From contig NC_047066.1 in assembly GCF_902459465.1 (NCBI RefSeq), positions 17,794,001 to 17,858,000 of the forward strand: a DNA stretch of 64,000 nucleotides, in the 5' to 3' direction. A program made the position numbers and the translations under genes. The DNA comes from Asterias rubens (Eukaryota). Shown here in pieces: positions 1-64,000 of the stretch (its first letter is position 1; each line of letters opens with the position of its first letter). The notes under the pieces were generated by a model that did no database searches, was not told the origin of the DNA, and worked only from the letters and a program-made list of their open reading frames with translations.

Positions 1-539
1 TCATAAAACTTTTAAGGTCTGGTTACTTACTGTACAGTTCATTGAAAAACTGGGAAGTTTAATTTGCTCACAAATACATACTTTCACATACAAGTTGCAA
101 TAGTGAAAGTTTTCTTTGTGTTAAAAGTAAGCACTGTATTAAATTGTATTCTAAAATTAATTAATTTTCCATTTGGCATACCCATGCTCTATTACACGAC
201 ATATATTGTGCATGCGTGACAAAATTGTATTCCTGCCTGAGTCATAGTTGAATCTAGTTGTTTTTTGGACATCAATGATTACATATCATTGTGTTTCAAC
301 CTGTCACCATTATAGCAGTACACTTGAGTACATTGTCATTCAACTCACACCTGTCTCTAATTGGCACTAAATTTAAAAGTGGCCCAGATACTTCAGATTG
401 AAGAACATAATGCAGTCACATTACAGACTGGAGATCTACATTAAATTTGACTGAACTTGTTTTAATGTTTAATAACGTAAACAAACAAATGGTTGATAGC
501 TGCGCTTTAATACAATGTACATGCCGTATATCTTTTTAA

Positions 540-812
540 AAAAGGGTCGGGCAGCTTTTTAACAAAAACAAAAAAAAACAAAAAAAGACCCTCTTCCTTC
601 CTTTTTTTTTTTTATATGATTTTTTTTTCAATGTCTTGTCCAACATATGTATTGTGTGTTTTAACATTAGAAAAAACAATGGATATTGGAAATTTTAAAA
701 AGAATGGCGGCCAGTAAAAAAAGTTTTTAAAAATAAAAAATTATAAGCCCCTCCTCCTTCCTTTTTTTTTAGAAACCCGAACGCTAAACATGTTTTGTTT
801 TTTTATTCGGCC
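540..812 (-). mobile_element. Fragment of a TIR DNA transposon related to the 62090-64000 element
   Basis: Ends in ttttattcggccta (reverse complement taGGCCGAATAAAA), resembling the taaGGCCGAACAAAA terminus at 62090. Confidence 0.45.
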
Positions 813-3762
813 TACAGTAGTACTGATCCTTTTTTTGTAAACATGTCATGATGATCTGTGTACACAGCGTAAACAGACAAATTATATTTTATTTCAATGA
901 AATTCAGAAAGAAAAGCTTAGTTGAACCATGGAGGTAGAACCCTTCAACAAACAGGTAAAAAAAAAAAAAAACTACGGAATTAAACCCCAAGGAATATGT
1001 GCCATTGCTTTCACAGCGCAAATAAAGACAATTTCCTCAAGACATTTCCAGCATATTGTAAAAAAAAATGTCAATGACTTGAATCTGCCTAGTACCGGGC
1101 TATTCTTTAAATAAAAAAACCCTGTGTAGTCAGTAGACAAGAACAGCCGAACTGATGGTGGCTTGACGTCAATTCATTTACAACGTACAAATTCAGTCTC
1201 ATCATTTGTGCTATTTTTCCCACAGCAAATTTGACCAAAGTTATTGAACGCTTCAATTTGGTTCGGACGTGCACGGAAAATTTGACAAAAATTCGTCAAA
1301 TGTGATTAGAGATTTGAGACTCAATTGTGGTTGGGGCTACGCCTCAATTTATGGAGATAAAACACAAAGTTTGGTGTACTGAACAAAGTACAACACAGAA
1401 ACAAGAGTACATCCAGGATACAAGCAAGTCTTTTTAGAAAAGCGGAGATGAACAAAAGAAATAAGGTGACAACTGACAAGTGCTCAAAAATTCTGGCACT
1501 ATAGTGTAAACAAAAGATAGGGATGAATAGCTACCGTTTAATAGGAACTGATATTGTGAGTATTCTTTGCCACAACTTCTCACCCTTGATTTATCCTTAA
1601 TCAGCATGTATGCGTCGAGGTCAGAATTTGTCTCAGTTTTGAAAAACATGATGTTATACAAGCAGAACTTAGGTGTACTCCTGCTTTCGTTTTCAAAAAG
1701 AGTTTGATCTTTTTAAACACGGTCATCACTTGCATGTAAATGTATTTCAAGAGATGCATTGAAGTCAAACGTAAGGTTTATCAATGATGTTTAAGAAAAT
1801 CTACATTTAATTGTAAGATAATTGTTTATAGAGTGCTGGCACCAGCACGTTGGTTCAAAGCTCGCTCTTGTCAATTTTTCTTTTTTCAATCCAAAATTAT
1901 ATAAAATGTGCCAGACCAGAGTCAGTTTCCCTTGTGGTTTATTATTTGTGATGAGCATGGAGGTACGTGTAGTCTACCTCCACAATATGAGACTTATTTA
2001 TGTGCATGTTAAACAAATGATGTACATGTGTAATGGTACAGTATGTAATTCGTGTACATGGTAAACATTTTACATGATGGACAGTACATGTACACATACT
2101 GTACTTACTCAATTTACATCATTGACACTTAATAGAGCAGCAGTAATGAGTTAACGAGGCATCAGTAAATAAACTTAATAACTCAAGTTGCAATCACTAC
2201 AGTACAAGTGCACTGATTCCAGTCTAAGGTAAACATTTTGACACCTGTTACATTGACATGTATAAATGGCACACCCAGGTTACAAAGTAGGGCAAGCTCC
2301 TGTGTGTGGACCCATCTTACAGTAATATGCAACTGCAGAATGTTGGCACAATGCACACACAGGGTGTTTCCATGTACAGATCACACGCAGAGAATAAATT
2401 ATTCTGAAACACTGCAGGGAGTACGTGCATTATAAATACCCTTGCATGACCACTATACTGTCAAAAAGACTGCATTGCATTGGAACGAATTCATATGCAA
2501 ACAAAATACATCTCGTTACGATCAACATGACATATTTACTACTGTACTCAATGGTAGCTCCTTCAATACAAAATTTCAAAAATTTTTCTTTGAATTAAAC
2601 CATTTTCTGCTGTGCAGTTTTTTTCATTGAACAAAAAATATTTATGTTTATTACAATGTGAATGTCCTTTACTACATGCACATAGTTTTCAATCAATGGT
2701 TTTTAAATGCAGTACAAACTATACTGTGAATTATCTAACATTTTAGTCAACAAAACAACATGACTGAATGGAAAATACATGTTTTGTTCATTGTCTTCTC
2801 CATTACGTCAAGCCGTACTCTATGGTCTAGCAAACAAAACCTTTACATTATTTCTTACATAAAAATCTTTTTTTTTGAGCGGTCTCTTCCTGCTTTACAA
2901 ATGACAGTACGACACATAATCTGTACAGAATATGTGTAGAGCTTCCGCTAATGTTCGCGGATCACAGCCATGCAGCGTTATTAATTCCTACGGGTCTATT
3001 CAGTCCACAGACGTACTTGGCACATGCCGAACCTGTGACTCATACCACGTTGTCACACAGCTCCGACGCAGACATGCAGGCGGGGATGTTTATAAACATA
3101 TGTGACAGAATATTCCTGTATGGCCACTTATTTTTGCATGGTTTTATTTTGTACAGTTGTTTACTTTGGGGACATTGTGACAGGTTATTTGCGTAAGGCA
3201 CTCTTTGTGGCACATATTTTTTGTCTGGTTGGGTGAGAGCGTGTTGTTTTGTATTTTATTGGCGTGATTCGGCAATTATGAAATTCAACCTTGAAAAGGA
3301 ATTTTTCTTGCAGGTTTCATGTTGTTTGGCAATGAAATTCAGATTTTCAAAAAAAATTATCAAAACACAATTGGTACATCCACCTCACATTGTACTTTTT
3401 TATTACTACATGTATCTTTGTGTACTTTCAAACTCAATGTTTACATGTGAGCCCGGAATTTCTTTACTGACATACAAAACTACTTTCCAAGAGAAATGAG
3501 CTCTGGAAAAGTAGACTGGCTATGGCCTTGAGTTATCCCAGCACCAAGAACACAGCACAACTACATTCATAGGAAAAATGTCCATTATCCACCATTCCCT
3601 TCAAGGTCACTTGTAAGATTCAATGCATTGATTTGATAATCTTAGACTTACAAGTTTCCCTTCAACAACAAATCTTCTTGAGCAATGAGTTGTAAATGTC
3701 AAAGTATTGACCTTATTTACAAACAAAGTAAGTAATGTTAGGCCTATATAATTTGTTTTTAA

Positions 3763-3937
3763 CCTTACACCGATACGTGTAAAGCACCATATAGGTCCAA
3801 TCTGTACTTTCCAGAGTCCTATGAGAAGGCACTATATATTTCTTGGGCGAGAATGGAACCCAAGACCTTTGCCATTCTAGAGCAGATGTCCAACCAACTA
3901 GACCACAGAGATAGCCCGGTAGCTAGAGGCAGTTCAA
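3763..3937 (-). mobile_element. tRNA-derived SINE-like family B (other copies at about 28645-28800 +, 35790-35925 -, 43790-43990 -, 53700-53850 -)
   Basis: Shared CCTCTAGCTACCGGGC leader, A-box-like GGTCTAGTTGG, B-box GGTTCGAATCC, and a shared tail ...gggaaagtactgagt...catcggtgta. Confidence 0.75.
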
Positions 3938-4683
3938 AGGTAAAATTACTAAAGAGAAATAGTGACAGCCTAATACGTAAGTTTGCTGAGGGCCCACTGT
4001 GGCAACCGTGCGTGTACAGTACTGATACCATTACATGTATAATGGATTTAGAGCACCTTGGAGCATTACTCAATTAGCATTCCAACTTCCAGACAATAAA
4101 GTACAAGCACAGAGAACCAGCACCTCTTCTCATTATAACAATACAGAAAGATGCATTCTCATACAGTGTATGATGATACAAAATTGATTTATTGAAAACT
4201 GTTAATTGCTCAATGTACAAAACACTTGTGTGGTACTATGGAAAAAGTCGTAAATGCTGGTCATTCAATGAAAATTTGAGGAACTGCTCTCTTTGTATAA
4301 AGTAAATTTACAGGTCAACGTCTTACATTTTAGCGGACATGCACAAAGATGGTCAGATACAGAATACACATGCAGTCACTAATCCTGTGTGTTTAATGGT
4401 TACCTTTGTAAAATATGTAGCTGATTCTAAAATTTTCAGTTACACCCGTGTTAACTTTCAAAGTTTATGTTTATTTTTGTTTATGACCTTGACAGTGATC
4501 AAAACATTGCGTCTTCATCACAGCCTCCAGACTTGAGCTTAAATCACCTTGCAAATACCCCACAAAACAATCCAAGGAGAGAGAAATCCTCAACAATATA
4601 GAGTTGAGTTCTTTTTCTTCTTGACAACATTGTAAAATATTCTCTTGAATAATTCAGGGTATCATATTTTAACTATCTCTAAT

Positions 4684-5070
4684 TTAAAGGAACACGTTGC
4701 CTTGGATCAGTCGAGTTGGTCTTTGAAAAGCGTTTGTAACCGTTTGTTATAAAATGCATATGGTTAGAAAGATGATTTAAAAGTAGAATACAATGATCCA
4801 CACAAACACACCTCGAAATTGCACGGTTTTCCCTTTACCTCGTCGATGAACACGGTCGGCCATTTATGGGAGTCAAATGTTTGACTCCCATAAATGGCCG
4901 ACCGTGTTAGTTTGCAAAGTAAAAAGAAAACCACGCAATTTCGAGGCAAATTTGTGTGGATCATTGTATTCTACTTTTAAAACATCCTTCCAATATGCAA
5001 TTTATAACAAACGGTTATAAACGCTTGTTATAGACCAACTCGTCCGATCCAAGGCAATGTGTTCCTTTAA
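4684..5070. mobile_element. Fold-back non-autonomous DNA transposon, TTAA-flanked (Kolobok-type)
   Basis: TTAA|AGGAACACGTTGCCTTGGATC...GATCCAAGGCAATGTGTTCCT|TTAA; nearly the whole element is palindromic; second copy at 55473-55861. Confidence 0.9.
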
Positions 5071-5344
5071 TAAAATAAAGCCTTGACATTGTTGTGAATA
5101 AACAAACTAAATTTACAACTGCACTCCCACCCTCCATGCTGGTGATGGTTTTTGAGTGTCCAGCAACGACAACAATGCTTTACATGGCTTTTAGCTGGAG
5201 CACCAGTGATAGTACTTGTTATAATAACTTCTTTTTTTTGGTGGGGGGGGGGGGGGGGTACGGGGGAAGACACACATTTTTCCTGGGCATGCTCAGACAA
5301 GTCTAGTCTTAAGTCAAGGCTTTTGTAACTGTTTTTAAATTTTT

Positions 5345-5531
5345 TAATTGCAAAATATCAAGAGAGGGCGCTGTTCCATTGAGCATGCTGCAAGTAATGA
5401 AAGGGGCATCGGTAGCCCAGGCGCATGGCATGTCATGCGCATGTTGAGCATGACAACATACACCTCGGTCGTTGAATGCCCCCTCTGCCTACCCATGACG
5501 CATTGCGGTTCTGAATCGCAATAAACCTTAT
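5345..5531. mobile_element. MITE family with ATAAGGTTTATCGC-type TIR (copies at about 30730-30899 and 60056-60212)
   Basis: Shared gcaaaatatcaagagagggcgctgtt and cgcattgcg...gaat.gc.ataaaccttat; the 60056 copy has both TIRs. Confidence 0.75.
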
Positions 5532-5754
5532 TGTGTCGCTCGGCAGGAGGCAAATTGTATGTTGCGCTGTGTTCATTCTGATCGCATTGTGGTCTGCATT
5601 TCGCGGCACTTTTTAGTGAAGTTTTTTAAAAGATTAAATCCAAACCGTAAAATGTTCTTTGTAACTGGAACAGGTTTAGCAGTCACACACATGAAAAGAG
5701 GGTGACAAAAGTCTCAATATAGGTACCAACTCCTACATGAGAACTTTGGTAGGC

Positions 5755-6050
5755 TTAGTAATAATAATAATAATATGGATTTATAACACGCACGCCTACA
5801 CAAAATAAAAACATTATACAATAGAAAATCAAGAATAAACATAATTTAACTTATACCCAATGAAAGTCTGAGTGAACAAGTGTGTTTTTAGTTCCCTGTT
5901 GAAGTTGTTGAGAGATGTTGTTTTGCGAAGTGAGACAGGGAGCTTATTCCATAGGGCAGGAGCAGCTTTGGCGAAAGCACGGTCTCTGTAACGAATTGCT
6001 CTAGACCTTGGCTCTACCAGCAAGTGAGATCCAGCAGACCGTAGTCAAAC
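5755..6050 (-). mobile_element. L2/CR1-clade LINE 3' fragment (RT C-terminus, 3' UTR and TTA tail)
   Basis: Minus-strand translation LLVEPRSRAIRYRDRAFAKAAPALWNKLPVSLRKTTSLNNFNRELKTHLF is the typical L2/CR1 ORF2 end, followed by a (TTA)n tail. Confidence 0.85.
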
Positions 6051-6207
6051 GGGGTAGACCGTAAACAAATGGGATAGTATCAACCTTTGACAGTTAATAC
6101 ATTACAAGTGCCTTCCTGACCTCCATATCCCCTTAACCTTTAACAAGACCAAAAAATGACAACAGTCAAACAAATATGTCGGTCAAGAATACATCCAGCA
6201 TACTTAC

Positions 6208-6239
6208 AGTTCTTCTCTCTGTCTCTGTGACAACACCAT
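6208..6239 (-). CDS. PAFAH1B1: LIS1 / platelet-activating factor acetylhydrolase IB subunit beta, first coding exon (gene continues past window position 1)
   Basis: Minus strand reads caccATG GTG TTG TCA CAG AGA CAG AGA GAA GAA CT|gtaagt = MVLSQRQREEL. This matches the LIS1 N-terminus (human MVLSQRQRDEL, recalled), with a strong Kozak context and a phase-2 donor after 32 coding nt, as recalled for human exon 2. The next exon (NxAIADYL) was not found in 1-6207. Confidence 0.85.
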
Positions 6240-6445
6240 GGTGATGGCATGGAATGGAAACTCAGCAAATCCAGTTAATACTCGATGGATCTAATATCCA
6301 CTCAGCGTGTGTGAAGGAAGGCCACACGTGCCACACTATGAGCTTTCGTTGTGAGAAGCTCAATAAGTACAGTTTATAGTTCACTACAAAAAAGTCACCA
6401 ACAACTGGTTTTCATCAGCTCATCATGTTTGCTGTCTTCATGAAT
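6240..6445 (-). other. PAFAH1B1: LIS1 5' UTR part of the ATG-containing exon (exon 6445-6208)
   Basis: Acceptor ttcatgtag|attcatg at 6447-6446; exon closed by the gtaagt donor at 6207; contains three upstream ATG-led ORFs. Confidence 0.6.
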
Positions 6446-6685
6446 CTACATGAAATATCAAGAGAAAAAACACAAGCAAAGTTATAATTACACTGTAGTT
6501 CAATCATAATTAAGCAGGGCTACACTTAGTGGGTGCATGTAAATCTGTACTACAATTTTGTCATTTTCCTCTTCATTTAGATTTATTTCCCCATAAAGAA
6601 ACATTTTGTGTTAAAAGAACAGTTGGATCCCTTAAAAAAATAAACCAACAACTGAAACGTTTCAAGAATAATTTGTGTGCATCAT

Positions 6686-6965
6686 GGAAGTGTTGTGGCC
6701 GAGCGGTTAAGAGCACCGAATTCAAACTCTGGTGTTTCTGATCAGCAGAGGGTGGGTTTGAATCCCCTGCCGTGACGCTTGTGTCCTTAAACAAGACACA
6801 TAACCATTGCTTCGTCCTTCGGATGGGACGTAAAGCCGTTGGTCCCATGTGTTGTGTAAAAGCATGTAAAAGAACCCAGTTATCGAAAAGAAAAGGGGTT
6901 CGCCCCAGTGTTCCTGGCTGGATTGGCAGCATATTGCCCCACAGCACCTTGTATACCATTACATG
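6686..6965 (+). mobile_element. tRNA-derived SINE family A (other copies at about 13910-14040 -, 28465-28625 +, 36700-37095 -, 42215-42610 +, 53330-53430 -)
   Basis: GTGGCCGAGCGG A-box and GGTTCGAATCC-like B-box; core gacacttgtgtccttRagcaagRcacttaacc; longer copies end in an L2-like gcgccttgag...gcgctata tail. Confidence 0.85.
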
Positions 6966-7060
6966 GTGCTTAGATCTTATATCTCAAATTTCGCCCCACT
7001 CCTTGCAGTAATAATACCTGGCGCTTTGTATCCTTTGGCAAAAGGCGCTTTATAAATAAG

Positions 7061-7061
<1 letters not shown>

Positions 7062-7122
<61 letters not shown>
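7062..7122 (+). repeat. (TTA)n microsatellite, tail of an L2-like 3' end
   Basis: About 20 TTA units directly after gcgctttg...aaggcgctttataaataa. Confidence 0.95.
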
Positions 7123-8432
7123 CAGTGTTTGTAAGTTTGGATGTGCAACATGTAGTGTAGGCACACGTCACTTGGAGATTCATTTATAAACAATATATCA
7201 GCCCCAAATTGGACGCAAATTGTTGTCAAAACTTTGTCTTCAACTTTTAGCATGCTGAGAACTGACAGTGACAGACAACCAAATAAGTGAATAAATTTGT
7301 TTTGAATATGAGTGTTTGTGTACAAAGGTTTTCTTATAAAAATTTAATATCTATTTTAAGACGATTATTTACCCTGAATGCTATCAGCACGTTAAGTGTC
7401 AGGATTGGGTGGAAATCGTCCTTGCATTTTGCAATCCTCCAATCTTATAATTATTACATAAGACCGTTAGGAGGATTGAGGGTTCTGAGTTACATAAAGC
7501 AAATATAACACCTCTCTCCAAACATTTTAAAAATTTTTAGGAAAAACCACAATTGCTAATGTTTACTAATTAGTCACACCAAATCATTCGTTAACTTAGT
7601 TGCGATAACGTAACCCTCCCCCGACGGCTTCAGTCGGGAGGAGGGTCACATGTACGCTATCGCAACTTACGTAAGTCGTCAAACTGTGCTGTCACTTCTT
7701 TAAAAAAGGATTATATAAATGTGTTGTTATAGTTTTTAATCGACCAGTTTAGTTCAAGTGGTTTAGTTAGTGGAGTGAACTTTGAATCTCTCTTTTCAAT
7801 TATTGATTTTTTTTTTAACTTAACATTTTTAAATTAACATGTTTAATTTCAAATAAAACTTTGAACTGAGTAATTTTGTGTTGTTGAAAACAATCCTAAT
7901 ATTATGATAAATCCAACATTTGAAGACAATGACAAAACTAGATGATAAGGTATTTACTATTATATGATTATGATCAAACAGCAATAATATGAGCCAACAC
8001 CAAAAATGTCACTCAAGTCAGTGACACAACAAAACTTGTTTAGACTCTTCTTATTTCATAAATAATGGTTGGATTGAATATCATTGAAATGAAAAAAGCA
8101 GACACACCCTGTCTGAAAGTTCAAAATAAACCGACATAAATATTGTTTACTCCCAAATCACTCATAACATTAAACAGTGTCAGTAATATTGAGTTCAATA
8201 ATACTCATTGTGTTTCAATGGACTCTTAATTATTCATGAAAACCACGATCTAAAATGACAATTTTGGAAATGGAGTCGCCCAATATGGCGAAGAACGTTG
8301 AAACTGACTGCCGCATATCTTATGTGCACAAACCGAATACAAATTTAACTGACGTGCCAAATGACCAAAAGGAATCGCTTAAATGTCTCGTGTTAATTCA
8401 ATAAAACCATGAAAATATCTCATCCTACCTAC

Positions 8433-8849
8433 CGACTAATGTTTACTTGTTCATGTTCACAGTCGTTCACAATCAAACTCAATCTCGGCACCGAGACATA
8501 AACAGACAAAATCCAAGTTTTCCTGTTCTTCCAACACGTTGAAATTTCAGCCAGGATGCACGCTCGCGCATGCGCTAACTTTGCTATGTGGAGTACATTT
8601 CCCAAGATGCAACGTAATTTCAAACCCGGAAGTTGTCATTTCGTTCGTCAGAATAAATAGACGGGTAACATTTTGTCCCCTTTTGTTTTGGCAATGCGGT
8701 TACGTCTAGGTGTAGTTTCCAAACCCACGTGTTGGTTGTTTACGAGTGTAAACCCGCGCGGCGGAGAGCTGTCCGATCGAGTCAAACTCAGAGCACAACG
8801 ATTATAAAACGTTTTTGATAAGACTTCAGATAAAAAGTAGAAACTACAG
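8433..8849. promoter_or_regulatory. Putative bidirectional promoter and non-coding first exons of LIS1 (-) and METTL16 (+)
   Basis: Minus-strand donor tcg|gtaggt at 8432 and plus-strand donor ctacag|gtaata at 8850. Between them is a CpG-richer stretch with GCGCATGCGC (NRF1-like, about 8566-8575), CCGGAAGT (ETS-like, about 8627) and CACGTG (about 8727). TSS positions are inferred. Confidence 0.55.
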
Positions 8850-9381
8850 GTAATATTTGTCAGCGAATGTAGATCATATTATATTTAACCAAAAATAAAT
8901 AATCGAACACGAATCCAGCACTCGACTCGAGCAGCAGAATAACTTTTGGAATGCTGAGTGACTGAACAGCTAGCTGAGTGAGTGTGAAATAATTAACCGT
9001 ATAAACTGTATTTATTCAAAATGTGTAATTGACATGCGGTCATACGAACTTTCTTGATCTTGATCTTGATATTTTACTGCACAAATCGCCTCAGATACGG
9101 CTGTTGACGTGCACATGCATCGCTAAATTTGGCATTTTTCTAGCATTATCTTTAACGCTGGGGTATCTTTACAAAGCACTACATGATACATCGAATGTCA
9201 GACAACTCGTCCGTCGGACAACTAGTCTGTTCGGACAACTCGACGGTTCAGACAACTCGACAGTTCGGACAATTCGGAAGCGGTTATGGTCATATAAGCT
9301 AGCATAACTACTAATTATTTTAACTAAATTCAAACCAGTTTTTATGGTGTTAATACTACTCTTCGGGTGGTATTTGCTGTT

Positions 9382-9640
9382 GGTGCCGAGTTTGGTTAAG
9401 TGGACCAACATAGGCCGGTGCCGAGTTTGTTTGGTGCCGAGTTTGGTTTGGTGGACCAAAATAGGCCGGTGCCGAGTTTGTTTGGTGCCGAGTTTGTTGG
9501 ACCAAAACAGGCCGGTGCCGAGTTTGTTTGGTGCCGAATTTCTTAGTGCCGAGTGGGTGCGAATTTGCGAGGTGCCGAGTTTGCAAAGTGCCGAGTTTGC
9601 TGGTGCCGAGTTTGCAAGGTGCCGAAGTGTCCGGTACCCG
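9382..9640. repeat. GGTGCCGAGTTT tandem array with higher-order dimer structure
   Basis: 12 copies of the core motif; the first six form three approximately 50-bp dimers. Confidence 0.9.
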
Positions 9641-10395
9641 CCAGTGGATACTTTTGAAGTTCTGTACTTTCTTTGGTTGGTGGCATCGGCTATCTATCTG
9701 ATCTCTATCATGTAGACGAACATGCGTAATGGCTTTTTTTTCTTCTTACATTTTGTTAGTCTGGCTCTTCATTCATACTTCGACTGCAGATTTCAAACAT
9801 AATAGATTGCCCTTATAACATTCTAAATTAATCTGATCATCATCATTGCTCGATTGAAATGAAACTTGCGTCTGCGTTGGGCACGATGGCGATTGCGCCA
9901 CATGTCCCACCATTCTACCATCAGCATCTTGAGGTCATCAGCAGGTGTAGCACCACTGAACTAAACAAAACTAGTGATAGTTTACCCCTGGATTTACCTG
10001 GATGTAGAGACTTAAAGGGAAGGTACTAGTGGGAAGGATCGTGATTGACTCTACGTGAAGGAAAATTTTCGTAATCTTTGAACAAGTTACGTCAGAAATG
10101 TCATTGTTTTAACTCTTCACGGAGGTGAGCATAGTTAAATACTTAATTTATGCTGTTTTATGTTGTCTTAATAGAAGTTTCATAAGGATTCAGACAAAAC
10201 ATTCCTATCAGTTGTCGCCCGACGTCCGCGGATATTCGGACATTAAAAGAATATCCAGTTACTTGGTTGTAATTACAGAACTATCCGGTTAATAAATAGG
10301 TCTTTGCGCCCTATGCGGATATCCGGTTAAGAAAAAAAAAACCTTCGCGGTTACGGATAGGAAAACCTATTCGCCATTAACCGGATATTCGAATA

Positions 10396-10778
10396 ATTCG
10401 CCCAGGCCTACTTGTTTGGTAATTACTCAAAACAAATGTTAACTTAAAAACTGACTTGGTAACAAGCATTGGAGAGCTGTTGATAGTATAAAACATTGTG
10501 AGAAATGGCTCCCTCTGAAGAAGCATAGATTTGGAGAAAGAGGTAATTTATCGCTAAAATAATAAAAGACTTCTAGCTAGAAGTCTTTTATTCCTATCTG
10601 AAAGCACACAAATTCGTCCAACTAGGGTGTTTTTTCTCTTAGTCTAATCATTTGCTCGCAACTTCGATGACCAATTGAGCTCAAATTTTTGCAGGCTTGT
10701 TTTTTTATGCTCAGGTTGGCATACACCAAGCGAGAAGACTGGTCTTTGACAATTACCAAATGTGTACCTTCCCTTTAA
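10396..10778. mobile_element. TTAA-flanked MITE, AGGGAAGGTACAC subfamily (second copy at 34038-34370)
   Basis: Ends gtgtaccttccct|TTAA; body shared with the AGGCACTGGACAC family. Confidence 0.8.
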
Positions 10779-10885
10779 AGCTTACGCTTATTTGCCCCTC
10801 TTGACTGGAAAACTGTAACAATAACATTGGTAATAATACTTGTTTGTTTCCCGTTTTTTACCAACAGATACGTGCAGTTGTCATC

Positions 10886-13800
10886 ATGGCCCTGAATCAG
10901 TTTATGCACCCAAGGAATCGCTATAGAAACAACAAGCCGGATTTTGCCAAGCTTGCTCAGGACTACCCAGAATTCAAACAGCACCTGTCAACGACCCTCG
11001 CAGGGAACGTCTCTCTTGACTTTCGCGATCCTGAGGCTCTTAGGGCGTTAACATGCACCTTGTTAAAAGAGGATTTTGGGATTGATCTTGAGATCCCCAT
11101 GGATCGGATTATCCCCACTGTACCACTGAGATTAAACTATATCCTATGGATTGAGGATTTGTTGAAGCAGAGCGGCCATGATAGATTAGAAGAAATCTGT
11201 GGCATTGATGTTGGTAAGAAAAAAGAACAGGAGAACTAGACATTTGAAGGCACTGAACACGTTTGACAAGTTTGTATATCCCAACATATATGCATAAAAT
11301 AACAAGCCTGCGAAAATTTGGACTCAATTAGTCATTGAAGTGAAACAATTCACACAAAATATTGCTAGCAACTCATCATTAGCCTTCATTTGATTTCATT
11401 GAGGGCGCTGTTTGTGCATGTAACATCGCATGCAAGGAGTGTCCAAAGTTACAGTTTTTCAGGACATACATGTTCAGTACTTCTTGTAAAGCTCCTTATC
11501 CATTATCTCCTTGTAGGTTGTGGTACGTCTTGTATCTACCCTTTGTTAGGAGCTAAGGTCAATGGTTGGCACTTCACTGCATCAGAGGTTGATTCCACAT
11601 CTACTGGTTATGCAATGCTCAATGTCAACAAAAACAAATTACAAGACAAAATACAAGGTATTTTTTTTTTTCGTTTTGCAGGCATAATATTCTGCCTACT
11701 TTAACAACATGGACTCTTGATTGTTTTGCCCTCAGAAAAATTTAGCAAAATTGTCATGGACCAGACTGATGAAAGCCTTTACTGTATAGGTCAGCCCTTA
11801 TACTCGATTGAATTTTTCTACTTTTGTCCAAGTCGCTAATATCATACCTGTATTCTACTCTTCTTTATCTGTGCAAATCTCCCAAATACTCAGGGTTTCG
11901 CATATTCTAACTAACACAAATTGACTCCATTTTTGTCTTTATTTGACTTGGCAGACTTGTTCTGTCTTAGTTCACCTTTTTTAATACTTGCAGGGTTTGC
12001 CTTTAACTTTTTCAATGAGTAGCCAGGAGGACCAGTTAGCTTGTCATTTGACTGGTCTGATGACAATGCAATTGTAAAAATATGATTTTAAACAATACAA
12101 ATTTGTGAGACAAACTTATTTGTCCACAATATTTTGAACACACTCACAAATATACTACACATTAATTGAAGCAATTATTGCCATCATTCAGACCTCTCAA
12201 TTTGTTTTTCATCTTCTTTGCATAGTTCTGGAGGTGAGCCCGGATGTCATGCTTTGTGGAATCTTCAAGATGGCCCCAAGACCTCTGTATCACTTCACAA
12301 TGTGCAACCCCCCATTCTTTGGTAACATTATGGAGGCCCAGGGCATTATGACATCTCGTAATGTTAGTCGGAGAGAGCCATCTTCAGTCAGTACAGCAGC
12401 TGAGTGTGAGATGGTTTGGGAGGAAGGTGGAGAAGTCGACTTCATCAGTCGGATGATCACTGATAGTTTACAGCTCAGAGAACAAGTTGTGTGAGTTGAT
12501 TATAACTCTTGAATTTTGATTGTGTGGGAGCTGGCCTTCTTTTTTGCCTTATTCATAAGTTTACCTTCTAAAACTTTAAAGGTCACATTGCTTTACTTTG
12601 GATGCCTAGGGCCAAATATTGGACACACAAAAAAGGCGGACTGTTTTAATAAGTTGAAGTATTACCAATCACATTCAAACCTATTCTTGCCTAAAAATCT
12701 TGCAGGAAAAAGTAAATGGCTTGACGTTTCAACCCTGGTAGAGTCCTTTGAAATACTCTGCTAGGGTCGAATCGTCAGGGCCCAATTTCATGGAGCTGCT
12801 AAGCACAACATTTTGCTTAGCATGACATTTTTTGCCTTGATCTCCACGTGATTTTAAGGATAAGCAAACAACAGCTGAATACATGTACCAAGCAATATGC
12901 AACAATGGGAAATTTGGTTGGTAATCCTGTTTTTATCAAGAATGACATTTCATGCTAAGCAAATTTTTGTGCTTAGCAGCTCTATGAAATTGGGCCCAGG
13001 TCATTAGCTATTTTTGCATTTATATTGGTAAGCAGTTTGCAACAGCTTATTATATTTTCGCGATTTCTAATCTTAAAAACTATTTTGCTATCTTCAGGTG
13101 GTACACATCAATGATCGGGAAGAAAGCGAGTTTAGGACCTCTCAAGCAAGAACTGGCTAAACACAAGGTGAGACCATAATGGTTCTTATTAAGCACACAT
13201 ATCCTAGTATAGATCAAGGCGCTATACAACATTAGTTCATCAGCCATACTTTTATACCATTCTTCTAACTTTCTCGACTCCCTGTGGAGCATACAACACT
13301 AAGCTGCTTAAATTAGCGCTGAGTGGTTAATCCAACACAATACTGTCTCAGCCGTCTCGGGTTCCTGTGTAGACACCTGGGTTAAAGGCACTGGACACTC
13401 GGTAATTACTCAAAATAATTGTTTAGCATAAAAATTTAGTTGCAAACGAGCAATGGAGAGCTGTTGATAGTATAAAACATTTTGAGAAACAGCTCCCTCT
13501 GTTGTTTTTGCGCAAGAAGTAATTTTCCACTAAAATATTTGTATTTGATTTTGAGACCTCAGAATTAGATTTTGAGGTCCCAAAATCAAGCATCTAAAAG
13601 CACACAACCTTGTTTGACAATGGTGTTTTTTCTTCCATTATTAATTTGAACTTCGACGACCAATGGGAGACTTTCTGGGACGATAGAGGGCAGCAGACTT
13701 ACCGGGTAAATCCATTGTTCTCAGAATTATGCGCATGTTCAGAACTACGTAAACAATGGAAATTTACCCGGTATGTCTGCTGCCACCTAGCGTTGGAAAG

Positions 13801-16800
13801 TCTCCTATTGAGTTCAAATTTTCACAGGTTGGTTATTTTGTGCATATGTTGAGATACACCAAGTGAGAAGACTGATCTTTGACATTAACCAAAGGTGTCC
13901 AGTGTATTTAAGAGAAGCAAATAATATGGTTAAGTGCCTTGTTCAAGGACACAAGTGTCATGACAGGCATTCGAACCCACAATCTAATGATGCAACCATC
14001 AGGACTTGAGTTTGATGCAGTAGACCACTTTGACCTGACACACCAAGTGTACACTGTATATTGGGAGGGAAGAAAATAAAGTGGTTGGTTGAATTGGTGC
14101 AGTGTTAACACTATATCGTTTTTCTTGGGTTTTTGAGAAATTAATGCAAAAATTCCTGTTTTCTCTCTCTATAGATTCGTAATGTGACAACGACAGAGTT
14201 TTGCCAGGGCAGGACAATGCGTTGGGGCATTGCTTGGACATTCCATGATGACATTGAACCCCTGGTAGGGAACAAAGTAAATCGACTCATACAAACTTAT
14301 GTTATATGAGAAATGAATTATCCAATGACAAAAGATATTAACATGACAGAGAGTAAAGAAAACATTAAGGACTTTGTCAACATGGATTCAAATGAACCAT
14401 AATATTGTATTGTATTGTATTGTACATGCGTGTTACTTTATGCACTTTATAAAAATAATGTATTTTTGAGTTCTGTAAAAGAAAAACCAGTTGGCAAATC
14501 ACTCGAGTGGGATTCCAACCCAGGACCATTCTCTCCAAGTGCTCGGGATGCCTAGTTCAGTGTTCAAAAGAATCTCTATATTATATCAAATATGAGCTAG
14601 TGACAAACGTGACGGACTAGTGAAATTAAAAGCTAACTGGTCCCTCTGGCTAGTTACTGGAAAAATATGAAGGCTGACCCTACATGTAAACACCTTTCTC
14701 ATTTGATGAACGTCATATGTAAGGTTTGCCATTGAGCTGTGTACACTTTGTGCCTTCAGGACTTCCAGCCGTCCATTTCACCAAACTCTTCCTAACTTAG
14801 GATTTATCTTAGGACTTAGGACGAGTCCCAACCCTGCACTGTAGCATGCAGACCTTAAAGACACTGGGGTCGATTTTACAAAGAGTTTGGACTAGTCTTA
14901 TCTTGAGTTAGGCTGAGTTACTCGTCCTAACTTAGGACTACGCATACATTTTGTATATCTCCTAGGACTAGTCCAAAGTTAGGACTAGTTCCAACTCTTT
15001 GTGATGCCGTCCATCTCAACATATGCATAAAATAACAAACCTGCGAAAATTTGAGCTTGAATGGTCGTCGCAGTTGCGAGATAACTATGAAAGAAAAAAA
15101 CCACCCTTGTCACATGAAGTGGTGTGCTTTCAGATGCTTGATTTCGAGACCTCAAATTCTAAACTTGAGTTCTCGAAATCAAATTTGTGGAAAATTACTT
15201 CTTTCTCAAAAACTACATGTACGTCACTTCAGAGGGAGCCGTTTCTCACAATGTTTTATACTATCAACCTCTCCCCATTACTCGTTACCAAATGAGGTTT
15301 TATGCTAATAATTATTTTGAGTAATTACCAATAGTGTTCACTGCCTTTAAGATTAATCCTAAGTTAAGACGAGTTACTCGTTCTTACTCAAGATAGGATT
15401 AGTCCTAGCGTTTTGTGAAATCAGCTGCAGGCTCTTTAGCTCTTGTGTAGTCATGACTGTGTAGTAATGGGGGCTTTTGATTTCTTTATCAAACCAGGTT
15501 CATATGTCACCGGTCAAGAAGTTCAAGCGAGATAAAGAGCGCCCTCCATTGGTCATTACAGTACCAGAGCAATACGTACAGAATGCTCTACAACAGCAAG
15601 AGGTCAGCTCGGGGTCAAAGGTTAAACCAGGAGGAACCAAGGATCAGCAGAGGGTCAAAGCTGTCGCAAAAGCAGTTGAGAAACTCCTGGGAAATCTAGA
15701 GGTATGCTTTTTGAAGAAAACATCTTAAGAAAACAATTTCGCTTTTTCTCTTCAAGAGTTTATAAATATTATCATCACATAAGAAATCTAAGGTCCCTCA
15801 GACTAAAATTTACAAGCCATGATCCAAAGCCTAGGATATAGACGATGTGACCTCTCACATTACTCGAAAAACCATAACATGATTCGCGCGCATACCGCTA
15901 AGCACAAAACCTTTGTGTTTTGGCAGCCAGCTAAAAAGTGTATGCAATCTTACCATGACTACGCGTCTTTTTGCCCGGCGAAAGATGACGTATACAGTGT
16001 TTTGTCATCAGAGGGCGGTTTGAATGTGGTCACATCGTCTATAGTATGTCAATTATGAATGTTGTGTGCAATGGTGAGAACACTTTCTTTAGTTGAAAGA
16101 TGGAATGTTACATTCAACGAGGCAAAGCCAAGTTGAATGGATTTATCTTTCATTGAATGAAACTATTCTAATTTGCTTGAATGGGAAACATTCATTATTT
16201 GTTTTATAAACATCTCTGAGTAGATCTTTGTAAATTGAAGGAAAAAATATCAACAAAATTTACAAGATGTTGTTGTGGCATTCTTTCTATTGGTTTTTAT
16301 AATTTGCACAGGCTAGGTGAACCAACAACTGAAAAGGGATGGTATGAAAATGCAGAATGAATAGTACCAAAATGCATGGTTAATGACATAGGCAACAATG
16401 AACCAGTTAACTATAATTTATTATATGACCCAGTTAACTAAACCAGGCAGTCTTATCCGTTCAAAGTTGCAATTTATAGTCATAGTAAAAACACTTGGCT
16501 GTCTGAACTGTAAATTTTAACTTCTTGTGGTTCTTATATCCCCAGATTGAACTTAAATCTAAACCTGGTATCAAGCTGTCTTCAAGATACACCCTAACTG
16601 CTGTTAAGAACACATGGTCCAACCAACGCAGGAAAAGACGCCAAAAACTCAAAAGGCGTCTCATGTTAGAGGGAGCTACACTGAGTGAACCAGCAGACAG
16701 AAATCCTGGCATGGGAGAAAAAATGACGCCAAGTATCCTGACAAGTGACAAGTCAAAAAGTGTCATGGCAAATTCTGTCCTGCTCCAGAGAACGAAACCC

Positions 16801-17349
16801 TTATCTGAAGAATGTGGATTGACACACACGATAGGAGAGGTGGAAACAAACAATGGTCCAGAACATTCCCCAAGGAAGGAATCTTGTGAGATGCCAGGCA
16901 TTGCAGCCTCTTGCTCAGAAACAATCCTCAGTGAAACCGATGTTAGAACTTTGGAAGTGAAACAAGTCGCTGGTGGTGGTTGTCAAGAAACGGCAAAGCT
17001 ACTCGATAAAAAAGACAGTTTATCACATTCTGTAACAAATGAGTCTAATGCTACAAATGTTACGCTAAAGAGTGTGGATACATTACAAGGAGTTAAACCC
17101 GTACCTGTAACAGGGTCTAGCAACTTGGATATCTCGTCCCCGGGAGGTGAAAATGCGAAGGGTACGGTTGCACTGCTCAGCTCATCCGAGGGCAGCAGTC
17201 AGGAAGCGGGGTTCGTTTTCAAGTGTTTGCTGTCAATCCGATTGGCTGATGGGAGCGTTGTCGTAGAGATGAGTTGGACAGAGGGAAAGACGCGGGAGTC
17301 CATGCACCAGGTTGGGCAGTACATGAAGAACCAGTTTAACAAGATCTAA
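10886..17349 (+). CDS. METTL16: RNA N6-adenosine methyltransferase METTL16 (U6/MAT2A m6A writer), 633 aa
   Basis: Coding exons 10886-11213, 11517-11657, 12226-12490, 13098-13167, 14175-14264, 15498-15701, 16546-17349; all GT-AG and in phase (1902 nt). Motifs: MALNQFMHPRNRY, PTVPLRLNYI, GIDVGCGTSCIYPLLG (SAM binding), MCNPPFF (catalytic), TEFCQGRTMRWGIAW, and C-terminal VCR/KA1-like NTWSNQRRKRR and FKCLLSI...EMSWTEG. Confidence 0.97.
12776..12999. mobile_element. MITE with GGCCCAATTTCAT TIR and CAG target duplication (PIF/Harbinger-like); related copies at about 45800-45960, 47399-47645, 50711-50908
   Basis: CAG|GGCCCAATTTCATGGAGCTGCTAAGCAC...GTGCTTAGCAGCTCTATGAAATTGGGCC|CAG. Confidence 0.85.
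13382..13911. mobile_element. High-copy TTAA-flanked MITE, AGGCACTGGACAC family (Kolobok-type), with a nested 140-bp palindromic MITE at 13666-13805
   Basis: TTAA|AGGCACTGGACAC...GTGTCCAGTGT; other copies at 14855-15350, 18187-18515, about 19800-20100, 34794-35177, 46796-47148, 50073-50460. Confidence 0.9.
15837..16043. mobile_element. MITE with TATAGACGATGTGACC TIR
   Basis: Perfect 16-bp inverted termini at 15837-15852 and 16028-16043. Confidence 0.85.
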
Positions 17350-20190
17350 ATGGACAACTGAAAAATGTCACTTCATAAAGGGAGTGATTTGGGGAAATGT
17401 CTGAACGACAAGTCAGTAGTTATGCCAAAGCACTTGGATAAGTTTGTCAAATAAATGCATAGTGCACACTGGTAAAACAGTGATACATGTAACTCTCAAT
17501 GATGGTGGTGCTTGGGCAGAGCTAATTACATGTTAGTTTTGAAATGTTTCATTACGGGTCATCATAAATATCTGAAACAAATTTATTTTAACCACTTCAT
17601 GGTAGTTAACAAATATCTATACCATGCCCTTGCAAAGTATTTTTTCTGGAACCTCTGAAGTTTTTTTCTTCTTCAAACCATGTAAGTTTAATGTAAATCT
17701 GTGGACATTTTGAAAAAGTATTTGAATCCATGAAAATCTATTTTGTTTAATGTGGTTTTGTATATCAAATCTATTGAAGGAGAACTATGCATGTACATAA
17801 ACTTGGTCACTTACATATGCTTTTTACCTTCTGCCAATTTAATCCAATTAAACTCATTCTTCTAAGCTCTTATATCCATCAGAATCTCTCAGCATGTGAG
17901 AACTCTACCAAATATTCTGCGAGAGACCTTCTGCATTAACTTTATCCCACTGCCATTTTACATGTTTTATGATAAGTATACAGGCACACCCATGTAGGCA
18001 AGGTAAGATGACCAAATGAGTCAGTGTGCAGTTCATTAAAACCAGACAATACATGTACTGAGTATTGACCCTGGAGGAATTGTGAAGTTAAAGGAGTCAT
18101 TTGCATTTGTGTATTGGAGAGAATATTTGTATTAGTTGAAAGATGGAGTGTTCCATTGAACTTGGCATGGATTCGCAGCATTTAAATAAAGACACTGGAC
18201 ACTATTGGTAATTGTCAAAGACAAGTCTTCTCAACATATGCATAACATAACAAACCTTTGAAAATTTGATTTCAATTTGTCGTTGAATAATGAAAGAAAA
18301 AACATCCTTGTCACACGAAGTTGTGTGCTTTCAGATGCTTGATTTTGAGACCTCAAAATTTCATTCTGAGGTCTCAAAATCAAATTCGTGGAATTATGGG
18401 AGCCGTTTCTCACAATGTTTTATGCTGTCAACAGCACCAAGTAAGTGTTGCTCGTTACCAAGTAAGGTTTTATGTATATTTTGAGTTATTACCAATAGTG
18501 TTCACTGCCTTTTAAATGAACGTTATTACCAATAGTGTTCACTGCCTTTTAAATGAACGTTATTACCAATAGTGTTCACTGCCTTTTAAATGAACATTCC
18601 ATATTTCAGCTTTCGAAAATACTCTCACCATTGCACTCCCTTACAAGCATTATCTCGCATACACAAAAAAATGGAACCAAATTGCAATTATTGTACGACA
18701 CATTTTATTTGTATCCATGTCACCAGACGCTCATGATATTTTAAAATACATTTACTTCATGAATTTTTAATAAAAGTCAGAAGTTCTTTTGCCAAACAAA
18801 GTTGATCTGTTCTGGTTTTTATGCTGGTTTAATTCATACTACTATTATTGATTTGCTAAACTGTTTTCACAGCTAAATAACCAAAAGTTAATGGTTACCT
18901 CTTGGAAGTTAAACTAATCTAGTATTGGTTATGACTGGTTTTTGTTTCATGCTCCATCTTCCAAGTCACGTCGGCATTTTGAAAAAAGCTCTTAATTCTT
19001 CGTAAACTGGAAAGTACCATTCCAAAAGTGTCCAACACTTGCCTCTGAAGTCTGTAATTTATTTTAAGTTAAACATTTTAACACCGTTTTGCCTAGCACT
19101 CCTAGGCCCAATTTCATAACGATTTGTAGCAGCAAATATGTATTTTTCAGCAAACGCTCCACAAGTAATGCAGACAGGTAAAATCAACTATCTGTAATCT
19201 TAGCTTATTATTTTTTTCTGCTAAGCATAGCATTTTGTGCTCCATAAAATTGTGTGCTCACAAAATGTATGATATCGGGCCCTGTACACCTAGCTTTAAC
19301 ACAAAAAAACAAGATTGGTCAAATTATTTTGACATTCTAATAACTGCCAAGGAATTGTCGCAGTGAAAAGTTGGGGCCTCAAATTATACAAAGTGTATGG
19401 CCTTCATGCACATGGGCCAATTTCGTAAAGCTGGCTTTGTAGCAGGGGACCAACCAATTAAAATGATACTGTAGTTTGGCTGGTAACTTACTTACAAAAC
19501 AAGATATTTCTGTAGTTTGCAGTTACATACAACATGTACTGGCTCCCATTGACATTTTTTTATTGAAGTGTTTTACACAAGTAAAACTGAAAAATGGACA
19601 TGACTTAAGAAATATAAATAACCTTCACTAAAGTTAAAGCTTGCTAAGGAAACTGCCAAGTGCAGTCAACTGATGATATGGAGATTGAGGACCAAGTTCA
19701 CGATGTAGTGATTCAGTTTAGTAAGTATTCTGGTTCCTTGGCCGACCTGTATAGGAAGAAAACAAAATGGCCTCCGTTAGACACTGAAAAAAAAGGAATA
19801 TAGTACAAAACATTGTGAGAAATGGCTTCCTCGAGAAGGAAGTTATTTTCCACTAAAATATTTGAATTTGTTTTTGAAACCTCAGAATTAGATTTTGCCA
19901 CAAAATCAAGCATCTGAAAGCACACAACTTCGTGTGACAAAGGTGTTTTTTCTTTCACTATTATCTTGCAACTTCAACAACCAATTGAGTTCAAATGTTC
20001 ACAGGTCGTTGTTATTTTGTGCATATGTTGAGATACACCAAGCAACTGACACCAAGTGAGACTGGTCTTTGACAATTACCAAAGTGTCCAGTGTCTTTAA
20101 GGAGACTATTTTGCATTATTACTGTTCACAAATAAAGCTGATTTCTTTAAGTATTCAGAACTGTCAATACTTTGTATCATTGCTTCTATT

Positions 20191-20563
20191 TTAAAGCCAT
20201 TGGACCCTTTCGGTAAACAGTATTGTCCAAGGCCCACACTTTGTGTATCACAACTTCTATATCAAATAACAAACCTGTGAAAATTTAGGCTCAATCGGTC
20301 ATCGGATTCTGGAGAAAATAACGGGAAAACCCACCCGTGTATCCGCGCGTTTCGCCGTGTCATGACATGTGTTTAAAATAAATCCGTAATTCTCGCTAAC
20401 GAGAATTGATATTGTTTTACTGTTTTCTCAAAAAGTAAAGCATTTCATGGAATAATATTTCAATGGAAGTATTTCACCACTACCTTCTGTAAACCCCTGA
20501 AGTTATTTGTAAATCTGTGAACCTTTTTTTTTTTTCTGTACCGAAAGGGTCCAATGGCTTTAA
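20191..20563. mobile_element. TTAA-flanked MITE, AGCCATTGGACCC family
   Basis: TTAA|AGCCATTGGACCCTTTCGGTA...TACCGAAAGGGTCCAATGGCT|TTAA, perfect 21-bp TIR. Confidence 0.92.
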
Positions 20564-20911
20564 AGAGTTATTCATAACTAAACTATGTCAAAACAAAAAT
20601 TGATCTGGATTCAAAGTTAAGAGTAAACAATATTTCATGAAGGGGGTTTGTCACTTTGTCAAAATGCAAAAGTGATACCATGCTTATTTAAATTGCCACT
20701 GTGCCAGCTCTAGATGTTCCAATGTACAGCAATGATTCAGGTCTCGTCTCTTTGATTAACAAACCTTTACATTTTATGAATTGTTTTTAAGGTGAGAGAA
20801 TTTGACCGCCATCTGTTTTCTTATCTAACATGTCAAGGTTTACCCACCCCACGCCCATTTTAGCCAGATCTTCACCAATTTTACTACTCTGTCTGTAACC
20901 TAAATCCCCTT

Positions 20912-22416
20912 TCACCCCATTGTACCCCTATTCACCCCCTTGTTAATCCCTGTTAACTTGCCTCGGTCACTGCCCCCATAAGTGCTCCGTCCATAGGCAG
21001 TTCTCTCCCCACGGTTGTACCCCTGGCCATCTCCCCTCTTGTACCCCTGGCCGTCTCCTCTCTTGTACCCTCCGCCGTCGTCCCTATTGTACCCTCCTCT
21101 GCCTCCGCCCCTACTGTACCCTCCTCTGCCACCGCCGCCTCCTCTCTTGTAGCCTCCGCCGTCGCTTCTCTTGTACCCATCTCGTTTATAGCCACGGTCG
21201 CCCTTATTGTAGTTGCCTCGCTCGCCCTTGTTGTAGCCACGCCCATCTTGTTTGAAGTTGCGTCCATCACCCTGCTTGAATCCACGCCCATCATTCTGGC
21301 GGTACTCTAGGAGTCTTTCTCCGTTCTCTACAAGGTTATTGACCTTGTCTGAGAGACGTAGAGCAAGATGTTGTAGCTTGGTTGGCTCACAGCGATGCAT
21401 GACGATCGTCTGAGCAGGTTCATCCCAGGAGGCCTGATAAGTCAAACATCATTAAACACAGTCAGATATCTTTCTTTGTTTCAAATGCAAGACCACTAGA
21501 TAAACACGACTTCAAAGATTTGTTTACATCAATCTATCTAGTGGTATAATACACTTATCATGTTACACTTGGTATCAAAGATACCAAGTTAATCAATTCA
21601 TGATCTATTTCAAGAATTCCGAAGCGATTATCCTACATGATCTAATTTTTGTACTGAAAAACTGTTAACAATCAAACATATACGACACATAATATACATG
21701 ATATCACGAGAGGGCATTATCACTCAATAAATACTGTTGATTTTGGGATGTACGAAGCCAACACTAATCAGCAAGATATATTTGGTTCTGTTTGTTCCCT
21801 TATTTAAAAACCGATTATTATTAATATATCTTACCATGAGTTCTTCATTGATGATCATTTTACTAATGATACTGTGCACTACAGGTTTCTCCAATTCAAA
21901 CATCTCAGCCAATGTGTTCATACTACACAGGGAGAAATCACAAATTCAATCATTCAATCTTTAATAATATTATCTTAATTTCAGTCAGCCATCTTTAGTT
22001 TTTTGATATAATCTAATTTAGTTCATTTTAATCAATAATTTTATAAATAATTAATTAATTTATTTATTTGTGTTTTCTTGCTCGTTTTCCATGTCTCTTC
22101 CTGTTGCTCTTGTCTAGGTTTGTCTGTTTTTGTTACTTTCATTTCTGTTTTATAATGTTGCCGTTTTTGTAAGGACCCCAATGGAAGAAAGCCTAACCTA
22201 AGATATTGGCTTTATTGAGTTACCCTTGGATATTCTGGTGTCGTATTTTTATCTTATGTTCTAGTTTGGCTTATCTTATTCATCGTTATTTCTCCCGTTG
22301 CTGTGTATGTATTTTGTACATGTTTTTATCCGAATAAATTCAAATCAAATCAAATCATATTCCCTGAATAAGAAGGTTTTACTTAGTTTTCTAAGTAGAG
22401 CGTATTTTAAATGCCG

Positions 22417-22475
<59 letters not shown>

Positions 22476-25400
22476 TATTATTATGCAGGCAACACTCGTC
22501 ATGGTCACCAGATTATCCTTTACTAAGATTTTGCTCTTACATTGGTGTGTGACAAGTAATGTGTTCTTAGTCCTGCAGGAAAAACAAATCCAGTGGCTAC
22601 TGAGGTGACATATGAACCCCCACCCCACATAGAGAGGATATCTTAACCACTAGAAACAGTAACTGGGAAAACTAGACGGGGTTGGCCATGGGAGAGTTGG
22701 CAAAGTTACATCATTGCTAACAGCACCTTCTACACGAAACACGAAACACCAAAGAGCGCAAGATGGAGAGTGAAAATCTGTCGTGTCCTTGGGAATATGG
22801 TTCCAAGATTGATTAATTGATTGATAGATTGATTGATAGCTTGATTGATTGATTGACTGACTATACTTGACTTACCTCAATGAGTCGTAAACACTCCCGT
22901 AGGTGAAGAGATAAGTCCTCAAACTCTCCTCCTGAATCTTCCTGTTATGTCAGAGAAATATGAACAACAAAATTTAACAACTCACTCCGCGGTAGTGCAG
23001 TTAATAATAATCCTTTAAGCTAAAGTAGTAGTTCCAGCCAATTTTCTATACCTTCCATCCAGGTCTAAGTTATAAAGCAGGACAGTTCTTTTCAGAACTG
23101 AGAAGTCTCCCAAACATCGGATAAATCTACTCTGTGGTAGTAGAATATAGCAAGACATTTCTCGAAAAAAAAAAAAACTCATGGCAAGTAGATACACACA
23201 TGGTGGAACCGCAACAAAATATATATTGATACCTCACCATGCAATGCCTCAAATCATATAGACAAGAGGTTGGAAACAAAAGACAAAATCAAAAGTAGGA
23301 AGAGAGAGAACAAGTACTAAATTACTAGGAAAATACTAGAGTTTTTCCCACCTTGTGATGAGATCACGAACATGGTCACTGTTTGGGAAGAGATTCCACA
23401 CCTTCCCATTCATCTTCTCATTCACCAAGAAATCTTTACACGCTTTCCAGTTGCCGTAGCGCATTGCGCGAGACGCGGCCACCACGTGCTCTCGCATACT
23501 CTCTGGGGGTCCTACTAGGGTCTGACGCTCACTCAGTCTCAGCTGATGATGGAAGCTTTTGCTGATCATGCGGCGACGGATGTCAAAGTTATGGGCTGTG
23601 CATAGGTATAGAAAAGATTTCTCAGATTAAATTGGGGAATGCCAATATTAACAAAAAGGTGAAAAAAATTTGGCAAGTACATGAACAAAAATAATTGGTT
23701 TGGAAATAACATTCCGAGGGTCGATATTAAGTGTACTTTCATGGTAGTCAGCAGGGCTAGAACTCAGAATTTTTAGTAGCCCTGATGAGATTTTGGTAGC
23801 CCAAAAAAAAACATTATCTCTTGAGTCACTGCAAAAATCGTTCACCAAAAGTATTTCATTTTACAATACCATCAGCACAGTTCATTATTGTTTGTGATGA
23901 TGATTTGTGCATTATTTTTTCACTAGCCTGTCGGGCTATCAAACTGGATAAATGAGTAGCCCTGTTGTAAATCTGGTAGTCCTAGGCTAGCGGGCTAGTG
24001 GCAATTTCGACCCCTGCATTAACACGTCTACAGACAATATTTCCACTGAGCCTTGGTTTGGTTACATCACAATGAATGGAAAATGGCTACATCTTGGTAC
24101 GTTAAATCTTACAGGCCATATATGGTATTTCCAACAGCATAGCAGACACTAGATAGACACATTCCAGTAGTTCTAGATTAATGTGCATATGAAATAATGA
24201 TATAAAATCTTACAGGCCATGTATGGGATCTCCAGCAGCATAGCAGACACTAGATAGACACATTCCAGTAGTTCTAGATTAATGTGCATATGGAACGGTA
24301 ACTGACGACTCTTCTCAATTTTCTCCTGGGTAGGATCTCGCTCCTGCTGCCTCTGCATCAATAGCCCCTGGAATATTCAATTCAACATGACATTTATTTC
24401 CATATTGCAAAATGTACATGTATACAAGCAATTTAAAAGAAGGTCTACTGAACAAAGATATATAAAGATCTACTAGAATAAAATTTATAGAAGACACAAT
24501 GAAACAGAGCGCCTGTCTGAAAAGGGTGCAACATGCTTGGACATTCCATTGTGAAGCGTGCACATTGCATGCACTTTCTGTGTTGTGCTTTGTTTGCCCT
24601 GTAACCAATAAGGCCACAGGGTACTGGACTCCATGCTTAAAATCTCCCTTTTTCCAGGGATGGTTATGTAATTACAGACCTTTTGTTTGACAAGTGAGGA
24701 TTACAAGAGATCGAGAGGCTGCCAGCATTGTAATTGTTATGGGAGGCAAGCCTAAGATAAGATTAAGATTCAGTCAAACAGCTTAGGCTTTGAGTCACCA
24801 AATGGTGTTGGATTTTCCTAGAGCGAGTAAGGGTCCTAACATATCATCCCAGGGAGCTGAAGCTCAGTAAAAATATAACTTTTAAACAATACTTTAAATC
24901 GAAAACTATCTGACAACCCTTTGCAATAATTTTTTTGATTTGACTCAACATTTAGTAGAATTATTAATCAGTTGAAAGGTTTGGGGTTCTATTCCAACCT
25001 GTGCAAGGAGCTCCTTGGCTCGACCACCGCTCTGGATATCCAGCAATGCATGATGGGCATCCTTGATGTTACCATGACGAAATGCGCACAGACCTAGTTG
25101 CACCATGGTCCGGTTGTATAAGATCTGGTGGAAATACAAAGTAGTGATGTGAATGGATAATATTCCGCATGTTGTGGCCGAGTGATCTAGTAAAATTAGT
25201 TTGTGTTCTGATAGCTACGCAATGAGAGTGTGAGTTTCGTTTCTCAGTTTTGTCACTTGTGTCCTTGAGCAAGTCATGAAAATTGCTTCTCGTCACCAAG
25301 GAGGTAAATGTGATGTGGAGGCAAATATAAAAATGTATTTGACTTAAGCTTGGTGTGCAACAGCTCTCGCAACACAGATATACATTATCATTATTAAATT

Positions 25401-28400
25401 ATTTCTCCGGCGATAAACGTGCCAGCGCTCTACCAACGGAGCTATCAAGCCATTTGTTATTTTGTCAATACCTTTGTTCGGGGTGCCAGTCAGAAGCCAT
25501 ACAACCATTAGCTGCTGTATAGCCAGGGATCATACCTTAGTTTTCGATACAACCTGGGAAGCAGCCAGGTAATCACATTAAGGGGATGCAATTTTTTATT
25601 TCAGAAATATGTTAACATCTGAAATAACAGGGAGACTGCCAATATAGGGCTAGATAGCTCAGTTGGTAGATGGCTTGCATGTTAATCCATAGGCCGTTGG
25701 TTCAAATCCCACTCTAGTCAGTTTTTCTTTGTTCACCCCAAATCATAAAATTAAAAAAAATTACCCAGTCAGTTTCCCTTGTGATTTATTTAGCTGTGTA
25801 GGAATATCAGAGTGTTGTATATTGGACTGGTCTAAAGTAAATAGTTAGTTTACCTGTGTAGGAATATCGGAGTGTTGTATATTGGACTATTGTATATTGG
25901 ACTGGTCTATATAAAATTGACTGTTTACCTGTGTAGGAATATCGGAGTGTTGTATATTGGACTGGAGGTGGGACATTAGCATGAGATCTCTAGCCATGTA
26001 CCAGCGATCATGGAGAGCATGGTGGTAGATGTGACACAGCATGCCTCGTGTACGGATCAGGTCAGTAGTGTCCTTAGAATAGATGAACTTGCACATGCGG
26101 TCCATTAACTCCCCTGTGGACTCTGTATTAGAACAAAAAGGTAATTATACATGTGTATGAAATCCACTATTATAAATGATTGTGATGCGTTCAAGCAAAA
26201 TGAGTTGGCTGTTGGCCCAGGTCCTTTTAATTTTTCTTAAACATTTGAACAGAGCATAATCTACGCTTTAATACTGTTAAAACCCTCTGCTGATACCACC
26301 TTTGGTTAAACACTTTTGAAAGTAGAAACACCAAGAGATGTGAGAATAAAATTGAGAAAAGGGGTTTAAAGTCAAGTTTTTTATCAAAAACACAAAGGCA
26401 CATTTTCTTAGAAGGATAATTGTAGCAATTTTTTACGTTATTTATCAGGCAGGAAGTTGCCAAATCAAAATACGATATATTTTGGAAATAACAATTCTTT
26501 TTTGAAAATTTCCCTCATGTTTTGGCTTGTTTCTCCATACTGATATTTACCACAAACGACGCTTTTATCTTGAATGCATCACACTTGGATTTCTGGACTA
26601 ATAATTACAGGGACAGCTCTTCCCAAGAAAATTGTCAGTTATAGAAATTTAAGTGTAAATGGTCAACAAAAACTTCATGGAAAAAACTTGTACACATCAA
26701 ATGAAGCTTCCCAAGAAAATTGTCAGTTATAGAAATTTAAGTGTAAATGGTCAACAAAAACTTCATGGAAAAAACTTGTACACATCAAATGAAGCTCATA
26801 AATTCATCCACTAACCTTCAGACTTCTCAACCTCCTCATTGTCCTTGGTCTCCTCCTTCGTCTCGGTTTCTTGTCCTTCTTCTTTCTTCTCTTCTTCTTT
26901 CTTCTCTTCTTCTTTCTTCTCTTCTTCCTCTTTCTTCTCCTCTACTTTCCTCTCCTCCGGGGATCCCTCTGTCTCCCTCTCACTCTCCTCGATGGTTCCT
27001 TTCTCTTCTTTAGTCTCGATGACTTCGCTGTTATCAACCGGAGACTCTGGGTCCTTCAACTCCCCCTTGCTCTCCTTCAAGATACGCTCTCTTCGTTCTT
27101 GTACTTGCTTCTCCAACTGCTGCAGCTTATTGTAGTCATACTGTGGGAACATTAATGGTTTTAATTAGTATTTACAAGGGATGAGATGGCATGAAAATGA
27201 TAAATCCTCAAAGTTGGATAGGTGAGGTTTGCAGTAGCACCATGTGTAAATCTTATTTGAGTAGTGATGTTTTTGTTAAGAACCGTTTGTAGACACCTGG
27301 TTACACAGCTTTCACTGGTTACATGGCTTATGACTGGCACTTCTGAACAAGGATCTTTACAAAATATGTTGGTTGAGAGCCAGCATGTTAACCCAGAGGT
27401 TGCAGGTTCAAGTCTCGCTCTGTTCAATTTTTCTCTGTTTCATTCCAAGTTATTTGAAATTTATAAACAGAACCTGTTAACTGAAAAAAAAAACCACCCC
27501 AAAACAAGAAACATGTAACTTCCAAAAAGGAAATGCCACACTCGAGGGAGTTTACCTTGTAGTAGATGTGGTTGATATAACGTATGTAGATGCGACAGAG
27601 ATCAGAAGGGCTCCCTCGCTCTTCTAGATATGACTGTAACTTGGTGATCAGACTTGTCACCTTTGTCTCATCCTTCAACCTGAGGTCAAAAGTAGAAGAA
27701 TTAAATAAGAAACATTTCCGAATTGAAGAAACTAGGCTGCCAGGTGGCAGCAGAGATGCAAGATCAATTTCCACTAAACCATTAAATCAAATCACTCATT
27801 CCGAGGACCTCATTCCAGAGAACCCTGCCATTCAAACCCAGTTTGTTTATTCTTTATCTTGTGGCATGTCGTGGCCAAACGGTCTAGTTCACTGGATCCA
27901 AGCTCAGGTTTTGTCAGCAGCAGAGTGTGAGTTTGATACTTGGTCCCGACACTTTTTCCCTTAAGCAAGGCACCTTACCATAGTTGCATAAAAGTTAGGA
28001 AGGTAGTGCTTTCGGCTCTACCAACCAGGCTCCTAGTGCATGATAACCAAGCCTACATCCTTACGGACTGTGAAGGGGCAACCCTGCTTCAGCCCAAGGA
28101 GTGAGTGGCAGTTGATTTGAGTTGATAACCCCAGTCAAATTAAGTGTAGTCCTCACCTTGAAGTGGACGTCAGGCCTTGTGATGTTAGGCGATCTCTCAA
28201 TTAAAAAACAAATCTGAAAAATCTTACCTATCTACAAATTCTGTTGAGTGAGCGTCGGCAGACTGGAGGATCTTAGTGAATTCTTTGTCCATACGTTCTA
28301 CTATGGTGAGAACACAGCCACGGATGCGATATGGCTTCTCCTGAAATACAAAGGCACAGTCAAAGTTGTTAATAGAAAAACAGTGTATGTTGATTTGACA

Positions 28401-31400
28401 ATGTTGTATTTAATACATGGGACCATGACAAAATTAGTCCACGACAATCTACAGATAACCACTGTCCGTGGCTGAGTGGATAAGAGCACCAGACTCAAGC
28501 TCTGCTGTTTCTGATCAGCAAAGGGTGGGTTCGACTCCCGGTCGTGACACTTGTGTCCTTTAGCAAAAAAAAATTAACCATTATTGCTGCGCCCTTCGTA
28601 TGGGACATAAGGCCAGTGGTCCGGTGTAATGCAATAAAAATTTGAATTGCCTCTAGCTACCGGGCAATCTCGGTGGTCTAGTTGGTATGACCTGCTCTAG
28701 AATCGCGAGGGTTGTGGGTTCGAATCCCACCTGAGTAGTATGCCTGTGATTTAGAGTTGGAGTGCTAACATACATCAGTGTATATAGGGTAAAAAACCCA
28801 GATTAATAAAAGAACCAAGTCTCGAAAAGAGCACGTTGTTAAAACCATCACATGGTGCTATGTAATGGAATAGGCCTCATACTTAGCTCCACAATTCCTT
28901 GCAAGAAAAATACTGAATATTGGAATGCCACGAGTGTCACTGAGGAATGGACTTATAACATACCCCATAAACTTCTGTATCTTCCTGCACGTTCTCATTG
29001 ATAGTAATATCTGGATTTGCGATGAGCAGATCCAACATCTCAGAAATGCTGTCCAGGCACCTGAAAGATTAAAGACATTTGAGCGGGTTAGTTTTTGCCA
29101 TAAACAAAATGTATAACCAGGGTGACAAACAGCGCTGACAAAAAACTCTAAACAAAGTTCCAACGTTACAGTATAAATGACGACACTTGCATCATATGGT
29201 AACCCAGTAATAGATTGTGAGAAGCTTTTGGTAACAATATCCTCTATTCTAGAGAAGCTGCTCAAAAAGTGTGATGTATTTCAATCTAGAGAAAGTTACA
29301 AATTATTCAAATTAAATTGCCAGAAACAAGGCTGATTTGAGCAGAAAACTTCCATTAAAACTTTCAAAAGCTATTTTTACAGATTCAAGAAAAGTTATAA
29401 AGCCACTAACAATTTTGCATGTTACATGTATTTTGGTTTGGGGTAAGCTTTTGCATAGGTACATACGTAGGACAAACACCCATACACATATCTCAATGAA
29501 ATGTGTGGCGAACAGGTACCAGACTAGGCCGATCTGGAGAATGCAATGCAAAGAATTTCCCCTCTTTTGACTATTAAAACTGTTTTACTATCTCTCATTT
29601 CATGCCTTAAATGTTGTATTTAAATTGTTAACCTTTGATGGACATGTACATGTTTTTATATATATAGTTATCTTTTATATTTACATAAATGGTTACATTT
29701 TTAACTCTACTTGTTTTACAACCAGATGTGGGGTGGTAGGTCTTTGGACCACAGTACTTACTCTGCTTTTGTTTCTCCGAGCCCATCTGGAAGTATATTT
29801 GTGTTGATTTGTATCATTGTGTTCGCCGAATAAAACAGAATAATAATAGTTTTGAAAAATAAATACATACTTTGCCCACATATCCGGCTTCATACATGTG
29901 GCTACATTAGGGTTGTAGTCATAGATAGCAGCAGTGATATTGAACAAGACTTTCATATCCATGGCTGGTCCCAAGTTGTGTTGGTCGGCGATCGTCCTCA
30001 GCTCACGAAGCAACTCAATTTGTTCCTTCCGATTGGTTCCTTTCTTGCCACGGGCAGACACGATCTCATTCAGCTTCTTGATGACCAGGGCGTGAGTGAT
30101 CTCTGTGTCCTTAGCAAACATCTTGGGCTTTTCCTGTGACGAAATACAGACTCATCAAAATATATGACTGTGTACTTCCATTGTATACCACGACGGTAAA
30201 TAAAAATACTAAGTGAACGATTGCCCTTGCCTAGCACAGCAAAATGCTACTGGAATAGAATCAGTTGCAACTCAAAAATCATCATTTGCTACTAAATATT
30301 CAGCATTCCATATGCACAAAACTTGTTCAGTCAAAACAGTTTGCTATGCAAGACTGTTGGATGAAATCATTCCCCAGTAGAAACCACTGGTATGAACCTA
30401 AATGCTCATCTAAAACTAAACACACGCTGGTAAACTGATTCCCCAAATTGGCATAACCAAGTATTGCTGTGGTAATAATGTCAGGTGTATAGCACGTCAC
30501 ACTTAAGGCCCAGTCACACTGCAGCGAATAATGATCACGACGCAAAGAGAATGCATTCTATTGGTTGAATTGCCCTAAGCAGAATACGCACACGCTCATT
30601 CAACCAATAGAATGCATTCTCTATTGCGTCGTTATCTTTATCGTTTTTGTTATCGCTACAGTGTGACTCTGCCTTAATGCTAAAAAAAGAAGCTAAGTAC
30701 CGGAAACTCAGACAAACAAGTAAAATTTCATAAGATTTATAGCAAATAGCAAAATATTAAAAGAGGGCGCTGTTGAACCCTTATGAAGATATAGGCCATG
30801 CGTGTGTACGTCGTGCATGACAACATACACTGCGGTAGCAAATGCCCCATCTACCTACCCGTAACGCATTGCGGTTTTGAATCGTGATAAACCTTATGTC
30901 CAGCCAATCTTTGGCAGAACCAACATGTTTACCACTACCCTTTCACGATGAGTGCATATGGTTCTTACTTGTGAGCTGGCCTAAAATCCATGTGTTTATT
31001 TTCATGGAAACGCAGACAGGCTCATGGATATCCGGCCCTCGACAATACACAGAACAAATCATGAAGAGATCTTTTTTGACATGCTAGTGAATTACTGACC
31101 TTGCTGAGGGGGATTCCACCTTTGACCTTCTCCCATCCTTCTTCTTCTTCATCATCATCTTCTTCTATTTTAGCTCTCCTCTCATCACGCTCCTTCCGGC
31201 GCTGGATTCGCTTCGTCAGAAACTTCTCCTCCTTCTCAGGGTTATTCCTTGAGGTTGAAATAAATCATCAATAGACATTCATTAGTAATTAGGGAATGAA
31301 TTGATGACAACCTCAAAATAATTTGTACAGATTGACCAATACTGGAAGCTCATTCTATTTTAAAGGGTGGCTGCAGTGTTTTTATTTTATTTATTTAAAC

Positions 31401-34400
31401 GATTAAACCTGAAATATTTTTAAATATTTTTTATTAAATGCGCAAGTATTTTAAAAATGGTTTCAAGAGATTAGGGGAACCCACCCCGCCCCTAAAAGGG
31501 AGCCTTCATTTGCATAAACGTGACGTCATGTCCGTAACCCGAGCCCCCTGGCTGTGTGCATATAGAGACGTGTGCACTGTGTGGCCTGGTACCTAGGCGC
31601 GTATAGTAATGGAACCAGACTCTTTTTGCTGACGATATGTTTGAATTCCCGACGTGACGTCGATGGTAGGGGGGCGGTAACAATCCACAAAAGGGGGGGG
31701 GGCATGACTTATTCACTAATTACGCAAGTCAGATAGGTCGGGATTAAACAAAACACATTTTATTGATGTTCAATACATATATCAGAAATAAATGACAACA
31801 AAATTAACTGTTTTATTTGAATTCACTGCATCATCCCTTTAAGTGACTTGGGTTTGAACAAAGAACAATTGACTGGAGTTGGACTTGAACCAACGACTTT
31901 CGGACTACCGTACCGGCGCTCTATCAACTGAGCTATCTATTGATGAATAGAAAATAAAAATACCATTTAGTGTTTGTTACTTCAATTCAATTCAATCCAA
32001 GTTCCAAATCCAAACAAATAAACAAAACAATTAGCAGTGAATAAAGAACTATGTTTTACAAGCAAATGGAATAATGATAATACACAAATAGATAAAGACT
32101 TCAAGATAAAGACTTTTTTATCACGAAAAAAACAAATAAAAATGTTTTGAATATTCAAGGATAAAATTACTACAATTGAGTTGAATTGAACTTACGATTT
32201 CAAGAAATAAGCTGCAGTGAGTCCTGCATAGCCAACTTCAGCTTCCGAGCTGGAACTCTCACTTTCACTGCTGTCATCCCAGAAACTGCTATCGCTATCA
32301 CTGTCGTCATCCTAAAATAACATACGATAGATACAGAAGAGTGATAGCAAATGGCTTAGAGAATACATGGGGTGCCCTCTATATCTATCACTGTTGCTAT
32401 TCTAAAATACCATTAGGAATAGAAGAGTTATAGCAAAGGCATAGAACGCTATCAATGTTGCTATTCTAAAATACCATTGGATATAAAAGAGTAATATCAA
32501 AGGTGTAGAATGACAAAAATAACAGGGTATCCTCTATTGCTATCACTGTTGCTATCCTAAAATACCATGAGATCTAGAATAATAAAAGCAAAGGCTTAGA
32601 ATGAAAAACACAATATGGTAACCTCTATTGCTATTACTGTTGATATTCTAAAATACCATTGGATATAGAAGAACAATAGCAAAGGCTTAGAATGAAAAAC
32701 ACAATAGAAAAGTGTTATATTTAGTTTGTTTTGTGCTTGAGTTAATATACTGGCCACACATAAACAACATTAATAAGTGAATCAATGTGCCTCAATATAT
32801 ATACAAAGGTTTTGAATTGAATTCTATTCATATATCTTGCAGCCAAAATGCCACATTACGTTAAAGATTAAACAAAGCAGTAAGGCATAAATATTTCTCC
32901 TCCGTGTATACTACAAGATACCTCAAAAACTCCTGATATGTTATGCACATAATGGTGAAGTAACCCATATCACAGTGTCAAACTTTCCTGTCATTGTATT
33001 TATATTATAAGTTATCACACAAGCGCGAGTGGAATACGAAAAGTTGGATATGGGACGCAGATGCGCTATATTTTCCGTATTTCCACGAGCGTGCATGTGA
33101 TAACGTATTTATCTTCAAGCAAACTTGGCGCGTAACCATAGAACACACAAGACGCATGGTAGTGATATTAGCAGTGCAATATAGGTTTTTATCACCACTC
33201 TCCATTCTGCGAATCTGATTGGAGGATTAGCGAGTACTTGAAGATAATAAACAATGGCATGCAAGTCTTGTAGGAGCTGAACTAAATAAATGCTTGGCCC
33301 CTTTTTTCAATGAGAAAAAACCAACAGTGTTTATGAACAAACAAATCTTTTAAGGAAAAATTCTGAAAAAACAACAATAAATCAGAGATAATTTAAATTA
33401 CCTCTCCCGTCTTCTTTGATGGTGTCCTCTTGGAACCCGGGATGCCCATACCACCCTCGTCATCTGACCCTGTAATATTTAAATAAAAACATCAAATACC
33501 AACAAAGCAAGGTTGCTTTTTCATCAATTTGAAACAATTTTGTTTTGGCCCGTTCTGGTTGGGGTTGTTGGCTGCAACTTAATCTAAAGTACATATAGAA
33601 ACTGTGGTTTACAGCAAAAATAATTATTATTATAAAATAATTGTTATTATAACAAGAAAAAAAAACCATTCGCATTGAGTAAGGGACTTTTTCATGAATT
33701 CTCCTTTAAATATCAACACATTAAAATGCATTGTTGGTTTTACACAAATGGTAAATAGTTTTTCATCATTTTAAGTGAAACCAGATGATACTGCTAAAAA
33801 GAAAAAGTCAAGTTACAAATCAGGTTAGGTTTGCGGGTAGCACCATGTGTAAATCTCAATGATTTGGTTAGTACGCTCTGATCGTCCATTCTCCTGAAGA
33901 CAATCAGAGCGTACTGATCGAACTGTTGAGTTGTCAATCACCGGTTCTTCTCAGAACCAACCTTACAAAAAATAGATTTACACATGGTGCTACTGCAAAC
34001 TGATTATACTCCCACCATGCATAGTTTGAAATCTTACTTAAAGGGAAGGTACACGTTTGGTAATTACTCAAAAGAAATATTAACTTAAAAACTGACTTGG
34101 TAACGAGCATTGGAGAGCTGTCGATAGTATAAAACATTGTGGGAAACAACTCCCTCTGAAGTAATGTAGTTTTTGAGAAAGAGGTAATTTCTCACTCCAG
34201 AAGTCTTTTATTCCTATCTGAAAGCACACAAATTCGTCCAACAAGGGTGTTTTTTTCTGTCATCATTTTCTCGCAACTTCGATGACCGATTGAGCCCAAA
34301 TTTTCACAGGCTTGTTATTTTATGCTTATGATGGGATACACTAAAGGAGAAGACTAATCTTTGAAAATTACTGAACATGTACAACAGAACAAGATTTCTT

Positions 34401-37400
34401 TGATGCATTTTTCTAAGCTTTTCGTGTTTTGATAAGAATAATTTCCTTATGGGAAGACCAGAAGTGAGATATTGGAGTTTCTTGCCAGATGCTGAGATAA
34501 AGATGAGGAATCTTACCCAAGTCATCATCATCTCCTTGGTCTTGATCCTCATCTTGCTCCTTCTCAAGATCAGGATTCTGAAAAGAAAAACAAACGATAA
34601 TGTTGACTGGACCAGAATTTGTTTAACGAGACCAGAAAGAGCTTTCTACACAGTTTAACAGTTTGTGAAGATCTATCTCATTTGGCATATGGATTAGTAT
34701 ATTCTAATGCTTGACTGAATTGTATAAATAACAGACTCAAAGTCAACATTTGAACATCATTCCTTGCTGTTAAAAATATTTTTTTTCAAAGAGTTAAAGG
34801 CACTGGACACTATTGGTAATTACTCAAAATAATTATTAGCATAAACATTACTTGGTAATGAGTAATGGGAGCTGTTGGTAGTTTAAAACATTGTGAAAAA
34901 CGGCTCCCTCTGAAGTAACATAGTTTCCGAGAAAGAAGTAATTTTCCACGAATTTGATTTCAAGACCTCAGAATTAGAGTTTGAGGTCCCAAAATCAAGC
35001 ATCTCAAAGTACACAACTTCGTGTGACAAGGGTGTTTTTTCTTTCATTATTATCTCGCAACTTCAACGACCAATTGAGCCCAAATTTTCACAGGTTTGTT
35101 ATGCTATGCATTAGTTGAAATACACCAAGTGAGAAAACTGGTCTTTGACAATTACCAATAGTGTCCAATGTCTTTAATGGCCTGACGTTTTGACCCTAGC
35201 AGAGTCTTTCTCGAAGGCCAAAAACACAAGACCGTCGAACTTGTCAGGTCATGAGTTTATTGGCCCAAGGCTTTATCACTGAATGTTTGGACTCTGATAA
35301 GATTTGTATGAATGAGCTTGTGGCAGTTTTGGGATACAGAAACAAATCCACTTCATTCATTTAAAAAAAAACAATAATAGATTTCAAAGTGTTAGGGTAA
35401 ATAAAACTAGTGTGGCGGACACATACCTCTTTGTACTCTGCAACGACTTTTTCATAATCCCTGCAGTACTTGCGAAGCTTCTGTCTCAATGTGGACAGTG
35501 CCCTGGCATTCATCTTAGATAGCTTCTTCTTGTCTTCCCAACACTGCCAATTAAAGGAACAAATAATTAGTCACTAAAGATGGATTTATTTGATATATGG
35601 AAAGAGAGGAAATTGATGACACAAACTAGCAATGAATACTTGCATAGGTCCCTACGCCTACTCTTCATCGACCTCAGTCAGGAGACTGTTTTGGGTCTTG
35701 AGATATCTGTTGAACGGCAGACGTGTTCTGACAGTTAATGGAAGTATGTCATTTTAGTTTTGCCCTGGTTTAAAAAAAAATAATAAGTGTGATAAGCACT
35801 CTATACCTGGTAATTTCCAAGTCCTGTGGAATAAAATACACAGACATACTACACAGGTGGGATTCGAACCCATGACCCCTGCCATTCTAGAGCAGATGTC
35901 TGTTCACCAGACCACCGAGCGTGCCTGTTGAAAAGAGGCCATTGGAATCTTGTCATTAATAGCGGGTACAGCAATGATTTAAAAGATTTGGGTACTTTTT
36001 CAAAATGTCCACAGATTAACCTTAAACTTACAGGGTTTGAAGATAATGATAGTGGAAAGCTTCCCTTCAAATATTATTTACTGAGGTGCTGTAGTTTTTG
36101 AGAAATGAGTAAAACAATGTCATGAAAATATGTTTGTAAATGATTAAAATAATTTTCGTCTCATGAGAGGAAAATTGATTTCATGACATTGGTTTACTCA
36201 TTTCCCCAAAACTACAGCACCTCAGCACGTAATATTTTCAGGGAAGCTTTTTACTATCATTATCTTCAAACTGTGTAAGTTTAGTGTAAATCTGTGGACT
36301 TTGTGTTTTTTGTTCTACAAAAGTTACATAGACCCTTTAATAGATGTACTACATGCATCAGATATAAATGGTAGTGGTCTAACCTCATTAATAAACTCCT
36401 CTAGTTCAACCAACGTCTTGATGTAAAAGCGTGGTGGGATGCTGCTGTCTGGGTTCAGCACTTTCTGTGCTTTCTGGTAGCATCGAGTCAGATCGTCAAA
36501 GCTGGACAGAACTCGAGACACATCTCGGATCTTCTTCTGATTCTTGAGCTGCTTGATGACATCCATGATTTCATCATGTCTATAAAACAACAATGAAAGA
36601 GAGATAACAATCTAATTGAATTGAATCGAATTGAACATGGCAGAAACAGCCTTTTTCAAAAAAGAAATTCTTAAGAAAATTTTGGTGTAAAAGAGTGTCC
36701 CACATATATAATATCGAAGTCTTTTATAGCGCACGTATCTACCAAACAAGGTACTCAAGGCGCTGAGTATATACAAACTTTCAGAAAGATAGGTTATTGC
36801 AATGAAGAATTCTGAGACCCACCTAGTTAGCACCTTATAAGGGTTTACAAGGTGCTACGGCGCGCATACAGCAGCCACAGCCAGGAACACCTTGGCAACC
36901 CTTTCTCTCTCCGAAAAGTGCACTGGGTTCTTTTACATGCGTTACACAACACATGGGACCAACGACTTTGCATCCCATCCGAAAGACGAAGCAATGGTTA
37001 AGTGTCTTGCTTAAGGACACAAGTGTCACGGCTGGGGATTCAAATTCACACTCTACTGATCAGAAACACCAGAGTTTGAATTTAGTGTTCTTCACCGCCA
37101 CGCCACTTCCATAAACACCTCCCTTAATATTTATGCATGACGTATCTCACAATGCTAACCCAAAACGAGGCGATGGGCGCAGCCACTGCAAGTGGTGGTG
37201 GATATGTGCCCATAGCCTCATTTTGGGTCAGAATTATGACTTCATGCATAATATTAAGAGAGGCGTATACAACAGTCTCTGTGGACTTCGTTAAATTTAC
37301 CTTTTGGACTTGGCACTACGCACCACCCTCTTAACCTCTTCTTCATCATCGCTAAGGAAGAACCGTTGCTGGGTGATGATGGGCTTCTGCAAAACGGGCT

Positions 37401-37467
37401 CTTCATTATCGCTGGAGGATGACTCACTCTCACTGGATGAACCAGTCGCAAAGAAACGGGACGCCAT
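20912..37467 (-). CDS. EIF3C: Eukaryotic translation initiation factor 3 subunit C, about 1054-1062 aa
   Basis: Coding exons (minus): 37467-37301, 36579-36384, 35543-35427, 34577-34517, 33469-33402, 32311-32196, 31247-31100, 30133-29871, 29060-28964, 28340-28228, 27679-27556, 27140-26816, 26122-25929, 25124-24999, 24367-24214, 23595-23352, 22941-22876, 21922-21835, 21433-20912; all GT-AG and phase-consistent. An alternative end is 21433-20962 joined to 20812-20787 via a GC-AG intron. Motifs: [68 protein letters not shown], and PCI-domain [14 protein letters not shown]. Confidence 0.97.
22418..22484 (+). repeat. (TTA)n microsatellite
   Basis: About 22 units with one interruption, after a LINE-like 3' UTR remnant. 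Confidence 0.95.
22807..22862 (+). repeat. (GATT)n degenerate microsatellite
   Basis: Direct reading; intronic, next to the donor of eIF3c exon 22941-22876. Confidence 0.85.
25648..25790 (+). mobile_element. tRNA-like repeat family C (other copies at about 1830-1945, 27355-27450, 31855-31940 -, 47750-47820, 55375-55900 split)
   Basis: TAGCTCAGTTGG A-box, GGTTCAAATCC B-box, and the shared tail ctagtcaatttttctttgttcaccccaaa...cagtcagtttcccttgtg. Confidence 0.8.
30504..30677. mobile_element. Harbinger-like palindromic MITE
   Basis: taaGGCCCAGTCACACTGCAGCGA...TCGCTACAGTGTGACTCTGCCtta; internal inverted gaatgcattctattggttgaat. Confidence 0.8.
31360..31842. mobile_element. TTAA-flanked non-autonomous element (Kolobok-type)
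   Basis: TTAA|AGGGTGGCTGCAGTG...CACTGCATCATCCCT|TTAA; GC-rich core with TGACGTCA motifs. Confidence 0.75.
35979..36340. mobile_element. TTAA-type MITE family (second copy at 57197-57562; fragment near 17670-17730)
   Basis: Shared aatgtccacagattt...gaagataatgatagtggaaagcttccc...actacagcacctcag body with internal inverted repeats. Confidence 0.8.
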
Positions 37468-38483
37468 GATTGGAGCACTTTCAGGTGCAGTTATTGTTGT
37501 TCAATTCTGTTGGGAAATGAAGCACAGATGCATACAATTAGTCAAATGGCATATAAATAAAAAATTGACACAACAATAAAGCGTTTCTGATTGACGAGCC
37601 CCATCATAAGTTTTATCACGATTCCCGCCAACTGATTTTGCTGAATAGCTGAAAGGCACTGTGGGGTGGAAAAGGGGGCTTTCAGTGCCCCCTTTTCCAC
37701 CCCACAATGCCTTTTGGCCATTCAGCAAAACCATCCAGGCGGATTGGCGATAAGGTCTATTTACAAAATGCATTGTAAAAAAATGTTAGTTGAGAAAAAA
37801 AAAAAAAAAGAATTTAGTTGAGAAAACCTTTAGAAAATTAAAAACTACTTTAAGGGCTAAGAAAATGAGCAAGGCCACAGGAATGCTCATACATGTGTCA
37901 AACTCATATTCATCTTATGAAGTTATGTAGGCCAACTTTGAAATAAAAAACCTTGATATTTATTATTTGGTTTGGTTGTTAAAAATTAGTAATTCATGGA
38001 ATCATGGAAAGCTATTCTGAGTGAGTGAGACCGAGCTGCTGAGAGCAATCCAACTCTGAACGTACTCTGGGTCGTCCAAACTGAACCGTCAAGGAAGGGG
38101 AAGTTAGGAACATCACGACATCGGCTTAATTAAAAAATAAATTTTATGGTTTAAAAAAAAACGACAAATGTTGCGCAAGCCACAAGTTTATTGTAACTGA
38201 CAAAAGTACAAAATGATCATTGACGAATTTAAGTCATAAACCAGGTGAATTCTGCAATGGTTCACATCATGCATGAGTACACAATATTCAGCACACAACC
38301 CTTCACTTCTTCACAACCCCCCACCCCAAATCATTCACCCAACTCAGTCTCAGGCGACAGCACACCAGTTTCCTTAGCTTTCTCAGCATATTCTTTTGGA
38401 GTTTTAAAATAACAATAATAGACATAAATAACATAAAAGTAAACTAGAAGGTATACATATTTTATTTTACATAAAACACTTAC

Positions 38484-38570
38484 CGATTAGTGTAATATTA
38501 ATGCTAAAATTGACGAAAATAACCTACAATCTGGAGCCATTCGTCGGCACCACATGCACGAACCAAAAGG
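38484..38570 (-). other. EIF3C: Putative non-coding exon 1 of EIF3C beginning at a TCT-like pyrimidine initiator
   Basis: Minus strand agttCCTTTTggttcg at about 38572-38563; donor atcg|gtaagt at 38483; acceptor cccaacag at 37508-37507 for the ATG exon. Confidence 0.5.
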
Positions 38571-39200
38571 AACTATTTTCTCAGGGCGCTCGAACCCACA
38601 GAGTACAATCACATACGATGTTAAAATACTGAGAGCGAGGTTACAAGAGGGCGCGCTTTGCGCTTTCATCAATTTGACCTTTGTGCTCAAACGGCCTCGT
38701 TCTAATTTTTCTGATCAAGTTAAAATATACATAAACACCAATAAAATAAAATAAGCTATTTTTGAGAAAAGCTCTAACTGGCAAACTACGTCAATTGCTT
38801 ATCACATTGATAAAAACTAAATTTAATACGCTTACTTTTGTCAGAATTTTGTTTTATTTGTATAATTTTATTTTTTTCACCTTCTGGCTCATTTTTTTTG
38901 TTTTTTTTTGCTTTCCTATGCGAAGTATGTCATAAATAAATGAACCTAAAATTTATTTTTTTCACCTTCTGGCTCATTTTTTTTGTTTTTTTTTGCTTTC
39001 CTATGCGAAGTATGTCATAAATAAATGAGTTCATGCGTTCGCCCGTCAATGTCCTCGGATATAAAACTACACTGTACACAACTAACGCTCTAAATCAAAG
39101 CGGGCGCCCTTTGTTGCAACCTCGTGCACAAAGTATCAATCTCATGATGATGATATTGTACTTACTCAAAACTACCTGGAGAAAAGGTTGACGTATTTCT
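38571..39200. promoter_or_regulatory. Putative bidirectional promoter EIF3C (-) / ELOB (+)
   Basis: Lies between the inferred first exons; CpG-richer flanks with AGGGCGC motifs; internal tandem duplication with a period of about 85 bp (38866-39028). Confidence 0.5.
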
Positions 39201-39285
39201 TTGGTAATGCGGTCTAGGTAACAAGTTCTGAGAGAGACAGAGAAAAGATAGTTATTTGTCTGCTGGAAAAGTGACTACATTTACA

Positions 39286-42200
39286 ATGGTAAGATACGCT
39301 TTTGGGTTATAAATCGAACAAGTGTTTATTTTGTTGTGTTATTGTAAAGGTTGAGCTGAGTTTTGATTTTGATTTTTTGTTCAAGGACCTTTCCAAGTGG
39401 AGTTATTTAATTAATTTAAACATGTTTTACTTCACTAGTGATTATTTATTTGGTTTTAAAAATAAAAGACTGATCACTTCCATATCCGTTTCCATTTCCA
39501 TTTTCAACTTCCCAAAAGTCCACTTTCCATACCCATTCTTTCATAATCATAGCCTAGTGAGGTGTACATGACGTAACAATGATTCAATCTGAGTGACAGA
39601 CCCTAATGCAAACCCCACATCTCTGTTGTCTGATTGAAGTGACCAGCAGCTGAGTCACTTCAAGTTTGGGTCCTACTACTTGCTGCAACTCGCCGTCAAC
39701 TCACTTGCGCCGTCAACTCGCCGTCAACTCCTCCAATATACATTTAAAATCCACAAAAGAAGCATATAACTGTAAAGTATCAGCTCAAAGAGCATTCGCG
39801 AAAGTTTTAGGTCATATTTCGGAATAAAAATTGAGTTTTTTTCTTGTGAAAAAAAATTCTGGAAGCCGAAAAACTGTCGACCGCCATCTTGCTTTTTCAC
39901 AATGATTAGTCTTGGCCCAAGATGTCAATGATTGGTACTTTTTTTTTATCAACACAAAGTCGTTTTTGTGAATGAATTTGTACCGAAAACCATGAGAAAT
40001 ATGTAGTTTAGCCCAGACTTAACACTTCCGTGCCCCCTTTTTATAGATTTTTCATGTAAATTTAATGAGTTGACGGCGCGAAAATGAGTTGACGGCGAGT
40101 TTTTTTGTGTAATTTTGTGAATGTCCTTTGTAAATTTAATGTAAATGTGAAGTTAATAAATATGTACAAGTTAGTGTCCGCCAAGGTCGTAAGGACAACA
40201 TCTTCTGCCCATCATGATCCATTTTATATTGTTTAAAAATATTAAAATCAAACAATCTCGCAATCGTCTAAATGGCTCCTTGGTCCCTACAAAGTAATAA
40301 TAATTGGTTTGATTTGTTTTCATTTCATAATCAGCTGATCACAAAATAATCATATAAGATGATACAGAAATCCTGAATAAGTACGAGGTATGAAGTGTCT
40401 TGTAAGTTAAGAAGGTACAAAGTCGATACAGAAATCCTGAATTAGTACGAGGTATGAAGTCTCTTGTAAGAAGGTACGAAGTGTCTTGTAAGAAGTTACG
40501 AAGTGTTCAAGGTAGATGTAAGGTATCCATTGACTGGAAATCTGCTTCTTCTGAAAAAGTTTTCTGTCCAAGCAAATTGTTAAAGTCACCTGGAAATAGA
40601 TATTTTTTCTTCAAACATTTATTTTGAGTATTATGTTTCTGAACAATAAAATAATTGTTTGAGGATTTGTTTGTGACGATTTATATGTAAAAGAAAAAGA
40701 AAAAAGTTGTGTGGGGGTGACTCCGCCTACCCCTTTTGTGACGTCAATCGAGGCAGACTTTGCCTCGATTGAACATCGAACACACGTACGTGCAAGTACA
40801 TTCAAGTCCTAGTCGTGAGTTAGTAAATTTCAAAAAAGTTTTTTTCTTGCATTTTTCCGGCAATGTCGACCGGTGTATTGCTGCTGGATGCAGCAAAACA
40901 ACTAAAGATGGGGTCAGTTTGCAAGTCTTTTCCAGCGTTGTGCAGCAAACACTTCGAGCCGCCGTGCTTCGAGAATCCGGAATACACTACTCATTTTGAC
41001 ATGACGAGAAAAGTTCTTTTCTAAAACATGAGGCCATCCCAACAATTTTTCCAGCTAGTGGGGAAGTCGAACAAATTTTTTTAAACCTTAGTAAGTTGTT
41101 TATTCATATTCCACTCATCAAAACACATATTTTAGTGACAAAAGCTTTATTTTGACAAAATACCACTTCCAGGTGACTTTAAATAGTGACAGCTTTTTGA
41201 AAGAAATCTTAGCACTAGCAGTAAGCTACATATCATTTGGATTAGGATTAGTTTCTGTATGACGCCACCACTATTTCACTCATTTTACAAAAAGGGATAT
41301 CTCATTGAGGTAAAATAGATACTTTATTATTCCATATCAACTGAAAAAGTGGGGGCGCCATATGGAAACTTTTCCCATCATTTTGTTCATTTGTGTTTGT
41401 GTCTCTTTCTTGAAGGACGTCTTCCTCATGATAAGACGGCAGAAGATGACGATCTTCACCGATGCCAAAGAGACGAGTACTGTCCATGAACTGAAGAAAA
41501 TCATTGAAGGTATCACAAAGAGATCACCAGATGAGCAGAAATTATTCAGGGAGAAGGAGGAACTAGACAACACTAAGACCCTCGGAGACTGTGGACTCAC
41601 GAATAACACAGCAAAAGCACAGGCCCCAGCAATGCTTGGCTTGACTTTCAAGCTTGATGGTAAGCTGAAACTACTTAATAAATGGCTTAATTCCTGGTTA
41701 ATCTGACAAATTATAAAAGTCTGTAGATTTGAAGGTCTGGAATTGGGGATTATTGGATAATCCCAAAGTGCCTTTTGTCTGTTTATATACTTGGCCCTAA
41801 AAGCATGTTGAGTGCATGCAACGTTCACACTACAAAGTGAGCTATGTTCCAAATTTGTCAACATGTCCACCGTTGTTAAACTCGCCCAACACAGAATGTT
41901 AAGGGCAAGTTATCGGTAAAACCACTTCGCACAAATGGAAACTCTTTATATAACTTCAGTTCTTTCTCAGCTTCCTAGGGAAAGTATACAACCGAGCTGC
42001 TGTTACCCTCTGAAGGTTTTTTTTTATACACGGTATCAACCTCTACCCTCGCAGGTACCCATTTATACCTCTGGGTGAAGAGAAGCATTTATAGTGTCAT
42101 GACCGGGATTCAAACCCACACTCTTGAATTCGATGCTCTAAACAACTGGGACATCTTCTCTATGTCTACTTCTTCTCCATGTCTGTAGTCACCACTCCAT

Positions 42201-42823
42201 CTATAACTTTGTAGAAGTGTTGTGTTAAGAGCACCGAATTCAAACTCTGGTGTTTCTGATCAGCAGAGTGTGGGTTCGAATCCCCAGCCATGACACTTGT
42301 GTCCTTAAGCAAGACACTTAACCATTGCTTCGTCCTTCGGATGGGACGTAAAGTCATTGGTCACATGTGTTGTGTAACGCATGTAAAACAACCCAGTGCA
42401 CTTATCGCAAAGAGAAGGGGGTTCGCCCTGGTGTTCCTGGCTGCTGCTGCTGTATGCGCCGCAGCACCTTGTAATTGTAAAAGGTGCTTCATAATTGGGT
42501 CTCAGAACTCATCACTGCAATAACCTATCTTTCTGAAAGTTTATATGTACTCAGCGCCTTGAGTATCTTATTTGGGTGATACGTGCGCCATATTAGACTT
42601 TGATATTAGAACATTACCTCTCCTGCAGGCAAGGTGACCAGCCACCCTTGTTTTACTGTCCTAATGGAAGCTAACCCAAGTTTTGCCTTTTCTTTGCCAA
42701 GGTGACACCGATGAGTTTGAGTCGCTAGACCCAGTACCATACTCCAATCCTCCTGAGCTACCAGACGTTATGAAGCCTACAGATTCTAGCACAACAAACA
42801 CAGTGGAACAACCTGTATCATAG
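39286..42823 (+). CDS. ELOB: Elongin-B (TCEB2), 122 aa
   Basis: Exons 39286-39288 (ATG|gtaaga), 41416-41659, 42702-42823 (TAG). Protein [34 protein letters not shown]...LGDCG...AQAPAMLGL...[14 protein letters not shown]; ubiquitin-like fold; 369 nt in frame. Confidence 0.95.
39688..40100. mobile_element. MITE with ACTCGCCGTCAACTCA TIR in ELOB intron 1
   Basis: Perfect 16-bp inverted termini plus subterminal repeats of gccgtcaactc. Confidence 0.85.
40580..41182 (+). mobile_element. Kolobok-type DNA transposon deletion derivative carrying a THAP-domain relic
   Basis: TTAA|AGTCACCTGGAA...TTCCAGGTGACT|TTAA; interior in three frames gives [17 protein letters not shown] / [12 protein letters not shown] / [11 protein letters not shown]. 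Confidence 0.85.
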
Positions 42824-43312
42824 AGCCCCAATGAAAAGATAGTATCCTACGAAGAGGACCTAGGTCTTTATATCAACACAGCTATACATGTATATGATAA
42901 CATTCTATCTAGTAGCATGTAGTGTAAGATTGTTTGGCAAAATCAATTTCCACCAGATGCATATTTGATTGCATTATTTTATTCCTCAAGTAAATTTGAT
43001 CATTTGGTTTTATAAATGATCAATGCACCATTGAAGAGATCTGGAATGTTATTATTCATGAAGTAAAAAGTAAAGGTTATTTGATGAACTCAAAAATGCA
43101 TTAAATAGATATCAACTTTCATGAAGGAAAACAGCTGTTGATAAAATTGTTGAAGGGATCCCTTGAAGTTAGCTTGTACCTGCGCCTTGAACACCCAGCA
43201 GGGTGGATATGTGCGCATTACAAGTCTTATTATTATTATTATTATTACCATAATCCATGTATACATGAAGGTTTTAGCTCCAGCATCATTGCTGTAGCAG
43301 ATATTCCCCTAA

Positions 43313-43528
43313 ATAAACCGTATTGAATATGACATCACCGTTCAAATATTTGCCCTACAAGATGGCGTCTGCGAGCGTGTGCGTGTGTGCGTGCTTGAGC
43401 CGTGGAAATCAAACCGGAAATGCTGCGTGCTGCGTGTTTCTTTGATGTACGCATTTAGACGCTCATACGGTTTGACCTACAAGATGGCGACTTTTATAGC
43501 AGCAAAGGGGTTATTCAATACGGTCTAT
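43313..43528. mobile_element. MITE with ATAGACCGTATTGAATA-type TIR
   Basis: 17-bp inverted termini with 1 mismatch; internal direct repeat CCTACAAGATGGCG x2. Confidence 0.75.
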
Positions 43529-45476
43529 AACTTGATCTGCTAAGCATTTATTTTGTATTGAGTCTGTTATCGGCAATGCATGATTTTTTGGCATGAAATT
43601 ATAGAACTGTATGTATTGACGAGAGGGCTAACTCTTGACTCCTCATGCAAACATTATTGAAGCCTCCTTGATGCGATAACGTTAGAGGCATGAGCATGTC
43701 GTAGAACTAGCATTGTGTTGAAACTGTGAATGAGGGTTTGGGCTACATATGTATGCATAAGTACACACATTCTGAAGTGTATTAATTTTGGTTTTTTACC
43801 CATACACCGATGTGTGTTAGCACTGTATACTCAGTACTTTCCCAAGTCCTGTGAAAAAAATATCACAGGCATGTTACTCGGGTGGGATTCGAACCCACGA
43901 CCCTTGCAATTCTAGAGCAGTGTCTTACCAACTAGACTTCCGAGGTTGCCCGGCAGCTAGAGGCAGTTCGAATCCTATGTCAATTCTAGAGCAGAATTCT
44001 GAAGTGTGTTCTATCTACACACTTTGTAACACACAAACATGGATGTGCACACACAGCTTCAAAAGACGGGTCAAGTTACCTCTCTAGTCAATATGAACAT
44101 ATATGTCTCTGCGTAAAATATACTTCTCCTAAGCGGGTTTGATTCTGTGCTGAAAAAGAGGTGTGCTTTTGGCTGTAAAAAAAAACCTTTCCTGTTTTTG
44201 GTTTAATTTTATTGGACTGGAGATTTCGTATTATTAATATTTTGGTTTTATTTCGGGGGGGGGGGGGGGGGCTGATGTAAATTAATGGTTAGTGAGGTTT
44301 GTGTGTGGCCCTAAAGCATTAATTTGTTTCCCTATCGCAACATTTTTGTATAAAATATCAGATACCACAGTGCAGTATGTTTGCTTGTACATGTGTATTT
44401 GTACAGTTGTACATTTATGTAATTTTTATGATTTGACAAAATTTACTTGGATTTACACTTACATGTAGTTGGAATAATTCAACAATGCCTAAAACACCCA
44501 CTGGCCCGAGTCCAGTGAATTTTGCACTGGGTCAATAACTTGGTCTGTGCTCTAAACAAATACGCACTCCTAACTTATTCCGATTAATTCTGTATTGGCT
44601 AGTTTTCCTATTATAAACACTCTCATTCAGCAAGTAACTACATAATCGAAGAAGAAATACAGTGTTTTTGGTCTTCTTGTCCAATCAGTAAAAGCTGCTT
44701 GCTTTGTTATCTCGTACAGAATCTTAAAATGTTATCCCTTCTCTAGTTATAATGTAATTTTTGCAATGAAGCTTTTTGTTACCATCAGCCAAGCTTTGTG
44801 TAGTGGTAAATCACAGCAGTTCATATCCTAAATAAGGCACCTATTTATTTCTTCATGGGTCTCACAAGCCCTAAAATTATAACCTTGAATCCTGATGCAA
44901 GAATTATCGTTTCATATTAAAATGATTTTAAGTATTCCCTCACATTTAGACATAAATGAAACTTGTTTTAGGGTTTCATTTATTGTCATCTATCAGGGGG
45001 AAGGGGGATATTGTTGGACTGGCCAGGCCAGTTTTGATGGTGACTCCAGCCCTATAGGAAGTGTCTCTATTTGAGCAGCATGAAGGGGTAGGGGTGGGGG
45101 TTGCAGCACCGCCTGTAGGGGTATGTAGACCCACTAAGGGCTGCAATGACTCATTTGAAACACCTTTTTTCCCCAAAACTATTGTTTGCAATTTGAAAAC
45201 CTTTTTTTCCTGGTCACTTTGCCTTTGTCGAGACCTTTTATTTTAATACAATTGCACCTTTCACAAATTGTTCATTTCCTATTTATTTGTTATTGTTATT
45301 TGTTTTTTTTGTTAGTTTCACTGTTAAGATTTTTGATCTATAAAACATTGTATATAATACAATTAGATTGTCGTGATGGCCCATGCTTTGAATCAAAAGA
45401 AAAAGTACTTATACATTGTAGGTTTTTTTTCTTCGGTGGCTGAGGTGTTGTTAGTCTTGAAATTTAAGAAGACTGC

Positions 45477-45606
45477 TTAAGGCCGTGTTCGTTATTTGAG
45501 TTTGGCTACAGCTAGATCAGTGCGTCTGCCAGTGTTGAAGAATAGGCAGATGTGTGCGATCTAGCCGTAGCTGAACCCGAAGTCACAGTTTCGGACACGG
45601 CCTTAA
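45477..45606. mobile_element. Short Harbinger-like MITE
   Basis: ttaaGGCCGTGTTCG...CGGACACGGCCttaa; internal gctacagctagatc / gatctagccgtagc arms. Confidence 0.75.
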
Positions 45607-48587
45607 GTTTGTTTTTCTTCAGTCTTAACAAAATTACAACCAGAATCGTATAAAAAAGTCTCAAATACTTGTATGAGGTGTTCCTTGGTAAAAGCACTAA
45701 TCGCATACAATTATATTATTTCTTTTGGTTTTATCCATTAGATACACAGAAGAGAAATGCCTGGATTGATTGCAGGAAAATGTCCCCCCAAAGGCTTTCT
45801 GTGCCCAATTTCATGGCTCTTTCTTACTGTAAAGCAAACCGATGCTTACAGAAGCAGGGAATCCACGCTTACGTAAAGCAGATTTCACATAATTTTATAA
45901 GCAGGGAATGCGTACGAATGTGCAGATATTTGGTGGTGAGCAGAGCTATGAAATTGGGCCCTCATTATTCACCCAATTCACCTAATGTCATCATCATTAG
46001 AGCCAGTTTTCAGAACCAACACTCCTTCATATGAGATTTTACTAATGGTTGTACCCGCAAGTTTAATTTATAGTTACTCTTATTCTCCACACCGTGCAAA
46101 GCTTCAAACAGTATTTACAATAATCTTTGTATTACCATTTTGGGAGTCAATTTCCCTGTGTATGTGCAGTATACTGCACATTTTAGGTGACATGGCATTA
46201 ACAAGATTATGAGCATGGCATCATCAGTAGCCACATAAAGGGTGTAAAGGCTCAATACATAATATCATTTATTGTAAAGGAACATCTTTATTGAGCCAAT
46301 GAGCAGCAAACAACGAACCTATGATTGAACATTTTACAATTTTGAGGAAGCAGTTTTGCCATCGTCCCTTTAGTCTACTTTGTCTTTTTCGATGTTTAAT
46401 GTAGTGTATGAATGTATTAATAGTAGATCGTAATGTAGCACCATTTTTAACAATGTTTATTATTAAACTTGCTAAATGAATATTAATTTAAAACATTGAT
46501 TTGAGTTTGTATGTTTTTGTTGTTGTAATGTGAGTAGTGAAGACTGCAGTAAGTTACCCTTCTACCATGTGATAATTCAGTTTCACCCTAGTTGGAATAG
46601 ATTCACTGTGCCTGAAATTGATACAATGTGGTGAATCACAATGTACACAGTCAACCCTCCTACTGTCATACCATTCAATACCGTCTACACAGGTTTGAAT
46701 GATAGATGTACTACACCAGCCTGCAATGATATCATGTGGTGAATGCATCAACAGAGTTCACAGTCCACCCTCCTACTCTCTGACAATTCATGTCTTTAAA
46801 GACACTGGACACCTTCAGTAATTGTCATAGACCAGTCTTCTCGCTTGGTGTATCTCAACATATGCACAAAATAACAAAAAACCTGAAAATTTGAAGTACA
46901 TGTAGCGAGCTAATAATGGAAGAAAAACACCCTTGTCCCACGAAGTTGTGTGCTTTCAGATGCTTATATACAAAGTTTCAAAATCAAATTCAAATATTTT
47001 AGCGAGAAAAAACTTATTTCTCGAAAAATGACATTACTTCCGAGGGACCTGTTTCTCAAAATGTTTTATAGTATAAATTCTTCATTGATCGCTAACAAAT
47101 ATGCTAACAATTATTTTGAGCAATTACCAATAGTATTCATGCCTTTAATGATAGATTCACTATGCCATGCTGCAATATGATAGATGTACATGTACGTGGT
47201 AAACGCATCTACACAGTGAACAAGTATGTAGTTCTGAGCATGATCACTCCACCACATGAAATCTTTGCAGTTAAATGTTTGATCAACTCACTAGCAAATA
47301 CCAATGAAAGTAGGAGCGTTTGGCTTCAGACTTGCAACCCCACCCCTCAAACAAAGGTAAAATTGTAAAATTGGGAGACCATCAACAATAGGGCTAGGCA
47401 GGGCCCAATTTCATAGCGCTGCTAAGCACACAAACTTACTTAGCATGAAAATTCTTCCTTGATAAAAACAGGATTACCAACCATATTTCCATTTGTTGCA
47501 TATTGCTTGTTACTTGTATTCAGCTGTTGTTTGTTTATCCTCCATAACACGTGGAAATTTGGTTGGTAATTCTGTTTTTATCGAGGCCACAGTTTCATGC
47601 TAAGCAAATTTGTGTGTGTTTCGCAGCGCTATGAAATTGGCCCCAAGTCAGTTTGTTAAGCGCTAGTGTGGCAGGACATTATGTCCTCTAGCCCATTCTA
47701 ATTTCCCATATGGGGGACATAATCTCCAGCGTACAAAATTCCCTGGGACACTGGCACGTTAATCTGGAGGTCGAAGGTTCAAACCCTGTTATAGTCAATT
47801 TTTCTTTGTTCACCCCATACTTCTAAGCAAAGTGTGTCATCACAATACAAATCACCAAGTGGTATTGAAAACTCATTCTATGGTGGATCTTAGTGCATTG
47901 TGAAATGAAGTCACAAAGAAGTTTAGTTTTGCGACTAAATTTACTGACTAATATTTTCCAATACAAGCTTTATGGAATTGACCAATGCATTGACATGTTG
48001 GGTATCTTTAATAAACAGAAAATTAAAACAAAGCAAACAGTAAATAACTAGTTAAATCTAGAGTTGTTTATTAAATTGCCCCAGCCAGCACAGATTAAAA
48101 CATAATATGCAAATCTGTAAACATCTTAACTTACAATCTTTCAAGCACATTTTTGAATACATAAAAAATAACTACATTGTATAAAAACATTTTATTAAGG
48201 TTTTATTATTACACAGCTACACCATCATAGAACAAACTATCTGATAATTTTTAAAGCATGATTTAGTAATATAAAATAAATTGCATTGATACAAATTTCT
48301 CAGAAATCTTGATCGGGACTTTTGCACACACAGTTAATTATTAAAAATGTAATCCACTCATTTTATAAAAAGTTACCCATCTAAAAAAACGAATGGCACT
48401 CCGCACTTTATGCTAGACTTGTAGCCAAGTCTCCCTGGTTGTGGGGTAATGATTCAGGTCTCTGCGACAGAATACTGCCCTCGCACGAAGCTGCTGGCTG
48501 CCGACTACTCCCCCAATGAGACTGCCCAGAGCGAGAGCAGTAGTCTTGCGAGAAAATAGCAAGTGTCGCGGGAAGCTCGTTACTCAT

Positions 48588-48832
48588 TGGGTGCGTTCGT
48601 TTAGCTTCCCTGGGTCGACCCCGGTCTGCCCCGGTACGTTCGAATAGCTTTGACGGGGCTCACCCGGGTCAGCCCCCAGTGCCCTGCTTGTGGAGTGGGT
48701 CACTTGGGGGTGACCTGAGGTGCATGCCGTCACCACGAGAGGGCGAGTGTGATCGTTTGATTAGCTCTTGTCAGGGGCTCACCCGAGTGAGCACTGCGGT
48801 GTTGACCCAGGGAAGCTAAACAAACGTACCCA
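48588..48832. mobile_element. GC-rich MITE with TGGGTGCGTTCGTTTAGCTTCCCTGGGTC TIR
   Basis: About 29-bp inverted termini with 2 mismatches. Confidence 0.85.
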
Positions 48833-48904
48833 GTATTTAGGAGTAGGATGCCCATATCAACAATTTAGCACCAGCCGCAGCCGTAAAATTGGACGTGTCA
48901 TAGC

Positions 48905-49255
48905 CTTGCTCAAGGCAGTCCAATTATTCACTCCGTAAAAAGACCACCGCTGTACAAAACCCACCCGCATACAGTGTGTGTAATGTGTGTAACCGCATCA
49001 CACGACACGACGCCCCATACACATCCGCATGAGCTGGCCGCATGAGTTATCCGCATGCGCAGGCCGTGCGGTTAGTGTTACGAGTGCGGATGACTTGTGC
49101 ACAGTAGTCGTACGATGGGTGTTCAGCGATGTGACCGTGTATACGGGTGGGTCGTGCGGTGTATTTACACACACTACGCACAGTCTGTACGGATGGGTTT
49201 ACAACAGCGTCTTTTTCGGAGTGAATAATGCCACTGCCTTGAGCAGACATGGCAA
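48905..49255. mobile_element. Degenerate fold-back element
   Basis: tgctcaaggcagt...attattcactccg.aaaaagac mirrored by gtctttttcggagtgaataat...ctgccttgagca. Confidence 0.7.
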
Positions 49256-50925
49256 GACTGATTATTTGCCTTTGAGTTACATGTGTCAAAGTTCACACAC
49301 CAACTGTTTATATTTGAGTTAAAATGTCCATTTTCATGTAGATGACATACATGTAATGCATGAAAGATAAAACAAATTATCAAAGCACTGATGAAAAAAT
49401 AGCCTTAATATAAACAGTGGACAAACTGTCCACAATCATGGAGCCCAGACAGCTTCATCAATACAGCACTATGTGCTAACCACACTCAATTGTGTTTACA
49501 TTAGAACTTCAACAAAGTTGGGCTAGTTATAAGTTCTACCCATTCAACCATGTGCAAAAAACACAATTTACTCTGCACTTTCCATGACTTCTGTGAAAAA
49601 AAAGTCAACGGTTGGGATTTGAACTAACAACATTTGCCATTCAAGAGCAGATATCTTACCACTCCATTGAAACTGCCCGGTACAACTTTAATAACGGATA
49701 AAAACCCTGTACATGTATATGTATAAGTACCAAGGTTTCGTTTGGAAAGGAATAAATTTGATTTGGCTGTGCAGATTCTTCCTACAAGGTGGTATTAAAT
49801 CCATCAAAACCAAGCAAAACCAGGGGAAAGATTCTATTCTTCTGATAGTGAATCAGAGATTATTATATAGGAATCGCCAGAGCAAAAAAACAGCTCTCAA
49901 AACAATTTCTAATGAATCTGGGAATGGTTTTTGAAACATCTCTAACTACAGAAAAGCATGGAATGTTCACAGTGTGAGCACCAGTAATAAACACCTAGTG
50001 GATTTGGTTGCATAATTCCTTCCCTGCTTAACAGAAACTGTTATTATAATAAGTATGCCTTAGGTGAGCACCTTACAGGCAGTGGACACTATTGGTAATT
50101 GTCAAAGAATAGCCTTCATAGTTGGTGTATCTCAACATATGCATAACAAACCTGTGAAAATTTGCGCTCAATCGGTCATAGAACTTGCGAGATACATGTA
50201 TGAATGAAAGAAAAAAACATTCTTGTCACACGAAGGTGTGTGCGTTTAGATGGTTGATTTCGAGACCTCAAGTTCTAAATCTGAGGTCTCGAAATCAAAT
50301 TCGTGGAAAATTACTTCTTTCTCAAAAACTATGGCACTTCAGAGGGTGCCGTTTCTCACAATGTTTTATACCATCAACCTCTCCCCATTACTCGTCACCA
50401 AGAAAGGTTTTATGGTAATAATTATTTTGAGTAATTACCAATAGTGTCCACTGCCTTTAAATGTCATTGTTCTGCATTTTGCTTTTAAAAGCGAAAGTGA
50501 CATGATTAGGTGAAACATGCATAAAAATTACCATATGGTACGCATCCTGATTTCATGTAAATTAGTGCATAACAGTATTAAGGTTCAAAAGTTCATTATT
50601 TTAAAAATAATTTAACACATCTATAGAGATAAAGGCCTGAAAATTAGACTTGAACTTAAGCCATGCATTATCTCTTAATATCAAGGTCTGTTGTTAACAA
50701 TTAACGTAATCAGGGCCAAGTTTTATAGCTCTGCTTACCGCCAAATTCTGCGCTTACCAACACCATTCTGCATGCGCCAAAGTAAAATGGAGTACCACAC
50801 CCACAAGCCAAATTTCCCCGCTTACCCATGAAATATGCTTGACAGACTTCCCTGCTTCCGCAAGTGCTGAGTCTTTGCCTGGTAAGCAGAGCCATGAAAT
50901 TGGTCTCAGGTTATTTCATAACACT

Positions 50926-51087
50926 TAAGCCAGGTCCATACTCCCTGCAATTGCGATACCAAATTTGACATCACAAATTTGCAACGAATAATTCATACAA
51001 GTTGCTCAACTCCTACGATACATTCGCAGCGAAAACAGATGTGACGTCAAATATCGGATGGCATTGCAGAAAGTATGAACCAGGCTT
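50926..51087. mobile_element. Short MITE with AGCCAGGT(C/T)CATACT TIR
   Basis: aagccaggtccatact...agtatgaaccaggctt. Confidence 0.7.
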
Positions 51088-51624
51088 GACTGTTCAAAAG
51101 AGTTCTGTAAAATGTGCGCTTGAACTATCCTCTTTAACGGTCAAAATTTAGTGTTACAGCTGCCAATTTTTCAAAAAGAACATTAACACTAATATAAAAC
51201 AAAATTTAAAAAGGCAATTACATTCAAAATCAAATTAATCCCTAAAATAGTGATGGCCGAATGCATATTTTCCTTCCTAACTTTCCCCCTGTGTTTATTT
51301 TGCTTAACAATTAACTGACCTTCAACTAACACTCTAAAGTAGATTGTGTTTGATAGTGAGAGTCCAAGTTAAATGCATAACTTCCACCAGACTTTAACAA
51401 AAAACACTTTCGTATTAGTCCTTGCGTAATTATACACTCATAATTATTACATGCAAATTTAACATACTATTAAATTATTAAATTATTGCTTATTTACAAT
51501 TCAGTCCTGTATATTTAAAATAAAAATGACATTCATACCGCACATTTTCAATACAAAAACAATCAAAAGCCCCTTACAACAAAAATGATTACGATGAACT
51601 AAAACATTGACATTTATATGACAT

Positions 51625-52178
51625 TCATAAATACCTCAGACAGTTTCGCTATTCCTATTGGTGGAGAGCGCGTCACGTGGGTGTGTATAAAACTTTGTTT
51701 ATGACCGGTAAAAAGTGTTAATTCATGGGCGTGACACGCGACCTTGCACCTGTTCTTTTAGGACAGTTTCTTCATTCCTATTGGTCGAGAGCAACGGCTG
51801 AAACGGCTGTGCCACATCACGCGATACGCGCGACACGCACAGCATTCCCTTATAAGGAGTTGTTTACCCGAGGGCGGCGGAGGGCTTTACCATTTCATAG
51901 CTGGAGGGGTGTTGTGTTGAAAGAAATCATTTAACAATTATAATTTTTGCATTTAATTTACTTTTTGACCAAAAAGTGATGATGTTTTTGACCGAAAAGG
52001 TATTTATGAATGGGAATCAAAGTGTGTTGAATAGGTTTTCAACTAGTGGTTTAAACCCGCCGAGGTTCTTTATAATTTACCTCGACTTTGTCTCGGTAAA
52101 ATTATCAAGAACCAGGCCTCGTTGGGATTAAACCACTAGTTGAAAACCTGTTCACCACACATTGATTCCCTTATTTAT
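51625..52178. mobile_element. Non-autonomous element with a terminal palindrome around CCTCGACTTTGTCTCGG (possibly Crypton-like)
   Basis: Arms 52012-52054 and 52128-52170 are inverted; twin cctattggt motifs; family assignment is from recall only. Confidence 0.5.
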
Positions 52179-53490
52179 ATGACTGTAAGGTCCACGGATC
52201 ATGTTTAAAGCAGAACCAAGTTCTTAAAGGCAACCATGTTTGACACTGCAATGATGTTTTCGTGTTTTTTATATACTACAGTACAATGAGTCACATTTGC
52301 TGTGTCGGATTGGTAATAGTTTTGTTGAAGCAAAGTTCTAGTTTTCACTAGACCAAGTCCGTACCATGTAGCAACTTCAGTTGATTTTTCACTGTATTCA
52401 GTAAATCACAATTCTTGAGTTGGGGACCTCTTCTTATCTTCAGTTTCATGTAAAGTGTACCTTGAGAATTTCTTTAGCGCAAGATTATAACAGAATAAAG
52501 AGAACCCTGAAGACATTTAACTCAAAATGGAGAAAAATTTTACTTTTTTGATTTTCACATTCAATTGTTAAATCTCATGACACAGTTAAACTCAGCTGCT
52601 GTGCTGAAGGTAGCAGGGAACCGGTAGAAAAATTACAAATCACACAGAATCTGGTTTGTTCCCTTCTTTTGCTTGGCAATGAGTTTCTTACTTGGCACAT
52701 AGGTGTGTTATAGATGTTCCCCTTGGTTTGTCAATAATTATTGTTAAAGTCAATTGGCCATTATTATTAGTAATCATTCATAAAGCTTTTCTAGGATAAA
52801 ATTTGTGAAAAGGTTGCGGACAAAAAAGTTTGCTGCACCAATGGTTGTTTCATCTTTATTTATAGTTGAGTCTGGCCCAAATAACCAATAGGCTCAAGTT
52901 TCAACATGCCCGTCTGTTTAGTTGTTGGGAAAATAGCTGAAGTTTGGCCTAACAAAACGAACTTCATTAATTTTGCCTTGTTTAGTGGTAGTCTAAAAGC
53001 GTCTTTTTGAAAAGGGTGCAGGGAACAAAAATCAAGAAATAGAAGATCCTACAAGTTACTTAACATGTGATGGTGGTTCAGAGTTTTCTGAAAAACTTGT
53101 CTTTGTTATGTTTCTGTTTTATTGGAAGTTTATAACACAGGCTAAAAGTATAACATTTTATATATTTTAACTTGTATAAATAACTTTACATTCACACATC
53201 AACCACAAGAAAAGATTTGTTAAGGAAAGTAAAAAAAGTAAAAGTAAAATCTGCCCCAAGACACTATGGCTCATCATGCCGATGGCCGAGAGTAGTTTGA
53301 TTCTCCCTGGACAGGATACCAGTCTATTGCGTGTTACTCCCAGCTCAAACTGGTACCCATTTTGTACTCCTGGGTGGGGAAAAGCAATTATGATCAAGTG
53401 CCTTGCTCAAGGGCACAAGTGTCGCATCTGACCAAGGAACCATGAGCCTATATATATTAAATATGTTAGTGTTTTTTAAAAAGATAAATA

Positions 53491-56400
53491 TTATTTTGGA
53501 TCCAGTCCGTTAAATACAAAGAGTTCTACAATAGTGTTCACCTGATCTTGAAGACACAGCTGGTATTCTTGTACATCTTGAACCACAACATCGTCTGGTT
53601 CCCCGTTCGATAAGCTCTTGAGGAGATCAGTGTAATAAGGAGCTGCATGGAAAGCCACCTGAAACAACAGAGTAGAAATTATCAAATACTACTTGGTTTT
53701 ACTTTTACACCGATGTGTGACAGCACTGTTTACTCAGTACTTTCCAGAGTTCTGTGAAAACAATCACAGGACTATAACTCAAGTGGGGTTCAAATCCACG
53801 ACCTTTGCCAATCTAGAGCAGATGTCTTACCAAGTAGACTACCAGGCCTCAACCTTCAGAGGGGCAAGGCCACTTGGCCTTAAAAGCTCCAAAAAAGAAA
53901 GGGGCACCAAGGCCAACTGAAAAATATTAAGAAAATTAATTCCCTGCATTCTAATCTGAAGAAAAAAGATCAATTAGTCTCTGGCTCACCACTACCCCAA
54001 CTCTGCGAGACAAACGAGCCCCAGTCCCCCACGCCAACAACCCACCAACAACCCGGAGGCTCAGCTAAATCCAATGATTTGGAAAAATAAAATTGTAAAA
54101 TGTTTTTCATAAATATGATTATGAAAATTAAAAATGAACCCCTACCCCCTTAGCACAAAATAATTGGCCTAGCATTTTTGTTAAACTTGTAAGTTGTATT
54201 GTGCATGCCGGCGTTTATGCCAAGCTAGACTGCGCTAAATAATATTATAAATACTATAGAAATGTAAACAACACCCCCTAATTAAAAAACGCTTCATAAG
54301 TTGGCACTTTGCAGCCACTCCAGCCCTTTCGCCGTCCTGCTTATTTTTGCATCTTTTGTGGGATGACATGCTGATCAATAATGAGATTGATGGAGTATGA
54401 TGATTTCCAAAATTAGGGCTCTGCCATTACCTCCATAATCCGATTTTGAAGTTTTACAATTCCACGCTTGTTTTATGTTGTGTGTACACAAACATGTGTT
54501 TGGCAATGAAAAAGAAAGTCGCAAGGCAGGCAGATCACTGGTAGTGGTGGGTCACAAACAATAATCCAGTACAAGCCTTGGACACCAGCGAAATAGCCAG
54601 GGAAAAAACATGGACTGTATCCTGCCCCGAGCAGACCACACTTAACTTTTGTACAGTGTTTTTCAGTTTTCTATGGCAGTGTTTTGAAAAGAAAAAAGGA
54701 AATCAGCTGATCAGCTGAAAAGTTGCGTGCCTGTTTCATTATTATTGTGGTTTAGCTGCACGTTACACGAGCAAAAACCTGAACAAGAACGCCAGAAAAG
54801 TTTGTTGTAAAAATCTTGCGTTTTAAGCACACATGAAGTTACTACTTCTCACATCAGGTAGGTACCTGCAGAAGTCATATATGAACATGAAATAAGCCCT
54901 AGAAACGACACAATTTTCTGACGTTCACGTTTTACTCGCGTAACGTGCACCTAAACCTCCCTGATAACTCAAAGTTGATGTTTACCTCAACAAGGTTTTT
55001 CACCATCCAGTTATGATATACTTGCAGTGTGTCTTTGTATGCTTGTTTAAGGGATGGAACGATGCTGTTGTCCTTTATGTTGCCTGCCGCTAAGTTCTTC
55101 AGTATGTTGCATACAAAATTAAGAGCTCTGCAAACAAAAATATTGCCACAAGAATAACTTGAGAAAATGTCATCTTTTTCAACCTTTTTTTAGTTGATCA
55201 GTGTGCATCCATACTCTTTGTCAATTCTTTCCTTTCAAAAGTAAAAGTTTTTTTGACATCCCCTTCAGGTGATCCCCATGCTGCCACGTTCCAGGTTGTA
55301 TCGTAACTTTGAGTGTGATCCCTGGCAACCCCAAACAAATTTGTTGTCAAAATTAGGGAGACCAACAACATGAATAGAGCTAGATAGTTGGTATAGTGCC
55401 GCGAGTTAATCCGGAGGTCGCAGGTTCCAATCCCACTTTAGCAAATTTGTCTTTGTTCATCCCAAAATTAGTTTAAAGGAACACGTTGCCTTGGATCAGT
55501 CGAGTTGGTCTTTGAAAAGCAATCTGTTATCGGTTGTTATAAAATGCATATGGGTAGAAAGATGTTGTAAAGGTAGAATACAATGATCTACACAAATATG
55601 CCTTGAAATTGCATTTTTTTTTTTACCTCGTCGACTAACACGGTCGGCCATTTATGGGAGTCAAATTTTTGACTCCCATAAATGGCCGACCGTGTTAGTT
55701 CGCGACGTAAAAGGAAAACCGTGCAATTGTGAGTGATACTTGTGTGGATCATTATATTCTACTTTTAAAACATCTTTCTAACCATATGCATTTCAAAACA
55801 AACAGTTTCAAACGCTTTTTATAGACCAACTCGTCCGATCCAAGGCAACGTGTTCCTTTAAATTTACCCGGTCAGTTAGCCCTTGTGGCGTATTACTTGA
55901 ATCTTATAAAGGGTTAAGAATATTACCTGCTGAGCCATAGTAATGCTTCTGTTGTAGAACCACCTTTGAACGCAGTTCCATTGTTCACATCTACCTCAAT
56001 GATATCTGCTAGAGTGGGATACTTAGCAGGATCTTCTGTATACCGTTTTCTCACCCTCTGGAAATATCAAGAACAATATAGTCATGGCCATTGAAATTGG
56101 GAAAAACATGATCTAGCTTCCTAAAGCACAACAGTTAGGTTGTGCTTTTCCTTAGGTAGTGTTGTAAACAGGTAGTGTTGAAAACAGGTACTGCTCACGT
56201 ACTGTTGAAAACAGGTACCACTTAAAAACAGGTACTGCTTATGTACTGTTGAAAACAGGTACCACTTAAAAACAGGTACTGCTTATGTACTGTTGAAAAC
56301 AGGTACCCGTTTTCACTGGTTGTTCCCTGCTCCCTAGGGCAGAAAGACTTGGTCTTATTTCTATTCAAGCAGCTCTAAAAAAAAAAATTGGTTCACAGCA

Positions 56401-59202
56401 AAATAGAAAAGCACGCCAGGGGTTTGATTCAGTGACCCCCGACCAGAAACAAGAAATCTTGCATAAAATTATTCACCAACCAAAACAATTTCCAAGACTG
56501 TCTAAGTAACCAGAAATGTTTGTTGGCAAAGTCACTAGTACATATATTTATTTAAACTGAATCACAGTCCCAAGTCATAACTATCGAGTCTGGGTCCAAA
56601 GTTGAGTCCAGGATGTTCCAGTCTGAGTAATAATTAGTCATTGTGATTCTAGTGGAGTCAAATTAACATAATATGAGAAAGTTAGACTGGATTTGAGTCA
56701 TAACATTGCATACCAGCAATTTTAATTCAATAAAAAACAAGTACATTTGTACATGTATGTGTAAGTCCCCACACATACATAAACAGGTGCACAGTTTTTC
56801 ATTGCCAGAATCAATGTGGGCATTTAGTGTCAAACACTGCTTAGACCCTGGTAGAAAATGTGTGCAGGTTAAAAAACACAATTGTGCTGGTCCCTGTACG
56901 TTTTAGTATTGTATGGCCTGGAACATCCTAAGCAACCTTCAACAATCTATGTGTATGTATAACTAAATTGATATGTTTTTAAATCACAGATCCACATGAC
57001 TTTTGACACCAAATTCTAACAAATCTACTGCGGGGCAGTAGTGGGACACAGCCAGGACTATCACACAGGGCTAAGGTTACATCCCTGGCCACGTCCCCAT
57101 TAATCTTCGGGCCAGGATTACACTTGATATACCATGCTTCTCTTTGGAACTCCTTGCCTGGTGCATGTTTCCCTTCATCCTATGATTTGCCATCTTTTAA
57201 AGGGTGTGTGTCCTTTTTGTTTTGTAGGACAAAAAACACAATGTCCACAGATTTACACTAAACTTACACAGTTTGAAGATAATGATAGTAGAAAGCTTCC
57301 CTGAAAATATTATGTGCTGAGGTGCTGTAGTTTTTGGAAAATGAGTTAAACAATGTCATAAAAATAAATTTGGTCTCATGAGACCAAAATTATTTTAAGC
57401 AATTATAAACGTATTTATATGACATTTTTTTACTCATTTCTAGAAAACTACAGCACCTCAGTAAGTAATATTTGAAGGGAAGCTTTCCACTATCATTATC
57501 TTCAAACCCTGTACATTAATGTAAATCTATGGACATTTTGAAACAGTACCCAAATCCTTTAGATGAACATAAATTCATACTTTCAGCTCCACCGAGTTAC
57601 TACATTTCTATGTTTTCTTCCTTGTAGCCCTTAACCTAGAGTGGCTTTTTGCCTTGTTTTGAGCGAACTTGCATGGACATGAATGGACAAAAACGTCAAA
57701 AGATATGAATCAGTAAAGTAGCCAGCCTTTACAGACTAAGTATTATGAACATTTGTACCTTGATGTTTCCACTGATGTCTGACTTCACCATAGCAAATGC
57801 TGTAGAACCTAACATATCTGAACAACAAAAACAACGACAAAACATGAGAAAAGTTATAAATACATAGTTGCAATATTGTAATCCTTGATTCTCTAAGAGA
57901 TTGTTGACTAGAACAAAATGAAACAATAATAATTTTTTTACAATAATATATCTTTAATTTTTTTTTCACACTTAAAATTGTGCAAGTAAAATGCTAGAAA
58001 GAGAAGTCAAAAGTATTTCTTTTTTGGCCGTTTTTGCCTGTGTCACGTGATACAGTTGACGTTGCTAATTTAGAGATGAGAAAAGATTTCTGTATCTCGT
58101 CACCACTTTTCACTCATTTTTACAAACAAATAGGAATATTAAATTTTTAGTTTGAGTAAATTAGAATTAGTATACTAATCTAATTTATTTCATACATAAT
58201 GAACAGTGGTGGCAGGATACAAACATTTTTTTCGATGTTAATTTTTATGGGGGGGGGGGGAGAGAAAGCTTCAAGGGGGGGGGGGTGTTTTACTGTTATG
58301 CCCTGTGGTATCTCAATATTCTAATGAAGTAGCCACATGTCTTGAGGAAAAAAATACAACTTTTGTTTGAATGAGATTTTTGATTTATTATGCCAACCAT
58401 TGTAGCTTCTGGATATTCAACAAAATACCAACCAATGAAAGTAATGAAAACATATGACATCACTCCAATGCCGTGCACTCATTACCACTGTAAATGGCGG
58501 ACGATCTCTCGCAACATAAGACAAGACCAAAACTTTTAAGATTTCAACACACGATGAAGTGCAAATGACTTCTAAAAAGGTTGGATAGATGATTTAAAAA
58601 AATAATTATAGTTTTTGATTGTAAAAATTTTTCCCGTTATCCTATCGGAAACTCATGACACCAGGATAGGATACGTTCCCACTCCAACCAAATGGAGGAA
58701 GCAAGCTCAATCAAGTCGACAACCATGATCATATTCATAGCACTAAAACACAAAAAAAACTATTCTATTACTTGTTAAGCTAACAGTAGCAACCAGTAGG
58801 GAAAAATTCAGTGGTTTTGGAGTTAATTAAGCCTGCCCTCAACTCAAGCCTAACTAAATGGCGGATAAATTGGCGGCGATGTGCGGAAAATTATTCACCA
58901 GTAGCACCAGTGCACAATAACTACATGTATTTACTAAAAAATGCTCTACACACTGTAGTACTACAGCACAAGAGCTGGAGATAGAGTAGCACTAGCAGAC
59001 TATCACTCAGTCAAGTGGTCAAGTGTGCAGCATAACCCGCATACATTGTTTGCATGCACAGCCACAGGAAAACCATGGAGCAGTACTCACCAAGCATAGG
59101 TAAAATTGATCCTGAACAAGCATCCAGAAAAATTAATGACTCTATTCTCTTGTCCTCAGGAATCGGAGCAAACTTATGCTCAAGGTTCTTATAAAAAGAC
59201 AT
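53491..59202 (-). CDS. GLTP: Glycolipid transfer protein (GLTP-fold), 203 aa
   Basis: Exons 59202-59091, 57817-57759, 56057-55927, 55127-54986, 53658-53491; GT-AG and in phase (612 nt). Motifs: IPEDKRIES..FLDAC, VKSDISGNIK, TEALLWLSRAL, AYKDTLQVYHNW, AAPYYTDLLKSL. There is no PH domain, so GLTP-like rather than FAPP2. Confidence 0.9.
55473..55861. mobile_element. Second copy of the fold-back TTAA element, nested in a family C tRNA-like repeat
   Basis: Perfect 21-bp TIR AGGAACACGTTGCCTTGGATC; the host repeat resumes (aatttacccggtcagtt...cccttgtgg) after the right TTAA. Confidence 0.9.
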
Positions 59203-59441
59203 GTTTTATTTATAGGTGGAATGGTTAGAATGAACTTTAGTTTAGAGTTTCCACACACACATAAAGTGACACACAGCAGCTAAGGACGTCGTGGGGGCCG
59301 GCCGGGTTTTGTTCATGTCAATTCGAACTTTGACCTACAACTGGTACTCAAATTTACATAATAAAAAGCCTGCTTTAAATGTTAAAAGAAAGCGAACGGT
59401 GGCGCCCTTTATCTTACTGACTGATTGTTGAATTTGATACC
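59203..59441. promoter_or_regulatory. Compact bidirectional promoter and 5' UTRs of GLTP (-) / RAB34-36 (+)
   Basis: Only 239 bp between the two ATGs. Contains GACGTC, GGCCGGCC and GGCGCCCT motifs; no convincing splice acceptor upstream of the GLTP ATG. Confidence 0.6.
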
Positions 59442-61847
59442 ATGACTGCTGTCAACAGGGCCCGGAAAGACAGAACTATCAGAAAATTCACACCTGTAAG
59501 TTAAAAAACCTGGATATATTTAAAACTACTGTAGTACTAGTTTCCCTAGTTTCAATTATTTTGAACAGTTACTGAACAATTTTCTGCCTTTGAGTCTAGA
59601 ACTGCGGGTCAGTCAATGACCGACACACGTCAAATAAATGCTGGTGTTATTTTTTGCAATCTAATCTGCCACACACACCACACACACTGCCTCATCAGAC
59701 GTCATAAATGACGCATAATACTGCGCGACTTACGGAAGTCTGTATGTTTACTCAAAAAGGAACAATGTACCCCACAACGTTTTTCTTTGTTTGACTTGAA
59801 CCCTACAGAGGAATTCTTTAGAAAAAAAGGGAATGAAGCAGTAGTAGAAGTTTTAGAACTAACTAAAATTAAACTAGCCTGTATGATGATGATGAGGTTC
59901 GTTGCGCTATCGTCTTCACGTGGAGACGATAGCGCATCATTATAGTCCACGGAGTTGCAGCCAGGACCCAACAAACCAACATCCTTCTGCAATTTGAGCA
60001 GACACAAAAAGGGGGTGGCAAACGGTTTTATTTTGAAACAAAAAGTGTAACTGTTATAAGGTTTATCGCGAATAGCAAAATATCAAGAGAGGGCGCTGTT
60101 GAACCCACACAAAGGTATAGGCGTTGCGTGCGCGAGTCGTAGAAACTGCATAGAAACCGCCCCATTATCCTTCCCACAATGCATTGCGTTTCTGAATTGC
60201 GATAAACCTTATGTAGCGGAATCTAGTGTAGCCCCCAAAACTCGCGGTGATGAGTTTGATTTTGGCAAAACGTTTGATGGCATCACCGAAGTACTTGCAG
60301 TTTCCTCACATTCAAAATAAAGGAAAATGCGTGCTAGTACCTTCTGCCTGTTAAATAAAAATAAGGTTTACATGACTGTATTATGTCTGGAGGAGTACAC
60401 ACGTTCCAACTCACGAATGTTCTGACACACGAATGTTTCGACACACCAATGTTCCGACACACCAATGTTCCGACACACCAATGTTCTGACACTCGATTAT
60501 TTCGACATTCGAAGGTTCCGACACACCAATGTTCCGACTCACCAATGTTCCGACATTCGAATATTCCGACATACGAGGGTTCCGACACACCAATGTTCCG
60601 ACATTCAAATATTCCGACATACAAAGGTTCCGACACACCAATGTTCCAACACCTCCAGTGTATTTTCCTAACCCTAACCCTAACCTTAACCTAGCATGTA
60701 ACTCATGAGGGGGTTGTTATTGTTTTTGGAACATCGGGAGGGGCCCGGAGGGCTGTTGGACAACTGGAGTACTGCTCTGGAGTCATACGACAAGATTTGA
60801 TACTGCAGTGTGAATGTATTTTTGTGTGACTCATAATAATCTACTATTCTTTATTTGAACTCTAGTCATTGCATGAGTCTCCTTACACAGAGAGTGATTT
60901 TGGCAGTGGTGTAAGACAAGCATGCCTCTCTAACAAAACAGGAACAGTGGGGTAAGTGTTTTATCTATGTCATTTATTGGTACATAGTCCTTATCCATTT
61001 CATTGACCCATGACTTCCCTACAGAAAGAATCGGCTATCAACAGTTTTCTTGGTTTTCACTTTAATATGACTGCTCTTCATACTCAATGTACCATGTTTT
61101 TAACTAATGTATCTTTAGTAACTATGTTTTCTAACCATTAGTTTTGTGAACATTATTCTTCTATGTCCTTCTTATCTCAGCCTTTGCCTAGCTCCACAAT
61201 TTGCCTTTGTCTTTTTGTCTTATACATTGTTATGTTTTGTAACTAAACTGTTTCTACTGGTCAGGGGTCAATTTTGTTTGTTTGAGGGTCACTTTTTGTT
61301 ACAACACAGCACTTTGTTACCATCCTTTGTTGAGACTGTGCTGGACTGTATATCAAACTATCAAGTTGTCTTTCTTCATTGCATCTGTTGAAGAGACGTA
61401 AGCTCAAATGCAGATATTTAGTTATTACTAGTTATTGAGTGCTACATTAAAAAAAAAATTTTTTTGCAATGATCTGACTGAGAAGACGGCTAACCACCAC
61501 TTTTTTGCATTAAACATGAACTCCTTTATATCCCTATGAGCAAATAATAAAGTTGTCATGACCGGAATTCGAACCCACACACAGACAACTTAGCAACCAA
61601 AACACTGATACAGTAAACCCCTCGGCTGGGAAAGTAAAAGTTTACCTTGTTATTATTATTGTTATTTTTATGTACATAGATTAAAAGTCTCCAAGACAAT
61701 AGTAGTAGGTGATGTTTCAGTCGGGAAGACCAGCCTTGTACATCGTTTCTGCCATGAGTGTTTCGATAGGGACTACAAGGCCACCATAGGAGTAGACTTC
61801 GAAGTGGAACGGTTCGATATACTCAGTGTGCCTTTCAACTTGCAGAT
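59442..61847 (+). CDS. RAB34: Rab34/Rab36-family small GTPase, 5' part (gene continues beyond window)
   Basis: Exons 59442-59495 (MTAVNRARKDRTIRKFTP), 60866-60951 (...ACLSNKTGTVG), 61680-61847 (LKVSKTIVVGDVSVGKTSLVHRFCHECFDRDYKATIGVDFEVERFDILSVPFNLQI). The P-loop, switch I and N-terminal extension are typical of Rab34/36; the two vertebrate paralogs cannot be distinguished here. Confidence 0.88.
60403..60745. repeat. 16-bp minisatellite array plus CCCTAA-like tract plus inverted unit (Helentron/HINE-like architecture)
   Basis: 15 exact-length 16-bp units (consensus GTTCCGACACACCAAT) at 60403-60642, cctaaccctaaccctaaccttaacc at 60667-60691, and inverted ggaacatcgg at 60728. Confidence 0.85.
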
Positions 61848-62089
61848 GTGAGTATTTAAAAAATGTCAGTGTTCTATAGTCCAAAATGTGTAGTGATGTA
61901 CACCACGCCACCATTGCTGGGATGTTGAGCAAGGTGCCTACTACGTGTAGACAATGTGACCTGTGACATCACATGTTTACAAAAGAGCCACAGAGCCTGG
62001 ACTTCCTGCAGGCATGATTTGTACACAGCATAATGGAAAAAAACATAAAATCTTTTATTTTTATGTCTAATTCTTATCAACTTTTGATA

Positions 62090-64000
62090 TAAGGCCGAAC
62101 AAAATAATAGTTGTGTTTCCGGTTACCCGACCGTCCCTAGAAAATCACGCCGACCCTACATGTTTTTATTCATAAAAACGATATAAAATAAAATCTTATG
62201 GTGCCGACCCTAAACCTCATTTTTGTGCACATCGTCCTGGATTTCTTCTTCGTTTTTTCCTTTATTTTTTTACTCATTCAAACATGAATGTCGGACACTT
62301 CGAACCTTTTCCATTTCGTACCTTGGTCATTTCGATCGTACCACCACGTAATTTCGTGAGCTAGCTTCTACAAAAGTACAAGTCGTTCCAATTCCGTCGG
62401 CAAATTCAGTTGTTGTGTTACATGTTCTATCAGTGTGCTTAACTTGCGCAAATTGAAGATATACCTACGCAAATTAAAACATTTACGTGCGCGAATGTGC
62501 ACAATTTTCAACTTGCGTGATTACTATTTTGCGCGGTTCTGTGACGTGTTTGGGCTCGTCGAAAAAGGAGCGTAGGGGTGTTTCAAAAATTTATAATGCC
62601 AATTAATAAGCTAAATCTGCAGATAAAGTTGTAATTTGCAGATGAAGTTGACATTATAATTTCTGAAAGGGTTTTTTTGTGTGCGTATTTTCAATTAATT
62701 TAGGCTCCATTAATAATGAGGAAAGTGTTTTGGAAAATGTTTGACTTGACGTCACCTCCAAGTCCAATGACAGGAAACTTTTCACAGTTGGGTACCAGGC
62801 AATGTAAAACGTTGGTCAACATGAGTGTGTTTTGAAAGCTCACTTGCTATTGGTTGTGAATTGTTTTTGCCCACTTACTGGCCAATCGGGATAACGCACA
62901 TATTATTGTGGGTCAACACAAGCTTGGTGCCCTGCTTCTGGCTGCAAACACGTGTGATACCACGACGCTTTCGATCGTGACTCGACTGACTGCTCGAGGC
63001 CGTGTGTTTCCTCGCAGTATAGTTTGCAAGGCCGTTTGCAACATGGCGGCACCGGGGACAGGGGGAGTGTTCGCGTTGACGTGGGATAGATGCTCCCACA
63101 AGTTGACCACTACAAACATGATGCGATCGTTACCACTTGAATCAACAATAAACTCTGCATTTACATTAGGACACCCGGACACAGAAGACAAAATACAGGC
63201 CTTCGCACAGCAAGTACATCAACTACCAACTTTACAAACAAATTTGATGTAGACTTGCTACTTACATTTTTATCTGTTCTGTTGCTTATTATATTACGTG
63301 TTAAACGTGCAATCAATTATTTGTGTTGGCAATGCATGCCAAAGTTTCTCAAGGGACAAAAGCAAGGGCACAAACAATGCATTGAGGGGTGTTAATTTAG
63401 GACAAATCTATACATGTTCATGGATGTATTGTGACCAACACATTAAAAGAAAAATATATGCATGATAATAGAAATATATTTATTTCATATTTTAAAGTAT
63501 CTGGTAGTAGTTGTGGTACAAATGAATTTTATATTGCCATTTATTGTCTTTTGTGTATTTATTAAGAATGCTGGACTCTGATGCTGCAAGGGATCTTGCA
63601 TGGTGTTACCACAAACCTCACATCTTTCACGGATTATATTTATTTATTTACGTACATATTATAAAACAGCAATAAAAACATGGTGGTGTTATTTGTCTTT
63701 GAAAGAATGGTGACATGTTCTTGTGTTTTTATTTGGACTCAAACCATCCACTTTCTACTGGTGTTAAGTCAGATACATGCATTGAATCAGTGAATAGACA
63801 GTGCTGATAGGTACTATTGACATACAATAACAAATTTGACATGGTCAGTCTTTAAATTAAGTGCGCAAAAAAAAAACATTTAGGAACATTAGCCTACCCT
63901 AATTTTCGGAGCCATAAAAACTTTAAGCAAAAAAAAAAGATATTACCCCCCTACCTACCCTATTCCCATCCACAGTGTAATAGGAAACACAACTATTATT
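62090..64000. mobile_element. Large TIR DNA transposon (at least 1.9 kb) in RAB34/36 intron 3
   Basis: Left taaGGCCGAACAAAATAATAGTTGTGTTTCC; the window ends in GGAAACACAACTATTATT, the exact inverse; subterminal ccgaccct/ctaccct repeats. Confidence 0.75.

Follow-up and report, generated by a model that had tools for sequence, protein, structure and literature searches.

A head-to-head LIS1-METTL16 gene pair with a predicted bidirectional promoter in Asterias rubens and other bilaterians

Among conserved ancestral microsyntenic pairs (CAMPs), divergent (5'-5') neighbours separated by short spacers are known to be enriched (Irimia et al. 2012, PMC3514665), HSPD1-HSPE1 being an example. In the case of the human bidirectional promoters that depend on Staf/ZNF143, the SBS, an 18-bp site with CCCR at positions 3-6 and C at 12, is sufficient for bidirectional activity, and bidirectional promoters are enriched in GABPA, NRF1, NFY and YY1 motifs (PMC3082894). 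Short non-coding sequences that can be aligned across Bilateria and hold a constant position with respect to a gene have also been described, namely the Bicores, which are developmental enhancers (PMC3410860), and the 5' elements of RPLP1 and RPLP2, two ribosomal stalk genes in whose 5'UTRs they lie (PMC4613772).

In this study, we have analysed a 64,000-nt stretch of Asterias rubens DNA (the window; same sequence as GCA_902459465.3, LR699096.1), in which LIS1 (PAFAH1B1) on the minus strand and METTL16 on the plus strand lie head to head, the orientation expected around a bidirectional promoter and the one given in a preliminary description of this DNA, where LIS1 ran away from METTL16. The pair belongs to the known class of conserved divergent gene pairs with a bidirectional promoter, promoter activity being here predicted. 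As in the CAMPs (PMC3514665), unrelated neighbours are arranged divergently across phyla around a short spacer with a bidirectional-type promoter; unlike them, in human the spacer has presumably expanded to tens of kb, and in a teleost the two genes are oriented differently. The human Staf/ZNF143-dependent promoters (PMC3082894) have the same CpG-rich spacer, SBS-type sites and NRF1 plus GABP/ETS motifs, although in the starfish a CACGTT-type core rather than RRACTAYRN stands just upstream of the SBS, and the likeness is one of sequence matches. In common with the Bicores and the RPLP elements, the locus holds a short element fixed in position; it differs from them in that this element measures ~25 nt, lies in a first exon and promoter, and is placed within a divergent pair. 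A literature search, which did not extend to the supplementary pair list of PMC3514665, returned no paper on the LIS1-METTL16 pair, and neither gene is listed in the supplements of a work on divergent gene pairs in human. Taken as a whole, we consider it probable that LIS1 and METTL16 are two housekeeping-type genes with a common 5' region in A. rubens, forming a divergent pair around a CpG-rich bidirectional promoter.

Identity and 5' ends of the two genes

Only the first 11 residues of LIS1 (MVLSQRQREEL) fall inside the window, encoded by the 32 bases 6239..6208 from an ATG preceded by a Kozak-like CACC to a phase-2 donor, GTAAGT, at 6207..6202 of the minus strand. On the identical A. rubens record, NCBI annotates a product of 418 aa from this ATG (6239); it carries PF24951 (LisH_PAC1) and WD40-type families, in line with the plan of a LIS1 ortholog, in which ~410 aa comprise a LisH/PAC1-type dimerisation motif at the N-terminus and then a WD40 propeller. 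Motif searches on the minus strand of 1-6207 found no second LIS1 coding exon, so that the next intron exceeds 6.2 kb and the remaining gene lies off the window, as had been anticipated; a PDB search with the 21-aa translation around the ATG, a query too short for the purpose, gave no match. The preliminary description had treated the 32 nt as an exon in itself. Its peptide and phase-2 donor stand, and the 32 nt form the last, coding part of an exon of 238 nt (Table 1). An RNA contig from run X1 (depth ~700) begins its exact match at 6208 and continues upward, its other 261 nt lying elsewhere, and the splice boundary is thus fixed at this base. The upper end of the exon was deduced from the exon-1 contig of run X2, whose remaining 82 nt point to an acceptor at 6445/6446; the AG and the pyrimidine tract found at 6446-6475 fit this position. 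The same X2 contig matches 8433..8583 and then jumps, a non-coding LIS1 exon 1 thus being spliced to the ATG exon, and it agrees with the first-exon donor (8433/8432) that had been proposed. Raw-read depth in run X15 is ~19 over 8400-8599 and below 1 over 8600-8799.

The identity of METTL16 follows from PF05971 (Methyltransf_10) matches on three exons (E-values 2e-35, 5e-13 and 5e-14) and from the CNPPFF sequence (NPPF catalytic motif) in the open reading frame 12234-12494, in the exon near 12300. In tblastn, the A. rubens METTL16 protein (P0180) aligned at 99.6-100% identity in six of seven segments, the other (15468-15704) being a partial alignment at 84%; the coding segments start near 10886, 11517, 12225, 13099, 14175, 15468/15497 and 16543. 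A Pfam search of the last exon for a C-terminal RNA-binding domain of the vertebrate-conserved-region type gave no match, and the C-terminal part that can be aligned to other echinoderm proteins is confined to the final 80-90 residues (~50-65%).

The METTL16 ATG exon follows an acceptor, which implies an upstream non-coding exon. We infer that this exon begins at ~8750-8803, which would put it some 0.2 kb away from the 5' end of LIS1, with candidate donors at 8849/8850 (CAG/GTAATA) or 8977/8978 (TGA/GTGAGT). X15 depth is ~3 over 8800-8999, like that of METTL16 exon 2, and as this run has no strand bias at the LIS1 exons, the library strand is uninformative for these low-depth reads. The sole contig near 8850, from X2 (8803..8929), is of low depth, 6% divergent and unspliced across 8850. 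Among the displayed RNA joints, none connects an upstream exon to 10868, and an exact-word search of runs with 8851-8977 returned no RNA run, only runs of unknown kind, being uninformative on donor choice. The Logan contig L010 was considered as a spliced METTL16 5'UTR and rejected, as it proved to be genomic DNA, unspliced, from a related star; its sequence shows only that the acceptor before the METTL16 ATG is conserved. The donor at 8850 put forward in the preliminary description was therefore not confirmed, as the low-depth contig crosses the site, which Patiria does not share. The distance of 417 bp (~0.4 kb) between the two donors, confirmed at its LIS1 end, would hold only with 8850 as the METTL16 donor. 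The two 5' ends, of which the LIS1 half is mapped, are likely to be a few hundred bp apart.

Table 1. Features of the LIS1-METTL16 5' region in the window
Feature	Position	Strand	Basis or remarks
LIS1/PAFAH1B1 exon 2	6208..6445	-	5'UTR 6240-6445 and coding 6239-6208; sequence, RNA contig, NCBI CDS
LIS1 intron 1	6446..8432	-	contains SINE-like repeat (~6680-6960), (TTA)20 run, hairpin element
LIS1 non-coding exon 1	8433..8583 (minimum extent)	-	donor GTAGGT 8432..8427; RNA contig X2
CpG-undepleted island	8100..9800		observed/expected 0.9-1.7; as far as 9300 largely 1.2-1.7
Asterias-Patiria conserved promoter block	8437..8666		blastn 73% over 233 nt, core ~90%
25-nt element	8529..8553	+	CACGTT-type core, then Staf/ZNF143-like CCCA site; inside LIS1 exon 1
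NRF1 motif	8566-8575		sequence match; conserved in Patiria
SBS-like (Staf/ZNF143-like) motif	8597-8614		sequence match; conserved in Patiria
ETS motif	8626-8633		sequence match; conserved in Patiria
E-box CACGTG	8726..8731		sequence match; conserved in Patiria
Probable METTL16 non-coding exon 1	8800..8977	+	X15 depth, X2 contig; candidate donors from sequence
METTL16 exon 2	10868..11213	+	ATG 10886; acceptor 10867/10868 conserved in related star
METTL16 coding region	10886..17349	+	tblastn of 633-aa product, seven coding segments, all query residues covered

Distribution of the pair in Bilateria

The head-to-head pair is also found in Patiria, Strongylocentrotus purpuratus, Ptychodera, Branchiostoma belcheri, Lingula and Tubulanus, and thus in Echinodermata (three species with Asterias), Hemichordata, Cephalochordata, Brachiopoda and Nemertea, with ATG-to-ATG distances of 1.1-5.5 kb. 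The orientation is identical in the seven species with the pair, and the first coding exon of LIS1 (MVLSQRQ..EL, phase-2 donor), checked in the six other species, is identical or near-identical throughout. As the pair occurs on both the protostome and the deuterostome sides, it predates their split and is ancestral to Bilateria. The linkage had been suggested to be older than the echinoderm-chordate split, which is borne out, and its sharing by hemichordate, amphioxus, brachiopod and nemertean makes it older still. Regarding gene order in other invertebrate deuterostomes, the pair is linked in sea urchin, hemichordate and amphioxus, with the crinoid as an exception: there, as in bee and damselfly, LIS1 does not lie within 10 kb of METTL16. 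In Takifugu, the two genes are in tandem. Far-side neighbours vary by lineage, with eIF3c in echinoderms and CLUH in spiralians and the bee; neither CLUH nor MNT is present in the window. In human, we take the two genes to be divergent and, following the preliminary description, tens of kb apart. Their adjacency on 17p13.3, also given there, agrees with published data, in which METTL16 and PAFAH1B1 are listed in order (PMC5876250) with start coordinates 2,405,562 and 2,593,183 (PMC11876076).

The CpG-rich interval and its 25-nt element

CpG observed/expected is 0.6 for the whole window, and the values for the island around the two starts are those of Table 1. Rfam and tRNA scans of 6000-11000 gave nothing above threshold. 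The CpG-rich block between and around both starts would probably act as a bidirectional promoter, driven by NRF1, Staf/ZNF143, ETS/GABP and E-box factors; Staf-type sites, being able to fire both ways, would serve LIS1 and METTL16 alike.

Within this block we describe a new 25-nt element that, by sequence comparison, is conserved in place and strand across five phyla. In 7/7 species with the pair it occupies this interval without a change of strand, with 3-7 mismatches of 25, a level of matching reached by only 0-3 of 300 shuffles; its 11-mer core occurs five times in 323 kb, every time in a LIS1-METTL16 interval. NRF1-type sites follow the element, and a donor or donor-like site stands 80-116 nt to its left in all seven species, the LIS1 exon-1 donor being RNA-mapped in Asterias and a sequence prediction in the other six. 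Wherever LIS1 is not head to head with METTL16, the element is absent upstream of the latter; a 10-mer match in the bee (L011 7392, minus), with no flanking similarity, was taken as chance. The element is 453 nt from the METTL16 ATG in Ptychodera, 394 nt in amphioxus and 122 nt in Tubulanus, no plus-strand donor candidate intervening, so that the starts would be less than 0.5 kb apart if LIS1 starts near the element in these animals.

These distances bear on whether the two genes might merely be adjacent, with the conserved block belonging to LIS1 alone and METTL16 starting elsewhere in the 2.3 kb before 10868. Such separate promoters would accommodate a METTL16 first exon that is predicted and not mapped, an element that behaves as if it were LIS1's own, and expression levels several-fold apart: in run X15, the LIS1 exons are ~4-8x deeper than METTL16 exon 2, and the two genes are thus not expressed at similar levels. 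However, 8667-10868 contains neither a second conserved block nor a separate unique CpG island, the remainder consisting of tandem arrays and high-copy repeats, and the element lies very close to the METTL16 ATG in Tubulanus, amphioxus and Ptychodera. We regard this arrangement as distinctly improbable.

A further question is whether the element operates as DNA or as RNA. Three points would suit a role in the LIS1 5'UTR, where it would control how a dosage-sensitive gene is translated or how stable its message is, instead of serving as a promoter site: in Asterias it is part of the transcribed exon 1 of LIS1, the donor-like site keeps a near-constant spacing, and among 5' conserved non-coding elements the oldest are all reported to coincide in part with transcribed sequence (PMC4613772). 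A hairpin formed by the near-palindromic 25 nt was, however, rejected, since alignment A2 contains no compensatory changes and the amphioxus and S. purpuratus substitutions break the would-be pairs; moreover, the element has no Rfam match and part of it fits a Staf/ZNF143 DNA site. Action as RNA therefore appears unlikely to us, if less so than separate promoters. As a tentative proposal, to which we give less than an even chance, the element could instead be a fixed composite of CACGTT core and Staf/ZNF143 site that sets LIS1 dosage, one of the rare non-coding sequences alignable between protostomes and deuterostomes. As such composite sites fire both ways, METTL16 would be tied to LIS1, and would have been bound to it since the bilaterian ancestor; the element would stay with LIS1 after the pair breaks, and would thus be found also at the human PAFAH1B1 promoter.

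Persistence and significance of the pair

With a bidirectional promoter between the genes, the pair may have persisted because a spacer this short leaves no room for a break that spares both promoters. Passive retention, in which a very small spacer is simply a small target in slowly rearranging genomes and co-regulation is not selected, is in our opinion a somewhat unlikely account, although it would explain why the arrangement was lost or changed in fast-evolving or rearranged lineages (insects, teleost) and in the crinoid, and why far-side neighbours differ among lineages. It sits less well with the constant orientation in all seven species, and the retention of a promoter element over more than 500 million years shows that the spacer itself is under selection. 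The loss of the pair in some lineages, its re-orientation in Takifugu and its presumed spacing of tens of kb in human indicate that tight coupling is not obligatory. The preliminary description had suggested that a shared promoter would explain the retention; given the absence of the pair within 10 kb in crinoid, bee and damselfly and its altered orientation in Takifugu, that explanation keeps the standing of a conjecture, and a functional coupling of LIS1 and METTL16 is put forward here as a proposal only.

LIS1 is a classic example of dosage sensitivity. Recent work implicates METTL16, its neighbour in the Miller-Dieker region, in Miller-Dieker syndrome (PMC12347932). The head-to-head adjacency of the two genes is older than the protostome-deuterostome split, and in compact invertebrate genomes both would start from one small promoter region, the METTL16 start being the predicted one. 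Few non-coding sequences are known to be conserved throughout Bilateria, and the 25-nt element is a well-documented addition to them; it also offers a concrete, testable handle on the transcriptional or 5'UTR control of LIS1 and on a possible co-regulation of LIS1 and METTL16.

First exons of LIS1 and METTL16

The head-to-head arrangement of LIS1 (PAFAH1B1) and METTL16 reported in the preliminary description is essentially right. Its 11-residue LIS1 start, MVLSQRQREEL, and the phase-2 donor that follows are found as claimed, and the NCBI gene call, whose 418-aa product has LisH_PAC1 and WD40 families, begins exactly at the same ATG. RNA read mapping on the window is mostly repeat signal, with two contigs being decisive for LIS1. 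The first, from run X1 (387 nt, depth ~700), matches 6208–6333 and its remaining 261 nt map elsewhere, which sets the exon boundary at 6208. The second, from run X2 (233 nt), matches 8433–8583, in agreement with the donor previously placed at 8432; its other 82 nt map elsewhere, at ~6363–6445 to judge from two variants of equal depth (6394 and 6401) that stand 31 and 38 letters away from a contig end. An AG after a pyrimidine tract is present on the acceptor side (6446–6475). From these contig boundaries, LIS1 has a non-coding exon 1 and a 238-nt exon 2, so that the 32-nt exon first proposed stands as a count of coding bases but not as an exon. The depth of X15 raw reads drops from ~19 over 8400–8599 to <1 over 8600–8799, placing the LIS1 5′ end near 8585–8600. 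No second LIS1 coding exon was found in 1–6207; the remainder of the gene lies outside the window, as known from the NCBI annotation of the 418-aa product rather than from sequence read directly. This annotation speaks against the first refuting condition of the preliminary description, a lack of further LIS1 exons upstream of the window. Within LIS1 intron 1 are a high-copy, SINE-like repeat (6680–6960), a perfect (TTA)20 run (7062–7122) and a long hairpin element (7587–7672), the latter with only a sub-threshold Rfam miRNA match (E 0.57).

In the window, the alignment of the A. rubens METTL16 protein (P0180) is split over seven coding segments, of which six show 99.6–100% identity and the seventh (15468–15704) is partial, at 84%; the locus of this protein (GCA_902459465.3, LR699096.1) is identical base for base to window positions 886–27349. 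Two later exons match PF05971, as does the one carrying the ATG. The pyrimidine tract and AG (10867) ahead of this ATG are kept in a related star, with counterparts in Patiria and S. purpuratus, which argues for a non-coding upstream exon in echinoderm METTL16. Of the two candidate donors for this exon, the one originally chosen (8850) has a fair consensus but no conserved counterpart in Patiria, and it is crossed, from 8803 to 8929, by an unspliced X2 contig of low depth. An exon of ~180 nt with the same depth as METTL16 exon 2 accounts better than one of 50 nt for the X15 depth of ~3 over 8800–8999, and a word search of the RNA runs with 8851–8977 gave no information on donor choice. Whichever donor is used, the METTL16 5′ end is likely to lie at 8750–8803, ~0.2 kb from that of LIS1; the exact figure of 0.4 kb put forward earlier is unproven.

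Inverted 50-nt arms (10661–10710 and 11292–11341, 88% complementary) flank the first METTL16 coding exon (10868–11213). They are part of a repeat of very high copy number, whose RNA depth is in the thousands; back-splicing can be promoted by inverted repeats on either side of an exon. METTL16 intron 1 contains CpG-rich tandem arrays at 9201–9276 and 9380–9625 (17-mer and 16/51-mer units), which are copies of a dispersed repeat, since X16 reads map on them although this run has no LIS1 or METTL16 reads.

Features of the LIS1–METTL16 pair in the A. rubens window, and its arrangement in other species
Feature	Position or distance	Strand	Basis or remarks
LIS1 start codon	6239	minus	CACC-ATG-G context; 32 coding bases
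LIS1 phase-2 donor GTAAGT	6207–6202	minus	sequence; closes the 32 coding bases
LIS1 exon 1, non-coding	8433 to at least 8583	minus	X2 contig; donor GTAGGT
LIS1 exon 2	6208–6445 (238 nt)	minus	X1 and X2 contigs; only last 32 nt coding
NRF1 palindrome motif	8566–8575		inside conserved block
Staf/ZNF143-like site	8597–8614		inside conserved block; CCCA at positions 3–6, C at position 12
ETS/GABP site motif	8626–8633		inside conserved block
E-box motif	8726		also conserved
METTL16 exon-1 donor, candidate 1	8849/8850	plus	CAG/GTAATA
METTL16 exon-1 donor, candidate 2	8977/8978	plus	TGA/GTGAGT
METTL16 ATG	10886	plus	exon matches PF05971 positions 1–110, E 2e-35
Patiria miniata (sea star)	ATG to ATG 5469 bp	LIS1(−)/METTL16(+)	
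S. purpuratus (sea urchin)	ATG to ATG 5259 bp	LIS1(−)/METTL16(+)	
Ptychodera flava (hemichordate)	ATG to ATG 1368 bp	LIS1(−)/METTL16(+)	
Branchiostoma belcheri (cephalochordate)	ATG to ATG 1137 bp	LIS1(−)/METTL16(+)	
Lingula anatina (brachiopod)	ATG to ATG 2312 bp	LIS1(−)/METTL16(+)	CLUH downstream
Tubulanus polymorphus (nemertean)	ATG to ATG 1700 bp	LIS1(−)/METTL16(+)	CLUH downstream

A conserved element between the two start codons

The CpG observed/expected ratio is 0.9–1.7 over 8100–9800 and mostly 1.2–1.7 as far as 9300; the whole window has 0.6. Within the entire ATG-to-ATG interval a single unique block, 8437–8666, is conserved with Patiria miniata (73% over 233 nt, core ~90%), the rest of METTL16 intron 1 being tandem arrays and high-copy repeats. 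In human bidirectional promoters, GABPA, NRF1, NFY and YY1 motifs are enriched, and one Staf site is enough for bidirectional activity (PMC3082894).

Weak blastn matches linking the Asterias spacer with Ptychodera and Lingula pointed to a 25-nt element at 8529–8553, with the core ACACGTTGAAA. Each of the seven species that have the pair carries it, on the same strand and inside the LIS1–METTL16 interval, with 3–7 mismatches in 25 positions; shuffled intervals gave an equal or better match in only 0–3 of 300 trials per interval, and pieces of equal size from elsewhere in these loci show 7–12 mismatches. With both strands counted together, the 11-mer core occurs five times in the 323 kb fetched (0.15 expected), always at the element. 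A 13-position pattern, derived from the sequences observed, has a single match in each of six loci, invariably at the element, and none in those of the crinoid, bee, damselfly and fugu.

In the multi-species alignment the invariant positions are C-ACACGTT-A-A. After the core, Ptychodera, Lingula and S. purpuratus have a site in complete agreement with the Staf consensus, from which the two sea stars deviate at one position; NRF1-type TGCGCA sites lie 30–50 nt beyond this site. In every species the element has a good minus-strand donor 80–116 nt to its left, in Asterias the RNA-mapped one and in the other six a predicted one, so that its place within LIS1 exon 1 is fixed. We read it, from its sequence, as a putative composite DNA site in a shared promoter; it may also act in the LIS1 5′UTR. 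A hairpin reading was rejected, the alignment showing no covariation, and an Rfam scan of the element gave no match. Few bilaterian-wide non-coding elements are known (PMC4613772, PMC3410860). The E-box region (8721–8738, CCACGTGTTGG) is similar to the reverse complement of the element core (8529–8544), and the sea-star promoter may therefore hold the motif once per direction, ~190 bp apart.

Age of the linkage

A profile-free search that used the 110-aa exon as query yielded METTL16 representatives; their species came from cluster look-ups and their neighbours from gene-context look-ups. In each of the six other species with the head-to-head pair, the first coding exon of LIS1 lies at the called start and ends in a phase-2 donor, as in Asterias. 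This gene order is not universal: no LIS1 exon lies within 10 kb in the crinoid Anneissia, where a KSR-like kinase is upstream instead, nor LIS1 within 10 kb in the bee Anthophora or the damselfly Ischnura. In Takifugu bimaculatus (L009 locus, 1–6198 and 24483–32881), LIS1 and mettl16 are in tandem on one strand, LIS1 being 3.8 kb upstream, and an MNT-like HLH gene follows downstream of mettl16; adjacency is retained, with the orientation of LIS1 inverted. The linkage is therefore not indispensable. We take the human METTL16/PAFAH1B1 orientation to be divergent. The human order is MNT, METTL16, PAFAH1B1 (PMC5876250), with start coordinates of 2,405,562 and 2,593,183 for the last two (PMC11876076).

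On the other side of METTL16, eIF3c lies tail to tail on the minus strand (~21300–30000), as in Anneissia, an adjacency that may be an echinoderm feature. Downstream of METTL16, CLUH stands in tail-to-tail orientation in Lingula (L005, 15537–23108), Tubulanus (L008, 15003–22596) and Anthophora (L011, 13977–21966). In human, CLUH presumably follows PAFAH1B1 directly, so LIS1, METTL16 and CLUH may be an ancient block of three genes whose order has changed.

A literature search on the LIS1–METTL16 pair found no paper. That a shared promoter coupling the two genes explains their retention, as suggested in the preliminary description, is unproven. Its evolutionary proposal, a linkage predating the echinoderm–chordate split, is right and conservative: the presence of the pair in echinoderms, a hemichordate, a cephalochordate, a brachiopod and a nemertean makes it older than the protostome–deuterostome split. 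The pair belongs to the known class of conserved 5′–5′ gene pairs with bidirectional promoters (PMC3514665), bidirectionality being here a prediction from sequence.
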